Shown: positions 1 to 29,839 of the stretch, piece by piece | Numbering within the stretch: the stretch's first letter is position 1 | How the letters are laid out: every line of letters starts with the position of its first letter | Origin: a virus | DNA length: 29,839 nucleotides | UHGV virus genome: UHGV-0042155 | Strand: one strand, 5' to 3' | Position numbers and translations under genes: made by a program | Notes under the pieces: generated by a model | Told to the model about the DNA's origin: nothing | Databases searched by the model: none | Seen by the model: only the letters and a program-made list of their open reading frames with translations

Positions 1-1
1 A

Positions 2-1522
2 TACACTAAATCAGTAAGTTGGCACCATTACCTACCAAGTGGAGGCAAATTTGCCATTGATCTTTTTAGACAAGATCCAAGTCAGTATAAAACTGAGCTC
101 CGCCAACAACTGCGATTAGTGGATTCACGCTCACCTTACGCCAATGATTGGCTACCTCAGGGGTATGCTGATAAAAGCATTTATGCTTTTGGACGTAACG
201 AGTTTTCCAGTATTATTGAATCATCTATCGAATATAAACGTGAAGAAATAATTCGCCGTCTAAATCGTTTTGATCAAGAGTGTGATGATGCCCTATTAAC
301 TCTAGGAATTGATAAGGCCATATTAGAAAATTTATTTTCAGAGTTAACAGGACATGTCATTGGTGAGCGTCTGTATACACATGATATTCGTCTTAACGAG
401 TTACTAGCCAGAGATGTTAGGTTATTCGAGTCTGAATATTACTCTGCTATGTTGGACGTAGTACGAGAATCAGATAACAATGATGATTTAAAAAGGTACG
501 TCATATCATTTTTACAATTATTGGTCGGTGCACACGGACAATCTCTTGTTCAACGCCTAAACCAAGAGTTATTTGAGGCTGCACCGGATGATTTACCCAT
601 CTTCGATGATATTACCGGTATGTTCCGTCTGGAGTTTAATCGCATTGGTTCGACAGCTTTGGAACTATTGCTGGAAGAAAATAGAAATTTCAATATTGAT
701 GAGGATGCAACAGCTCTTACACTTTTCTGTGCTATAGCCCAAAAAGTATTAGAGAATCTGTTCACTACAGTACTCGACTACCAGAAATTGATAGATGACC
801 ATTTCCGATATCTCTTCTCACCTTCCACAGAATGGGCTAAATTTACTCGGATGGTTATTTTCCTCAAGATCGCACGCGATTATATTAGTTCCCAGGCACC
901 ATCTATCGAAGATCTTCCCGATCATGGCTATTATCATGACTTAGCTACATTTGATGGTGATCTAACAATTTCAGCCATTGGTACGGCTAATTATAACAGC
1001 CTTCTGGCAGAGGTTTTCCGTGGTATGAATATAGAATTACCACAAATTATTCACCTGAACGGCAGTGTACACGACTATTATAACCCTTATAAAAATGCGG
1101 TTATTACTTGTGAAAATCCAGATAACGTAGACCAACGTCAGATTCATGTTCCATTCATGCTGACGCAAAGCGGTCTTAAGCCTTTAACATCAGTAACTAT
1201 GTCAAGACGATACGTTAGTCTTTTTGATGCTTATGCTGAATCTGATGCTATTGTTGTTGTAGGTTTTGGATTTAATAAAGATGATAGCCATATTAATGGA
1301 CTTTTCCGTGAACTGGTCGAAAATAAAGGACGGAAATTAATTCTTATTTCGAGGCGTGTGGATGGAAGTGTTGAAGAACAGAAACGGCGGTTGCGAAACA
1401 AACTGCGTATTTCGCATGAGTTTAACCATTTGCTAATAGTAATTCCAGTAGATGATCTCACAAGGTGTCAAGGTGACCGACTATGGTTAGAGCAAGTTGT
1501 TGATACTTTGAACGAGGGATAA
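2..1522 (+). CDS. 5'-truncated cargo ORF of the island; hypothetical protein with C-terminal Rossmann-like motifs
   Basis: The reading frame of ORF 119..1522 stays open with no stop codon back to base 2, and the annotated start at 119 is GTG with no Shine-Dalgarno, so the gene most likely begins left of the window. AT-rich. C-terminal motifs TANYN...HLNGS...VVVGFGFNKDD loosely resemble the SIR2-like TTNYD/HLHG/GYSxxD pattern, but no GAGxS motif is visible. Confidence 0.55.
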   Translation, partial: YTKSVSWHHYLPSGGKFAIDLFRQDPSQYKTELRQQLRLVDSRSPYANDWLPQGYADKSIYAFGRNEFSSIIESSIEYKREEIIRRLNRFDQECDDALLTLGIDKAILENLFSELTGHVIGERLYTHDIRLNELLARDVRLFESEYYSAMLDVVRESDNNDDLKRYVISFLQLLVGAHGQSLVQRLNQELFEAAPDDLPIFDDITGMFRLEFNRIGSTALELLLEENRNFNIDEDATALTLFCAIAQKVLENLFTTVLDYQKLIDDHFRYLFSPSTEWAKFTRMVIFLKIARDYISSQAPSIEDLPDHGYYHDLATFDGDLTISAIGTANYNSLLAEVFRGMNIELPQIIHLNGSVHDYYNPYKNAVITCENPDNVDQRQIHVPFMLTQSGLKPLTSVTMSRRYVSLFDAYAESDAIVVVGFGFNKDDSHINGLFRELVENKGRKLILISRRVDGSVEEQKRRLRNKLRISHEFNHLLIVIPVDDLTRCQGDRLWLEQVVDTLNEG

Positions 1523-1611
1523 AGCAGCTGATGATGGTGCTATAACCATTATGGTTTCTATTAATACTCGCCAGCCCTTATCTCTCTGATAAGGGCCCTA
1601 ATTAATGCTAG

Positions 1612-2235
1612 TTAATTATTACTACACCCAAACGATCTATAACCGTCATCAAAGTTCTTGCTTTTCACTTTGGTGAGATAATCAATTCGATTCAGTAAAT
1701 CGTCGGGATAAATATCATTAAGAATATCATCACGATTCAGGGTATATTTACCATTAGAAGGATACTGTACTAGGTGCTGTCCCTCTTCGGGAGTTATACT
1801 TAATGCGCTGCACCATGCCGAGGTGATCATAGTTCTTAACGTATCTTCATCAAGATTGAAATCCCCTAAGTGGTAGTAAGCATCCTTGTTCAGAAACAGA
1901 AATACGTGAAAATGACGCTTACCATTCTGGGTAAATTCCCTCACCCACGCATAGCGGAGCGTATTCGGGTGTACCCGTTTACCTTCTTTACGCTTGCGCT
2001 GTTCATCTGCTGCCAGTTTGGCTTTCAGTGAATTGGTAAATCTTGATATAGATCCTGAATCAGTATTAGCGATACAGGAAATAGTATCACCATTATCCAG
2101 CATAACCGGGTCATGCAGATCCACCCGTATTGCCAGTGTACGTCCGTGTTCTTTAACAGATTTTGTAATAACATCGATAATCCTTTCTTTGTATGATTTA
2201 ACATGACTGCCATACTCGCTATCGTAGATATTCAT
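1612..2235 (-). CDS. inovirus Gp2-like / YfjJ-family protein
   Basis: 207-aa ORF with the motif RYAWVREFTQNGKRHFHVFLFLNKDAY typical of the YagK/YfjJ (inovirus Gp2-like) family; lies next to the YfjI-like gene as in CP4-57. Confidence 0.75.
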   Translation of the reverse strand: MNIYDSEYGSHVKSYKERIIDVITKSVKEHGRTLAIRVDLHDPVMLDNGDTISCIANTDSGSISRFTNSLKAKLAADEQRKRKEGKRVHPNTLRYAWVREFTQNGKRHFHVFLFLNKDAYYHLGDFNLDEDTLRTMITSAWCSALSITPEEGQHLVQYPSNGKYTLNRDDILNDIYPDDLLNRIDYLTKVKSKNFDDGYRSFGCSNN

Positions 2236-2459
2236 AATAATTCACCCCTCGATGGATAACAGTCATCGCATTACTGGCTATGGCCTACTAGTGATATATA
2301 TACAGGCATGGTTAATTGCAATATAATAACTATCCGACACTGAATTTTAGAAAAATAGTAGCCACAGCCTACGATGACTGATTGAAAGTTACTCTTTAAT
2401 TAGTTGTAATGAAGATAGGTTAATAAAACAATTATTGCGTCCTATCTTTGTTCTGTTCG

Positions 2460-3872
2460 TTATATAAGAATATCAACAGGTTGTATGAAAATGGTTTTCC
2501 CTATCTTCTCCGCCCGTATTTTCTTTTGCGAATAAAGTGTACTGAGAAGCTCATTCGCTTTGCTCCGATTCCTGAACCGGTTCGGACCATATTGCAAGAT
2601 GGTTGTCTTCCTGATATATGGCACCACACACCGGTAGCAATAATCTTTTATCCACGAATAAAGTTCATCTGCTTCTGAACTAACCAACAGCAACGTCTGG
2701 GGTTTAGAGAAAATTCTCACATACTCATCCACATACCAGGCGCTTATCTCTACTGCGGCTTCTACGGCACTGAGGGGTATATCCCCTTCATCACCATTAA
2801 ATTTATGCAGCAGAGCGGCAATCCTTGCCATATTTTCCGCCATTTTAGAGGCGTAATCCTTAAAGCCAGACAGGAAGCCAATCAACCCCATTTCTGACTC
2901 GACCTTGTTATAAAATTCGATCCAGTTCTTTTCGGCTTCTGCAGAGAAACGTAGGCACTGACGCGCATTTTCATCATTTCTGACAATGCTCTCGTTAACG
3001 ATCTCCATCAATCGTTTATGAAATACCGGTAGATGCTCGCTTGATATAACCGGGCTGGTAATTTGTCTGTAACCCTGTGTTGAACTAGGCTGACACATCA
3101 AACACCGCGCGAAGAATCCGATCCCTTTCGCTGTATCGCCTTTACGCTCCAGATACCCTTTTTTGAACACATCAGGCTGAACCATCAACGACAGTGTCAT
3201 TCTGGCGTCTTTGATTAATTTATCTGGCTCGCTTTTTCTTTCCACAGTAAACATTGCGCCATCCCACATTTTATTGATGAAAGGCAGTTCATTCAGCGCA
3301 TAGCCGTTAAAAATGGTACCAGCTTCATCAGACATAAGCCCGATGGACCGCCAACAACCACTGAGATAGTCTTTTATCGCCGCTGGTGTGGCATCATTGA
3401 ATATCTGCCTGAACCTGACCGGTGCTTTCGGGTTCGCCGACAGCAGCATTTTCAGCCGTTCATTCGTTGTGGAGTGATCTTTGTTACGGCGAATATCTGA
3501 TTTCAGTTTTGATATCAGGGCTTTCTTTTCAATGTTAAAAGTCGTTTCCTCATTCCGCCAGATAATTAAATCTTGGGTATATTTTTCAAAGCATGCTTCT
3601 TCCAGTTGATACAATGGCTTCATTAGCAGTTTGTCCACCGTGCTTTTGCGTTCACCAGAATCCGCCAGTGTCAGTAAAAAAAGTGATACTGGGCTGCGCA
3701 GATTATTCAGTCGGCACACATCAATCCGGTTCTGGCAGGCAAGCGAAATAACCCCCAACACCGATGCAGCAATCAAAGCCTGGGGTGCCTGCGTATGCTG
3801 TTCCACTTCATAAACCGCATTTCTGATGATCTGCGGGAAGACATGTACAGGGAAAGGACGACCACACGACAT
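2460..3872 (-). CDS. DUF3987-family (YfjI-like) protein
   Basis: 470-aa ORF of the size, strand and position of YfjI, immediately downstream of alpA in a CP4-57-like arrangement. Confidence 0.75.
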   Translation of the reverse strand: MSCGRPFPVHVFPQIIRNAVYEVEQHTQAPQALIAASVLGVISLACQNRIDVCRLNNLRSPVSLFLLTLADSGERKSTVDKLLMKPLYQLEEACFEKYTQDLIIWRNEETTFNIEKKALISKLKSDIRRNKDHSTTNERLKMLLSANPKAPVRFRQIFNDATPAAIKDYLSGCWRSIGLMSDEAGTIFNGYALNELPFINKMWDGAMFTVERKSEPDKLIKDARMTLSLMVQPDVFKKGYLERKGDTAKGIGFFARCLMCQPSSTQGYRQITSPVISSEHLPVFHKRLMEIVNESIVRNDENARQCLRFSAEAEKNWIEFYNKVESEMGLIGFLSGFKDYASKMAENMARIAALLHKFNGDEGDIPLSAVEAAVEISAWYVDEYVRIFSKPQTLLLVSSEADELYSWIKDYCYRCVVPYIRKTTILQYGPNRFRNRSKANELLSTLYSQKKIRAEKIGKTIFIQPVDILI

Positions 3873-4002
3873 AGATACCTCTCATTCTATTAATTTAATA
3901 AATAATTCAGCGAAATGGCTATTCTGCTATTAATAGCGGAAATAGCAGGATGACTACCGACAATCCGATGACAGCAATTGAGTATGAATTCATGTAGCAT
4001 CC

Positions 4003-4215
4003 TCAAATAAGTTTGCTGCGTTGCGATAGCCATTCTTCAATCTCTGATTCAACCCATCCAACAGATTTCACTCCGAGCATTCGCTTTTTGGGGAAGGAAG
4101 CATCGTAACGTGGTGATTTGGGGTTCAACCAATCGTAGATTGTTGCTCGTGCCATACCAGTTTTTTGGATAACAGCAGGTAAGCGGAGTATCCTAACGGT
4201 TGATGGATTATTCAT
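4003..4215 (-). CDS. alpA: AlpA-family phage transcriptional regulator
   Basis: 70-aa ORF MNNPSTVRILRLPAVIQKTGMARATIYDWLNPKSPRYDASFPKKRMLGVKSVGW..., near-identical to E. coli AlpA as recalled. Confidence 0.9.
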   Translation of the reverse strand: MNNPSTVRILRLPAVIQKTGMARATIYDWLNPKSPRYDASFPKKRMLGVKSVGWVESEIEEWLSQRSKLI

Positions 4216-4340
4216 GCTTGATTGCCTCTTATTAGTTCATTTTGGTTGTAGAAAGATTAGCGGCAAGCATCAATGCAAAAAATCCGTGTACCAAAAAAAC
4301 ATTTTTTACAACACTTAACTAATTGATATTTGGTGTATTT

Positions 4341-5219
4341 ATGTTGTCAGCGATTGAGTTTTGCGAAGAAATTAGTCAAAAATCGGATTGGCTTGCTGGG
4401 CATATGGTCGAATGTGATTGGGACATATATGTTGATCTGCTCAGCGAAAGGTATCCCGTGATACAGAAGGAACTAAGCGAGATGCGAGATCAATTCTGGA
4501 ATTCTGATAAGGTAGGAACACGTGTGATTTTGTACAGTGATCCATCTCGTAAGGAGTATAAATATTGTACTGTTGACGGAGTGGAGCAATTAAAAGAAGA
4601 ATATACAGAAGTATATGATCCAGCTCAGGAATGCTGGAAACAGTTAAAATCACGTATTTTCAGGGAAACGTTTTGTCATCTTATTCAGGATGATTTTTTA
4701 ATTAATGATGTGTTTAAGTCACATCTATTTTTTGCCTCAATGTCTTATCAATGGGCAAAATCAGTTATGTCGGAGAATGAATGTGTCGCTATTAAAGCGT
4801 TCATTAAGTCAGCTGAATTATTTGATAGATGTATTGGTATGTCATGGTTTCATGTTTCTGTATGTACCCAAAAAAAATTATCACATGTTAGAGCTAAGGC
4901 CGGAAAACAAGGTGGGAACAGTAAATCAGAGGTATATCGAATAATTCAAGATAAGCTTGTTTATTTGATCAATAACTCCGTACCTGAAGGTGGGTGGAAA
5001 AGTAAAGCAGCTGCGGTGAATGACCTCATTGACCCCTTATGGAAATTTGTCGAAGAGTCAAATTTTGAAATTAATAATCAAAGTAAAAAATATCGGATAT
5101 CAACAATGAGCCCTGATGCATTGGCAGATACCATTATAAAAAACTGGTCAAGAAATATTGAGAGTATCAAATTGGCTTTCGATAATACGGTTACTAGAAA
5201 AAAGAAAACCAAAGGGTAA
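4341..5219 (+). CDS. hypothetical AT-rich orphan protein at the intA-alpA position (yfjH-equivalent locus)
   Basis: Long ORF convergent with intA; the track start at 4323 is TTG, the first ATG is 4341. Low GC relative to flanks. No recognisable motif. Confidence 0.55.
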   Translation: MLSAIEFCEEISQKSDWLAGHMVECDWDIYVDLLSERYPVIQKELSEMRDQFWNSDKVGTRVILYSDPSRKEYKYCTVDGVEQLKEEYTEVYDPAQECWKQLKSRIFRETFCHLIQDDFLINDVFKSHLFFASMSYQWAKSVMSENECVAIKAFIKSAELFDRCIGMSWFHVSVCTQKKLSHVRAKAGKQGGNSKSEVYRIIQDKLVYLINNSVPEGGWKSKAAAVNDLIDPLWKFVEESNFEINNQSKKYRISTMSPDALADTIIKNWSRNIESIKLAFDNTVTRKKKTKG

Positions 5220-5277
5220 AATTCCGTATTACCTATAGGTGAGTTATCAGCACCCATTATGGGTGCTGATAAAGGAT

Positions 5278-6519
5278 TCATCCTACAAGACGTATTCCCC
5301 TAACCCCACTATTCACGATACTGCCGCTATCTGCTGCTTTAACAAAATCAGCCCACCACTGCATCATCGGTCGTCGTTGCTCAAGATAGTCACTTCGATT
5401 GTAAGCGCGACGTACCTCATTCTTATCTACATGAGCAAGTGCAGCCTCAATAACATCAGGCGGAAATCCTTCCTCATTGAGTGCCGTACTGGCAATAGAA
5501 CGTAAGCCGTGTGAAACGAGTACGCCTCCTAAACCAGCACGCTTAAGGGCTGCATTTACTGTCTGGCTGTTCATAGGCTGGGTAGGCTTAATGCGACTGG
5601 GAAAGATAAATTCTCGACCACCGCTGAGAGACTTCATTATTTCCAGAATAGCGAGAGCTCCATCAGATAATGGAACCGTATGCTCCCGATTCATCTTCAT
5701 TCGAGCAGCTGGAATTTTCCATTCGCTAGCATCGAAATCGATCTCATCCCATCGAGCCTCAGCAGCTTCGGCAGGGCGGGTGATGGTGAGAAGCTGCCAC
5801 ATGAACAGGCATCGTGTGGACAGGCTGATACTTGCCGTACGCATAGTCTGCATTAGCTGTGGAAGTTGACCTGGGTGGATGCTTGGCATGTTTTTCTTTT
5901 GCGGTTTCTCGAATGCTTTCCCGATGTTTACGCTGGGAACCGCATCAATCAGGCCTGTGTTCTGCGCATAAATCATGACTTCGTTAATACGCTGACAAAG
6001 GCGGCGGACTGTCTCTAATGCACCTCTGGCCTGAACCGGATGAACTGCTTTAACCAAAGTATGAGCCTTAATCTCAGTGACACTGATATCACCGATTGCC
6101 GGGAGAACATCCCTCTCAAGCGAGCGCCAGATATCGTCGGCATAGTCCTCTGTTACGCTGGCTTTCTTCACATTCCACCAACGCTCGGCAACTAACCGGA
6201 AAGTGTTGGTTTTGGCCTCTTGAGAATTTCTCACCTGTTCTTTCTGATGTTCCTGAGGATCAATGTCTTTCGCCAACAAAACTCGAGATTCAGCTCTGAG
6301 TTTACGCGCATCAGAAAGGGAGACGGCTGGATAGGCTCCGAAGCTCTGCTTGGTTCGCTGCTTGGTCAGAGGTCGATAGTAACGGAACTGCCAGAGCTTA
6401 CTACCGCTGGACTTGATTAGCAGAGTAAGCCCGTCACCATCATACAGCTGGTAATCGGCATCTTTAGGTTTGGCGGCTTTGATTTCCGTATCGGTTAACG
6501 GCTTGGTTTTTCTTGCCAT
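5278..6519 (-). CDS. intA: P4-type tyrosine integrase (CP4-57 IntA-like)
   Basis: 413-aa ORF MARKTKPLTDTEIKAAKPKDADYQLYDGDGLTLLIKSSGSKLWQFRYY...; length and N-terminus match CP4-57 IntA; sits next to the tmRNA 3'-end fragment. Confidence 0.9.
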   Translation of the reverse strand: MARKTKPLTDTEIKAAKPKDADYQLYDGDGLTLLIKSSGSKLWQFRYYRPLTKQRTKQSFGAYPAVSLSDARKLRAESRVLLAKDIDPQEHQKEQVRNSQEAKTNTFRLVAERWWNVKKASVTEDYADDIWRSLERDVLPAIGDISVTEIKAHTLVKAVHPVQARGALETVRRLCQRINEVMIYAQNTGLIDAVPSVNIGKAFEKPQKKNMPSIHPGQLPQLMQTMRTASISLSTRCLFMWQLLTITRPAEAAEARWDEIDFDASEWKIPAARMKMNREHTVPLSDGALAILEIMKSLSGGREFIFPSRIKPTQPMNSQTVNAALKRAGLGGVLVSHGLRSIASTALNEEGFPPDVIEAALAHVDKNEVRRAYNRSDYLEQRRPMMQWWADFVKAADSGSIVNSGVRGIRLVG

Positions 6520-6543
6520 GGGGAGTCTCCATGCGTTTAGGCC

Positions 6544-6641
6544 NNNNNNNNNNNNNNNNNNNNNNNNNNNNNNNNNNNNNNNNNNNNNNNNNNNNNNNNN
6601 NNNNNNNNNNNNNNNNNNNNNNNNNNNNNNNNNNNNNNNNN
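6544..6641. other. assembly gap (run of N)
   Basis: 98 consecutive N characters. Confidence 0.99.
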
Positions 6642-6714
6642 GGGCCTATCAATGGGCCTAAAAGGTTCGGATTTAATTAGTTCTCTTCGGACTTCGCGGG
6701 ACAAATTCAGGGCA

Positions 6715-6747
6715 CAAAAAAGCCCGCAGGGCTTGCGCCGTGCGGGC
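6715..6747 (-). terminator. rho-independent terminator downstream of the tmRNA 3'-end fragment
   Basis: Stem agcccgca (6720-6727) pairs with tgcgggct (6740-6747); a T-run follows on the minus strand (plus-strand A-run 6715-6720). Confidence 0.6.
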
Positions 6748-6794
6748 TCTTAGGACTTCATCGGATGACTCTGGTAATCACCGATGGAGAATTT

Positions 6795-6828
6795 TGGTGG
6801 AGCTGGCGGGAGTTGAACCCGTGTCCGA
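6795..6828 (-). other. tmRNA (ssrA) 3'-terminal fragment; attachment core shared by the two elements
   Basis: Minus-strand sequence TTCGGACACGGGTTCAACTCCCGCCAGCTCCACCA matches the T-arm, acceptor 3' strand and CCA end of enterobacterial tmRNA; sequence further 5' (6829 onward) does not look like tmRNA body. Confidence 0.7.
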
Positions 6829-6953
6829 ATAATGCTTAACCTATTGAATATTAATGTTTTGTCTTTTTTGAAAGGCCTCAAGTGCATTTTACGTGCATAT
6901 CGTGGTCCCTCTAACGTCCTGATTCCGTCCAACATTTTGAAATACTCACGACG

Positions 6954-8126
6954 CTACAGAGCTGCTGAAATGGCGGTTTTCCCGTCGTATTCAGCCAGGT
7001 ATTTACCGTAATTGCGGAACAGCATTTCCGGCCCTTTATGCCCCATCTGCCCGGCAAGCCAGAAAAGGTTTACGCCCTGGCTAATGTGTCTGGTGGCGAA
7101 TGTGTGGCGGGTCTGGTACGGGTTACGGTATCGAACGCCAGCTTTTTTGAGGGTTGGCACCCATGCTTTTTTTCGTATTGCGTCGGCGTTCGCCCAGGGC
7201 TCTCCCGTTTTAGGGTCGCTGAAAATAAACTCGCTTTTCATGAAAGTGAATTGTTTCTGCGCCTGCAGCGCGGCCAGCGCCTCGCTGTTTAATTCTACTT
7301 TACGGGTACCGGCTTTTGTTTTGGTGCCTTTCAGAACGCCAACAACACTCGCCGCCTGAACGTGAGCTGTTTTAGCGATATTGTCGAGATCAGGCCAGCG
7401 CAACGCACACAGCTCAGAGCTGCGTAAACCTGTATTGAATGCGAAACGGAACAGGTTTTCCCATTCCGGATAACTGCAGCTCTGGTAAATGGCGCTGATT
7501 TCCGCTGGTGTGAACGGATCAACTTCGTAATCGTCACTATTCGGGCTGCTGTCGATCACGTGGTACCGACTCGCGCTGACAAGGGTTACCGGGTTGATAG
7601 TCAGCAGGCCGTCTGTCACCGCTTCATCTATGGCGCTGCGCAGAAACGAGAGGTTATTCCTGATTGTTTTCAGCTTTGTTTTTCTGCTGGCGATCCAGTT
7701 TTTGAGGACCGCAGGGGTCAGTTCCGATACATGCATTTTGTGCAGCGCAGATAGCGCAGACAGGCACTTTTCATAACCGCCAATAGTGGACGGCGAAAGG
7801 TTGCGGTTCTGGCAGATTTTCAGATACTCGTCCAGGTAGGACTTAATATTTTTGGTTTTCTTCACTACCCCGAACAGCTCCAGTTTTTTGGAGGTGGGGA
7901 AGTATTTCGCATAATCGAATGTGCCGCCGGCGATCTGATTCTGTATCTCCCCCAGCAGGCGCTCGGCATACTTCACGCCGCGCGCGTTTGCTTCCATTCT
8001 GGAAAGGGGCTCCCGGCAGAGAACCCCCTTGTAGGTGAATGTGATCACCAGGGTGTCGCCAGTTTTATGCTGGCGAATGGTTACTCCTCTTGGGAGAGAT
8101 AATGATCCTTGTTCTTTCTTGCCCAC
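6954..8126 (-). CDS. lambdoid-phage tyrosine integrase
   Basis: 390-aa ORF with an N-terminal arm-binding-like region and C-terminal catalytic region (R...HTFATRH...Y); transcribed toward the att core, overlapped at its 5' end by xis. Confidence 0.9.
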   Translation of the reverse strand: MGKKEQGSLSLPRGVTIRQHKTGDTLVITFTYKGVLCREPLSRMEANARGVKYAERLLGEIQNQIAGGTFDYAKYFPTSKKLELFGVVKKTKNIKSYLDEYLKICQNRNLSPSTIGGYEKCLSALSALHKMHVSELTPAVLKNWIASRKTKLKTIRNNLSFLRSAIDEAVTDGLLTINPVTLVSASRYHVIDSSPNSDDYEVDPFTPAEISAIYQSCSYPEWENLFRFAFNTGLRSSELCALRWPDLDNIAKTAHVQAASVVGVLKGTKTKAGTRKVELNSEALAALQAQKQFTFMKSEFIFSDPKTGEPWANADAIRKKAWVPTLKKAGVRYRNPYQTRHTFATRHISQGVNLFWLAGQMGHKGPEMLFRNYGKYLAEYDGKTAISAAL

Positions 8127-8290
8127 TTTGAAACCTCCGTTAAGTCTATCCAGCGTTCTTTAACGCCATCGACTTTTAATACATGGACACCCTCTTTCCA
8201 TAACCCCCTTTGTATCCGTTTGTTAACGGCTTCAACCGTTTCTCCGGCGTCCCGGCAGTAGGTTGAAAGTGGTACGCAATCAAGACTCAT
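8081..8290 (-). CDS. excisionase-like protein
   Basis: Internal ATG at 8290 of ORF 8081..8434 gives a 69-aa protein MSLDCVPLSTYCRDAGETVEAVNKRIQRGLWKEGVHVLKVDGVKERWIDL...; overlaps the int start as in lambda. Confidence 0.6.
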   Translation of the reverse strand: MSLDCVPLSTYCRDAGETVEAVNKRIQRGLWKEGVHVLKVDGVKERWIDLTEVSKWARKNKDHYLSQEE

Positions 8291-8564
8291 GACCGACCTC
8301 CCGCCCGAATGCCTGGGCATTTTCCAGTTCATTTGCCGCATAGATAAGTGCGTTGTGGTGCGCTCTAAAACCGCCATCAAGTTCGCTGGCCGCTCTCTTG
8401 CGCAAAAAATCGATTGCAGCCTGATAGTCTTCACTGGCTGGCAGATCTCCCACGAGCATCAGCATGTTTTCCGGGTCGACAGGGATGGTGGTGAGCCCCA
8501 GCTGCTTGGCCTTCGTTGCCAGACGGGTCCAACGCTTAATAATTTCTGAAACTGGCTTATTCAT
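8280..8564 (-). CDS. hypothetical early-left phage protein
   Basis: 94-aa ORF; its stop lies 8 nt downstream of the xis start codon. Confidence 0.6.
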   Translation of the reverse strand: MNKPVSEIIKRWTRLATKAKQLGLTTIPVDPENMLMLVGDLPASEDYQAAIDFLRKRAASELDGGFRAHHNALIYAANELENAQAFGREVGHES

Positions 8565-8575
8565 GGAGCGCCTCG

Positions 8576-8671
8576 CTACCTCACCAAAAATTTATATTCA
8601 ATCAGCGCGCCGATAACGGTGGCCGCCAGTAGCAGGGAAACAATGATGCTGAAAGTGAAGGGCTTCATCAT
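8576..8671 (-). CDS. 31-aa hydrophobic single-TM peptide (below the ORF-track size cutoff)
   Basis: ATG ATG AAG... translates to MMKPFTFSIIVSLLLAATVIGALIEYKFLVR; its ATG overlaps the TGA stop of the upstream 137-aa gene (ATGA), and a GGGG Shine-Dalgarno is present. Confidence 0.4.
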   Translation of the reverse strand: MMKPFTFSIIVSLLLAATVIGALIEYKFLVR

Positions 8672-9081
8672 TTCACCCCTGCTGGTTTGATGGCCTGCAG
8701 TGCATCAACCTCTTTAACGAATCGGTCATGCATCGCGTCCCATTTCTCACACCATTTCTCCATTTCTCGCTTGCGCGCCAGGATACGACGCAGACGGCGA
8801 ACACAACGCTGGTGGGCGGCCAGATACTCAGCCTTTGTTTCCCCGTCTCGCCATACCTCCATATCATCGCGATCAATACGCACTCGCGGGTGACGCTGTG
8901 GAAAACCTGAACGCTCAAAAGCCTCGGTGGTCATGAAGAAAGCCAGATAGCGGATCGCCGTATCGCGGGTGAAGCATTTTTTGACGCGGCCGTGACGGCG
9001 TGCCACGAACAACGGACCTGCCGGGGTATCATGTTGCTGTAATGCCAGGTCGATTGCGCTGGCGATGCGTTTATCAGTCAT
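8668..9081 (-). CDS. hypothetical early-left phage protein (137 aa)
   Basis: Internal start MTDKRIAS... at 9081 preferred over the track's 200-aa version, whose N-terminus is low-complexity and overlaps the upstream gene; ATGA overlap with that gene's stop. Confidence 0.6.
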   Translation of the reverse strand: MTDKRIASAIDLALQQHDTPAGPLFVARRHGRVKKCFTRDTAIRYLAFFMTTEAFERSGFPQRHPRVRIDRDDMEVWRDGETKAEYLAAHQRCVRRLRRILARKREMEKWCEKWDAMHDRFVKEVDALQAIKPAGVK

Positions 9082-9299
9082 TTTCTGTCCTTCAATTTTG
9101 AATAGCGTTCGTGGCTCATTACTTCCCAGCTCTGGCCGCCGTCGCGGGAAAGCAGGCGCCAGCGGAGATTCACACTCAGGCTCAGATAGCCAGTCTTGTG
9201 CATGCGGCGGGGGTGGATCCGCCCGGCGCGGTGCTGGCGCAGCACACGCACAGCCCTTTCGTGAACCCATTCAGGGATTCGGATCGCAGTAAGTGTCAT
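9078..9299 (-). CDS. hypothetical small basic protein (73 aa)
   Basis: ORF translationally coupled to its neighbours in the early-left operon. Confidence 0.5.
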   Translation of the reverse strand: MTLTAIRIPEWVHERAVRVLRQHRAGRIHPRRMHKTGYLSLSVNLRWRLLSRDGGQSWEVMSHERYSKLKDRK

Positions 9300-9535
9300 G
9301 AATGCTCCTGCGTGATGGCCGCTGTTTTCTTAGCATGTTCGACCAGCTCTGCCACAAGCTCATCAACCAGCAGCTTTCCGCTTTCAGTCAGGTATTCGCC
9401 ATGACCATTCACATCAACTGCATTCCGGTACAAATCGCGGATAGCTTTATCGCCTGCCACCGGGCCATGCTCACTTCGCGCCATTTTTTCAAACCGGCAC
9501 AGAAGCCCGTCGAATAAAATCTCGGTCAGCTCCAT
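9296..9535 (-). CDS. hypothetical protein (79 aa)
   Basis: Internal start MELTEILFDG... chosen; the start is uncertain. Confidence 0.45.
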   Translation of the reverse strand: MELTEILFDGLLCRFEKMARSEHGPVAGDKAIRDLYRNAVDVNGHGEYLTESGKLLVDELVAELVEHAKKTAAITQEHS

Positions 9536-9638
9536 GGTCGTTATTCCGCCTTTCGGAAGAGTAATAACAATGCAGGTTGTGCCTGTTTTACGTTGGTGGC
9601 GTAATAACGCTGCCTTTAAAATTCGGCGGCGGTAGGTT

Positions 9639-9842
9639 TCAATTACGTTGTTTTTCACGACGTTCAAACTCCGAATCCATCCACATTGAGACCTGAGCCG
9701 ACAAGTCAAGGCAGAGGCCAGACAGGGAAATTATTTGCTCGATATCCATATCAATAATATTGGAGTTGATTAACTCCATTAATTGATAAAGGTTATCTGC
9801 TGTATTTTTTGCGGTTTCTAGAGAACTGTCTCTACTGAGCAT
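9639..9842 (-). CDS. hypothetical small protein (67 aa)
   Basis: ORF in the early-left operon orientation. Confidence 0.45.
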   Translation of the reverse strand: MLSRDSSLETAKNTADNLYQLMELINSNIIDMDIEQIISLSGLCLDLSAQVSMWMDSEFERREKQRN

Positions 9843-9978
9843 ATTCAGACTCCGTAAGCTTTACGCATGAAAAGGTCAGATATATGGCGGTACTCGTCGC
9901 CATAGACCATAAAGAAAAGACATGCTGTTTTGTATGCCGCTTTATCGATTAACATTTACTTACCCATTTAAAAGTTGG

Positions 9979-10638
9979 TTAACGTGGTTGAGTAAATCGC
10001 TGTTGCATTCCCGCTATTTTTTTCATCAGGCCTGCATGTAGTAGTGGGTGAATCTCATCACATGTGGGCTTCCAGTCCTTAGCCTGTTGCATCTTGGCTG
10101 TGTGCCAGGCTAAGTGGGCTTCCTGTGTGGTGTTGAAAAGCCCAAGGTGTGAAATCTTTCCGTTTACGTTGATTCGTGCCCGAAACTTAGCGGACTGTTT
10201 ATGCCAGATAACACCCTGTGGGTATTTCCCTCGTAAACGGGCGCGATCACCTGTAAATAAGTTAAGTGCTGGGGGAACAAATACGCAGTATTCAGGACCA
10301 TATATCTTGTTACCATGGTGTAGCAGGTCCTTATCTAGCACATATCCATCGCGATAGTTTTCTTTCCAGAACGCCAGAAAGTTTGAGAATCGCAGCCACT
10401 CATCGGCAACAGTACATCCGGCGTAACTGTGCTCTAACTGTTCTGTGTGCGGTTTGTAGCAGCGAGATAACATGCCGCTCCAACGACGGTGAGCGCTGTG
10501 GTGGCACATTATTCCGTCGATGATAATAGTGCTGGGGAATTCTACGTCATAATGACCAACACCATACTCCAGGCTTTTTAAATGCCTACGCCGCGAAACT
10601 TTTGATTCAAGAAGACTATCTATTTCAGATTGGTTCAT
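9979..10638 (-). CDS. AP2-domain phage protein (HNH-endonuclease-associated family)
   Basis: GVIWHKQSAKFRARINVNGKISHLGLFNTTQEAHLAWH is a clear AP2 DNA-binding motif; Cys/His-rich N-terminal region. Confidence 0.75.
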   Translation of the reverse strand: MNQSEIDSLLESKVSRRRHLKSLEYGVGHYDVEFPSTIIIDGIMCHHSAHRRWSGMLSRCYKPHTEQLEHSYAGCTVADEWLRFSNFLAFWKENYRDGYVLDKDLLHHGNKIYGPEYCVFVPPALNLFTGDRARLRGKYPQGVIWHKQSAKFRARINVNGKISHLGLFNTTQEAHLAWHTAKMQQAKDWKPTCDEIHPLLHAGLMKKIAGMQQRFTQPR

Positions 10639-10707
10639 TTCAATCTCCTCTGAAATTTGGTTGCACGTATCCCCACCAGGGATGGTGTGATTTAAACTAC
10701 CTATTAA

Positions 10708-11127
10708 TTAATTTAATTTTATTTCGATGCTTTTCAGTAATTCATGTACCTTAATGGTATTATCGAAAATAAGTGATGCCATCAGGCAATCAGCGTCATC
10801 ACTGTCTTTTCCTGAAAAATATGATTCGTTATATACGTGAGCCAGTTCCCTGAGTTTTGCAGCGCTGACTGTGGCATAAAAAATATCATCGGCAATATCA
10901 TCTCTATTCCCGATGGGGGGGTTAACTGTCTTTGCAGTATTTGCTAACTCTTCGATGTATGCGTAAGCTGTTTCACGGGTTTTATCGAAAGAGCGAATGA
11001 GGCAGGCTAAGCCGCAATCAGTTTCCTCGTTCATTTCTTCGGTGTTTCTATAAATCATTTCCAGAAGAGTATTGCCTTCGGAAATCTGAGCGACGATATC
11101 ATGAAGCATGTCTAATGGAGTTTTCAT
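10708..11127 (-). CDS. acidic hypothetical protein (139 aa), second gene of an AT-rich two-gene operon
   Basis: About 19% Asp+Glu, net charge roughly -13. Its ATG immediately follows the TAA of the upstream gene (TAAATG). Markedly lower GC than the surrounding phage genes. Confidence 0.65.
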   Translation of the reverse strand: MKTPLDMLHDIVAQISEGNTLLEMIYRNTEEMNEETDCGLACLIRSFDKTRETAYAYIEELANTAKTVNPPIGNRDDIADDIFYATVSAAKLRELAHVYNESYFSGKDSDDADCLMASLIFDNTIKVHELLKSIEIKLN

Positions 11128-11340
11128 TTATTCATTCTCCGGCCAATCATAACCAAGTTCATGGTTTAGAACAGAAAGATTATCCCTTAACTGATTGATA
11201 CAAATTTTAATGAGTGCCGCTGGTTTATATGCAACATCTGGATCTGATTCTGCGTACTCAAGCGCATTGATTACACGATCAATATCCATCGCAATTTTGT
11301 GGACAGTTCCGTTCTCGGAAAGCATTTTCTCTACATTCAT
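11128..11340 (-). CDS. acidic hypothetical protein (70 aa), first gene of the pL transcript
   Basis: First ATG (11340) has a GGAG Shine-Dalgarno; the track's TTG start at 11400 would run through the promoter and operator. Acidic and AT-rich. Confidence 0.6.
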   Translation of the reverse strand: MNVEKMLSENGTVHKIAMDIDRVINALEYAESDPDVAYKPAALIKICINQLRDNLSVLNHELGYDWPENE

Positions 11341-11371
11341 TTCATAGGCTCCGTTGTCTGCTGATGAAGTG

Positions 11372-11400
11372 AATTTAGCAAAATGGTAAAAGCCATGCAA
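11372..11400 (-). promoter_or_regulatory. putative pL promoter with overlapping repressor operator
   Basis: Minus strand reads TTGCAT-N17-TAAATT. The 17-mer at 11374-11390 (tttagcaaaatggtaaa) matches the OR site at 12238-12254 at 15 of 17 positions with both half-sites identical. Confidence 0.5.
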
Positions 11401-11483
11401 ATGATAAATGCTAAATTATTTACTTTTTCTTTTATGTATTTGATAAATAATATAATTATTTATTATTATTCTTCGGTGGGCAT

Positions 11484-11511
11484 AAAAAAACCCACCATCA
11501 GGTCGGGTGGG
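11484..11511 (-). terminator. rho-independent terminator downstream of cI
   Basis: Stem cccacc (11491-11496) / ggtggg (11506-11511) followed on the minus strand by a T7 run (plus-strand A-run 11484-11490). Confidence 0.6.
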
Positions 11512-11529
11512 GGGGGGTAAAGATGGGGG

Positions 11530-12219
11530 TTACAGGGCGGGCATTTCATCATTGTCAACATAACGCGTATGCTTAACAATAGCTGAAACAAAATGCATTT
11601 TCTCGATGCTATCAGGACTTAAGGTGATGGGCCTGTGATCACTGTTTACACTTGAGAATTGATAATCGCCATCGCGAGTTTTACTCATGATTTTTATCAT
11701 GTTATGCCCATCTTTTGTTCGCACAAAAACCTCATCACCTGTATGAACTTGGGTGTTTGGCTCTATGACGACATATTCTCCAGACTGTATGCGTGGCCAC
11801 ATGCTGTCTCCCTTCACTTTCAGCCCATAGGCATCCCTATCCGCGCTGTATATTTGTAGCCATCCAGCGTGGATCTCTAGCATATCGATCATTCCGTCAA
11901 TCCCAAGAATCGCTTCCCCTACAACTGGTACAGCTCCCGGACGGACTGATCCGACATACTCCAACTCGCTTTTAATACTGCCAGGAGCATTGTGTGGACT
12001 ATCCAGCCACCCAAACGGACGATCCAAGGCCTGTTCAATCTTTCTGGCCATTTTGTCCCCTATGTTTCGATGGCTATTGCCCCCAAGCAACTGGCTCAAC
12101 TGGGCAGGGCTTATCCCGCACAATTCTGCGAAAGCTGCTTTTGTCGTATGTCTGTCGCGCTTCAGGAACTCAACAATGAGCTGCTCAAGGTTTGATTTGC
12201 GTATGCTTTTTATGTCCAT
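11530..12219 (-). CDS. CI-like repressor (HTH plus S24 LexA-type peptidase domain)
   Basis: N-terminal HTH (AAFAELCGISPAQLSQLL) and C-terminal S24 motifs (GDSMWP, Lys in NMIKIM); divergent from the cro-like gene across an operator region. Confidence 0.9.
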   Translation of the reverse strand: MDIKSIRKSNLEQLIVEFLKRDRHTTKAAFAELCGISPAQLSQLLGGNSHRNIGDKMARKIEQALDRPFGWLDSPHNAPGSIKSELEYVGSVRPGAVPVVGEAILGIDGMIDMLEIHAGWLQIYSADRDAYGLKVKGDSMWPRIQSGEYVVIEPNTQVHTGDEVFVRTKDGHNMIKIMSKTRDGDYQFSSVNSDHRPITLSPDSIEKMHFVSAIVKHTRYVDNDEMPAL

Positions 12220-12237
12220 GTCAAAATAATCTCATTA

Positions 12238-12305
12238 TTTAGCAATGTGGTAAATACACAAACTGCTAAATGATTATTGCATTTAATTTAGCAAAAAGCT
12301 AAAGT
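12238..12305. promoter_or_regulatory. OR-like operator/promoter region (pR, possible pRM)
   Basis: 17-bp sites tttagcaatgtggtaaa (12238-12254) and the perfect palindrome tttagcaaaaagctaaa (12287-12303), with further TGCTAAA half-sites between them; candidate pR is TTGCAT (12277-12282)-N17-TAAAGT (12300-12305). Confidence 0.55.
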
Positions 12306-12330
12306 TGATTCATTGCAACAGGAGACCGTA

Positions 12331-12558
12331 ATGAACAACCAATTACTTGCTTGGCGTAAGTGCTCAACAAAAGAGCAGTGGGCAGATCTTGCTAAAAAAT
12401 CAGGCACATCTCCGGGATACCTGAATCTCATTGCTTATGGTCATCGCAATGCTTCCCCCAGACTGGCATTGGCGATCGAGAGCGCATCAAAGTCATTCGT
12501 GAATAAGCCAGTTATTACAAAAGAACAGTTGGTTTTCAAGAGCGGTTCTGAGGTGTGA
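12331..12558 (+). CDS. Cro-like HTH regulator
   Basis: First ATG with an AGGAG Shine-Dalgarno (track start 12313 is TTG); small protein divergent from cI. Confidence 0.7.
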   Translation: MNNQLLAWRKCSTKEQWADLAKKSGTSPGYLNLIAYGHRNASPRLALAIESASKSFVNKPVITKEQLVFKSGSEV

Positions 12559-12559
12559 T

Positions 12560-12757
12560 ATGTCGCACTCGATCACTACCGAAAACCAAGTTAAGCCATT
12601 GGATATCGATTATCGCGATCCGCGCGGTGTGATTGTGCATGTCACCGGCTGGAATCGGGATAAACAGCAGGTGTACTTCACCAGGCAGAATTATCCGCAT
12701 GAATGCATGCAGCCTGTCTGGAAGTTTCAAAATTATTTCAGGAGGGTTGTGGAGTGA
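12560..12757 (+). CDS. small early-right protein (65 aa)
   Basis: ORF tightly packed between cro and the replication gene; its stop overlaps the GTG start of the next gene. Confidence 0.5.
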   Translation: MSHSITTENQVKPLDIDYRDPRGVIVHVTGWNRDKQQVYFTRQNYPHECMQPVWKFQNYFRRVVE

Positions 12758-13686
12758 GCAATTTCTTACAGCTCGTTGATCGTCCAATAGCCTTTCAACG
12801 GTCCTTCGTTCGCCTTGGCGTGGGTATTACAGGTGCATTGCTATTGTCACAGATTGTCTATTGGCAGAACCGCATGGAAGGGAATTGGTTCTACAAAACC
12901 CAGACAGATCTCGAAGAAGAGACTGGATTAACGCGTTACGAACAAGAGGGAGCGCGTAAAAAGCTGGTTTCCTGTGGCGTACTGGAAGAAGCAAAACGTG
13001 GCATCCCAGCAAAATTATATTTCAGAGTAAACCAGGAGCGCTTGGAAGAACTTCTACTTGGCGAAAACCAGCATGCAGGTATGGGGAAAACCAACAAACA
13101 AGGATGCGGAATTTCCGCAAACAGTGATGCGGAAAACCAGCATGCAGGTATGGGGAAAACCAACGAGCAGTCATGTGGAAATTCCGCATCCATTCATACA
13201 GTAGATTACCAGGAGACTACACAGAAGATTAATACAGAGAATAAATATCTTGGTGCATCGGCTGAAGCCGACACACCGAAAGTGAAATCTTCAACTGATT
13301 ATTCTCCTGCATTTGAAGAAGCCTGGCAGGCATACCCAAAACGTAGCGGTGGAAATAACAAGCTAAGCGCATTCAAAGCCTGGAACGCACGTATTAAACA
13401 GGGCGTAAAACCAGAGACGATGCTGGAAGGGGTTAAGCGCTACGCAGCTTTCATGGCCTCTGAGGGAAAGATCGGTACTTCGTTCGTCAAGCAGGCGGCG
13501 ACGTTCTTCGGGCCGGATAAACATTTCGATGAACCGTGGCTGGTAGAGACCCAGGAAAACAAAGTCCCTACCCGACAAGACCAGTCTCGCTACGAGTGGT
13601 ACGCAAAGTCTGATGACGGCTCTGCCGAGGTGTTTATCAATCAGTCAGCGATCGATCGCATGAACCGTGGCGGGTATCGCCCATGA
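12754..13686 (+). CDS. putative replication initiator/organiser
   Basis: GTG start at 12754 preceded by AGGAGG (the track's ATG at 12703 overlaps the upstream gene). Sits directly upstream of the primase-helicase and contains internal tandem repeats like ori inside lambda O. Confidence 0.7.
   Translation: MSNFLQLVDRPIAFQRSFVRLGVGITGALLLSQIVYWQNRMEGNWFYKTQTDLEEETGLTRYEQEGARKKLVSCGVLEEAKRGIPAKLYFRVNQERLEELLLGENQHAGMGKTNKQGCGISANSDAENQHAGMGKTNEQSCGNSASIHTVDYQETTQKINTENKYLGASAEADTPKVKSSTDYSPAFEEAWQAYPKRSGGNNKLSAFKAWNARIKQGVKPETMLEGVKRYAAFMASEGKIGTSFVKQAATFFGPDKHFDEPWLVETQENKVPTRQDQSRYEWYAKSDDGSAEVFINQSAIDRMNRGGYRP
13063..13200 (+). repeat. tandem direct repeat (two ~69-bp units) inside the initiator gene; putative ori iterons
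   Basis: Units begin at 13063 and 13132 with an identical 33-nt head gaaaaccagcatgcaggtatggggaaaaccaac; the 8-mer GAAAACCA occurs four times at 23/46/23-bp spacing; encodes a repeated peptide ENQHAGMGKTN. Confidence 0.8.
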
Positions 13687-13789
13687 AAATACTCCTCAAA
13701 CGTCTACTGGTTGCTGGCTATAACCGCGGCTTTTTGCGTGAGGAATTCGTGACTATGTGCTTTATAAAATTCGATTTACGGAGTGTGTG

Positions 13790-15661
13790 ATGACCCCTGC
13801 TGAGTTATCTGAAAAATTGTGGGACAACGCCGAAAGAGTTGCGAAATACCTGCTTCCACGAGGACACCTCGAGGGCAAGGAGTGGTGCGCTGGTAATACC
13901 AATGGTGATGCCGGTAAGAGCCTGAAAATTAATCTCGGTGGTAAGAAGACTTGGGCAGATTTTGCAAGCGGCGACAGCGGAGACCTGCTTGATCTTTGGG
14001 TGCTGGTGCGTAACTGCCAGCTGCACGACGCTATGCGGGAAGCGAAAGAGTTCCTTGGGCTGAAGGACGACGATAACCACTTCGAGGCGAAGAAAAAAAC
14101 CTTCTCACGGCCAACCAAAAAAGGCGTTAAAAAGGCGAGCCATTGCTACGACTACCTCTCTTCCCGTGGCATCACCCGAGAGACAGCTGATCAATTCCGT
14201 GTTTCGGACGCAGTCGTCTGGTACCACGATGAAAACCGCGAAATTCCGGCAGTGGCGTTTCCGTATCTTCGCAACGGTGAGCTTTTGCAGGTAAAGCGAA
14301 TCGGCACTGAACGACCAAATGGCAAAAAGTTGATCATGGCTGAAGCTGATTGCGAGCCATGTCTGTTTGGCTGGCAGGCTATGGACGCGAAAGCTCGCGC
14401 TGTTGTGCTTTGCGAAGGAGAGATTGACTGTATGACCTACTCGCAATTCGGTATCAGTGCTCTATCGGTACCGTTCGGCGGTGGAAAAGGGGCCAAACAG
14501 CAATGGATCGAATACGAGTATCACAACCTCGACCGATTCGAAGAAATTTGGTTAAGCCTCGATAACGATGATGTAGGGCGCGAAGCCGCAAAAGAAATTG
14601 CTCGTCGCCTGGGGGAGCATCGTTGCCGCCTGGTAGAGCTGCCGCACAAAGATATCAATGAATGTCTGACCTCCGGGATGAGCGAGGATGAAATCTGGCA
14701 CTACTTGGGGACCGCTAAATTCTTCGACCCTGATGAACTCTGCTCTGCGGGTGATCTCCTTCAGGAAACACTGGATGCATTCGAGCATCGAGATGTTGGA
14801 TTATTTTCCAGCCCGTGGGATTCGCTGAACAGTAATTTCAAATTCCGCGCCGGAGAGCTGACGCTGGTTAACGGAGTAAACGGCCACGGAAAAACCGAGC
14901 TGGTGGGACATATCGCCGTCAATGCCATGAGCCAGGGAGTCCGGGTATGCATTGCCTCGCTGGAGCTTAAGCCTGGGAAAATGTTGGCTCGTCTTACCCG
15001 GCAAACCATTTGTAGAAAAAACCCAGAACGTACTGAAATCATCATGACTAACGAGTGGTTTTCTGATCGTCTTTGGGTGTTCAAACTCACCGGAACAGCC
15101 AAGGCCGATCGACTGTTGGAAATATTTGCCTATGCCAGACGCCGCTATGGAATCGATCTTTTCGTTATCGACAACTTGGCAAAATGTGGACTCGATGAGG
15201 AGGACTACGGTGGACAAAAAGAATTTATCGATACCCTCTGCGACTTTAAAAACGAGCACAACTGCCATGTTCTGCTGGTAACGCATGCCAGAAAAACAAA
15301 CGAAGCTGCACCAACAGGGAAAATGGATGTTAAAGGCACTGGCGCTTTAACTGACATGCCCGACAACGTTATGGCGGTCTGGCGTAATATCCCGCGCGAA
15401 CTGGCGCAGCGCAAAGCTGAAAGAATGGGGTATGAGAGCCTTGATAAGGACGAACAGACTGCTATCCAAATGCCCGCTTCGATGATCCGCCTGTTGAAAC
15501 AACGTGAAGGGGAAGGCTGGATCGGAGACATAGGGGCTAACTTTGATTCCCGCTCACACCAGTTTATCGAGGGTGATAAAGGGCCCTTCAATTACTTGGC
15601 CGGCAAACAGCAAAGTGAACTTGATATTGAGTGGGAAGCCACCAACGCAACGAGGTATTAA
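13790..15661 (+). CDS. bifunctional primase/helicase (TOPRIM plus DnaB-like RecA-fold)
   Basis: TOPRIM motifs CEGEIDCMT and LDNDDVG; Walker A GVNGHGKTE and Walker B LFVIDNL in the C-terminal half; ATG 13790 with a GGAG Shine-Dalgarno. Confidence 0.85.
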   Translation: MTPAELSEKLWDNAERVAKYLLPRGHLEGKEWCAGNTNGDAGKSLKINLGGKKTWADFASGDSGDLLDLWVLVRNCQLHDAMREAKEFLGLKDDDNHFEAKKKTFSRPTKKGVKKASHCYDYLSSRGITRETADQFRVSDAVVWYHDENREIPAVAFPYLRNGELLQVKRIGTERPNGKKLIMAEADCEPCLFGWQAMDAKARAVVLCEGEIDCMTYSQFGISALSVPFGGGKGAKQQWIEYEYHNLDRFEEIWLSLDNDDVGREAAKEIARRLGEHRCRLVELPHKDINECLTSGMSEDEIWHYLGTAKFFDPDELCSAGDLLQETLDAFEHRDVGLFSSPWDSLNSNFKFRAGELTLVNGVNGHGKTELVGHIAVNAMSQGVRVCIASLELKPGKMLARLTRQTICRKNPERTEIIMTNEWFSDRLWVFKLTGTAKADRLLEIFAYARRRYGIDLFVIDNLAKCGLDEEDYGGQKEFIDTLCDFKNEHNCHVLLVTHARKTNEAAPTGKMDVKGTGALTDMPDNVMAVWRNIPRELAQRKAERMGYESLDKDEQTAIQMPASMIRLLKQREGEGWIGDIGANFDSRSHQFIEGDKGPFNYLAGKQQSELDIEWEATNATRY

Positions 15662-15662
15662 A

Positions 15663-15974
15663 ATGGATCGCCTAATTAGAGAAATGTCGTATCTCTTTAC
15701 CAAGCAGCGTTTTATGGAGCTTCAGGAAACGGCAAAAGACATCGCAATCGGTCATAGTGATTTTCCTGAGTGTTTCGGTCTTATTGCTGACGCCATCGCT
15801 GAATTTGTTGAAGACACTCCTGATGATGAGTGGCGAGAGCATGAAAAAATCCTTATGCACTACGTTGCTATGCGTGTTCTGACGCTGTGGGGTAACGGCG
15901 ATAAAGTGACTGATGTCCAGTGGGCGCACCCTGGCTGGTTTGGCACTGCTGAAAAGGGGGAAACCATTCAATGA
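15663..15974 (+). CDS. hypothetical phage protein (103 aa)
   Basis: ATG 1 nt after the primase-helicase stop; its stop overlaps the Q-like start. Confidence 0.6.
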   Translation: MDRLIREMSYLFTKQRFMELQETAKDIAIGHSDFPECFGLIADAIAEFVEDTPDDEWREHEKILMHYVAMRVLTLWGNGDKVTDVQWAHPGWFGTAEKGETIQ

Positions 15975-16807
15975 AGTTGGAAGCATCACTAAAACACTTT
16001 AGCCCTCAGGGTGTGCACATCAGCGACGACGTGAAAGGAACCTCTCCGGACCGCCTTACAGGAACAGATGTAATGGCGGCAATTGGCACCACCAGCAGCC
16101 GTGCGCGCTTCGGACTGGCGGCGTTCTTCGGTAAAGCGGGAATCAGCAAAACGGATGAACAGCTCGCAGTTCAGGCGCTGGCGCGATATGCGATGGATGT
16201 CGCACCGAAGAATGTTCGCAAAGCAGCTGGTGGGCAGTTCGGATGGTGCATGCAGATGTTGGCACAATTTGCCTTTGCTGATTATTCACGTTCGGCGGCT
16301 ACAAGCGTGACGTGTCACAGCTGCAGTGGTACCGGACGAACAACCCGCGAACAGATTACCCGCAAGGTTTCGTACCCATGGGGTAAAGCTCCATACTGGG
16401 CCTGCCGCTCTCGTGCTGTTCGACCGTCTGACTGGGAGCAGTGGATGGAGGTAACAGAGGTTGTACCGGCGGTCTGTGATGCTTGCGAAGGCAAGGGAAC
16501 GATCAGCGCCCGTTGTCGTTGCGGCGGTAAAGGCGAGGTTCTAGACCGCAAGGCCACAAGCGAGCGCGGCGCGCCGGTGTTTAAAACCTGCGAGCGCTGC
16601 AGCGGAAATGGATTTTCTGCGGTGCCGTCTACCGCAGCCTATAAAGTGATACTGAAGCGCGTTCCGGATCTGCACGTCAGAACATGGACTCGCAACTGGA
16701 AACCGTTTCTTGAGGCGCTGGTAAGCATTTGTCAGCAGGAGGAGGGAAACGCCGCAAGAGAATTTCAATCTGCAACCAGTTTAGGCGAAGAAGGTGACGA
16801 AATTTAG
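15971..16807 (+). CDS. Q-like late antiterminator (zinc-finger type)
   Basis: Three CxxCxGxG motifs (CHSCSGTGR, CDACEGKGT, CERCSGNGF); last gene of the early-right operon, directly upstream of a promoter-plus-terminator pair and the lysis cassette. Confidence 0.7.
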   Translation: MKLEASLKHFSPQGVHISDDVKGTSPDRLTGTDVMAAIGTTSSRARFGLAAFFGKAGISKTDEQLAVQALARYAMDVAPKNVRKAAGGQFGWCMQMLAQFAFADYSRSAATSVTCHSCSGTGRTTREQITRKVSYPWGKAPYWACRSRAVRPSDWEQWMEVTEVVPAVCDACEGKGTISARCRCGGKGEVLDRKATSERGAPVFKTCERCSGNGFSAVPSTAAYKVILKRVPDLHVRTWTRNWKPFLEALVSICQQEEGNAAREFQSATSLGEEGDEI

Positions 16808-16826
16808 CATTATTACGACATAAGGC

Positions 16827-16856
16827 TTGATTTTGTCCGAAGTTGTCGTGTATGCT
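16827..16856 (+). promoter_or_regulatory. candidate late promoter pR'
   Basis: TTGATT-N18-TATGCT between the Q stop and the tR' hairpin. Confidence 0.35.
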
Positions 16857-16896
16857 TCTAATCATGCGGAGTAACGCCTGAAAGATTTCAACAATA

Positions 16897-16917
16897 AGCC
16901 CCTTGCGGGGCTTTTTT
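16897..16917. terminator. tR'-like terminator, also 3' of the convergent 316-aa gene
   Basis: Stem agcccc / ggggct with loop ttgc, followed by TTTTTT on the plus strand. Confidence 0.7.
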
Positions 16918-17866
16918 ATGGCAGCGAGTTAACGAAAGAACTGAAAAGGGCCTTATCTTTATTGCTAATTGATTTTTTCAAATGTAGTTGATGATTTAAA
17001 GGTTTAAAGTTTTCCTTTGTGAGATATATACATGCTTTCTCAAAACGATCCTGAAGGAATTGAAATCTTTCATTCAGCCTGGAAACTTTTAATCCTAATG
17101 ACATGACCTTCTTCTCAGGAATATCGTCAGGATTGCAATTATTGAGTTCTTCCAGCACAAGGCGAATATCTCTTTCGAAGATTGGCGCTATGTTATAATC
17201 GTTGAGGAGGCATTCAGGATTACGAACAATGCCAATTACTTCGTCGATGAATTGTGGTTTTACATTATCCTCAGCATTTTCATCTTCGTTATCGGAAGGT
17301 TTTTGAGACATAACATTCGACAACTGCATTTCTTCCTTGGTTTTCCTTCTGGGAAGTAAAACTTTTCCATCTCCTAAAGCAGCCATACGTTTCAAAGCTT
17401 GACTCCCGGCTCGGCCAACTACTTTAGAATCTCTTAAATCTAAAATTTTATGTGCGACCCATTCTAATGATGGTTCACTGGCTTCGATTTTGGCTTTTGC
17501 TTGGTAATGGAGAAAAATATTTTTCTTGGCTTCCTTGAGGGCTGTTAGATATCTGTGGAAATTTGCCTTTTTCTCGAGGTCAGTGGCTAGGTTTTCAAAT
17601 GCTATACCGAAGACTTTTGTACCGCAAACGTGACCCAGGTTCGTCTCCAGACCATCCTCAGTAAGAACAAGAAACCCTTTTTTATGGCCTGTTCGACAGC
17701 TCGACTTGCCACACGGGATTTCTTCCGGGAGGTCATCATAATAACCAAAAACATCGGATAATTGTTGATCGGTCAGTTCCAGCCTGGAATGATAGCTTTC
17801 CCGAGCTTGAATTTCTGTCCAGTCATTAATGCGATCAAAGCTATTGCCGTTTTTAATAAAAATCAT
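16916..17866 (-). CDS. hypothetical AT-rich moron protein (316 aa), antisense to the late transcript
   Basis: Long ORF of low GC on the strand opposite the late operon, between tR' and the tRNA cluster; Cys/His cluster CGKSSCRTGH...GHVCG; no recognisable family. Confidence 0.7.
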   Translation of the reverse strand: MIFIKNGNSFDRINDWTEIQARESYHSRLELTDQQLSDVFGYYDDLPEEIPCGKSSCRTGHKKGFLVLTEDGLETNLGHVCGTKVFGIAFENLATDLEKKANFHRYLTALKEAKKNIFLHYQAKAKIEASEPSLEWVAHKILDLRDSKVVGRAGSQALKRMAALGDGKVLLPRRKTKEEMQLSNVMSQKPSDNEDENAEDNVKPQFIDEVIGIVRNPECLLNDYNIAPIFERDIRLVLEELNNCNPDDIPEKKVMSLGLKVSRLNERFQFLQDRFEKACIYLTKENFKPLNHQLHLKKSISNKDKALFSSFVNSLP

Positions 17867-17991
17867 ATCTTCCCTTGCTCTGGTTAGATTGAAAGCACTG
17901 CCGCTTGATATTTAACCATTTCCCTGATTGTTTTTCATCATAAAACCATATTATTGCAAGGGTAGTTTTACCTATGTATCTTCTTGCTCCC

Positions 17992-18068
17992 GGCCCTTTA
18001 GCTCAGTTGGTTAGAGCGTGCGACTCATAATCGCCCGGTCGCTGGTTCAAGTCCAGCAAGGGCCACCA
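17992..18068 (+). tRNA. tRNA with CAU anticodon (Ile2/lysidine-type or Met)
   Basis: Cloverleaf read by hand: acceptor ggccctt/aagggcc, D arm gctc...gagc, anticodon loop ctCATaa, T arm gctgg-ttcaagt-ccagc, encoded CCA; resembles enterobacterial tRNA-Ile2. Confidence 0.85.
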
Positions 18069-18070
18069 GA

Positions 18071-18144
18071 CCGCCACTAGCTCATCGGGAAGAGCGGCAA
18101 CCCAGGTGTTGTGGTACGGGGTTCGAGGCTCCGGTGGCGGACCA
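18071..18144 (+). tRNA. tRNA-like gene with non-canonical 6-nt anticodon loop (possible pseudogene)
   Basis: Good acceptor (ccgccac/gtggcgg), D arm and T arm and an encoded CCA, but the best anticodon fold is gcaac-ccaggt-gttgt with a 6-nt loop. Confidence 0.5.
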
Positions 18145-18146
18145 CT

Positions 18147-18222
<76 letters not shown>

Positions 18223-18225
18223 TAT

Positions 18226-18300
<75 letters not shown>

Positions 18301-18680
18301 GTTTAAGCTTTTCGGTCTGCGATGATGGGTTCCCCGGAGTGACTGGAAAGCGACCTGGTTTTGAATGGGCGCTGCTTTTTGCAAAATTGCTGTGTGAAAA
18401 TACTGACCTTTGGGTTCAGCGCTCATCCAAAAGCATCACGTGAATTCACCAACGCTCATGTACTCTCCAGGAAACAATAAGTGATTCTGAAAAGTTCCGG
18501 TTAGATATTGCCCCGGTCACCGGATGATTTTATCTTTTGGTTCGTGGTGAATCCCCCTATGCGGCGGGGCGTCCAGTCAAACTTTTTTGTCCAGGTTTGT
18601 TTGCGCGGAACTAGTCGGCTGGGGCTGTTCCACCGGGAGGCACCCGGCGCCACCTCCTTGACGGTATTGTTATTTTTCAT

Positions 18681-18707
18681 GCCTGTTCGTCCGAGCAGGC
18701 TTTTTTT
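18681..18707 (+). terminator. strong rho-independent terminator
   Basis: 8-bp stem (18681-18688 with 18693-18700) followed by TTTTTTT at 18701-18707. Confidence 0.6.
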
Positions 18708-18738
18708 GCCCGCATTATCTTCATTGAAAACTGGCAAC

Positions 18739-18909
18739 TCAGAGAATCATCCAAATTAAAAAAGCAGCAACGAGAGCGATTACTAATACATTCTTCGCTT
18801 TTTCTCTTCTGCTGGCCTTCACAAAAGGATTCACTATCCGGCAGTGGCTACACACAAGTGATTCTGGGTTAATTAACTTTCCGCAGTAGGGGCAGGGCTT
18901 GATAATCAT
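18739..18909 (-). CDS. 56-aa zinc-ribbon plus single-TM small protein (below the ORF-track cutoff)
   Basis: Translation MIIKPCPYCGKLINPESLVCSHCRIVNPFVKASRREKAKNVLVIALVAAFLIWMIL has paired CxxC motifs and a hydrophobic C-terminal helix; weak Shine-Dalgarno. Confidence 0.35.
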   Translation of the reverse strand: MIIKPCPYCGKLINPESLVCSHCRIVNPFVKASRREKAKNVLVIALVAAFLIWMIL

Positions 18910-19117
18910 TGGTACTAATTAAGTTGTGAGAACGTAGTCTCATTTAACCACATTTATCGAGTTGTTTTACTAATGGTCTAGTTATTTCAGACATATTCAT
19001 CAATTTCAGGCTCACGGGAATCATCCGCTACGTGCTTTGTTGATAAATCCAGCCCGTGAAGCCTGACCCTTTTCAAACACACACACAGCACCATCCGGAA
19101 AATCGGAGGTGAGGCCT

Positions 19118-19441
19118 ATGAAAATGCCATACAAACAAGATTTCATCGCTGCGCTACTTGCCGCCAAGGAGCAGGGTATTGGTGCAATGCTGGCTTTTAT
19201 CATGGCGTATCTGCGTGGTCGCTATAACGGCGGCGCGGTAACAAAAACGCTAATTGATGCGCTGATGTGCGCGATGATTGCCTGGTTCGTTCGTGACCTT
19301 CTGGACTTTATCGGCCTGAGCAGCAACCTCGCCTACATAGCCAGCGTCTTTATTGGATACATCGGCACCGATTCGATCGGCAATCTTATTAAAAAACTTG
19401 CAGCAAAAAAGGCGGGAGTTGACGATGCAAACCAGTCCTGA
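19118..19441 (+). CDS. S: lambda S-type holin
   Basis: [40 protein letters not shown]... closely matches lambda S including the Met-Lys-Met dual start; the track start at 19109 is GTG. Confidence 0.9.
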
Positions 19442-19874
19442 CGGAATTGCTCTGATAAAAAAATTTGAAGGTTGTCGGCTGACTGCTTACCCCGACCCCG
19501 GAACGGGAGATGCGCCGTGGACCATCGGCTATGGCTGGACCCATCCGGTTGACGGAAAGCCAGTAAAGCGCGGTATGACTATCGACCAGCAAACCGCTGA
19601 CAGGCTTCTGAAAACAGGGCTTGTTGGTTATGAGAATGACGTGCTGAAAGTTGTCAGGGTGAAGCTGACACAAGGCCAGTTCGACGCACTGGTGTCGTTC
19701 GCTTACAACGTTGGGTCGCGTGCTCTTTCCACATCTACACTGCTGAAAAAGCTGAATGCTGGCGATATAAAAGGCGCGGCAGATGAATTTCTGCGCTGGA
19801 ATAAATCAGGCGGAAAGGTGATGCCGGGGCTCACGAATCGCCGCAAGGCAGAGCGAGCTCTGTTCCTGTCATGA
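19425..19874 (+). CDS. endolysin, T4/P22-type lysozyme (not lambda R transglycosylase type)
   Basis: [33 protein letters not shown]...[12 protein letters not shown] lysozyme motifs; start overlaps the holin 3' end; GGAG Shine-Dalgarno. Confidence 0.85.
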
Positions 19875-20344
19875 TTAGCGCACTGGTTAAGCGTTACTGG
19901 CTGCAGTTGCTGGTGCTGGCGTTAATCGGCGCACTGGCTTTCTTCGTGAACCACTACCGCGACAACGCCATCACTTACAGAGACCAGCGCGATAAAGCCA
20001 CAAAGAACCTCCGCCTGGCTAATGCCACCATCAAAGATATGCAGACCCGCCAGCGTGATGTCGCTGCACTGGATGCCAAATACACGAAGGAATTGTCCGA
20101 TGCGAAAAAGACCATTAACGATTTGCGTCGTGATGTCGATTCTGGCGCTAAACGGCTGCGCATCGCCGCAACCTGCCCTGGAGTGCCAAAAGCCACCTCC
20201 TCCACCGGCGTGGATGATGCAGGAGTCCCCGAACTTACTCCAGACGCTCGACGGAATTATTTCGATCACCGGGACGGAATCGCAACCGCTGACAAAATGA
20301 TTCGCGGCATGCAGGACTACATCAAAGAGCAGTGTCTTAAGTGA
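19871..20344 (+). CDS. Rz: Rz i-spanin
   Basis: N-terminal TM segment then coiled-coil-like region; start overlaps the lysozyme stop; Rz1 is embedded in the +1 frame. Confidence 0.85.
20100..20300 (+). CDS. Rz1: Rz1 o-spanin lipoprotein, embedded in Rz
   Basis: [20 protein letters not shown] signal peptide with lipobox Cys, and the proline-rich [11 protein letters not shown] motif also seen in lambda Rz1. Confidence 0.7.
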
Positions 20345-20363
20345 TTCGTCACCCAAATAACAG

Positions 20364-20388
20364 AGCCTGACTTCGGTCGGGCTTTTTT
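20364..20388 (+). terminator. terminator-like hairpin after Rz
   Basis: gcctgac-ttcg-gtcgggc stem with one mismatch, followed by TTTTTT. Confidence 0.5.
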
Positions 20389-20415
20389 ATTCCCAGAAGA
20401 AGCAGGAGAAGAAGC

Positions 20416-20616
20416 ATGTTAACAGTAAAAGTAATGTCGCCAGGTGGCGGTGAAGAGATTCATTGCGGGTTGAGTGTAGGGTTCAATCCGGGGCAGCAGA
20501 GCATCGCGGTATCGGGAATGGACAAAAATGTATTCCTGAAACCTGGCGAGGTCGCCTACGTGATGAACCAGAACGGGAAGACGGTATCTCGTTACGAGCA
20601 TAATGACCGCCAGTAG
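20416..20616 (+). CDS. hypothetical small protein (66 aa)
   Basis: ORF with an AGGAG Shine-Dalgarno directly after the post-Rz terminator. Confidence 0.5.
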   Translation: MLTVKVMSPGGGEEIHCGLSVGFNPGQQSIAVSGMDKNVFLKPGEVAYVMNQNGKTVSRYEHNDRQ

Positions 20617-20865
20617 CCATTCCAAAGCTCACCTGCTGGTGGGCTTGATAATGGATATCCCCCTGAGCGGATAAATCAAAAATAACCCCTGCAACGGATA
20701 ATGACGGAGCAACAGATGGCAAAAGCCAAATGGCACAGACTTCCGGCATTCACCATTCCGCCAGGTGACGCAGCCAGAATTGTTGATTGGCTGATCGCGG
20801 CATTACAGCAGGCATTCACTGAGTGCCTGTGATAATGCAACAGCCCGTACAAAACGGGCTTGGAT

Positions 20866-21480
20866 TTATCTCTTTGTTGCGTTCATGGTCACATGGTAAA
20901 CGAATTGGCTAAATTGGTTATCCCAGCGCCCATTATGATTAGCTGCAACTAATTGCATTAACGCCTGCATTAACTTGCTGAACAGCAAGATTAACTTAAG
21001 TCTGTTTTTTGAACTGTCACTATCTAAGGAAACTTCTTCGGTTAATTGATTCTCGGCGTTAAAAATACCCAGTTTTGATTCTTCCATGCTGGGTTCCGTT
21101 GGATGCTGTTTAAAGTATTCAGTCAGAGTATCCGTCAGGCTCTGGATCCTTGAATCAGCAATGCTTTGTATTGATGGATTGTGTGCAAGGTCATTACGCA
21201 TTGAGTTGATGGTTTTAAGTGATTTCATAAGTTCCGTGGGGATTCCCAGGTTTCCCGCCATGGATATTTTAGTATTACATTCGATTAAAAGTTTGTTTTT
21301 ATCTCTTCCAAAGAGATCTTGGCAGTCACAGCATGCGCATATCCATGCTTCGACCATGCGCTCACAAAGTAGGTGAATGCGCAATGTAGTACCCACATCG
21401 TCATCGCTTTCCACTGCTCTCGCGAATAAAGATGGAAAATCAATCTCATGGTAATAGTCCATGAAAATCCTTGTATTCAT
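20866..21480 (-). CDS. hypothetical AT-rich moron protein (204 aa) with Rx4H HEPN-like motif
   Basis: Opposite-strand, low-GC ORF between the lysis cassette and cos, where lambda carries bor; contains SMRNDLAHNP (R-x4-H) and a Cys cluster CACCDC. Confidence 0.7.
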   Translation of the reverse strand: MNTRIFMDYYHEIDFPSLFARAVESDDDVGTTLRIHLLCERMVEAWICACCDCQDLFGRDKNKLLIECNTKISMAGNLGIPTELMKSLKTINSMRNDLAHNPSIQSIADSRIQSLTDTLTEYFKQHPTEPSMEESKLGIFNAENQLTEEVSLDSDSSKNRLKLILLFSKLMQALMQLVAANHNGRWDNQFSQFVYHVTMNATKR

Positions 21481-21865
21481 AAATCCTCCAGGTAGCTATA
21501 TGCAAATTGAAACAAAAGAGATGGTGATCTTTCTAAGAGATGATGGAATCTCCCTTCAGTATCCCGATGGTCAATGCGCTGGATATGGGATAGATGGGAA
21601 TATGCTGATTTTTATGGGACAGAGTTGCGAACTGTTCCCAACTAAAATCATTTTGCACGATCAGCGCACTACGAACTTTACCCACAAATAGTCAGGTAAT
21701 GAATCCTGATATAAAGACAGGTTGATAAATCAGTCTTCTACGCGCATCGCACGCGCACATCAAAGAGAGTCTTTCAGTAGTGAGCCTGGGTGATGCCGTT
21801 AGGTTGCGTTTACCTCTCGGGCGGCATTGCCGTGCGACAGGCTCACGCCTAAAAGGAAATATTCC

Positions 21866-22594
21866 ATGAGTAACAAAATCATTACGCTATCTGGCGCTGC
21901 TAATGAAGTGCTTTATGCGCTGTTTTTCCGTGGCGCGTTGCTGTCTGGTGATCTGCCTTCTAAATCTGGCACAGCCGAATTGCGCGAGCTTGGTTTTGCT
22001 GAAACCAGACACACAGCAACTGAATACCAGAAAGAAAATCACTTTACCTTTCTGACATCAGAAGGGCAGAAATTTGCCGTTGAACACCTGGTCAATACGC
22101 GTTTTGGTGAGCAGCAATATTGCGCTTCGATGACGCTTGGCGTTGAGATTGATACCTCTGCTGCACAAAAGGCAATCGACGAGCTGGACCAGCGCATTCG
22201 TGACACCGTCTCCTTCGAACTTATTCGCAATGGAGTGTCATTCATCAAGGACGCCGCTATCGCAAATGGTACTATCCACGCAGCGGCAATCGAAACACCT
22301 CAGCCGGTGACCAATATCTACAACATCAGCCTTGGTATCCAGCGTGATGAGCCAGCGCAGAACAAGGTAACCGTCAGTGCCGATAAGTTCAAAGTTAAAC
22401 CTGGTGTTGATACCAACATTGAAACGTTGATCGAAAACGCGCTGAAAAACGCTGCTGAATGTGCGGCGCTGGATGTCACAAAGCAAATGGCAGCAGACAA
22501 GAAAGCGATGGATGAACTGGCTTCCTATGTCCGCACGGCCATCATGATGGAATGTTTCCCCGGTGGTGTTATCTGGCAGCAGTGCCGTCGATAG
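21866..22594 (+). CDS. hypothetical phage protein immediately upstream of cos
   Basis: First ATG with an AAGGAA Shine-Dalgarno (track start 21827 lies upstream); 242 aa; family not recognised. Confidence 0.65.
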   Translation: MSNKIITLSGAANEVLYALFFRGALLSGDLPSKSGTAELRELGFAETRHTATEYQKENHFTFLTSEGQKFAVEHLVNTRFGEQQYCASMTLGVEIDTSAAQKAIDELDQRIRDTVSFELIRNGVSFIKDAAIANGTIHAAAIETPQPVTNIYNISLGIQRDEPAQNKVTVSADKFKVKPGVDTNIETLIENALKNAAECAALDVTKQMAADKKAMDELASYVRTAIMMECFPGGVIWQQCRR

Positions 22595-22652
22595 TGTGCA
22601 ATTGATAATTATTATCGTTTGCGGGTCCTTTCCGGCGATCCGCCTTGTTACG

Positions 22653-22664
22653 GGGCGGCGTCCG
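22653..22664. other. lambda-type cos site, cosN 12-nt cohesive end
   Basis: gatccgccttgttacg|GGGCGGCGTCCG|cgcag...ctatttatgaaaatttt parallels the lambda right-end/left-end junction (lambda overhang GGGCGGCGACCT); cosB-like sequence follows, then Nu1. Confidence 0.75.
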
Positions 22665-22841
22665 CGCAGATTCTCGCTATTTATGAAAATTTTCAGGCAT
22701 TTGCCGTTTCCGTTCTTCTTCTCGCTAATTCATTGTTTTAACTGTAAACACCCCCTGAAAAGAAAGGAAATGATAAGCCTTAAAAACGGCTAAATAGCCA
22801 GAGGGCGTTTCCTTTCTCTGTTTTTGTGTATGGAGTGAGCT

Positions 22842-23387
22842 ATGGAGGTCAACAAAAAGCGTCTTTCTGAAATATTTGGGGTCAGCGTGCGAACCATTCA
22901 GAACTGGCAGGATCAGGGAATGCCTGTAGCACGTGGCGGTGGAAAAGGTAATGAGGTCCTCTATGAATCTTCCGCGGCTATCGAATGGTATTCCGCACGC
23001 GACGCGGCGATTGAGAATGAGAAATTACGGAAGGAGGTGGAAGACCTTCGTCTTGCATCGGAATCCGACCTTCAGCCTGGTACGATTGACTATGAGCGTC
23101 ACCGCCTCACCCGAGCGCAGGCAGATGCCCAGGAACTAAAAAATGCAAAAGATTCCGCTGAGGTGGTGGAAACCGCATTCTGCACGTTCGTGCTGTCGCG
23201 GATGGCCGGAGAAGTAGCCAGCATTCTTGATGGAGTTCCTCTGTCGGTTCAGCGGCGCTTCCCGGAGCTGGAAAACCGACATATTGATTTCCTCAAGAAG
23301 GACATCATTAAAGCCATGAACAAAGCAGCTGCGCTGGATGAAATAATACCGGGGTTGCTGAGTGAATATATCGAACAGTCAGGTTAA
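22842..23387 (+). CDS. Nu1: terminase small subunit
   Basis: MEVNKKRLSEIFGVSVRTIQNWQDQGMPVARGGGKGNEVLYES... is near-identical to lambda Nu1. Confidence 0.95.
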   Translation: MEVNKKRLSEIFGVSVRTIQNWQDQGMPVARGGGKGNEVLYESSAAIEWYSARDAAIENEKLRKEVEDLRLASESDLQPGTIDYERHRLTRAQADAQELKNAKDSAEVVETAFCTFVLSRMAGEVASILDGVPLSVQRRFPELENRHIDFLKKDIIKAMNKAAALDEIIPGLLSEYIEQSG

Positions 23388-25284
23388 GGGGCTGCAGCAC
23401 TCTGCGCGCGCGGGTCTACTTTCGCTGTACCGACCTGAGCCGCAAACGGCGGTTGAATGGGCAGACGATAATTACTATCTCCCCAAAGAGTCGGCCTACC
23501 AGGAAGGGCGCTGGGAAACGTTGCCGTTTCAACGCGCGATCATGAATGCGATGGGTAACGATTACATACGTGAGGTCAACGTTGTTAAGTCTGCCCGTGT
23601 TGGCTATTCAAAAATGTTGCTGGGTGTTTATGCGTATTTTATTCAGCACAAGCAGCGAAATTCCCTTATCTGGCTGCCTACTGATGGTGACGCCGAAAAC
23701 TTTATGAAGTCGCATGTTGAGCCGACGATTCGCGATATTCCGTCACTTCTGGCGCTGGCCCCCTGGTATGGAAAAAAGCACCGGGACAATACGCTCAGTA
23801 TGAAACGCTTCTCCAACGGTCGCGGGTTCTGGTGTCTGGGTGGTAAAGCGGCGAAAAACTATCGTGAGAAATCGGTCGATGTCGCCGGTTACGATGAACT
23901 GGCGGCATTCGATGAAGATATTGAGAAAGAGGGATCCCCGACGTTCCTGGGTGATAAACGTATTGAGGGGTCTGTCTGGCCCAAATCTATTCGCGGCTCA
24001 ACGCCAAAAACAAAGGGGACCTGCCAGATTGAGCGTGCTGCCAGCGAGTCCGGGCATTTCATGCGTTTTCATGTTGCCTGTCCGCACTGTGGTGAAGAGC
24101 AGTACCTTAAATTCGGCGACAAAGAGACCCCGTTCGGGCTGAAATGGACACCGGGCGAACCCTCCAGCGTCTTTTACCTGTGTGAACATAATGCCTGCGT
24201 CATTAAGCAGCAGGAGCTGGATTTCACTGAAGCTCGTTACATCTGCGACACCACCGGGATCTGGACGCGCGACGGTTTATCCTGGTTTTCATCAACAGGC
24301 ACCGAAATCGACCCGCCAGACAGCGTGACGTTTCACATCTGGACGGCATACAGCCCGTTTACCACCTGGGTTCAGATCGTTAAAGACTGGCTAAAAACGA
24401 AAGGGGATACAGGAAAGCGTAAAACCTTCGTGAACACCACTCTGGGCGAAACATGGGAGCCTAAAATTGGTGAACGGCCTGACGCGGAGCTCATGGCCGA
24501 ACGCAAAGAGTTCTTCGGGGCATCCGTACCGGAGCGTGTTGCTTATCTGACAGCCGGGATCGACTCCCAACTGGATCGATATGAAATGCGCGTCTGGGGA
24601 TGGGGGCCCGGTGAGGAAAGCTGGCTGATTGACCGGCAGATCATTATGGGCCGTCATGATGATGAAGCGACCCTCGTCAGGGTGGACGAGGCGATTAACA
24701 AAACCTATCTCCGAAAGAATGGCGTGGAAATGTCGGTATCCCGTATCTGCTGGGATATCGGCGGTATTGACCCCACCATTGTCTACAACCGCTCAAAAAA
24801 ACACGGTCTGTTTCGTGTGATCCCTATAAAGGGGGCGTCGGTTTATGGAAAGCCAGTGGCGAACATGCCACGCAAGCGTAACAAGAATGGTGTTTACCTC
24901 ACAGAGGTAGGAACAGACACCGCAAAAGAGCAGATTTATAACCGTTTCACGCTGGTGGCGCAAAGAGACGAGCCGCTGGCGGGAGCGGTTCATTTCCCGA
25001 ATAACCCAGAAATCTACGATCTAACAGAGGCCCAACAACTAACAGCTGAAGAGCAGGTGGAAAAATGGGTAGACGGAAAGAAAAAGATCGTCTGGGACAG
25101 CAAAAAACGACGAAATGAGGCGCTCGATTGCTTTGTTTATGCACTGGCGGCGCTGCGTATAAGCATATCCCGCTGGCAGCTAAATCTTGATTCACTTCTG
25201 GCCAGCCTGCTGGAGGAAGAAGGCAGCCGTAACAATAACAAGACCCTGGCGGATTACGCGCGGGCATTATCTGGAGATGAATAA
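23362..25284 (+). CDS. A: terminase large subunit
   Basis: 640 aa; MNISNSQV...[41 protein letters not shown] is near-identical to lambda gpA; overlaps the Nu1 3' end as in lambda. Confidence 0.95.
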
Positions 25285-25490
25285 TGGCAACACAGACTGA
25301 ACTGGATGCCGCGCGCGCTGCGTTACATGACCTGATGATGGGAAAGCGCGTGGCGACGGTACAGAAAGACGGTCGAAGAGTGGAATTTACAGCCACTTCA
25401 GTCAGCGATCTCAAAAAATATATTACTGACCTTGAATCTCAGGTTGGCACCACATCACGACGCCGGGGGCCAGCAGGGTTTTACGTATGA
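25284..25490 (+). CDS. W: head-tail joining protein
   Basis: 68 aa; [41 protein letters not shown] matches lambda gpW. Confidence 0.9.
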
Positions 25491-27079
25491 AAATACCATC
25501 TTTGGTGGGACCTGACGGGAAAACATCCCTTCGGGAATACGCAGGATATCATGGCGGTGGAGGCGGGTTTGGTGGGCAGCTGCGAGGCTGGAATCCGCCG
25601 AGTGAAAGTGCAGATGCCGCACTCCTACCCAACTATTCTCGCGGAAATGCCCGCGCTGACGATCTGGTGCGAAATAATGGCTACGCGGCAAACGCCGTGC
25701 AGCTCCACCAGGACCACATCGTCGGGTCATTTTTCAGACTAAGTTATCGACCAAGCTGGCGTTATCTGGGAATAAATGAGGAGGATTCACGGGCATTCTC
25801 GCGGGATGTGGAAGCTGCATGGAATGAGTATGCCGAGGACGACTTTTGCGGGATTGATGCCGAGCGTAAGCGAACGTTTACGATGATGATCCGAGAAGGT
25901 GTGGCCATGCACGCGTTTAACGGTGAATTATGCACGCAGGCGACCTGGGACAGCGATTCAACGCGTCTTTTCCGTACTCAGTTCAAAATGGTCAGTCCGA
26001 AGCGCGTCAGCAATCCGAATAATATCGGTGATACCCGGAACTGTCGCGCTGGGGTAAAAATCAATAATAGTGGTGCTGCGCTGGGATATTACGTCAGCGA
26101 TGACGGTTATCCTGGTTGGATGGCGCAGAACTGGACCTATATTCCGCGCGAGCTTCCTGGTGGCCGCCCCTCGTTTATCCATGTATTCGAACCGATGGAG
26201 GATGGACAGACCCGTGGGGCTAATGCGTTTTACAGCGTGATGGAGCAGATGAAAATGCTCGATACCCTGCAAAACACCCAGCTCCAGAGTGCGATAGTGA
26301 AGGCCATGTATGCCGCTACCATCGAGAGTGAACTGGATACCCAATCGGCGATGGACTTTATTCTCGGCGCGGATAATAAAGAGCAGCAGAGCAAACTTAC
26401 GGGCTGGCTCGGTGAAATGGCGTCCTATTACTCAGCTGCGCCTGTTCGCCTGGGTGGGGCAAGGGTTCCACACCTGTTGCCGGGTGATTCTCTCAACCTT
26501 CAGTCGGCGCAGGATACCGATAACGGCTACTCGACTTTTGAACAGTCCCTGCTGCGTTATATTGCCGCTGGGCTTGGTGTGTCGTATGAGCAGCTTTCGC
26601 GAAACTATTCGCAGATGAGCTACTCGACCGCACGCGCAAGTGCTAACGAGTCCTGGGCGTACTTTATGGGGCGTCGCAAGTTTGTGGCATCCCGACAGGC
26701 CTGTCAGATGTTTCTTTGCTGGCTTGAAGAGGCGATTGTCCGCCGCGTGGTCACGCTTCCTTCGAAAGCCCGGTTCAGTTTCCAGGAGGCGAGAACAGCC
26801 TGGGGGAATGCCAACTGGATTGGCTCTGGTCGAATGGCAATTGACGGGCTGAAAGAGGTACAGGAGGCCGTCATGCTCATTGAGGCAGGTCTCAGCACGT
26901 ATGAAAAAGAGTGCGCCAAACGCGGTGATGATTATCAGGAGATTTTTGCCCAGCAGGTCCGGGAAACCATGGAGCGTCGTGCTGCGGGTCTGAAACCACC
27001 GGCATGGGCCGCTGCAGCTTTTGAGGCCGGAGTGAAAAAATCAAACGAGGAGGAGCAAGATGGCGCACGAGCTGCGTAA
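25487..27079 (+). CDS. B: portal protein
   Basis: 530 aa; position and length match lambda gpB. Confidence 0.95.
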
Positions 27080-28397
27080 TCTTCCGCATATTGCCAGTAT
27101 GGCCTTTAATGAGCCGCTGATGCTTGAACCCGCCTATGCGCGGGTTTTCTTTTGCGCGCTGGCTGGCCAGTTGGGCATCACCCGGCTGACAGATACCGTC
27201 TCTGGCATCACGCTTGATGCCGGACAAATAGCCGAACCGCTGGCGCTGTTTGGTGAGGATGATGACATGGATCCCCGTCCATCACGCAGCTATCAGGTGG
27301 CAAATGGTATCGCGGTCTTGCCGGTTTCCGGCACGCTGGTCAGTAAAACCCGCTCACTCCAGCCGTATTCGGGGATGACGGGGTACAACGGCATCATCGC
27401 CCGCCTCCAGCAGGCAATCAGCGATCCGGGTGTAGACGGCATTCTTCTGGATATGGATACGCCAGGTGGAATGGTGGCGGGTGCCTTTGACTGTGCGGAC
27501 ATCATCGCCCGCATGCGGGATATCAAACCCATCTGGGCGTTAGCCAACGATATGAACTGCAGCGCTGGCCAGCTGATTGCCAGTGCGGCATCACGTCGGC
27601 TTGTGACCCAGACGGCCAGAACGGGATCCATCGGGGTCATGATGGCCCACAGCAATTACGGCGCCGCCCTTAAAACCAGCGGCGTTGAGGTCACGCTGAT
27701 TTACAGCGGCGATCACAAGGTGGACGGGAACCCCTACGAGAAATTACCCAAAGAGGTACGCGCAGATTTTCAGGCGCGTATCGACGCTACCCGGCAGATG
27801 TTCGCTGAAAAGGTGGCGGGTTATACCGGCATGTCGGTTCAGGCCGTTCTTGATACTGAAGCAGCTGTGTTTTCAGGCCAGGAATCAGTTGACAACGGCC
27901 TGGCGGAGCAGCTGGTCAACAACATGGATGCGCTGAACGTTATGCGCGATGCAATTAACAAACGAACGATGATTTCCCGAGGAGGAAGCATGAAAGGTAC
28001 TACTGCATCCGCAGATACCACTCAACCAGCAGCATCTGCTGACCAGACCGTGACCACCGTTGACGTGCCTGCTGCGGTCGTTACTGACCCTGCAGCGGGC
28101 GCAACTGTTGATATCAGCAGCCAGGTGGCAGCGGCGGTCGCAGCCGAAAACGGTCGCATTATGGGGATCCTGAACTGTGAAGAGGCGAAAGGGCGTGAAT
28201 CACAGGCGCGCGCGCTGGCGGAAACGCCCGGGATGACGGTGGAAAGTGCCCAGCGCATCCTTGCCGCGGCTCCTCTGAGTGCTCAGGCGCGTACGGATAC
28301 CGCGCTGGATCGTCTGATGGAAACCGCACCCGGCACCATAACGGCAGGTAGCGCTTCTGCCGAAGCGGGTGACGATTTGTTAAATACGCCTGTTTAA
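27060..28397 (+). CDS. C: head maturation protease / scaffold (lambda C, with in-frame Nu3-like C-terminal region)
   Basis: [37 protein letters not shown]... and ClpP-like core match lambda gpC. Confidence 0.95.
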   Translation: MAHELRNLPHIASMAFNEPLMLEPAYARVFFCALAGQLGITRLTDTVSGITLDAGQIAEPLALFGEDDDMDPRPSRSYQVANGIAVLPVSGTLVSKTRSLQPYSGMTGYNGIIARLQQAISDPGVDGILLDMDTPGGMVAGAFDCADIIARMRDIKPIWALANDMNCSAGQLIASAASRRLVTQTARTGSIGVMMAHSNYGAALKTSGVEVTLIYSGDHKVDGNPYEKLPKEVRADFQARIDATRQMFAEKVAGYTGMSVQAVLDTEAAVFSGQESVDNGLAEQLVNNMDALNVMRDAINKRTMISRGGSMKGTTASADTTQPAASADQTVTTVDVPAAVVTDPAAGATVDISSQVAAAVAAENGRIMGILNCEEAKGRESQARALAETPGMTVESAQRILAAAPLSAQARTDTALDRLMETAPGTITAGSASAEAGDDLLNTPV

Positions 28398-28406
28398 GAG
28401 GTCAAC

Positions 28407-28739
28407 ATGTCTAACACTGAACAATTTACGCACAATCAGCCCCTCGGGAACAGTGATCCGGCGCATACCGGTTTTGCACCTGGTGAACTGACGAAAGCAG
28501 TACCGGCGATGACGCCCCTGATGCTGGATGCCACTTCCGGCAAGCTGACCGTCTGGGATGGTGCTCATGCTGGCGCGGCAATGGGCATCCTGGCTGTAAC
28601 CGCAGACCAGAACAGCGCGGAACTGGCATATTACAAATCTGGCTCTTTCCGTATTGAAGATGTCCTCTGGCCATCTGCCGTCACCGACGACAACATTAAA
28701 CGTAACGCGTTCGCCGGTACTGCAATCAGCATCGTTTAA
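28407..28739 (+). CDS. D: head decoration protein
   Basis: 110 aa; [18 protein letters not shown]...[10 protein letters not shown] matches lambda gpD. Confidence 0.95.
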
Positions 28740-28771
28740 TCCGCATTTCTACAACCATCATCATTCATAAA

Positions 28772-28793
28772 AGCCGCCTGCGCGGCTTTTTTT
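28772..28793 (+). terminator. terminator-like hairpin between D and E
   Basis: Stem agccgc / gcggct with loop ctgc, followed by TTTTTTT. Confidence 0.5.
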
Positions 28794-28806
28794 ACGGGAA
28801 ATATCT

Positions 28807-29832
28807 ATGTCCGTTTACACCACTGCCCAGCTGCTGGCGGTCAATGAGAAGAAATTCAAATTCGATCCGCTTTTCCTGCGTATCTTTTTCCGCGAAACCT
28901 ATCCCTTCAGTACAGAGAAGGTTTACCTGTCGCAAATTCCTGGCCTGGTCAATATGGCGCTTTACGTCTCGCCGATTGTCTCCGGCAAAGTGATCCGCTC
29001 CCGTGGCGGCAGCACGTCTGAATTCACGCCGGGTTATGTGAAGCCGAAACACGAAGTTAACCCACTGATGACTCTCCGCCGCCTGCCGGATGAGGATCCG
29101 CAGAATCTCGCTGACCCGGTCTATCGCCGTCGCCGCATTATCCTTCAGAACATGAAGGATGAAGAGCTGGCGATTGCTCAGGTCGAAGAGAAACAGGCTG
29201 TTTCGGCGGTGCTCAGCGGTAAATACACCATGACCGGGGAAGCGTTCGAGCCTGTTGAAGTCGATATGGGCCGCAGCGCTGGTAACAACATTGTCCAGGC
29301 CGGTGCGGCTGCATGGTCAACCCGCGACAAAGAAACGTATGACCCGACCGATGACATTGAAGCCTACGCGCTCAACGCCAGCGGTGTGGTCAACATCATT
29401 GTGTTCGATCCGAAAGGCTGGGCGCTGTTCCGTTCCTTCAAGGCTGTTGAGAAGAAGCTGGATACGCGTCGTGGTTCTAACTCTGAGCTGGAAACTGCCG
29501 TGAAAGACCTGGGTATGGCTGTTTCATACAAGGGGATGTTTGGCGATGTGGCCATCGTGGTGTACTCCGGCCAGTACGTCGAAAACGACGTCAAAAAGAA
29601 TTATCTGCCGGACCTGACAATGGTGCTGGGGAATACCCAGGCTCGTGGCCTGCGTACCTATGGCTGCATTCTTGATGCTGATGCCCAGCGCGAAGGTATC
29701 AATGCCTCGACACGCTACCCGAAAAACTGGGTGCAGTCGGGGGATCCGGCGCGCGAATTCACCATGATTCAGTCAGCTCCGCTGATGCTGCTGCCAGACC
29801 CTGACGCATTCGTCTCCGTCAAACTGGCATAA
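28807..29832 (+). CDS. E: major capsid protein
   Basis: 341 aa; MSVYTTAQLLAVNEKKFKFDPLFLRIFFRETYPF... is near-identical to lambda gpE. Confidence 0.95.
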   Translation: MSVYTTAQLLAVNEKKFKFDPLFLRIFFRETYPFSTEKVYLSQIPGLVNMALYVSPIVSGKVIRSRGGSTSEFTPGYVKPKHEVNPLMTLRRLPDEDPQNLADPVYRRRRIILQNMKDEELAIAQVEEKQAVSAVLSGKYTMTGEAFEPVEVDMGRSAGNNIVQAGAAAWSTRDKETYDPTDDIEAYALNASGVVNIIVFDPKGWALFRSFKAVEKKLDTRRGSNSELETAVKDLGMAVSYKGMFGDVAIVVYSGQYVENDVKKNYLPDLTMVLGNTQARGLRTYGCILDADAQREGINASTRYPKNWVQSGDPAREFTMIQSAPLMLLPDPDAFVSVKLA

Positions 29833-29839
29833 CTCCCCC

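Follow-up and report, generated by a model that had tools for sequence, protein, structure and literature searches.

The first open reading frame of the window, as we call the whole 29,839-nucleotide stretch analysed here, is a 5′-truncated copy of a 512-codon gene belonging to a family with the SIR2_2/“SIRim”-type fold. The explanation that best joins the observations, to which we give a probability of about 60%, is that it represents an IS1-truncated pseudogene from a candidate family of NAD+-using defence effectors linked to restriction-modification (R-M). The window is DNA of Escherichia coli MS 115-1, a strain in wide use for defence-system work. For the window itself the result is mainly a correction, from a cargo gene truncated by the edge to a pseudogene generated by IS1, with its R-M partners deleted, and the MS 115-1 case is one of ordinary island decay. 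The family is of interest in its own right: it has about 750 representatives, is strongly conserved, occupies the operon slot of PrrC, and we could find no curated model, name or publication for it.

The reality of the frame is not in doubt. As the sequence-only reading had reported, it is open on the plus strand from base 2, and its 506 codons up to the stop codon at 1520-1522 contain no internal stop, which in DNA of 38-40% GC is far beyond chance. The earliest possible start codon in frame is GTG at 119, yielding the 467 aa counted in that reading and matching the CDS called by PGAP in the same frame, a “hypothetical protein” of 467 aa. The part homologous to the intact gene has no internal stop or frameshift, and is 95.0% identical at the nucleotide level to the gene of E. 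coli FCI51 (WP_210172630.1; 11952-13490 of its locus, L002), which is intact and encodes 512 aa, and 95.1% to that of Escherichia sp. ESNIH1, from which it differs by only three non-synonymous changes over the remaining 495 codons; dN/dS values of 0.028-0.059 against four orthologues indicate strong purifying selection. Its description as island cargo beside a backbone also stands, since it adjoins yfjJ/yfjI/alpA/intA-type genes in MS 115-1. The strand does switch there, while the accompanying change in GC content is only slight (0.38-0.40 in the SIR2-like ORF vs 0.36-0.46 in the adjacent backbone).

Table 1. Features at the left end of the window (coordinates in nucleotides of the window; residue numbers of the intact 512-aa protein).
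Feature	Position	Strand	Remarks
IS1 terminal inverted repeat, insA-proximal end	1..32	.	not gene sequence; body of the element lies just left of the window
SIR2-like gene remnant	33..1522	+	last two bases of codon 17, codons 18-512, stop
Large, mostly helical insertion, residues 20-325	41..958	+	between beta-1 and the TxNY strand; AlphaFold2 secondary structure
PGAP CDS WP_064717033.1	119..1522	+	first in-frame GTG; any product would be shorter than the intact protein by 45 or more residues at the N-terminus
GTANYN motif	980..997	+	Asn336 at 989-991, equivalent to the catalytic Asn of sirtuins (TQN(I)D/TTNYD)
HLNGS motif	1052..1066	+	Asn359 at 1058-1060, in the sirtuin catalytic-His position
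VPFxLTQSGLKPLTSVxMSRRYV segment	1148..1216	+	family-specific, nearly invariant loop (P390, Q395, K399, P400)
GFGFNKDD motif	1262..1285	+	corresponds to the GySxxD strand-loop of SIR2_2
9-bp GC-rich hairpin	1574..1596	.	within the 89 bp that separate the convergent SIR2-like and yfjJ-like (inovirus Gp2 family) genes

What had been taken for a gene cut by the window edge begins instead with the inverted repeat of an IS1 element (Table 1). The two arms of this element, 87% complementary, are found at 19265-19287 and 20010-20032 of the MS 115-1 locus (L001) and bound 768 bp, and an IS1 family transposase CDS is annotated just left of the window (19280-19977, minus strand). The alignment of every intact homologue begins only at window base 33 or 35 and, taken together with the IS1 repeat, this means that the open frame starts with 10 “codons” of IS1 sequence. 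Followed upstream, the frame runs into a stop inside IS1, and there is no ATG, GTG or TTG before base 119. Only 16 codons are missing from the real gene, as judged from intact homologues of 512 aa such as that of E. coli FCI51, and these 16 include the start codon and encode strand beta-1 together with the invariant GAGAE loop. Downstream of the gene, the hairpin listed in Table 1 has a minimum free energy of -15.2 kcal/mol (z-score -3.5) and no T-run; it may act as a bidirectional terminator, and a terminator scan, which found no canonical terminator, did not call it.

The 9-bp flanks of the IS1, tcagtactc and taccaagtg, differ, and there is consequently no target-site duplication. To its left in MS 115-1 are tRNA-Ile (ileY region), an amylase pseudogene and glaH; this flank is the conserved ileY region, which in an island-free strain is followed by ypjCB-ypjA-ssrA. 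In sister islands, genes for a type III-like methyltransferase (mod) and a Res helicase precede the intact SIR2-like gene, while the mod/res pair, ypjA/ypjC and the distal island half are all absent from the MS 115-1 locus. IS1 inserted into the 512-codon SIR2-like gene, and a deletion adjacent to it then removed codons 1-16 (with the GAGAE of the NAD loop), the promoter and the upstream type III-like mod/res pair, the same deletion taking with it the distal half of the CP4-57-like island.

It is extremely improbable that the gene is whole in the genome and cut by the window edge only, with the other genes of a cargo system just to the left. The frame running open to base 2 and the presence of mod and res upstream in sister islands would suit such an arrangement, but the MS 115-1 chromosome has IS1 directly to the left, followed by the tRNA-Ile region, where the remainder of a system had been expected, and window bases 1-32 are themselves IS1 sequence; given that the deposited assembly is correct, the IS1 at the junction and the in-frame stop without a start codon refute it. 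Somewhat less remote, but still very unlikely, is a remnant that is expressed and functional, from GTG 119 or from a fortuitous promoter, for example as a truncated regulatory or dominant-negative protein. The 495 undisturbed codons, the few non-synonymous sites relative to ESNIH1 and the PGAP call speak in its favour, but a recent deletion would equally leave an intact-looking remainder, and the product would lack beta-1, the invariant GAGAE loop and about 30 more conserved residues. Moreover, no Shine-Dalgarno-like sequence precedes GTG 119, a promoter scan yielded no promoter-like site upstream of base 119, and the transposase gene of the IS1 points away from the remnant. The MS 115-1 copy is, most likely, a silent pseudogene.

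The family to which the intact gene belongs comprises 756 sequence-cluster representatives from several phyla, with about 49-60% identity across phyla. GAGxE, TxNY, LNG, Q395 and G427 do not vary even where identity falls to 21%, as seen in alignments of 38 close (A1) and 24 distant (A3) members. The motifs TANYN, HLNGS and GFGFNKDD, previously read as lying in SIR2-like order, are all present (Table 1): N336 and Y337 are invariant in both alignments, G427 is invariant and D434 nearly so, and GFGFNKDD falls inside the Pfam SIR2_2 and PADLOC SIR2 matches. The GAGxS motif had been reported as missing; intact homologues have GAGAE at residues 8-12 without exception, with Glu12 instead of the Ser, and the motif lies in the 16 codons removed by IS1. 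The insertion has its own family-invariant motifs in A1 (LVGAHGQ, APDDxPIFDD, VLDYQxLIDxHFRY, EWAKF and GYYHD), of which only DYQ Tyr266 and Tyr316/317 persist in distant members.

The proposal that the His of HLHG is replaced by Asn is supported. N359 and G360 are invariant in 38/38 close and 24/24 distant members, so that Asn at the catalytic-His position is a family trait and not decay. An hhalign comparison with Sir2Tm (E 0.022, low probability) pairs TAN with TQN99 and HLNG with ELH116G, and this register, in agreement with that of the Pfam match, points to N359 as the probable equivalent of the catalytic His. H357 of HLNG was considered as a substitute catalytic His and rejected, as it is not conserved in distant members. 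The family alignment has no conserved Cys, and therefore no Zn-binding Cys4 module of canonical sirtuins; the family-specific VPF loop is placed where canonical sirtuins have the zinc module, with pLDDT < 50 at residues 395-402.

An AlphaFold2 model (pLDDT 82.5, pTM 0.77) shows the Rossmann-type alpha/beta core of the SIR2 superfamily, with a helical module of about 300 aa inserted after beta-1. Its best Foldseek match is the SIR2 protein of SIR2-HerA, and the best structural matches overall are antiphage SIR2 proteins. A model of the helical insert alone (alignment A4, 11 sequences) was poor, with pLDDT 60.4, and was left out of the fold search. The only sequence models that match are PADLOC SIR2 and, at the borderline, Pfam SIR2_2 (PF13289), for which the full-length protein attains 22.5 bits (E 1.3e-4), short of the gathering cut-off of 24.5. 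An artificial core construct without the insert reaches 25.6 bits, all 11 of 11 such constructs match (best E-value 6.3e-7), and a few natural homologues carry a precomputed PF13289 match. PADLOC v2, including its “PDC” embedded candidates, gave no specific or system model, the best partial SIR2-domain match being 24.6 bits over residues 418-484, and NCBIfam SIR2_antiphage gave 13.6 bits vs a cut-off of 500. Profile HMMs of the family and of the insert-less core, searched against all PDB sequences, returned only chance matches and no SIR2 match at E < 1, so that the SIR2 assignment rests on fold comparison together with the Pfam and PADLOC domain models. Searches of 50,697 phage genomes and of the BFVD viral structures gave no member of the family, the weak matches being to viral sirtuins only. 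Overall, the SIR2 reading holds: the fold, the Asn of TxNY and the glycine loop are as expected of it, and the catalytic His is not.

We examined where the gene resides in other genomes. It lies in or beside an R-M operon, with R-M genes within 6 kb, in 24/40 species-level loci, and in 20 of the 25 loci that have at least 4 kb on both flanks (80%). At type I loci it is situated between hsdS and hsdR in the majority, and in 14 loci hsdS is directly upstream and co-oriented, the two genes being spaced by -10 to +26 bp; the order in Acinetobacter is hsdM-hsdS-DUF6161-gene-hsdR-YgjP, and on Lactococcus plasmids the gene directly follows an orphan hsdS. The family is R-M-embedded in the manner of PrrC, RloC, TgvAB and BrxU, being nested and co-oriented in multi-gene operons, whereas the window copy, its R-M partners deleted, is not. 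At other loci the neighbours are ABC-3C, BREX, PIN or HerA genes, or the gene is CRISPR-associated Tn7 cargo; RhuM, Fic, Bro-N and DUF6161 are further neighbours, and housekeeping genes are found nearby at some loci, namely Akkermansia L042, L030 (ffh) and L037 (trpE). The carriers are islands, plasmids and Tn7-like elements. In E. coli, the mod/res pair occurs in about 395 genomes, and the three-gene array with the SIR2-like gene in 5 only. The protein was considered as a third subunit of the type III-like system and this was rejected, mod/res being about 80 times commoner without it; it has no similarity to Mod or Res, which a type III R-M subunit would show. Since some 390 E. coli genomes have mod/res without the gene, any R-M coupling is optional, and the family is also seen as a lone gene without adjacent R-M, so that a multi-gene system is not a requirement. 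Literature searches on SIR2 together with hsdS/hsdR, on embedded genes, and on PrrC, SIRim and Rlo genes returned no paper describing the family. Related concepts in the literature are guilt-by-embedding, TgvAB, and the SIR2-HerA that neighbours R-M in S. thermophilus.

Judging by its fold and by the NAD-site residues that the family conserves, the intact protein is most likely a stand-alone NAD+-using effector. It retains the glycine loop and the catalytic Asn, with an invariant Asn for the catalytic His, and the helical insert would serve as a sensor or regulator. SirTM, an ADP-ribosyltransferase, has Gln137 in place of the catalytic His (PMC4518038); by the same token, the replacement of His by Asn means that the chemistry may be either NAD+ hydrolysis or ADP-ribosyl transfer. 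The co-orientation and tight spacing in R-M operons lead us to propose co-expression with R-M, in which case the protein may provide a second line of defence, of the abortive-infection type, beside R-M. A phage that disables restriction might be the trigger, as with PrrC, which its type I R-M partner keeps silent and a phage anti-restriction peptide activates (PMC2610378). Guilt-by-embedding has been used to predict defence systems that were then confirmed, and R-M-embedded genes mostly proved to be defence genes when tested (10.1101/2024.01.29.577857). A more specific version, which we offer as a speculation with rather low odds, is that the family is a new His-less sirtuin class (GAGxE, TxNY, LNG) and plays the part of PrrC with a SIR2 fold, being kept silent by an HsdS-containing R-M complex, or regulated together with it, and switched on when a phage neutralises restriction (Ocr, ArdA or Stp-like), whereupon infection would be aborted through ADP-ribosylation of a target or through depletion of NAD+.

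Several observations weigh on the other side. Phage sensors seldom keep as much identity between phyla as this family does, and this, as well as the housekeeping neighbours, counts against a defence effector. The NADase activity of ThsA and FAM118 needs the catalytic His (10.1101/2024.09.18.613514; PMC12700824), and with no such His and Glu instead of Ser in the glycine loop, the protein could be non-catalytic or use another ligand. It is conceivable, if doubtful, that the family is a catalytically inactive SIR2-like module, a sensor or scaffold whose ligand would be NAD+, ADP-ribose or some other nucleotide and which would regulate the linked R-M enzyme, for example in restriction alleviation or assembly, without consuming NAD+. 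Asn for His in every aligned member, the Glu in the glycine loop, the very constant place directly after hsdS, even beside an orphan plasmid hsdS, and a very high conservation, such as a protein that partners conserved cellular proteins should show, would all agree with this; however, the invariance of Asn336 and of the glycine loop at 21% identity is more typical of an enzyme, the variety of neighbours (type I, type III-like or no adjacent R-M) leaves no single conserved partner, and SirTM is a precedent for robust catalysis by a sirtuin without the His (PMC4518038). A role outside defence, as a selfish addiction or stabilisation module or as a housekeeping sirtuin-like deacylase hitch-hiking with mobile R-M cassettes, is unlikely. 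The mobile carriers and the metabolic neighbours at a few loci are compatible with it, but deacylation requires a Zn-Cys4 module and a catalytic His, neither of which the protein has (PMC4518038), its best structural matches are to antiphage SIR2 proteins, R-M adjoins it at most well-flanked loci, with ABC-3C, BREX or PIN at others, and R-M-embedded genes that were tested have mostly been defensive (10.1101/2024.01.29.577857). If active, the family would add a sirtuin fold to the small set of R-M-embedded second-line defences, and a second His-less sirtuin chemistry beside that of SirTM.

Comparison with known SIR2 systems (SIR2-HerA, Thoeris, pAgo-SIR2/SPARSA, Avs5, DSR and Kongming) was based on the partners HerA, ThsB-TIR with SLOG, short pAgo, STAND NTPase, the DSR C-terminal domain and KomA/KomB; for none of these systems did we find the obligatory partner or fused domain along with a match to its own HMM. 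In SIR2-HerA (Nezha; PDB 8w9l, 8yhx, 8j4u, 8sub), HerA is the partner, whereas only one of about 50 loci of the family (L025) has a HerA gene, two genes upstream, and the family differs from the SIR2 protein of that system in its helical insert of about 300 aa and in Asn for the catalytic His; the antiphage SIR2 models of PADLOC and NCBIfam miss the family or barely touch it. The NADase activity of ThsA (Thoeris) depends on N112 as well as on H152 (10.1101/2024.09.18.613514), while the family has Asn at the His position, no SLOG or Macro sensor domain and no ThsB/TIR partner. DSR1 and DSR2 (Pfam SIR2_2, “SIRim”) have a long C-terminal domain that is absent from the family. SirTM (class M, PDB 5a3a) is about 290 aa in length and is encoded with a macrodomain protein and GcvH-L/LplA2 in an oxidative-stress operon with no R-M linkage; its Gln137 and Asn359 of the family are candidate equivalents. 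The PrrC/RloC anticodon nucleases resemble the family in being encoded by a single co-oriented gene nested between hsdS and hsdR of type I operons, but they combine an ABC ATPase with a tRNA nuclease, unrelated in fold and chemistry to the SIR2-fold family, and, unlike them, the family is also found after type III-like res genes, or alone.

The window matches the E. coli MS 115-1 chromosome (NZ_CP146665.1) at 100% identity, starting at chromosome position 1163651, and an IS1 element directly abuts the window's left edge. Since position 20032 of L001, the MS 115-1 locus around the window, is window base 32, bases 1-32 are the end of that IS1, and the homology of all intact relatives begins at base 33 or 35. 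The plus-strand frame of the SIR2-like gene extends from base 2 to a stop at 1520-1522 (506 sense codons); read upstream, it hits a stop within IS1. There is no in-frame ATG, GTG or TTG upstream of base 119, where the earliest possible start, a GTG, yields a 467-aa CDS annotated by PGAP as a hypothetical protein. The 9-bp flanks on the two sides of IS1 are not alike. To the left of IS1 lies the conserved ileY region, which in an island-free strain is followed by ypjCB, ypjA and ssrA. In the simplest history, IS1 would have inserted and an adjacent deletion would have come after, taking the 5′ end of the gene, all upstream island DNA and ypjC/ypjA. In itself, the window copy is a commonplace case of damage by an insertion sequence.

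The orthologue in E. coli FCI51 is 512 aa long, has the N-terminus MNLGFFFGAGAEIGYGLPSGG and shares 95% DNA identity with the window copy. The remnant picks up at LPSGG of the intact protein. The 16 residues lost form the first strand (beta-1) and the glycine loop of the Rossmann fold; eight positions among them are invariant in the family and two more nearly so, and they include G8-A-G10-A-E12. The sequence-only reading had seen no GAGxS motif; it exists, as GAGAE in intact relatives, within exactly these missing residues. The 495 surviving codons carry no lesion, and dN/dS of the window copy against four orthologues is 0.028-0.059, which reflects earlier selection on the family and is compatible with recent truncation. 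Because IS1 transposase transcription is directed away from the remnant, and neither a promoter-like site 5′ of base 119 nor a Shine-Dalgarno-like sequence before the GTG was found, we read the window copy as a putative pseudogene.

Evidence for the SIR2 assignment at the sequence level is weak, yet points one way. The sole Pfam family matched was SIR2_2, with 22.5 bits for the full protein (cut-off 24.5) and 25.6 bits for a construct devoid of the insert; all 11 insert-less constructs matched, with a best E-value of 6.3e-7. PADLOC returned only partial SIR2-domain matches, NCBIfam SIR2_antiphage scored 13.6 against a cut-off of 500, and no SIR2 chain was matched by the family profile among PDB sequences. 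In the comparison with individual SIR2 proteins, the values were 15.7 for PsSIR2, 14.1 and 13.1 for SIR2 of SIR2-HerA, 13.3 for Af Sir2, 13.0 for KomC, 12.3 for ThsA, 12.0 for SirTM, 11.9 for SIRT1, 10.6 for FAM118B, and 10.6 and 10.4 for Avs5.

Alignment of the core profile with Thermotoga Sir2 (E 0.022, statistically weak) places GAGAE over GAGIS, TAN336 over TQN99, and HLN359G over ELH116G. N336 and the N359-G360 pair do not vary across 38 close homologues or across 24 members as distant as 21% identity, and H357 varies among the family members aligned. The His-to-Asn change at HLHG, seen in the sequence-only reading, is no sign of a degenerate motif: N359 is invariant across the family, and the substitution is therefore its defining trait. 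NAD+ processing by ThsA and FAM118 requires both Asn and His (10.1101/2024.09.18.613514; PMC12700824), whereas this family keeps Asn336 and has Asn at the His position. SirTM, the one described sirtuin class without the catalytic His, has Gln there and acts as a protein ADP-ribosyltransferase, not a deacylase (PMC4518038). Further invariant positions with no counterpart identified are E12, Y317, P390, Q395 and K399-P400, the last within a VPFxxTQSGxKP loop modelled at low confidence.

A word-indexed protein search yielded 621 homologues, mostly of about 510 aa and labelled “hypothetical”, and when 1.84 billion cluster representatives were scanned in full with the profile, 756 matched at E ≤1e-3 and 124 at ≤1e-30. 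The 40 loci surveyed, one genome per species, belong to Gammaproteobacteria, Bacteroidota, Verrucomicrobiota and Ignavibacteria, and to MAGs assigned to Bacillota and Thermodesulfobacteriota; plasmid carriers occur in Lactococcus, Enterococcus, Bacillus, Exiguobacterium and Acinetobacter. No member was present among the phage genomes searched, Pfam, NCBIfam and PADLOC v2 hold no curated model, and the literature searched contained no published description.

In FCI51, four more E. coli genomes, Escherichia sp. ESNIH1, Rahnella, Serratia and Apirhabdus, the gene is preceded by a mod/res pair, coding for an N6/N4 methyltransferase (720 aa; PADLOC MTase_III, E 2e-297) and a ResIII/DEAD helicase (857 aa; REase_III matches weak). 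This three-gene array fills the cargo slot of a CP4-57-like island, with a YkfA-type GTPase gene on one side and the yfjJ/yfjI/alpA/intA backbone on the other. Since window 33-3951 is matched at 95.1% by ESNIH1 and 33-6543 at 93.4% by Mangrovibacter, the MS 115-1 island is a decayed copy of the same type. The pair is found in about 395 of 5,426 complete E. coli genomes, and the array in only 5. In E. coli E1, mod/res is 99% identical to the FCI51 pair and is followed by a gene for a 244-aa hypothetical protein unrelated to the SIR2-like gene (L043, 9944-10678), so that the position after res is a variable slot. In the Mangrovibacter plantisponsor island (L008, ~9500-11521), res is mostly gone, with its last 99 codons left, and the SIR2-like alignment begins only at residue 6, which suggests that this cargo decayed independently. 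Because mod/res mostly occurs without the gene, and the gene also occurs elsewhere without R-M, it is an optional, modular addition to R-M cassettes and not a subunit.

Neighbouring genes were clustered, and the clusters identified with Pfam. Two or more type I R-M components lie within 6 kb in 19/40 loci and a type III-like pair in 5/40; R-M-linked loci thus number 24/40 overall, and 20/25 where both flanks are at least 4 kb. The usual single-strand order is (half-hsdS)-[Bro-N]-hsdM-hsdS-GENE-[RhuM]-hsdR-YgjP peptidase, and that in Acinetobacter is hsdM-hsdS-DUF6161-GENE-hsdR-YgjP. The directly upstream gene is hsdS in 14 loci, with a gap of -10 to +26 bp. On two lactococcal plasmids the gene lies 45 bp 3′ of an orphan hsdS, and its product is only 34% identical to that of E. 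coli; this pairing hints at a specific tie to the specificity subunit, and the two-gene module seems to move as one. RhuM family, Fic/DOC, Bro-N and DUF6161 passengers often sit side by side in the hsdS-hsdR slot that also houses the SIR2-like gene (loci L007, L012, L016, L036, L038, L020 and L045-L050), and type I operons with such passengers behave as small multi-gene defence hotspots. At other loci the SIR2-like gene stands alone. In metagenomic contigs encoding the family protein P0076 (L051-L056), a type I-F CRISPR-associated Tn7-like transposon (TniQ-Csy2-Csy3-Csy4) carries it as cargo, next to an ABC-3C system (CTD10/MC6/DUF2326) and a DEAD/MZB helicase of 2079 aa. Other neighbours include PglZ/BrxL, HerA with a kinase, a PIN protein, DUF6602, a Hjc-like nuclease and, in occasional loci, housekeeping genes.

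Elsewhere in the window, a partial tmRNA (ssrA) match at 6795-7100 on the minus strand (32.6 bits against an Rfam gathering threshold of 47; model positions 82-374) lies at the junction of the island integrase intA with a second, prophage integrase; no complete tmRNA came up anywhere in the window with ARAGORN or with a gathering-threshold scan. The Apirhabdus and Mangrovibacter islands match the 188 bp at 6642-6829 with 98.4% identity. Both segments probably derive from ssrA, as attachment-site remnants left by two tandemly integrated elements. The 298-aa ORF between alpA and intA, on the strand opposite to the backbone and in the region's lowest-GC stretch (0.35), had no PADLOC match and may be a second small island cargo gene. 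ARAGORN also calls an odd “tRNA-???” at 18071-18144 whose anticodon has two bases; Rfam does not confirm it.

Coordinates of features in the window and in related loci
Feature	Location	Strand	Remarks
IS1 transposase CDS	L001 19280-19977	minus	
IS1 inverted repeats, 23-nt	L001 19265-19287 and 20010-20032		bound 768 bp
298-aa ORF	window 4323-5219	plus	between alpA and intA; PGAP: 292-aa hypothetical, WP_000947284.1
Prophage	window ~6880-29839		integrase, S24 repressor, antiterminator, holin/lysozyme, terminase
Prophage tRNA cluster	window 17992-18300		
Prophage STnc100 sRNA	window 18519-18711		
hsdS-SIR2-like pair, L. lactis pAH1-5	L058 4735-7476		
hsdS-SIR2-like pair, L. cremoris pGR0507-29	L059 5867-8476		

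The data show the fold, the conservation of the motifs, the truncation and the gene neighbourhoods, and from there on we infer the role of the intact protein. The hsdS-hsdR position is also that of PrrC, which its R-M enzyme keeps silent until a phage anti-restriction peptide releases it (PMC2610378). Time and again, genes nested within type I R-M, BREX and comparable systems have turned out to be defence systems (10.1101/2024.01.29.577857; TgvAB, PMC11411939). Because of these precedents, we assign a probability of roughly 0.55-0.6 to a second-line defence effector that would use NAD+, hydrolysing it or transferring ADP-ribosyl, with the large insert as a sensor or regulator. That its trigger would specifically be the guarding of restriction is less certain, and rather unlikely. 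Members of the family could instead be non-catalytic nucleotide-binding regulators of R-M, the main rival. In favour of this are the absence of the His, the glycine loop ending in Glu and a degree of conservation that is unusually high; against it stand the invariance of the catalytic Asn and the lack of any one conserved partner, and we consider such a function improbable. Defence effectors built on SIR2 are a kind already known, and so are defence genes embedded in R-M systems; among these the present family appears to be an undescribed variant: His-less, equipped with a giant insert, R-M-linked and stand-alone.

Follow-up and report, generated by a model that had tools for sequence, protein, structure and literature searches.

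The window analysed here is the whole 29,839-nucleotide stretch of the virus genome UHGV-0042155, and the gene under study lies in it within a CP4-57-like island located at ssrA. The genes and other features of the locus are given below in the order of their coordinates; no Rfam matches were found in the region.

119..1522, plus strand: SIR2-like gene (467 aa), at the variable cargo position beyond yfjJ
1612..2235, minus strand: yfjJ (YagK/YfjJ_C, inovirus Gp2-like Rep, from a domain search), the last backbone gene
2460..3872, minus strand: yfjI (DUF3987, from a domain search), in the alpA operon
4003..4215, minus strand: alpA, AlpA-family regulator/excisionase (Pfam Phage_AlpA, E = 6e-24), the constant divergent partner of yfjH
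4216..4340, no strand assigned: divergent yfjH-alpA control region, with an A6/T6 palindrome at 4286-4314
4341..5219, plus strand: yfjH-family CDS, MS 115-1 allele, WP_000947284.1 (59% identity to K-12 YfjH; PHROG 19089)
5246..5270, no strand assigned: hairpin with an 11-bp stem in the yfjH-intA gap (minimum free energy of -30.8 kcal/mol for 5205-5290, z = -5.07)
5278..6519, minus strand: intA, the tyrosine integrase of the island (Phage_integrase, E = 3.7e-36; 94% identity to K-12 IntA)
6544-6641: run of N
6642-6829, minus strand: ssrA 3' end and ssrA-intA spacer (the spacer being 6642-6794), 98.9% identical to K-12
6795..6829, minus strand: ssrA 3'-end fragment (att core) flanking the island
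6954-8126, minus strand: second integrase, belonging to a tandem lambdoid prophage

The ORF list for the window gives the gene as 4323 to 5219 on the plus strand with a TTG start. However, every homologue in the family alignment begins at an ATG equivalent to the one at position 4341 and not at the TTG, and the RefSeq entry for the protein (WP_000947284.1, annotated as a hypothetical protein) and this alignment place the coding sequence at 4341 to 5219, which encodes exactly 292 amino acids. The corresponding interval is a 100% match to the chromosome of Escherichia coli MS 115-1 (NZ_CP146665.1). The gene and intA converge, their stop codons being separated by 58 bp; the gene and alpA diverge, with a 125-bp interval separating their starts. 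Its GC content is 36.1% (31.7% at third codon positions), compared with 49.3% in intA and 48.1% over the window as a whole. An earlier note, made from the letters of the window, had described a low-GC ORF of about 292 codons between intA and alpA that converges on intA in a CP4-57-like ssrA island, and this description was borne out in all of its parts. The assignment of the island is based on the identities of its proteins to those of K-12 CP4-57 (IntA, 94%; AlpA, 90%; YfjI, 75%; YfjJ, 54%) and on the ssrA 3' end and spacer described above. The island in the window is a truncated remnant that ends at an IS1.

The same note had called the gene an orphan, which did not hold. The window protein shows 59% identity over 291 amino acids, that is, over its full length, to the K-12 protein YfjH (b2623; BLASTP, E = 1e-127), and its match to PHROG 19089 covers positions 1 to 292 of 292 (E = 3.7e-201). 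In K-12 CP4-57, yfjH lies between intA and alpA; it is transcribed towards intA and away from alpA, just as the window gene is. The two proteins are thus full-length homologues in the same slot, orientation, and type of island, and neither has a known domain. They differ in that they belong to distinct allele classes: the nucleotide identity over the gene is only 56% to 75%, whereas it is 84% to 95% in the flanking intA and alpA genes. In addition, the yfjH-intA gap of K-12 is ~190 bp longer than that of the window, and the K-12 annotation carries 27 extra N-terminal residues that have no support in the family alignment. The gene is therefore a new allele of a known but uncharacterised family, YfjH; K-12 yfjH was still listed among the uncharacterised genes (the y-ome) in 2024 (PMC11551758).

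The family was delimited by searches of different depth. A word-indexed search returned 34 clusters, all annotated as hypothetical, from Escherichia, Enterobacter, Raoultella, Yersinia, Citrobacter, Salmonella, and Pantoea, and an exhaustive profile search of 1.84 billion representatives returned 94 clusters, the distant members of which are 240 to 315 amino acids long and homologous over most of their length. A second word-indexed search, made with a broad alignment, added almost no new homologues and missed K-12 YfjH itself, and a scan of viral contigs with a narrower alignment found only prophage-adjacent copies. The homologues extend down to ~20% identity as intact, full-length ORFs in many genera, and all of the named members that we looked up are hypothetical proteins of Enterobacterales.

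We compared the intA-alpA slot across related islands. Homologues with 45% to 60% identity to the window protein (P0021, P0025, and P0029) all lie in the gene order int-yfjH-alpA-DUF3987-YfjJ, with variable genes beyond yfjJ, and loci L002 to L008 likewise have a yfjH-family gene between int and alpA that is convergent with int and divergent from alpA. A broader sample comprised 80 loci from as many species, each encoding an IntA relative at 81% to 97% identity, and these were scanned with the YfjH profile and with the window AlpA, YfjI, and YfjJ proteins. An alpA gene co-oriented with int was located within 7 kb in 22 of the loci, and in 21 of these 22 a YfjH-family gene is the immediate upstream neighbour of alpA, in divergent orientation. 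Only L054 departs from this, with a 430-aa gene unrelated to YfjH at the alpA-divergent position. Three more loci (L027, L057, and L083) contain a YfjH-family gene but end before alpA could be seen. The pairing of yfjH with alpA is kept in distant subfamilies that are only ~20% identical, and it survives insertions of 1.4 to 6 kb of DNA in the int-yfjH interval (examples are L017 and L044). In a count over complete genomes of E. coli, DNA matches to the yfjH family occur in 419 and this type of alpA in 420; the MS 115-1-like yfjH allele is found in ~38 to 40 of the complete genomes. There is no gene turnover at the yfjH position. The alpA-divergent genes of L054 and of the islands with an inverted module (L074 and others) showed no relation to YfjH and no Pfam domain. 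In the classical Gram-negative PICI EcCIMP1, the int-alpA interval contains no YfjH gene.

Cargo genes were found at two other positions. Beyond yfjJ, the related islands contain (i) a 1208-aa protein with a DEAD-box helicase domain, preceded by a 319-aa ORF (L005); (ii) ABC-3C/MComp-type genes (L002); and (iii) an autotransporter, and the same position is occupied by AbpAB in K-12 and by the SIR2-like gene in the window. Defence cargo between int and the alpA-proximal module was seen in three loci: L054 and L083 carry Lamassu (LmuA/LmuB, and in L054 also LmuC), and L057 carries a HEPN_LA2681 protein adjoining a 1356-aa NTPase. With such cargo placed on its int side, yfjH forms the boundary of the conserved core. 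The window itself has no cargo in its 58-bp int-yfjH gap, which contains the hairpin; its apparent cargo is the SIR2-like gene beyond yfjJ. The integrase-proximal position is a defence-cargo insertion point in this island family, and yfjH is its conserved flank and not the cargo.

These observations bear on the idea, put forward in the earlier note, that the gene is interchangeable cargo in an integrase-proximal defence hotspot. The hotspot part of this idea was upheld by the Lamassu and HEPN-NTPase loci, and in having defence systems both by the integrase and beyond yfjJ the CP4-57-type islands resemble the P4-like and P2-like hotspots. They differ from P4 and P2 hotspots in that yfjH itself is not swapped and forms one conserved flank of the integrase-proximal insertion point; the comparison of slots across islands, with the same family in 21 of 22 and nearly equal counts of yfjH and alpA in E. 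coli, contradicts the claim that yfjH is interchangeable. That YfjH could be a single-gene anti-phage or phage-interference determinant carried by the integrase would fit its AT-rich, foreign composition next to the integrase, the genuine defence systems at neighbouring positions in relatives, and an allelic divergence above that of the flanking genes. We nevertheless consider it improbable, given that the same family occupies the slot of essentially all related islands without turnover, that the cargo of relatives sits beside yfjH and not in its place, and that the protein has neither a PADLOC match nor a conserved catalytic-type residue. The window ORF is almost certainly a divergent, MS 115-1-type allele of yfjH and a core gene of CP4-57-type AlpA islands. 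For scans for defence genes, this means that the integrase-adjacent gene of such islands is to be treated as backbone and not as candidate defence cargo, the real insertion points being the int-yfjH gap and the position beyond yfjJ.

Levels of nucleotide identity between the window and K-12 change along the island. They are 90% to 95% in intA, drop sharply at the intA stop codon to 56% to 75% in yfjH (lowest in its 5' half), are above those of the yfjH coding sequence in the yfjH-alpA control region (74% to 79%), reach 84% to 89% in alpA, and are 62% to 85% in yfjI and ~55% in yfjJ. When 15 islands were compared with the window, protein identity was 84% to 97% for IntA and 73% to 99% for AlpA, compared with 39% to 94% for YfjH, 26% to 97% for YfjI, and 33% to 93% for YfjJ. 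yfjH is thus diverging more rapidly than the adjacent intA and alpA genes. Its alleles also assort independently of those of yfjI and yfjJ, as in the mosaic islands L011 (YfjI, 97%; YfjH, 84%) and L013 (YfjH, 94%; YfjI, 68%). The lower YfjH identities and the mosaic combinations indicate a fast-diverging, recombining series of alleles of one gene.

The dN/dS ratio of yfjH, calculated against alleles at 84% to 94% amino acid identity, is 0.16 to 0.26, and it is ~0.3 to 0.4 in the first ~120 codons and ~0.1 to 0.2 in the C-terminal third. Together with the presence of intact ORFs down to ~20% identity, these values indicate selection on the protein and, therefore, a real gene. The K-12 gene and the region downstream of it are transcribed by sigma-S RNA polymerase in vitro (PMC3141248), and K-12 yfjH is upregulated two-fold after an acid shift (PMC2270276). 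On the other hand, yfjH is frameshifted or split in 3 of ~24 islands (L042, L046, and L075), showing that the gene is dispensable for island persistence and can decay. Such broken copies would be expected if YfjH had little present-day function as a protein, the gene acting as an AT-rich nucleation segment at which H-NS silences alpA and intA or being the slowly decaying remnant of an ancestral mobile element. The GC content of 36% could also be understood in this way, as could the truncation of the window island at an IS1 and the finding that H-NS silences the alpA promoter in the related island CP4So (PMC5148205). However, the low dN/dS ratios, the full-length ORFs maintained to ~20% identity across many genera, and the transcription of the K-12 gene (PMC3141248, PMC2270276) make this reading very doubtful.

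No motif could be assigned to the protein in the earlier note, and database searches agreed with this: the window protein had no match in Pfam or NCBIfam, and none of the PADLOC defence HMMs (PADLOC-DB v2) matched it at an E value of 1 or below. Ten distant YfjH relatives also contained no Pfam domain. Structure prediction and the search for remote homology, both suggested in that note, had different outcomes, with homologues recovered down to ~20% identity and no relative by fold or domain. The AlphaFold2 model, which was based on a 60-sequence alignment (pLDDT, 88.3; pTM, 0.72), is all-helical except for a low-confidence beta meander at residues 61 to 91, and it has a very long helix at residues 147 to 212. 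Foldseek comparison of the model with the PDB and with the viral models of BFVD yielded nothing below E = 0.2 and only generic helical matches. An hmmsearch against the PDB gave one marginal match (E = 0.052), which involves the second of the ribbon-helix-helix repeats in TraY and covers two helices only. The hhalign probability for YfjH and TraY was 7.5%, obtained with a TraY sequence confirmed for residues 76 to 127, and AlphaFold2 places the TraY-matched region inside the long helix, with no beta strand. Kinship of YfjH to TraY-type ribbon-helix-helix proteins is an unconfirmed lead.

Conservation within the family is concentrated in the C-terminal part. Over 60 members, the only near-invariant residues are G166, G191, G192, L209, W219, A225, and W269, and the C-terminal region carries the motif R-x-K-A-G-K-x-G-G-x-x-K-A-E in addition to W219 and W269. 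No Asp, Glu, His, or Cys residue is conserved in at least 70% of these members, and there is no conserved residue of a catalytic type, which argues against an enzyme. The conserved C-terminal ~110 amino acids are net positively charged in 59 of the 60 members (median charge, +8; pI, 9.8), while the N-terminal part is variable in sequence and in length (89 to 173 amino acids, ~145 in the window protein) and usually acidic (median charge, -5.5). This split in charge is compatible with a protein in which a module for binding nucleic acid or protein is linked to a variable domain that confers specificity.

Overexpressed K-12 yfjH was recovered as a blocker of the toxicity of RcaT, the toxin of retron Sen2, in a genome-wide screen (bioRxiv 10.1101/2020.06.22.160242; repeated in PMC11951105), and the same screen yielded the prophage-encoded retron-toxin blockers RacC, DicC, and YdaW (Bobonis et al.). 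YfjH may accordingly be a counter-defence protein that binds and neutralises the effector toxins of abortive-infection systems, protecting the island or its helper phage when the island is mobilised, and its rapid evolution, non-enzymatic character, and variable surface domain would suit such an arms-race binder. Eleven selected blockers were retested and all of them specifically relieved RcaT toxicity; the available part of the preprint does not state whether yfjH was one of the eleven (bioRxiv 10.1101/2020.06.22.160242). However, the case consists of a single phenotype, seen on overexpression of a homologue with 59% identity, and other blockers from the screen included chaperones and induction artefacts. 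This explanation also leaves unaccounted for both the strict divergent pairing with alpA (21 of 22 islands) and the basic character of the conserved domain, and we regard it as rather unlikely.

The pairing with alpA, the basic conserved C terminus, the variable N terminus, and the absence of any enzyme signature lead to the hypothesis that YfjH exerts control, or senses a signal, at the alpA excision switch. The alpA gene heads the alpA-yfjI-yfjJ excision and replication operon, from which yfjH diverges across a conserved control region, and AlpA activates intA and island genes (PMC6092414; PMC11773190). We tentatively propose that YfjH is a non-enzymatic regulatory or maintenance factor acting on this switch, a role that is possible but not probable. 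The integrated island would make YfjH, which would act on the switch through the shared control region or through AlpA itself by means of its basic C-terminal domain, and the variable N-terminal part could serve as an input or specificity module. YfjH would then be comparable, in position and logic, to the repressor in a divergent switch of the SaPI Stl/Str or phage cI/cro kind. As a whole, the explanation that combines a core yfjH allele with a regulatory or maintenance role at the alpA switch is a serious candidate that we hold with limited confidence. The alpA switch governs the loss of CP4-57 and, hence, ssrA function, and the proposal provides a concrete hypothesis for a K-12 y-gene that is still uncharacterised.

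Parallels to such a regulator are SaPI Stl and PICI Rpr, which serve as master repressors in the phage-inducible islands of Gram-positive bacteria. Stl adjoins int and is divergent from the excision and replication operon (PMC6092414), as is yfjH, and these regulators are highly divergent between related islands, as is YfjH. However, an HTH is recognisable in Stl, whose gene has the same orientation as int, whereas none was detected in YfjH, whose gene converges on int. YfjH also differs from Stl and Rpr in that its conserved half is C-terminal and its variable half N-terminal, and the likeness is one of layout and sequence divergence. Several other points speak against a regulatory role. No HTH or other DNA-binding domain was detected with Pfam and NCBIfam in the window protein or with Pfam in the 10 distant relatives. 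In the Shewanella island CP4So, the host protein H-NS silences the alpA promoter (PMC5148205), so that an island-encoded repressor is not required. The shared control region does not vary in step with the yfjH alleles, and the split copies in 3 of ~24 islands show that an island can persist without an intact gene. PICIs of the EcCIMP1 type work without a YfjH gene, and the sole functional datum on K-12 YfjH, the blocking of the retron toxin, points elsewhere. A more far-reaching version of the regulatory proposal would see in the YfjH family the island-encoded regulator that is missing for the AlpA-type islands of Enterobacterales. A new DNA- or AlpA-binding basic C terminus would be combined with a fast-evolving N-terminal sensor, and YfjH would keep the alpA switch off as long as a specific phage or stress signal is absent. 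It would then be a Gram-negative analogue of Stl with an unrelated fold, and the reported blocking of RcaT would reflect another activity of this binding module. We consider this version doubtful.

The yfjH-alpA control region and the yfjH-intA gap were examined for regulatory elements. Measured with both start codons included, the region between yfjH and alpA spans 131 bp in almost every CP4-57-type allele. The A6/T6 palindrome at 4286-4314 lies at a fixed distance from alpA, even in islands in which the yfjH-like gene starts 440 bp away; because it tracks alpA and not yfjH, it is an element of the alpA promoter and not a YfjH-specific operator. The control region is conserved across alleles and does not co-vary with those of yfjH, and no allele-specific operators were found in it. 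A simple scan for sigma-70 promoters gave no convincing site in this region. No canonical terminator was identified between the convergent yfjH and intA genes. The hairpin at 5246..5270, which is located in this gap and has no U-tract, could possibly form a bidirectional barrier to transcription.

Related islands have a genuine cargo insertion point beside the integrase, as shown by three island loci in which defence-type inserts separate the integrase gene from the alpA-facing gene:

L054, 8459-12152: Lamassu LmuA/LmuB plus LmuC
L083, 8608-11998: Lamassu LmuA/LmuB
L057, 8408-14101: HEPN_LA2681 protein adjoining a 1,356-aa NTPase

The alpA-facing gene is YfjH-like in L083 and L057, both of which stop short of alpA, and encodes a 430-aa protein unrelated to YfjH in L054. 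An inverted alpA-DUF3987-YfjJ module is found in a sister set of IntA islands (L022, L023, L030, L033, L074, and L076), several of which carry, divergent from alpA, a gene for an unrelated domain-less protein of ~600 aa starting with MMYVLYQSFGLF. This gene is another, uncharacterised alpA partner gene.

The YfjH-family gene is broken into two ORFs in L042, L046, and L075, probably by frameshifts, which indicates that the gene can be lost while the island remains. In K-12 (the CP4-57 locus L009, 3145-4101), yfjH is annotated as encoding 318 aa; judged from the alignments, this start is probably placed 27 codons too far upstream, since all homologues align from Met28 of the K-12 protein.

For a role in defence, a more plausible candidate than yfjH is the gene at the variable cargo position past yfjJ:

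119-1522, + strand: gene for a SIR2-like protein of 467 aa

Its product matched Pfam SIR2_2 with an E value of 1e-4, short of the family cut-off, and the PADLOC Aga_SIR2/SIR2 models with a best E value of 2.7e-6. The island in the window looks truncated on this side, because IS1 and a tRNA-Ile gene are located directly past the SIR2-like gene in the complete genome.

Two inverted-repeat elements were identified in the noncoding DNA flanking yfjH:

4286-4314: conserved A6/T6-rich palindrome GTGTACCAAAAAAACATTTTTTACAACAC, which precedes the alpA start by ~70-100 bp
5246-5270: hairpin with an 11-bp stem and without a U-tract, in the gap separating the stop codons of the convergent genes yfjH and intA

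The palindrome keeps its distance from alpA even in the distant islands L015 and L020, and it is probably an alpA promoter site or a site for an architectural protein. The fold of the region containing the hairpin (5205-5290) gave a z score of -5.07 versus shuffled sequences. In K-12, the yfjH-intA gap contains ~190 bp more DNA than in the window.

On the other side of intA, the following features were found:

6544-6641: run of N, 98 bases
6642-6829, - strand: ssrA 3'-end fragment with a K-12-like ssrA-intA spacer
6954-8126, - strand: second integrase, that of a lambdoid prophage, unrelated to the first and directly after the ssrA fragment

The full ssrA gene is absent from the window, where the 3'-end fragment is present. 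This fragment, followed by the unrelated lambdoid integrase, shows that ssrA carries two elements integrated in tandem. The run of N corresponds to just 26 nt in both the complete MS 115-1 genome and K-12, and window coordinates to its right therefore differ from the true ones by 72 bases. A palindromic hairpin (GGCCCAACGAAAA...TTTTCGTTGGGCC) directly upstream of intA has these 26 nt at its centre.

The prophage also contains a tRNA cluster (Met, Thr, and Gly; 17992-18300), in which ARAGORN reported an odd tRNA-like gene with a two-base anticodon (18071-18144) that received no Rfam call. The cluster is followed by a match to the STnc100 sRNA (18519-18711).

Follow-up and report, generated by a model that had tools for sequence, protein, structure and literature searches.

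Results

We analysed a 29,839-nt draft scaffold from E. coli MS 115-1 (hereafter, the window), with a closed genome of the strain, NZ_CP146665.1, used for comparison. Two elements, each with its own integrase gene, adjoin one another in the window (Table 1). One is the int-proximal part of a lambdoid prophage, with int, xis, early genes, a cI-like repressor gene, a Q antiterminator gene, tRNAs, and lysis, terminase, portal and capsid genes. The other is a CP4-57-like island with a P4-type integrase gene, intA. Both integrase genes are on the minus strand, such that the lambdoid integrase (6954-8126) is transcribed toward a short copy of the 3' end of ssrA, the tmRNA gene, and IntA (5278-6519) away from it, as described in the first-pass annotation of this sequence. 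The lambdoid integrase stop codon is 124 nt from this ssrA-derived core.

Table 1. Features of the window around the ssrA-derived core, with positions counted from the first base of the window.
Feature	Position	Strand	Description
CP4-57-like island, remnant	1..6794	-	left arm, intA, yfjH-position ORF, alpA, yfjI, yfjJ, SIR2-like ORF
intA, P4-type tyrosine integrase, 413 aa	5278..6519	-	94% full-length identity to K-12 IntA; reads away from att
Scaffold gap, 98 N	6544..6641	.	actual length 26 nt, CAACGAAAACAATAGAGCTTTTCGTT
Intrinsic terminator, AGCCCGCA-loop-TGCGGGCTTTTTT	6716..6748	-	downstream of CCA; from sequence, terminator scan and K-12 identity
ssrA terminal 15 nt, CCGCCAGCTCCACCA	6795..6809	-	identity block (attL) of the CP4-57-type element, nested in the 35-nt phage core
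Displaced ssrA 3' fragment (T-arm, acceptor 3' strand, CCA)	6795..6829	-	core of the lambdoid prophage attR
Phage P arm	6830..6953	-	int stop codon to core; 113/120 identical to the LMessi attP left arm
Int-proximal 23 kb of the 41.18-kb lambdoid prophage	6830..29839	+	closed-genome annotation
Tyrosine integrase of the lambdoid prophage, 390 aa	6954..8126	-	Pfam Arm-DNA-bind_2 and Phage_integrase; reads toward the att site
Excisionase, 69 aa	8081..8290	-	97% identical to the annotated phiES15 excisionase; 3' end overlaps the int start

We searched the whole window with the 3' end of E. coli ssrA (TTCGGACGCGGGTTCAACTCCCGCCAGCTCCACCA), allowing up to three mismatches, and obtained a single site, with one mismatch; none of 100 shuffled sequences gave any site. 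The site, at 6795-6829 on the minus strand (TTCGGACACGGGTTCAACTCCCGCCAGCTCCACCA), reproduces, with that one mismatch, the last 35 nt of ssrA, CCA included. The initial annotation had correctly reported a tmRNA 3'-terminal copy with CCA on this strand, but had given its length as 34 nt (6795-6828). In the alignment to host ssrA that had been suggested as a check, all 35 nt are identical except at position 6822, where the minus strand has an A in place of the G of intact ssrA. The ssrA terminator that had been noted downstream of the copy is also present; it matches the terminator that follows ssrA in K-12-type genomes, and has here been displaced from ssrA along with the fragment. The interval from the CCA to the intA start codon corresponds nearly base for base to the ssrA-intA interval of K-12, with 149 of the first 150 nt being identical.

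In the K-12 annotation, CP4-57 starts 15 nt before the end of ssrA, and its far end is marked by a 14-nt psaA fragment (CCGCCAGCCCACCA); the CP4-57 att sequence is also given in Table 1 of PMC10107115. Since the 15-nt CP4-57 block is nested within the 35-nt phage core, the sequence at 6795-6829 doubles as the prophage attR and the island attL. The idea of an att core common to both tandem elements therefore stands, although the two att blocks are nested rather than identical (35 nt for the phage, and approximately the last 15 nt of ssrA for CP4-57, going by the K-12 annotation).

The N run lies between the core and intA. The first-pass annotation had placed this gap exactly at the junction of the two elements, and had regarded their linkage as needing confirmation. 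The gap in fact falls within the CP4-57 left arm, 153 nt away from the core, with the terminator on one side and the intA start codon on the other. Nonetheless, it separates intA from the ssrA fragment, and the tandem arrangement would be a scaffolding artefact if the contigs on either side of the N run were not neighbours. A megablast search with positions 6643-7400 gave a 100% match in the closed MS 115-1 chromosome, of which positions 1-6543 of the window are an exact substring; positions 6642-29839 are 99.974% identical to it, the differences over these 23.2 kb being 5 mismatches and 1 indel, which shows that the closed genome, though of the same strain, is a separate assembly. In this closed genome, the sequences flanking the gap are contiguous, being 26 nt apart rather than 98. 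K-12 likewise has an unbroken sequence of ssrA terminus, terminator, hairpin and intA start codon, with a handful of substitutions relative to the window. The 26-nt spacing in the closed genome and the contiguity in K-12 together indicate that the linkage across the N run is real. Moreover, strain DX6 has the same order of int, fragment and intA, and the 26 nt missing from the draft supply the loop and one strand of the stem of a 15-bp hairpin within the CP4-57 left arm (DNA fold of -18.2 kcal/mol, z = -4.5), a structure strong enough that it may have caused the draft assembly to break. We therefore give a scaffolding artefact almost no weight. The hairpin itself (GGCCCAACGAAAAGC / GCTTTTCGTTGGGCC; window 6539-6660) is perfectly paired over 15 bp, lies between the ssrA terminator and the start of intA, and is conserved in K-12; it could be a regulatory or Int/AlpA-related site of the CP4-57 left arm.

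A different concern is that the sequence at 6795-6996 might be more than a bare att core, namely a miniature RNA gene, tmRNA-like or tRNA-like, carried by the phage. ARAGORN found no tmRNA gene in the window, and nor did Rfam at the gathering score, in agreement with the earlier statement that no tmRNA body is present; neither program detected in the window the tRNA-like domain, tag reading frame and pseudoknots, at gathering score, by which a tmRNA is recognised. A permissive Rfam search did return a tmRNA match (RF00023) at 6795-6996, in which GGCUG and UACGACGGG (6976-6996) are paired with the 3' terminus, scoring 30.2 bits against a cut-off of 47. This sub-threshold match is carried by the 3' terminus, lacks the middle 306 positions of the model, and has no counterpart in the ARAGORN output. 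Its 5' half falls within the last codons of int (..LAEYDGKTAISAAL and the stop codon), where TACGACGG codes for Y-D-G, a tripeptide conserved in all three integrases, and the bases that would pair with the acceptor vary, with GGCAGTG in phiES15 and GGA in place of GGG in LMessi. An RNA gene at this position is thus extremely improbable, and we rejected the candidate 5' part of a hidden tmRNA or mini-tmRNA at 6976-6996 (GGCUGAAUACGACGGGA) as the product of chance and coding constraint, with pairing that is not kept in LMessi or phiES15.

An Rfam match to IsrM at 6716-6804 was also set aside. It scores 32 bits against a cut-off of 376, and 43 of its 50 aligned bases are the terminator; the remainder is a 7-nt match to the 5' end of the model that lies inside the ssrA core, and we conclude that this is not an IsrM gene. 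IsrM is a Salmonella island-encoded sRNA, and its 3' terminator in the Rfam model is almost the same as the one that follows ssrA in the CP4-57 arm (6716-6804, minus strand), which hints that the 3' end of IsrM may derive from a homologous island arm at Salmonella ssrA.

The prophage integrase is 98.5% identical in amino acid sequence to that of the free Escherichia phage LMessi, 93.3% to that of phi467, 90.5% to those of the PhiR12 phages, and 91.7% to that of Cronobacter phage phiES15, all of them temperate phages; free phages thus have orthologues of both the integrase and the excisionase. Int is the first of a series of lambdoid genes in the closed genome, namely those for an S24-peptidase repressor, a Cro-like regulator, a Q-type antiterminator, tRNAs, a lambda-family holin, terminase, portal, S49 protease, and decoration and major capsid proteins, then tail genes through the tip fibre and tail fibres; the series ends at ssrA. 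This gene set looks complete. Outside the window, beyond the far end of the prophage, where the first-pass annotation had expected it, is an intact ssrA (NZ_CP146665.1, 1211553-1211915), which adjoins smpB and has the same orientation as the fragment, with 41,180 bp separating the two copies of the core.

The prophage has a cluster of tRNA genes following the Q antiterminator gene, at 17992-18300 on the plus strand: one with a CAT anticodon, which PGAP calls tRNA-Ile and which is 93.5% identical to the chromosomal ileY, a tRNA-Thr (TGT) and a tRNA-Gly (TCC). ARAGORN additionally reports a "tRNA-???" with a two-base anticodon at 18071-18144, a call that Rfam and PGAP do not share and that is probably a degenerate tRNA. 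Just downstream of the cluster is a match to the Rfam sRNA family STnc100 (18519-18711, plus strand; 71.7 bits against a gathering score of 47).

LMessi (PP925823) has the identical 35-mer, including the A allele, 124 nt past its int stop codon, and there the core is directly followed by the sequence found after intact ssrA in MS 115-1. The LMessi attP is thus both prophage arms joined through the 35-nt ssrA core, which upholds the original reading of the fragment as an att core. With attP represented by LMessi (left arm P, core allele A, right arm P'), attB by a K-12-type site (ssrA body, G, CP4-57 arm), attL by the intact ssrA of MS 115-1 (ssrA body, G, P') and attR by the window (P, A, CP4-57 arm), we compared the arms of all four sites. 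The left arms are identical at 113/120 positions between attP and attR and at 120/120 between attB and attL, and the right arms at 154/160 between attP and attL and at 149/150 between attB and attR. By contrast, non-cognate pairs of arms are identical at just 26/120 and 41/150 positions. Judged from these alignments, the four-way pattern is the signature of integrase-mediated recombination between attP and attB within the core. The A allele stays with the P arm and the G allele with the ssrA body, so the exchange occurred 3' of position 6822, within 6795-6821; the exact crossover may have been in the T-loop or at the junction between the T and acceptor stems, and the subsites recognised by Islander include "T loop" and "J". 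The phiES15 record (NC_018454) annotates a 26-nt ssrA core as attP.

Both phage arms contain a TGCAC-N6-ATGCAC repeat, the P-arm copy being TGCACGTAAAATGCAC at 6882-6897 (repeat family D2); these repeats are candidate arm-type sites for the N-terminal domain of Int. In the P' arm, which lies outside the window in the closed genome (L002 32400-32553, minus strand), there is a terminator-like hairpin (AACCCCAGA...TCTGGGGTTTTT) approximately 130 nt past the ssrA CCA, and this hairpin with its T-run replaces the displaced native terminator after intact ssrA. The corresponding LMessi hairpin has two differences, one in the loop and one in the 3' stem arm, and its stem can still pair.

IntA has the Pfam architecture of a P4-type integrase (Arm-DNA-bind_3, Phage_int_M, Phage_integrase), and is unrelated to the prophage Int beyond the catalytic fold (E = 0.012). 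As expected of a CP4-57-like element, its gene follows the ssrA terminus directly and reads away from it, with the distance and sequence between CCA and ATG being as in K-12. Beyond intA is the core module of AlpA, YfjI and YfjJ (Pfam Phage_AlpA, DUF3987 and YagK_YfjJ_C) in K-12 order. Together with the 94% identity of IntA, this supports the earlier designation of the second element as CP4-57-like.

Using the K-12 psaA variant and the full ssrA terminus as queries, we detected no distal att copy of the island in the window or in the closed-genome flank through ileY to ygaQ. Hence, of the second att copies sought beyond the window, that of the prophage is present at intact ssrA, whereas none was found for the CP4-57-like member as far as ygaQ. 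In the closed genome, an IS1 lies just left of window base 1 and is followed by ileY, a ygaQ pseudogene, glaH, lhgO and the gab genes, all of which are located beyond CP4-57 and ypjA in K-12. Given that no distal att copy was detected, and that IS1 abuts backbone genes, the island is an IS1-truncated remnant of 7-8 kb without its distal end, the most likely cause of the loss being a deletion associated with IS1. Since no attR partner was detected, excision of the remnant is predicted to be impossible.

Discussion

We propose that the locus is a composite att junction formed when two elements integrated site-specifically, one after the other, into the 3' end of the tmRNA gene, the CP4-57-like island first and the lambdoid phage second, and we hold this reading with high confidence. 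The island, with its P4-type IntA, would have been established directly downstream of ssrA, as in K-12. Later, a temperate lambdoid phage of the LMessi/phiES15 integrase type would have recombined its attP, in which the T-arm, acceptor strand and CCA of ssrA are present as a 35-nt copy, with the ssrA 3' end. One product, attL, is the intact ssrA, now trailed by the P' arm with its own terminator-like hairpin and T-run; the other, attR, 41.18 kb away, consists of the phage int, the P arm, the core, the old ssrA terminator and intA.

That the island preceded the phage is the most economical history, given that the island is decayed and the prophage is complete, with att arms near-identical to those of the free phage. 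Of 5426 complete E. coli genomes, 716 have the CP4-57 left arm, and in 636 it is contiguous with the ssrA body; the arm is displaced from ssrA in approximately 65-80 genomes, a rough figure, being the difference between two BLAST counts made under different coverage rules. Just 16 genomes cover the prophage junction query to 80% or more. A common CP4-57 arm that is usually contiguous with ssrA, together with an IS1-truncated remnant, fits CP4-57 being the older resident. In the reverse order of events, the phage would have entered a naive ssrA, and the CP4-57-like island would later have inserted into the displaced fragment. Such a history is compatible with the displaced fragment having retained the terminal 15 nt used by CP4-57, and a tandem array can be extended at either of the regenerated cores (PMC7192596). 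Nonetheless, it is the CP4-57-like member that is degraded, being truncated by IS1 and with no distal att copy found through to ygaQ, while the prophage appears to be complete, with attP arms near-identical to those of the free phage; moreover, the widespread junction is that of ssrA with CP4-57 (636 E. coli genomes) and the rare one that of the prophage (16 genomes, at 80% or greater query coverage). We consider the reverse order very unlikely, and favour integration of the island followed by that of the phage.

The phage targets ssrA independently of CP4-57. In E. coli UMNK88, the same type of integrase gene (96.9% nucleotide identity) lies beside the core, which is followed by ATCATGATTGGACGGTG..., and ssrA in that genome is without CP4-57. 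In K-12, the ATCATGATTGGACGGTG flank is the sequence just outside the distal end of CP4-57, on the ypjA side, and it is therefore the native downstream flank of ssrA. The MS 115-1 tandem reflects the reuse of a popular site, with no dependence between the two elements. In DX6, int, fragment and intA are ordered as in the window, with a diverged integrase gene (87.5% nucleotide identity) and a core that has no exact match to the 27-mer anchor used for the att comparison.

Tandem arrays at the tmRNA gene are well documented, reportedly in the 2003 work of Williams and also by Islander and TIGER. The Islander method is based on the principle that integration into tRNA and tmRNA genes regenerates the gene and displaces its 3' fragment; the tmRNA gene is the most enriched target in Islander, Islander lists tandem arrays as a category (125 among 3919 islands), and the strict rule is that each array member has its own fragment and integrase (PMC4383910). 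Of the features that define such arrays for Islander and Williams, MS 115-1 has an intact ssrA at one end of the array (in the closed genome), a 3' fragment in the same orientation between the elements (6795-6829, on the ssrA strand), and an integrase of its own for each member (6954-8126 and 5278-6519). A distal target fragment of its own is present for the prophage; for the CP4-57-like member, none was found as far as ileY/ygaQ. The MS 115-1 locus is thus like documented arrays in its succession of intact ssrA, first element, displaced same-orientation 3' fragment, and second element with its own integrase, and in the use of one gene by different integrase families. It does not differ from them in kind, but the distal member appears to have lost its far att to an IS1-associated truncation; strictly, only the prophage is a complete member.

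The two elements belong to known families. The island shares with CP4-57 of K-12 an IntA of 94% identity, a near-identical arm from CCA to the intA start codon, and the order of AlpA, YfjI and YfjJ; it differs in being away from the working ssrA, in its truncation by IS1, in that no psaA-like attR was found, and in its cargo past yfjJ, which is a SIR2-like ORF rather than abpAB and rnlAB. The prophage resembles LMessi, phi467, PhiR12 and phiES15 in integrase type and in having an ssrA-core attP, a likeness that covers the integrase, excisionase and att region; in phiES15, the core is approximately 1.5 kb from int, as compared to approximately 125 nt in the MS 115-1 prophage. As in phage lambda, int is beside att and reads toward it, xis is just upstream and overlaps int, and the integrase has an arm-binding N-terminal domain, with repeated candidate arm sites in both arms. 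In contrast to lambda, the prophage Int is of a subfamily for which Arm-DNA-bind_2 (PF12167) is the sole arm-domain family matched, the lambda Int arm domain being filed under a different Pfam family, and the target is the tmRNA gene, whereas the lambda attB lies between gal and bio. The arrangement is therefore real but already known, indeed textbook, with a phage attP that is already annotated in a public record, and it raises no new question about integration mechanisms. The comparison does fix the boundaries of the MS 115-1 prophage (attR at 6795-6829 and, 41.18 kb from it, attL at the intact ssrA), resolves the gap in the draft to 26 nt, and identifies the CP4-57-like element as an apparently immobile remnant.

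In K-12, excision of CP4-57 leaves ssrA without T357 and inactivates trans-translation (PMC10107115). This switch should be inoperative in MS 115-1, given that 41 kb separate the working ssrA from the island attL, which is a non-functional fragment and has no partner site. Even if the remnant were excisable, its separation from the working gene suggests that it could not alter that gene. For users of MS 115-1, the expectation is that K-12-style, excision-driven inactivation of tmRNA should be absent. A more speculative possibility, and one that we think unlikely, is that the prophage uncouples the CP4-57 switch (T357 deletion, with rescue shifted to ArfA) from tmRNA, such that phage traffic at ssrA could disable or re-arm the switch, and that the displaced fragment and terminator may serve as the 3' end of the int transcript, as in lambda sib retroregulation. 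If true, the uncoupled switch and the int 3'-end role would extend known biology only modestly.

The CP4-57-like remnant is cut short by IS1 in both MS 115-1 (L001 1710-2407) and DX6 (L008 1908-2605), but not at the same place: in MS 115-1 the break follows the SIR2-like ORF, and in DX6 it follows intA directly. Both breaks abut the ileY/ygaQ region, suggesting that IS1-mediated deletions have occurred repeatedly at the locus. The ORF beside the IS1 break in MS 115-1 (119-1522, plus strand, 467 aa) is in the position of island cargo, where K-12 has abpAB and rnlAB. Its similarity to SIR2 is weak (22.8 bits for Pfam SIR2_2 against a cut-off of 24.5, and E-values of approximately 1e-5 to 1e-6 for Aga_SIR2/SIR2 in PADLOC), and it is possibly a defence gene.

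Follow-up and report, generated by a model that had tools for sequence, protein, structure and literature searches.

Two small acidic proteins, very probably the first CI-gated leftward products of a lambdoid prophage, and their tentative role as an early effector pair

Our analysis of a stretch of viral DNA of 29,839 nucleotides (virus genome UHGV-0042155; the whole stretch is referred to here as the window) revealed a pair of abutting genes, A and B, that are real genes under purifying selection and whose products, judged from the arrangement of the sequence around them, are very probably the first leftward products of a lambdoid prophage to be released from CI repression. The explanation that we favour, tentatively and at a little short of an even chance, is that A and B are an immediate-early protein-binding pair that would neutralize a conserved target in the service of host takeover or anti-defence, and would do so by means other than the mimicry of DNA.

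The window was 99.8 % identical to the chromosome of Escherichia coli MS 115-1 (NZ_CP146665) and 99.6 % identical to strain EC2001, and RefSeq annotates within it a lambdoid prophage, the immunity region of which was found in only 3 of 5,426 complete E. coli genomes. On the minus strand, RefSeq places int at 6954–8126 and six small genes between int and the gene for a 219-aa HNH/AP2-like protein (9979–10638; phrog_953 at 5.9e-80, with a weak Pfam AP2 match). The cI-type repressor (229 aa; 11530..12219, minus strand) matched Pfam Peptidase_S24 (1.8e-17) and HTH_3 (3.4e-06) and also phrog_4, a transcriptional repressor, and carries the RefSeq name ‘S24 family peptidase’. On the plus strand, a cro-like gene driven by pR (12331–12558) is followed in the RefSeq annotation by a DUF4222 gene, replication genes, a Q-type antiterminator, three tRNAs, and lysis and head genes. 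The prophage has this Q-type antiterminator and is without N; within the window, no cII-like gene was recognizable rightward of cro, and no exo/bet/gam module was recognizable in the early-left operon.

Other features of the window were recorded alongside this gene order. Six Chi sites (GCTGGTGG; positions 8808, 14899, 16089, 16226, 20635 and 24951) were counted against 0.75 expected, five of them on the plus strand. The 219-aa HNH/AP2-like gene lies directly downstream of B, is present in only some of the related prophages (L008–L010) and looks like a homing-endonuclease-type insertion into the early-left operon. The same operon holds a gene for a 73-aa ParE-like toxin domain protein (9078–9299, minus strand; PF24732, 1.4e-20), which recurs in related prophages; it is preceded by an ORF (9296–9667) that overlaps its start and could be its antitoxin. 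A third small, acidic, low-GC early-left gene was also seen (67 aa; 9639–9842, minus strand; pI 4.27, GC 0.39), which matches phrog_8959, a family of unknown function. 3′ of the Q-type antiterminator, a cluster of three tRNAs (17992–18297, plus strand; Ile, Thr and Gly in RefSeq) is accompanied by an Rfam match to the sRNA STnc100 (18519–18711, plus strand; 71.7 bits). Comparison of the window with the complete genome of MS 115-1 gave a net difference of 72 bp near 6543–6642 (about 98 nt versus about 26 nt). The site lies between two integrative elements in tandem, with a P4-type island (intA, AlpA, YfjI and inovirus Gp2-like) on one side and the integrase of the prophage on the other.

Gene A (11128..11340, minus strand) is contained in a 90-aa ORF with a TTG start (11128–11400), from which the ATG at 11340 yields a protein of 70 aa, the length given in RefSeq for E. 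coli MS 115-1 and found in nearly all homologues; a Shine–Dalgarno sequence, GGAG (11352–11349), lies 8 nt 5′ of this ATG. The stop codon of A, TAA (11130–11128), abuts the ATG of gene B (11127), which encodes 139 aa (10708..11127, minus strand). RefSeq lists the products of both genes as ‘hypothetical proteins’. An earlier, sequence-only reading of this DNA had described a translationally coupled pair of 70 and 139 aa with about 19 % Asp+Glu each and a much lower GC content than the neighbouring genes, and the abutting ORFs and our measurements of composition agree with it: A has 18.6 % D+E, a pI of 4.56, a net charge of −7 and a GC content of 0.380, and B has 18.7 % D+E, a pI of 4.47, a net charge of −13 and a GC content of 0.393. 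By comparison, the GC content is 0.467 in cI and also in the HNH-like gene downstream, 0.520 in int, and 0.499 in the prophage portion of the window. However, 4 of the 28 tabulated prophage proteins have at least 17.9 % D+E and a pI below 4.7, and because two others are as acidic as A and B, acidity alone is weak evidence. The dN/dS ratio was approximately 0.08 for A, with dS saturated, and 0.09–0.44 for B.

A has a conserved C-terminal tail, G-x-D-W-P-E-N-K, and B is made up of an N-module (approximately residues 1–65) and a C1-module (approximately residues 76–139), with a Pro-rich, low-confidence linker between them. AlphaFold2 modelled A as a single helical hairpin with moderate confidence (pLDDT 77), the conserved tail being disordered, and B as two helical hairpins joined by the linker, again with moderate confidence (pLDDT 78, pTM 0.42). 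A and B are small acidic proteins, predicted by these models to be all-alpha and built of helical hairpins.

The promoter proposed for the pair, pL (11372..11400, minus strand), comprises a −35 hexamer TTGCAT (11400–11395), the four bases GGCT, the operator TTTACCATTTTGCTAAA (11390–11374) and a −10 hexamer TAAATT (11377–11372). Its geometry is identical to that of pR (12277..12305, plus strand), where TTGCAT (12277–12282) is followed by TTAA, the operator TTTAGCAAAAAGCTAAA (12287–12303), which is a perfect palindrome, and the −10 hexamer TAAAGT; in both, four bases separate the −35 hexamer from a 17-bp operator, the last four bases of which open the −10 hexamer. A second full OR operator, TTTAGCAATGTGGTAAA (12238..12254), was read from the sequence by pattern search, and the 17-mer at pL matches each OR site at 15 of 17 positions. 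The previously suggested TTGCAT-N17-TAAATT promoter, overlapped by a 17-bp OR-like site, is upheld by the sequence. The pattern TTTASC-N5-GSTAAA occurs three times in 29.8 kb (11374, 12238 and 12287), always within the immunity region, against an expectation of 0.22, and none of 100 shuffles reached this count; the TTGCAT-N4-operator composite is found at pL and at pR and nowhere else in the window (0.00 expected). In the diverged relative L003, the pL operator and −10 hexamer are perfectly conserved and the flanking bases differ. The pL hexamers are weak (3/6 and 4/6, or 7/12 together), which is why a generic promoter scan missed them. OL was seen to contain one full 17-bp site (11374–11390) and a half-site motif in common with OR (11406–11420 versus 12261–12275).

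Upstream of the −35 hexamer lies an AT-rich, UP-element-like spacer (11402..11480, minus strand) with an operator half-site, GCTAAA (11410–11415), and a palindrome, AAATAATATAATTATTT (11445–11461); the UP-like tract, the half-site and the palindrome are putative functional sites. Perfect palindromes of the class AAATAAT-N3-ATTATTT occur exactly twice in the window (0.01 expected), one copy upstream of pL (11445–11461) and the other between the start of cI and OR (12224–12240), and they are conserved in L008 and absent from the diverged L003. They may serve a further regulator, either Cro or a host factor, or may reflect the AT-richness of the sequence. The best sigma70-like match of the region, TTGATA-18-TATTAT (10/12; 11440–11469, plus strand), would read rightward into cI from its 3′ end, and could give rise to an antisense transcript or could be a chance occurrence in AT-rich DNA.

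Between cI and pL is a terminator-like hairpin (11484..11511, minus strand) of CCCACC, a 9-nt loop and GGTGGG, followed by seven T residues, which a generic terminator scan missed because its loop exceeds 8 nt. RNAfold preferred an overlapping hairpin at this position (−14.5 kcal/mol, z = −2.5), and an Rfam scan of 10600–11550 detected no RNA family. An 8-bp stem and T-run are retained after cI in L003 and L008, with a different loop, and an analogous hairpin and T-run lie 3′ of cI in L004 and L005. Heteroimmune relatives share the order of cI, hairpin with T-run, operator-flanked promoter and first gene, each with operators of its own; in L005, for example, ATCAAGTTTAACTTGA occurs twice at the leftward promoter and related sites are found in OR. 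It is because their promoter has the geometry of pR and the same operator, and stands after cI and the hairpin, that A and B are very probably the first of the CI-gated products. The sequence-only reading had proposed them as the earliest repressor-gated leftward genes, which the order of cI, hairpin, pL/OL, A and B supports well. The regulatory design of the region is that of a classic lambdoid phage.

Searches for known families left both proteins as orphans. Pfam and NCBIfam scans of A and B gave noise only, and A had no PHROG match. B, on the other hand, matched phrog_27579 from end to end (1.3e-73) and phrog_6882 over residues 1–63 (5.3e-21), neither of which carries a functional annotation. 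The former statement that the proteins belong to no nameable family therefore stands for A but not for B, whose family, although of unknown function, is already catalogued; the statement that neither resembles N holds for both, as they are acidic and have no Arg-rich stretch in their sequences. A Pfam scan of 60 relatives (32 B-family and 28 A-family proteins, E ≤ 1) gave no match to Ocr, ArdA, Lar or Gam, Lar_restr_allev (PF14354) was not matched by A or B in Pfam, and neither protein showed similarity to the Kil, DicB or CbtA families in Pfam, PHROG or NCBIfam. The PADLOC-DB v2 scan returned Lit for B at the level of noise (E = 0.019, 12 bits) and nothing for A. Sequence-profile searches of the PDB with A and B gave nothing below E = 0.5, and Foldseek comparison of both models with the PDB, and of B with BFVD, returned only generic helical hairpins or bundles, all at E ≥ 0.3; by sequence and by fold, no similarity to Ocr, ArdA, Ral or Gam was seen. 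Neither a transmembrane nor an enzymatic domain was found in A or B, and no HTH in B, by Pfam or in the models. The searches made gave no homology link from A or B to any target or defence system, and a literature search on the proteins (RefSeq accessions, the prophages of the strain and early-operon anti-defence) found nothing.

The homologues of A and B, all named ‘hypothetical’, are confined to the Enterobacteriaceae (Enterobacter, Citrobacter, Klebsiella, Salmonella, Trabulsiella, Raoultella and Edwardsiella). The B family is tiny, amounting to 69 clusters in an exhaustive HMM search of 1.84 billion representatives, and C1 patterns were matched in 3 of 185,579 species genomes. Some candidate relationships were tried and rejected. 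A and B do not appear to be paralogues (hhalign of A against B gave nothing), B does not appear to be an internal duplication (N-module versus C-module, E = 0.023 over 16 columns, not significant), and comparison of the S family, described below, with A, N and C1 found no relationship. The possibility that these are plasmid leading-region anti-defence genes was likewise set aside, as the PLSDB matches of B were mostly non-mobilizable, phage-sized records of 40–43 kb; the others were three 150-kb Klebsiella plasmids and one 439-kb E. coli plasmid, and A had no match in PLSDB.

In every locus examined, B-family genes occupied slots 1–3 downstream of a cI-type repressor and on the same strand. 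The repressors at these loci are of at least seven types that are only 20–25 % identical, in both domains, and the function of the cassette is therefore not tied to immunity specificity. Such independence speaks against both an antirepressor of the cognate CI and a regulator tied to a particular operator, and a CI-specific antirepressor was rejected as the main reading on these grounds. Within the cassette, the N-module was joined to C1 in the window, L004 and L005, and to an unrelated C2 in L003 and phage Fraca, and it stood alone in phi467, L019 and L027. Fusions of the N-module to an XRE HTH domain, single or double, were seen in P0042, P0141, P0142, P0163, P0169, P0172 and a 148-aa protein of L004; they cover at least six clusters and include the gene at the head of the pL operon in L004, L014 and L015. 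The HTH part of the fusions matched Pfam HTH_3 at up to 1e-18, the HMM profile of the N-module matched the fusion proteins at 1e-16 to 1e-29, and hhalign of the N-module against the 148-aa product of the first pL gene of L004 gave a probability of 95 % (E = 2e-8). The best PHROG match of the fused HTH was phrog_4836, labelled ‘CII-like regulator’. In L004, an N-HTH and an N-C1 protein are encoded in one operon. C1 was also found alone or after a further module, X, which in turn also precedes N.

A small hairpin gene usually lies directly upstream of the N-module gene, with stop and start codons that abut or overlap. This gene is A in the window, L003, L008–L010 and L018–L021, and a member of the unrelated S family (phrog_4587) in L004, phi467, Fraca and EKP1; in L015, the second gene encodes a protein in which S, too, is joined to an HTH of the phrog_4836 type. 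The exceptions are L005–L007, where B directly follows cI without A, and L022–L026, in which the gene after A is an unrelated one of 72 aa. The C-module has been swapped between prophages with near-identical cI (the window versus L003), and B alleles are commonly frameshifted or truncated, as in P0040, which occurs in more than 50 index blocks. A Lar/Ral-type gene lies several genes downstream in the pL operon of related prophages. What is new here is modest and consists of the module map and the HTH fusions; the B family itself was already in PHROG.

Some of the related loci have peculiarities of their own. In L022–L026, the third gene of the pL operon (approximately 4493–4879) encodes a stand-alone 128-aa Peptidase_S24 domain protein, which is UmuD-like or like the C-terminal domain of a repressor. 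L001 (OM284015.1, ‘Elizabethkingia phage EKP1’; 5055–5863) has an Enterobacteriaceae-type lambdoid immunity region with two S-family genes and a B homologue of 73 % amino acid identity that is split into two CDS at the module boundary; the Flavobacteriia host stated for this record looks doubtful.

According to our favoured explanation, induction or infection would lead to A and B being made first, in a roughly fixed proportion. The two would act together as a protein-binding pair, with A probably docking on the N-module of B, and the pair would bind a conserved protein target and neutralize it by protein–protein contact, in an organization like that of acr–aca cassettes in which the HTH is optional. 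The dN/dS values of both genes are taken as support for a conserved target. A role in takeover or anti-defence is favoured because the cassette is accessory, independent of immunity type, without an HTH in the window and very probably made first; we regard it as accessory because of its low GC content, its swapped C-module, its frequently broken alleles and the small size of the family. The sharing of the N-module with XRE/‘CII-like’ HTH proteins points to a protein–protein interaction module, and leaves a regulatory role open. A complex of A and B is suggested by the adjacency of their genes, and against a fixed pair count the unrelated 72-aa gene that comes after A in L022–L026 and the occurrence of B without A in L005–L007. 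The weak pL hexamers and the single full operator of OL also count against the favoured explanation, and both the purifying selection and the HTH fusions would fit a regulatory role equally well. A broader proposal, which we regard as rather doubtful, is that the cassettes next to pL in these lambdoid phages of Enterobacteriaceae make up a hitherto unrecognized, combinatorial immediate-early family for counter-defence or takeover. Its proteins would be assembled from the hairpin modules A, S, X, N, C1 and C2, to which an XRE HTH may or may not be added; N would be the common docking unit, the variable partners would set the target and the HTH would be an Aca-like autoregulator.

The main rival explanation is that of a regulatory adaptor, in which B would be an HTH-less member of the pL-proximal XRE/‘CII-like’ regulators, forming homo- or hetero-oligomers through its N-module with A as a co-factor. 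Such an adaptor might tune early transcription or the choice between lysis and lysogeny, in an Id-like or CIII-like manner, or it might interfere with the N-module–HTH regulators of relatives that reside in the same cell or superinfect it. It ranks as the main rival because the HTH fusions and the absence of a recognizable cII right of cro suggest such a role, and we consider it fairly unlikely rather than improbable. In particular, the N-module is fused to an XRE HTH in multiple clusters and at the head of three pL operons, the fused HTH resembles phrog_4836 and is shared with an S-module protein, L004 encodes both forms of N-module protein in one operon, and purifying selection on A and B is strong. 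However, the window phage is without an N-module–HTH partner and so would offer B no regulator of its own phage to act on; the presence of the cassette does not depend on the type of repressor; truncation of B is frequent, which is unexpected for a core component of a switch; and the label ‘CII-like regulator’ is an annotation, not a tested function.

The remaining alternatives are less probable and differ in what the early products would act upon. Lambda Kil, Rac KilR and DicB arrest the cell early after derepression, and A, B or both could similarly bind an essential host machine of division, replication or transcription and bring about an early arrest. Their small size, pL-proximal position and repressor gating fit such a host shutoff, their high conservation suggests a conserved host target, and the many truncated B alleles of resident prophages are what a cost of leaky expression would predict; set against the lack of similarity to the known Kil, DicB and CbtA families, this makes for an improbable alternative. 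We judged more improbable still an anti-restriction role by DNA mimicry in the sense of Ocr and ArdA, in which acidic surfaces would imitate the DNA backbone and titrate type I restriction–modification, BREX or similar systems. The idea had been raised in the sequence-only reading, and what survives of it is the moderate acidity (net charges of −7 and −13, pI of about 4.5) and the place of A and B as the earliest genes by predicted promoter, Ocr being among the earliest expressed genes of T7. The charge density of classic DNA mimics appears to be clearly higher (Ocr has roughly 30 % D+E), and the 19 % of A and B is common to other proteins of this prophage; moreover, neither the queries nor the 60 family members matched Ocr, ArdA, Lar or Gam in Pfam, the moderate-confidence models found no fold match in the PDB or BFVD below E = 0.3, the N-module is shared with HTH regulators, and related prophages already have their Lar/Ral-type gene further down the operon. 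Least probable of all, to the point of being highly improbable, is a prophage-expressed exclusion or defence module of the rexAB or sieB kind that protects the lysogen. Lambda carries rexAB next to cI, and A and B share both this location and a low, ‘moron-like’ GC content, yet the earlier suggestion of an exclusion module conflicts with the terminator-like hairpin that separates them from cI and with the CI operator that lies across the −10 hexamer of their promoter. Furthermore, PADLOC gave no match beyond the noise-level Lit, and a transmembrane or enzymatic domain is lacking in both proteins.

In summary, the present state of the evidence is a clean annotation of an immunity region together with two orphan families, of which that of B was already listed in PHROG without a function. 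To our knowledge, few anti-defence or takeover factors have been described for enteric temperate phages outside lambda and P22, and should the pair prove to act on the host or on a defence system, it would constitute a compact, repressor-gated early effector cassette for such phages. If it is regulatory instead, it would reveal how the early decision is organized in lambdoid phages that have neither N nor cII. The module map provides a direct experimental handle, as the N-module is common to HTH regulators and HTH-less proteins.

The region was also compared with known systems. As at lambda pL/OL, the promoter reads away from cI, an operator of the OR class overlaps its −10 hexamer and spacer, and it lies beyond the end of the cI transcription unit and has under its control an early-left operon that runs towards int. 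It differs in having one full 17-bp operator and a half-site where lambda has three operators, in being without an N gene or a recognizable nut site, and in that its first genes are two acidic orphans in an operon without a recognizable exo/bet/gam module. With respect to lambda CII and CIII, the HTH found in relatives of B has phrog_4836 as its best match, and a small HTH-less pL protein that shares a segment with a regulator recalls the action of CIII on the CII pathway; this analogy is architectural only, as B is without an HTH and matches neither CII nor CIII, and what it shares with the N-module–HTH regulators is the N-terminal helical-hairpin module, not the HTH. T7 Ocr and ArdA resemble A and B in being acidic, helical and first expressed (here by predicted promoter), but there is no similarity in sequence or fold, the charge density of A and B appears to be much lower, and their modular hairpins are shared with HTH regulators. 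The acr–aca cassettes differ from that of the window in that the latter is without an HTH and is controlled by the CI operator of the phage. The likeness to them, drawn here from the pattern of the cassette across relatives rather than from any sequence relation to Acr or Aca, would lie in small, often acidic orphans whose cassettes vary in content but keep their place from one related phage to the next, behind a strong early promoter and sometimes accompanied by, or fused to, an HTH.

Follow-up and report, generated by a model that had tools for sequence, protein, structure and literature searches.

A 316-residue protein is encoded backwards in the late leader of a lambdoid prophage, between the antitermination gene Q and the holin gene, and belongs to a large, unnamed family without functional annotation that extends well beyond phages. 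Based on its genomic context and its conservation pattern, we suggest that it is a single-gene anti-phage protein expressed in the lysogen, a reading to which we assign a probability of about 0.45. The window analysed here, the 29,839 nucleotides of virus genome UHGV-0042155, is identical to a lambdoid prophage of Escherichia coli MS 115-1. Morons without a known function are common in prophages, so the open reading frame (ORF) is not surprising as a type of gene.

Table 1 Positions of the antisense ORF, its putative expression signals and the surrounding late-leader features in the window.
Feature	Position	Strand	Remarks
Antitermination protein Q	15971..16807	+	PF03589, E = 6e-54; phrog_127
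pR'-like late promoter	16827..16856	+	-35 TTGATT 16827-16832, 18-nt spacer, -10 TATGCT 16851-16856; kept together with Q gene
Conserved initial-transcribed block	16859..16869	+	TAATCATGCGG, with -10-like hexamer inside
tR'-like GC hairpin	16896..16913		AAGCCCC-TTGC-GGGGCTT and plus-strand T-run
316-aa ORF	16916..17866	-	951 nt, ATG to TAA; ORF listing
Shine-Dalgarno sequence of ORF	17871..17876	-	AAGGGA, 4 nt upstream of ATG; AAGGR in all subfamily loci
Extended -10-like element of putative ORF promoter	17910..17918	-	TGgTTAAAT; conserved motif
-35-like element of putative ORF promoter	17933..17938	-	ATGAAA (relatives: RTGAAA), 17 nt upstream of -10 hexamer; conserved motif
tRNA cluster in late leader	17992..18300	+	Met/Ile2 (CAT), odd tRNA-like gene, Thr (TGT), Gly (TCC)
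STnc100-family sRNA gene	18519..18711	+	Rfam match, 71.7 bits
Lambda-family holin	19109..19441	+	First late protein gene

The antisense ORF is a gene under purifying selection

The initial annotation had placed a low-GC ORF of 316 codons on the strand opposite to Q, convergent with it and ahead of the tRNA cluster, and the exact ATG-to-TAA frame was found there (Table 1). Its GC content is 0.392 (GC3 0.36), whereas Q has 0.557 and the window as a whole 0.479, and it sits within a GC trough of 0.36-0.43. The product is identical to WP_000576246.1, which is annotated as "hypothetical protein", and has a computed mass of 36.2 kDa, a computed pI of 6.5 and no computed transmembrane segment; a signal peptide or hydrophobic segment was not found in the 316 residues either (hydropathy maximum 0.82). 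Its C-terminal half is rich in charged residues, as had been noticed before, with a share of about 32%.

Comparison with homologues that are 88-96% identical in protein gave dN/dS values of 0.076-0.085. The reading frames of the homologues are free of stops even at 58% identity, and the N-terminus, MIFIK, is kept among them. Because dN/dS is close to 0.08 and frames are intact down to 58% identity, the ORF is a genuine gene, and one under strong purifying selection.

Late transcription would run antisense across the gene

The 90 nt 3' of the Q stop codon are conserved in 10 loci whose Q genes are 73-100% identical. The order of elements after Q is constant: TTGAYT, an 18-nt spacer and TAYNNT are followed by a TAATCATGSG block and then, 35-45 nt on, by a hairpin and T-run, whose stems vary by lineage (GCCCC/GGGGC, CCCGC/GCGGG, CCCTGCC/GGCGGGG). 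E. coli D53-1, which is one of the 10 loci, keeps the promoter, block and hairpin and has no ORF. The pR'-like promoter and the hairpin directly after Q agree with the placement next to Q and tR' proposed earlier, and the conserved block between them is a candidate pause or Q-loading region.

Since pR' and tR' directly follow Q, Q-modified polymerase would cross the ORF antisense and then pass the tRNAs, the STnc100 gene and a second, small antisense ORF on its way to the holin gene, at which the late leader of about 2.25 kb ends. This antisense geometry, which had also been claimed at the outset, holds for the window and was found in every complete enteric locus examined.

The initial annotation further proposed that the ORF shares the tR' hairpin as its own 3' terminator, and this stands in part. 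The T-run of the hairpin reaches into the ORF stop codon (reverse complement of 16916-18). On the minus strand the hairpin folds with -15.0 kcal/mol and lies between an A-tract and a U-rich tract, so that it may terminate in both directions. The U-tract that follows it on this strand is imperfect (UUAUUGUUG), however, and the terminator scan detected the hairpin on the plus strand alone; as a terminator of the ORF it is plausible, and weaker.

The position of the late promoter matters here: were the STnc100 gene the true pR'-tR' unit, late transcription would begin beyond the ORF and the antisense argument would fall. We rejected this assignment on three grounds: the 6S region of lambda (43500-46000) gave no STnc100 match, D53-1 carries two STnc100 copies and phage vB_EcoS-611R1 one, and in every lineage it is the conserved promoter and terminator that follow Q instead. 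STnc100 has been described in the literature as a prophage accessory sRNA related to PasD, and in the window it has a strong terminator of its own (18681-18700). We therefore regard it as an accessory element carried in the late leader and not as pR'/tR', even though it lies about 400 nt before the holin gene, which is the spacing of lambda pR'-6S-tR' relative to S.

The gene is probably a moron with a putative promoter of its own

Upstream of the ORF, an arrangement of RTGAAA, 17 nt, TGnTTAAAT and then AAGGR and the ATG is conserved across loci with 58-100% protein identity. The block is also kept in loci L018 and L029, although the DNA farther upstream is unrelated. A simple sigma-70 scan did not call it. 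The RTGAAA/TGnTTAAAT pair is a conserved promoter-like motif by sequence, and would be compatible with expression of the ORF in the lysogen.

In D53-1 we found the corresponding empty site: 349 unrelated bp stand in place of window 16867-17991, and Q, pR', tR' and the tRNAs are retained, so that presence of the ORF is polymorphic. Presence or absence among homologous phages and a GC content that deviates from that of the flanking genes are the marks of a moron. The ORF is best explained as such an element: a putatively autonomous, horizontally acquired, low-GC unit that lies backwards in the leader of the late operon.

The protein belongs to a large, unnamed family

The initial annotation treated the gene as an orphan of no recognisable family, a description that does not survive profile searches. 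Residues 1-315 match positions 1-308 of the 309 positions of phrog_7003 (E = 3.2e-118), a full-length match to a PHROG family that is itself without functional annotation. A word-indexed search returned 15 close relatives in enteric bacteria, with 56-97% identity. An exhaustive HMM search with the alignment of these 15 as query then gave 572 representative clusters (50% identity) at E <= 1e-3, 305 of them at E <= 1e-10. Nearly all members are about 300 residues long and match end to end, which indicates a single architecture. They are found in Beta- and Gammaproteobacteria, on phages, plasmids and chromosomal islands, and the named sources include Burkholderia, Ralstonia, Sulfuricella, Massilia, Endozoicomonas, Ewingella, Yersinia and Kluyvera; among the environmental Betaproteobacterial carriers are Gallionella and Methylotenera, as well as Sulfuricella.

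All named members are "hypothetical", and none has a precomputed Pfam domain. Among 134 diverse members there was no credible Pfam or PADLOC match: searched against PADLOC-DB 2.0 (5,027 models), the query had no match at E <= 1 and the 134 members gave single spurious matches with E > 1e-3. Neither NCBIfam (June 2026) nor the PDB sequences yielded a credible match, whether searched with the single sequence or with the 134-member profile. We recognised no catalytic motif in the protein, detected no helix-turn-helix (HTH) or other known DNA-binding fold in the protein or its family, and found no functional description in the literature for WP_000576246.1, its slot between Q and S, or phage phi467.

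Conservation is concentrated in a predicted zinc domain

To the 134 diverse members corresponds an alignment with a mean column identity of 23%. Seven residues are conserved in all of them (Y43, C52, C57, G64, G78, C81 and G82), and H61 is present in 133 of 134; N286 (98%), N76 (95%) and E179 (92%) follow. Outside the N-terminal domain, conservation is confined to R173, E179 and N286. The family thus keeps its zinc domain nearly constant and lets the helical two-thirds evolve freely and fast.

A Cys/His cluster had been noted in the initial annotation, and its two motifs are found at residues 52-61 (CGKSSCRTGH) and 78-82 (GHVCG). Four of its residues, C52, C57, H61 and C81, are conserved and point to a CCHC zinc site of the form C52-x4-C57-x3-H61...C81. 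The histidine of the second motif does not belong to this set: position 79 is H, K or N, each in about 30% of the family. Basic residues (CGKSSCRTGHKKG) adjoin the predicted zinc ligands.

An AlphaFold2 model built from the 134-sequence alignment has a pLDDT of 96.2 and a pTM of 0.86, and supersedes an earlier run with only 13 close homologues (pLDDT 69). It displays a β-rich N-terminal domain of about residues 1-87 (strands 2-6, 9-13, 36-43, 64-69 and 74-77; helix 79-86), followed by long helices (88-164), a small β-α-β insert (168-213) that bears a poorly conserved acidic loop, and a C-terminal helical bundle (226-313). Nothing in the PDB resembled the model by Foldseek (best E = 2.1), and BFVD gave no match with a meaningful TM-score. 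The remote-homology and structure searches that had been proposed for this gene have therefore yielded a family, and neither a characterised homologue nor an analogue in the PDB or BFVD.

In a treble clef, a Cys knuckle is followed by a β-hairpin and a helix. The model shows a likeness to this layout, with a predicted knuckle at C52-x4-C57, a hairpin at 64-69/74-77 and a helix from 79 that carries C81 in its first turn. It differs in the third ligand, which is apparently H61, between knuckle and hairpin, rather than a second residue of the helix. Judged by the order of elements and the conservation of the ligands, the modelled N-terminal domain resembles a treble clef, and the ORF product matches no Pfam zinc-finger family. 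We also considered an HNH/His-Me nuclease, as the spacing of H61...N76...H79 might suggest, and rejected it: H79 is variable, Thr is the last residue of the hairpin strand, searches for an HNH profile or fold gave no match, and a ββα-metal arrangement was not found.

Family genes occupy antisense slots in phages

In 26 IMG/VR loci and in phage vB_EcoS-611R1, members of the close subfamily are encoded between Q and holin on the strand opposite to the late genes; in L029, one of the 26, the gene follows the tRNAs and a search for Q gave no match. The 26 loci vary in their replication, immunity and lysis modules. Conservation in related prophages, which the initial annotation had named as decisive for its proposal, was thus found, with homologues whose frames are intact down to 58% identity; D53-1 is without the ORF. 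The gene is rare and patchy in E. coli, where 29 of 5,426 genomes carry it (7 of the window type and 22 of the 611R1 type). Several of these carriers are STEC strains.

The comparison with the accessory slot of Stx phages, also made at the outset, is borne out by the Stx2f phage phi467, in which a third, more divergent family copy lies antisense between Q and stxAB. This copy is frameshifted, with HMM positions 1-127 in one frame and 111-274 in another. Locus L031 holds a 5'-truncated remnant and AW1.7 looks alike, so that decaying copies are seen in phi467, L031 and AW1.7.

Distant full-length members take a different, lysogeny-associated place comparable to that of rex: they are flanked by the early-left operon and the cI/repressor gene and lie on the strand opposite to both. 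They were found in Klebsiella phage ST13-OXA48phi12.2 (27% identity) and in the Pseudomonas Hollowayvirus phages Atpa001 and D14S (hhalign probability 100%, E = 1e-39).

Outside phages the gene stands alone, in some loci near defence genes

We took 60 family loci from different Beta- and Gammaproteobacterial species for analysis of context. Among the ±3 neighbours in 58 loci there was no conserved neighbour, the largest homology group comprising 3 loci, and the family gene is therefore a standalone unit. A two-gene system with a conserved partner was rejected on the same count (3/58), and because the co-oriented neighbours in phages and plasmids share no family.

The ±2 neighbours fall into three classes. 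Mobile-element genes are represented by integrases, Tn3 and DDE transposases, a Mu-like gene and TnpB. Defence and toxin-antitoxin genes comprise Gabija GajB in 2 loci (E = 1e-243), CapP/RmrA-like HTH-M78 genes in 2, a CBASS cyclase with 4TM effector, RexA, AbiTii, HEPN_LA2681, HipA, IetA, NsnA, PD-T4-2, PD-T4-6 and a mads gene. The third class is ordinary housekeeping genes, and many neighbours are housekeeping or unannotated. Individual loci illustrate the range. In an AlpA island of Burkholderia, the gene is directly 3' of a complete Rosmer pair (RmrT 1.7e-56, RmrA 8.4e-131); in a metagenomic island it stands between a Type I R-M system with an Argonaute-associated nuclease and the terminal integrase; the Sulfuricella copy adjoins Phd/PIN; an oral-metagenome lineage has it between a Vsr-like DUF559 gene and carB; and the Endozoicomonas copy is among unannotated genes. 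These neighbour lists are suggestive of an association between the family and defence genes.

The family is also carried on 20 plasmids. A Burkholderia plasmid copy is near an integrase and VapC, and one of Vibrio vulnificus is near Hok/Gef, an antirestriction gene, a zincin-like metallopeptidase and a topoisomerase. The latter setting resembles a leading region and would suit a role against host defences equally well.

Comparison with known systems

The stxAB genes of Stx phages and the nmpC/lc porin genes of DLP12/PA-2 are morons in the same slot between Q/pR' and holin. They are autonomous units, as the ORF putatively is, and share with it a deviant GC content and presence or absence among related phages. 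Like the ORF, nmpC also points against the late operon, in the order quuD(+)-nmpC(-)-essD(+) in DLP12. In contrast to these toxins and porins, the ORF product is a cytoplasmic, predicted zinc protein, with no kinship to either in sequence or fold.

A second group of comparisons is with BstA, RexAB, SieB, Tab and Tai, prophage defences that are expressed in the lysogen. Their placement is comparable, next to the repressor gene or in moron slots, in temperate phages of several genera. They and the ORF product plausibly share the need for self-immunity while the prophage itself goes through lytic growth. BstA is reportedly about 300 residues long, a size comparable to that of the ORF product. None of the 134 members matched BstA or RexA in PADLOC, or KilA-N. 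The self-immunity proposed for the ORF would come from antisense late transcription, with neither an aba DNA element nor a partner protein. Identity with Tab was rejected, as Tab is an 83-residue protein encoded between the terminase genes, and so was identity with Tai, which is encoded elsewhere in phi80, a phage that is not among the tblastn matches.

Proposed function and its alternatives

In the lysogen, where Q is absent, pR' transcripts would halt at tR' and the ORF would be expressed from its own putative promoter. We propose that its product acts there as a single-gene anti-phage or superinfection-exclusion factor, as its context and conservation pattern suggest. The variable helical part could recognise a component of the invading phage, and the invariant zinc domain could be the effector or a nucleic-acid-binding core. 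Upon induction, Q-modified RNA polymerase would run past tR' and antisense over the whole gene, which, given this geometry, might damp its expression during lytic growth.

A more far-reaching version is that the ORF represents the founder of a new family of single-protein anti-phage systems with an unseen fold, a CCHC zinc domain joined to a variable helical sensor, which circulates among plasmids, defence islands and the moron slots of prophages and which, in lambdoid prophages, achieves self-immunity purely by Q-dependent antisense late transcription. This we regard as possible, if doubtful.

It is unlikely that the family instead serves anti-defence or establishment, where it would assist phage or plasmid DNA on entry against host immunity, perhaps through contact with nucleic acid or with a defence protein of the host. 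Carriage by both phages and plasmids and the surroundings of the Vibrio vulnificus copy speak for this reading, and a fast-evolving helical part beside an invariant core would also suit an arms-race inhibitor. However, the phage copies are antisense to lytic operons, early-left or late, and have their own promoter motif, which is the wrong layout for a factor needed early in infection. Many standalone copies are moreover chromosomal and lie beside R-M, Rosmer, Gabija or CBASS genes, and others lie beside housekeeping genes with no mobile element nearby.

We think it quite unlikely that the protein is a prophage regulator, that is, a zinc-finger protein binding nucleic acid or RNA polymerase that tunes the choice between lysis and lysogeny or dampens Q or late transcription, or that the locus makes an antisense RNA comparable to paQ of lambda. 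The gene is closely linked to, and convergent with, a PF03589-type Q in all complete enteric loci, it is adjacent to cI in three other phages, antisense read-through into Q is conceivable given the imperfect minus-strand terminator, and the basic residues next to the zinc ligands could fit such a role. But in D53-1 the same Q, pR' and tR' occur and the gene is missing, which is hence dispensable for that module; most family members are chromosomal or plasmid-borne, outside phages, with no Q or cI nearby; and the searches for an HTH or other known DNA-binding fold were negative.

A lysogenic-conversion factor that benefits the host in ways unrelated to phages (stress tolerance, colonisation or virulence), like stx, nmpC/lc or bor of the same genome region, is very unlikely: the slot is a classic one for conversion genes, with stx2f adjoining the phi467 copy, nmpC antisense between quuD and essD in DLP12 and several carriers being STEC, but a protein lacking signal peptide and transmembrane segment is not a surface or secreted one, and the family extends through environmental Betaproteobacteria that have no link to virulence.

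If the anti-phage reading is correct, the family would be a widespread single-gene defence system with a new fold, comprising at least 572 sequence clusters in Beta- and Gammaproteobacteria, and the prophage would present a simple case of an immunity gene that its carrier turns off through antisense transcription of the late operon. With a small, standalone gene and few conserved residues (C52, C57, H61, C81, Y43, N76, E179 and N286), cloning, mutagenesis and phage-panel assays are straightforward. The slot between Q and S is shared with stx in at least one Stx2f phage, and the family thereby bears on the companions of Shiga-toxin genes.

Decayed family copies and shared neighbours

Decay of genes in the family related to the 316-aa ORF occurs at several loci. 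In the Stx2f phage phi467 (LN997803.1; locus L106, 4001-4875), the copy adjoining stx2f is frameshifted, and the annotation splits it into ORFs of 132 and 173 aa. Partial genes are found in a further compared locus, L031 (5887-6507), and in E. coli AW1.7, both reduced to the 3' half, adjoining Q.

At the loci from Aquabacterium commune and a Comamonadaceae MAG (L069 and L085, respectively), the family gene lies around 8001-8900 and is flanked by two genes, each of which has its homologue in the other locus. The upstream one (428 aa) shares a strand with the family gene, and the downstream one (930 aa) is on the other strand. These flanking genes may be the sources of the Gabija-like AAA_21 and UvrD matches, which came from a scan pooled over loci.

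Other elements in the window

The positions of the further elements are collected in the table below.

Further features of the window
Feature	Window position	Position in compared locus L001	Strand	Remark
P4/CP4-57-like island	~190-6600	1492-7892		
TAATCATGSG block	16859-16869		+	immediately 3' of putative pR' -10
tRNA-like gene	18071-18144		+	ARAGORN; anticodon undeterminable
STnc100-family sRNA gene	18519-18711		+	Rfam RF02076, 71.7 bits
56-aa ORF	18739-18909		-	antisense to late leader; without RefSeq annotation
WP_001097361.1 gene, 204 aa	~20866-21480	22167-22781	-	antisense; annotated "hypothetical"

Conservation of the TAATCATGSG block, which has a -10-like hexamer inside it, goes with Q genes of the PF03589 type, for which it could be a sigma-dependent pause/Q-loading element. 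Within the late leader, the tRNA-like gene has tRNA-Met/Ile2 (CAT) and tRNA-Thr as neighbours; it has no Rfam tRNA match and no RefSeq annotation, is kept in most related loci and is called as tRNA-Leu in one of them (L013). The STnc100 gene lies in the same leader, with the tRNAs on one side and the holin gene on the other, and carries a strong intrinsic terminator (18681-18700); two STnc100 copies are present in the related prophage D53-1 and one in phage 611R1.

The 56-aa ORF may be a second small moron; in its product, a CxxC...CxxC zinc ribbon (DUF2116/Zn_ribbon_3, E ~3e-5) at the N-terminus precedes a hydrophobic C-terminal tail (VLVIALVAAFLIWMIL). The WP_001097361.1 gene, between the lysis genes and terminase in a second low-GC trough (~0.41), looks like a further moron.

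At the window start, the P4/CP4-57-like island encodes an IntA integrase, AlpA, YfjI, an inovirus Gp2-family protein and a 467-aa hypothetical protein. It is immediately adjoined by the lambdoid prophage's own integrase gene (~6954-8126), and the island and prophage are two mobile elements in tandem.

Follow-up and report, generated by a model that had tools for sequence, protein, structure and literature searches.

The opposite-strand gene located between the lysis and terminase genes of a lambdoid Escherichia coli prophage probably encodes a standalone HEPN ribonuclease distantly homologous to HepS, and together with a small divergently oriented partner gene it may form a HepS-like abortive infection cassette directed against competing phages (a reading to which we assign a probability of about 0.6). 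The gene was studied within a 29,839-nucleotide stretch of DNA (virus genome UHGV-0042155), which was analyzed as a whole and is referred to here as the window. The identification of its product as an HEPN-fold protein carrying a conserved RNxxxH motif of the catalytic type is well supported by homolog alignments and by the structural model, and a function in defense is suggested by homology that is only distant. Rather than being categorically new, the system is best grouped with the HepS-like HEPN abortive infection nucleases, from which its partner gene and antisense placement in the late region set it apart.

A mobile low-GC two-gene cassette

The window matches a lambdoid prophage of E. 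coli MS 115-1 at 100% identity, and this prophage adjoins ssrA. The HEPN gene shares the interval between Rz/Rz1 and terminase with three other ORFs (66, 63, and 242 aa), and the region between Rz/Rz1 and cos is the place where lambda carries bor. The features of this part of the window are listed below.

19109-20344: holin, endolysin, and Rz/Rz1, the lysis block preceding the HEPN gene in window coordinates
20416-20616, plus strand: ORF of 66 aa (phrog_3909), in the same lysis-terminase interval as the HEPN gene
20842-20860, no strand assigned: GC-rich hairpin (AGCCCGT / ACGGGCT, 7 bp with a 5-nt loop), directly 3' of the HEPN stop codon
20866..21480, minus strand: HEPN-fold protein gene, 204 aa, ATG start; phi80 gp52 (YP_007947985.1) / E. 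coli WP_001097361.1
21007..21126, minus strand: hypervariable segment (residues 119-158) with a beta-hairpin insert (strands 137-140 and 146-150), from pairwise identity and the model
21181-21198, minus strand: codons of the predicted HEPN catalytic motif R95-N96-D-L-A-H100 (RNxxxH), from conservation and the HepS alignment
21484-21489, minus strand: Shine-Dalgarno sequence GGAGGA, 3 nt 5' of the HEPN ATG, read directly from the sequence
21500..21691, plus strand: partner gene, 63 aa; phi80 gp51 ('putative Fur-regulated protein', phrog_20632)
21866-22594, plus strand: gp59-like ORF, 242 aa, between the cassette and cos; phi80 gp49, N15 gp59-like
about 22595-22841: cos, placed via phi80 synteny
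from 22842: terminase small subunit gene, beyond the HEPN gene

A sequence-only reading of this DNA had described an opposite-strand 204-aa ORF at the lambda bor position, and both the ORF and its position were confirmed. The ORF is real, starting from an ATG with a strong Shine-Dalgarno sequence, and a GGAG-type site is kept at the equivalent position in divergent loci. It lies between the lysis genes at 19109-20344 and the terminase gene starting at 22842, with cos located through synteny with phi80. The same reading had the ORF bracketed by terminators, which was borne out on one side at best. On the 3' side, the hairpin at 20842-20860 has a folding energy of -16.7 kcal/mol on the minus strand (z = -2.7) and -18.2 kcal/mol on the plus strand (z = -2.2) and is possibly a bidirectional terminator, with a weak T-tail on the strand of the HEPN gene and no call from the terminator scanner. 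No convincing terminator was found on the 5' side of the ORF, and the plus-strand terminator-like sites at 20362-20385 and 22799-22820 flank the entire accessory region rather than the HEPN ORF. The promoter scanner returned no sigma-70-like site for the HEPN gene, and no positionally conserved promoter was present across the 10 divergent loci compared; we infer that the gene is expressed in the lysogen.

The lower GC content that had been reported for the ORF relative to its flanking genes was reproduced (0.403 versus 0.527 in the lysis genes and 0.521 in terminase). The partner gene has an equally low GC content (0.411), and the low-GC island (0.40-0.41) therefore comprises exactly the HEPN and partner genes. 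With regard to the remaining sequence of this interval, the 66-aa ORF at 20416-20616 on the plus strand stands where phi80 has the rha gene, and homology of the window to phi80 and Nissle starts only at about 20797, so that the conserved block consists of the HEPN gene, the small gene, and the gp59-like gene without the sequence following Rz.

We found the HEPN gene in 147 of 5,426 complete E. coli genomes, in which it is always annotated as 'hypothetical'. It occurs in E. coli Nissle 1917 at 99.7% nucleotide identity, and a scan of one genome per species yielded only two HEPN loci. At the loci examined, the gene invariably runs antisense to the late genes around it. It occupies the gap between lysis and terminase genes in three backbones (E. 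coli/phi80, Citrobacter/Enterobacter, and that of a 29%-identical member), and in divergent members it lies among tail genes, beside M, L, the major tail protein gene, or a J-like gene. Members with 35-51% identity carry the two-gene cassette antisense inside tail clusters (L043:4770-5576, L048:1968-2747, L042:218-1059, and L010:5782-6606, where L denotes individual loci), and the slots used are located between M and L homologs, beside the major tail protein gene, and just upstream of a J-like gene. Such a placement deserves attention, since both of the related sensors, HepS and Tha, have tail proteins as their triggers. Thus, the HEPN and partner genes make up a horizontally mobile low-GC two-gene cassette, and the description of the HEPN gene as a moron agrees with its low GC content, its opposite strand, and its presence in different slots of different phage backbones. 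In the literature covered (phi80 together with HEPN, and the DefensePredictor paper), no publication characterizing the HEPN gene was found.

HEPN fold, catalytic-type residues, and relationship to HepS

The catalytic motif of the HEPN superfamily, Rx4-6H, commonly takes the form R-[NHQD]-x3-H, and dimerization that creates a composite active site is a further hallmark of these RNases. The initial proposal of an HEPN-like protein was based on the segment SMRNDLAHNP, which is indeed present and contributes R95 and H100, but the bare Rx4-6H pattern that it was taken to match does not serve as evidence for HEPN identity. This pattern turned up in 59% of shuffles of the HEPN protein; of the 22 ORFs in the window that are at least 150 aa long, 16 contain it, and the HEPN protein itself has a further copy at R4. 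Being no more common than expected by chance, it is uninformative when considered alone and acquires meaning only from invariance among homologs and from the fold. The stricter form RNxxxH appeared in 1.8% of the shuffles of the protein.

Conservation of these residues was therefore considered at increasing evolutionary distances. The close homologs constitute a small enterobacterial family of 19 clusters, in which R95, N96, A99, and H100 are invariant. An exhaustive profile search gave 211 cluster representatives, nearly all of which are 170-215 aa in length, and RNxxxH is present in 160 of the 168 homologous proteins that were retrieved. In an alignment of 136 sequences extending down to approximately 17% identity, R95, N96, and H100 are the sole invariant columns, and H36, E40, and K71 are nearly invariant. 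That only these three residues are invariant is the pattern of a catalytic site and not of a scaffold, and the protein would accordingly be expected to have RNase activity. The opposite behavior was observed for residues 119-158, which show 15-26% identity compared with 55-75% for the remainder of the protein in the same pairs. Such hypervariability would be expected of a surface that determines ligand specificity, which makes the segment a candidate specificity or sensor surface; it also suggests an arms race in which the ligand varies.

Structure prediction, which had been proposed as a check, gave a single-domain helical-bundle HEPN fold into which a beta-hairpin is inserted and which has an extra C-terminal helix. 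The corresponding profile check had a mixed outcome. The window protein had no direct match in Pfam (E <= 1), including the HEPN, Abi_2, and Swt1 families that had been named, or in NCBIfam, and it did not reach the gathering score of Abi_2/AbiD-AbiF (PF07751), a family for which weak matches were seen in 7 of the 136 members of the wider family. Weak independent HEPN or Abi hints came from Pfam HEPN families, matched by 23, 8, and 7 of these 136 members, from PADLOC CARF_HEPN (E = 0.004), and from an Abi PHROG (E = 0.02). In contrast, profiles built from the family itself reached HepS, with E = 6.9e-4 for the narrow-family profile and E = 1.6e-18 for the wider profile (70 bits; positions 14-137 versus chain residues 20-144), and HEPN domains of Csm6 were the next-best matches in the wider-profile search. 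Comparison of the narrow family with the HepS clade by hhalign gave a probability of 81% (E = 1.2e-5, 137 columns), and a BLASTP match to HepS spanned 30 residues around the motif at 47% identity. A tblastn search of the phage collection with a HepS fragment produced no match, and HepS was instead recovered via the protein database. HepS is the best match of the window protein in both structure and sequence. The HEPN identity that had been suspected from the motif is thus upheld by the predicted fold and the invariant RNxxxH, and the nearest characterized relative is a proven prophage abortive infection nuclease.

HepS (STM14_3211) is a 'HEPN solo' abortive infection anticodon nuclease of Salmonella Gifsy-1 (Sargen et al., Nature 2026, PMC13043305; PDB 9oij and 9oik). 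It exists as an inactive tetramer, which is opened by the nascent tail-tip protein J (residues 902-933, F924) and then cuts the anticodon loops of tRNA-Thr and tRNA-Ile, whereupon the infection aborts; R100, N101, and H105 are required for activity, N101 is a modeled tRNA contact, and overexpression of HepS is non-toxic, a phage trigger being required (PMC13043305). R95, N96, and H100 of the window protein align with these three residues, and its 204 aa in a single domain (210 aa in HepS) fall within the inclusion rule (standalone proteins of <250 aa with no other domain) of the HepS authors, who list 393 homologs (PMC13043305). On the other hand, the two proteins are only about 14-19% identical. 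Among HepS residues involved in allostery, tetramer formation, or tRNA contact, hhalign pairs L83 with L78 and N101 with N96 of the window protein, whereas F66, K78, and I107 are aligned with K63, S73, and P102, respectively, K71 is opposite a gap, and the alignment does not extend to Y20. The same alignment pairs N159/R160 with HepS N166/R167 and E40 with HepS E48. Neither the trigger-binding termini nor the relay residues of HepS are conserved in the window protein.

The partner gene and competing explanations

The partner gene is arranged head-to-head with the HEPN gene, the two start codons being 19-21 bp apart (19 bp in the window). It encodes a protein of 63-69 aa and is always co-oriented with late or structural genes. 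Among the 39 loci with an HEPN protein of at least 47% identity, 37 have this gene, as does one 35%-identical member. Its dN/dS values (about 0.1-0.4) show that it is under purifying selection. The sequence-only reading, largely right in its conclusion, had envisaged a single-gene system; this is contradicted by a small partner that is conserved in this way and co-transferred, and it is probably wrong. The partner protein is modeled as a four-stranded beta-meander (pLDDT 80), for which no Pfam match and no significant structural match were obtained. The exceptions to its conservation are L032:5810-6048 and L044:4917-5051, where the partner ORF is frameshifted or truncated and the HEPN gene (60-62% identical) is intact; these cases could be due to sequencing error, or the nuclease could be tolerated without its partner. 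A 'QIFM' likeness of the small protein to the J trigger was considered and rejected as statistically unsupported. The cassette also shows mosaicism between E. coli and Citrobacter (window 21500-21691 versus L007:5772-5981): the small gene is 89% identical (dS 0.2), and in the same pair the HEPN gene is 62% identical, with saturated dS and most of its divergence in residues 119-158, a pattern suggestive of recombination or of a diversifying exchange of this segment.

A prophage HEPN nuclease accompanied by a small gene has a precedent in Tha and Ith. Tha is an HEPN RNase (RNxxxH) of an S. aureus prophage that is triggered by minor tail proteins, and it is silenced in the lytic cycle by Ith, the product of an opposite-strand gene of about 66 aa (Rostol et al., Nat Microbiol 2024, PMC11087260). 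The pair in the window is similar in that a prophage HEPN protein with RNxxxH is accompanied by a small gene on the opposite strand, which here is co-oriented with lytic transcription. However, Tha is a 301-aa protein with an extra N-terminal region, and tha and ith overlap at their 3' ends within the lysogeny module (PMC11087260), whereas the window pair is head-to-head in the late region. In hhalign comparisons, the HEPN protein versus Tha-1 gave a probability of 0.3%, with only RN..H aligned, and the partner versus Ith-1 gave 0.15%. No homology was detectable between either protein and its counterpart, and Tha/Ith can thus be used as an analogy only.

Compared with HepS, the loci described here differ in the relation between the nuclease and its carrier. 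In Gifsy-1, HepS is co-oriented in the nin region and has no partner gene, whereas the window gene is antisense in the late/tail region and is accompanied by a conserved small divergent partner, such that these loci are not 'solo' in the sense applied to HepS. In addition, Gifsy prophages escape HepS by carrying Ile at J position 924, whereas phi80 and the MS 115-1 prophage, both carriers of the window-type gene, retain Phe at the J residue equivalent to lambda J F924, which implies that the trigger and escape rule of HepS is not simply transferable. HepS has established that the sensing of a phage tail protein and the abortion of infection can reside in one prophage HEPN protein, whose carrier must then solve the problem of autoimmunity (PMC13043305). 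The partner, the antisense placement among late and tail genes, and the Phe kept in J together suggest that immunity and self-propagation are reconciled here by other means. This question is directly testable in phi80, which is genetically very tractable.

According to the reading that we favor, the HEPN protein would be present in the lysogen as an inactive oligomer. A protein of the competing phage would bind to the variable HEPN surface, and the precedents of HepS and Tha make a late structural or tail protein the most likely ligand. The candidate trigger surfaces are the hypervariable hairpin of residues 119-158 and the conserved but disordered N- and C-termini. Binding of the trigger would open the composite R95/N96/H100 site, allowing tRNA or another RNA to be cut, and RNA cleavage would stop translation and thereby abort the infection. 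Both this trigger and this RNA target are presumed. The small partner, which has the transcriptional direction of the late operon and begins about 20 bp away from the HEPN start, is probably a modulator of the nuclease, to judge from the analogy with Ith, and most plausibly it would turn the nuclease off in the carrier's own lytic cycle as Ith does for Tha.

A more specific and more tentative proposal, which we consider possible though somewhat unlikely, is that the cassette represents a two-component, tail-sensing HEPN immunity of Gram-negative temperate phages, in which the nuclease guards the lysogen and the partner acts as a self-immunity factor or co-sensor. Here the partner would be read from the late transcript, which would itself run antisense through the HEPN gene. 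If this were true, phi80-type phages with a 'triggering' Phe in J could finish their own lytic cycle, and their solution to autoimmunity would be convergent with that of Tha/Ith and distinct from the silent J of HepS carriers.

The presence of two adjacent genes might also be explained by a toxin-antitoxin or addiction module, in which an HEPN toxin and a small-protein or antisense-RNA antitoxin stabilize the prophage without any sensing of phages. Known HEPN-MNT toxin-antitoxin systems of type II/VII (PDB 5yep and 7ae2) include SO_3166/SO_3165. The neighbors of the HEPN gene in the window contain no MNT or NTase domain, the partner being instead a 63-aa beta-protein encoded on the opposite strand, and the window HEPN protein is larger, with its beta-hairpin insert and extra C-terminal helix. 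A divergent, non-operonic layout is atypical of type II toxin-antitoxin systems, and the intact HEPN gene beside a frameshifted partner at two loci argues that the partner is not an essential antitoxin. The lack of toxicity of overexpressed HepS, which needs its phage trigger, and the hypervariable surface, with the arms race it suggests, likewise disagree with such a module, and we regard it as unlikely.

It appears quite improbable that the gene is a strict HepS ortholog, i.e., a nuclease that acts alone, is triggered by the central straight fiber of J from siphoviruses, and cuts tRNA-Thr and tRNA-Ile, the small gene being irrelevant. The best structural and sequence match to HepS, the comparable size of two single-domain proteins, the location of divergent members among tail-tip genes, and the correspondence of N96 to the modeled tRNA contact N101 are all in accordance with orthology. 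However, the J proteins of phi80 and of the MS 115-1 prophage have Phe where Gifsy has Ile for silence, and phi80 would consequently abort itself if the trigger logic were identical. The divergence of the trigger-binding termini and relay residues and a partner that is retained under purifying selection, for which HepS has no equivalent neighbor, also speak against it.

Much less probable is a non-catalytic HEPN-fold regulator similar to MtlR/YggD, such as a transcriptional or protein-binding prophage factor, given that R, N, and H are the sole invariant residues across 136 homologs and that the profile links lead to HepS and Csm6 and not to MtlR. Finally, lambda bor encodes a small outer-membrane lipoprotein involved in lysogenic conversion, and a bor-like conversion factor for virulence or serum resistance, for which only the shared position of an opposite-strand moron between Rz/Rz1 and cos could be invoked, is effectively refuted by fold and homology: the window protein is unrelated to Bor and has a cytosolic helical HEPN fold, its homologs are HEPN proteins, it has no Pfam match at all and hence belongs to no bor-like family, and neither a membrane segment in the all-helical model nor, by eye, a signal peptide or lipobox was found.

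With this gene, a distant relative of HepS is placed in the classical phage phi80, in the probiotic E. coli Nissle 1917, and in the defense-model strain MS 115-1, in all of which its annotation is still 'hypothetical'. The family is missed by current defense-annotation libraries (PADLOC 2023, Pfam, and NCBIfam). In lysogens of phi80 or Nissle, the cassette could be the cause of phage-resistance phenotypes.

The gp59-like neighbor and other elements of the window

The gp59-like ORF between the cassette and cos passes the Pfam threshold for Phage_Tail_Tip (25 bits). The match, a segment resembling the central fiber of J, maps to residues 845-972 of lambda J, a region that contains the HepS trigger peptide, and the segment 'NGVSFIKDAAIANGTI' of the gp59-like protein aligns with 'NGQTFIRASFIQDGTI' of phi80 J, including the Phe equivalent to F924. 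Proteins of the gp59 family were located at three further loci:

L052:2195-2968, minus strand: gp59-family protein
L054:3197-3820, plus strand: gp59-family protein
L053:2291-3133, plus strand: gp59-family protein

These free-standing 'mini-J' proteins of the gp59 family all end in PGGxxW. Salmonella phage FSL SP-016 has a different 'gp59' with a strong J-fiber domain beside a 28%-identical HEPN gene, and in N15 and Fraca, neither of which has the HEPN gene, the same cos-proximal slot is taken by gp59-family members containing J-like segments. We considered the gp59-like ORF as an obligate partner of the HEPN gene and rejected this idea, as the two occur together only in phi80-type loci and in the FSL SP-016 variant. 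The presence of the family in the HEPN-less N15 and Fraca makes shared synteny the simpler explanation of their proximity. The 'mini-J' proteins might conceivably act as decoys for HepS-type sensors or modulate them, an idea that is unsupported.

The window also contains a group of tRNA genes:

17992-18300, plus strand: tRNA cluster downstream of Q, comprising tRNA-CAT (annotated as Ile), tRNA-Thr(TGT), and tRNA-Gly(TCC)

The Thr and Gly tRNA genes of this cluster are 100% identical to host thrU and glyT and thus look like recently captured host copies. A malformed tRNA-like element at 18071-18144 was assigned a 2-nt anticodon by ARAGORN and has no PGAP annotation. The possibility that the prophage tRNAs serve as replacements for the targets of a HepS-like tRNase was rejected on account of this identity to the host genes; furthermore, among 5,426 E. 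coli genomes just 1 has the cluster linked to the HEPN gene, and phi80 carries no tRNAs.

A second opposite-strand ORF of low GC content (0.39) was observed at 16916-17866 on the minus strand (316 aa, WP_000576246.1, phrog_7003, no Pfam match). Its position between the Q antiterminator gene and the tRNA cluster is another classic moron slot, and it may be regarded as a candidate accessory or defense gene. The left part of the window (1-8126) contains an IS1 end and a P4/CP4-57-like island, with an inovirus Gp2-family gene, YfjI, AlpA, and intA (about 5350-6591), and this island directly adjoins the integrase of the lambdoid prophage (about 6954-8126). This arrangement indicates two tandem integrative elements located between a tRNA-Ile gene, just to the left of the window, and ssrA, beyond its right end.
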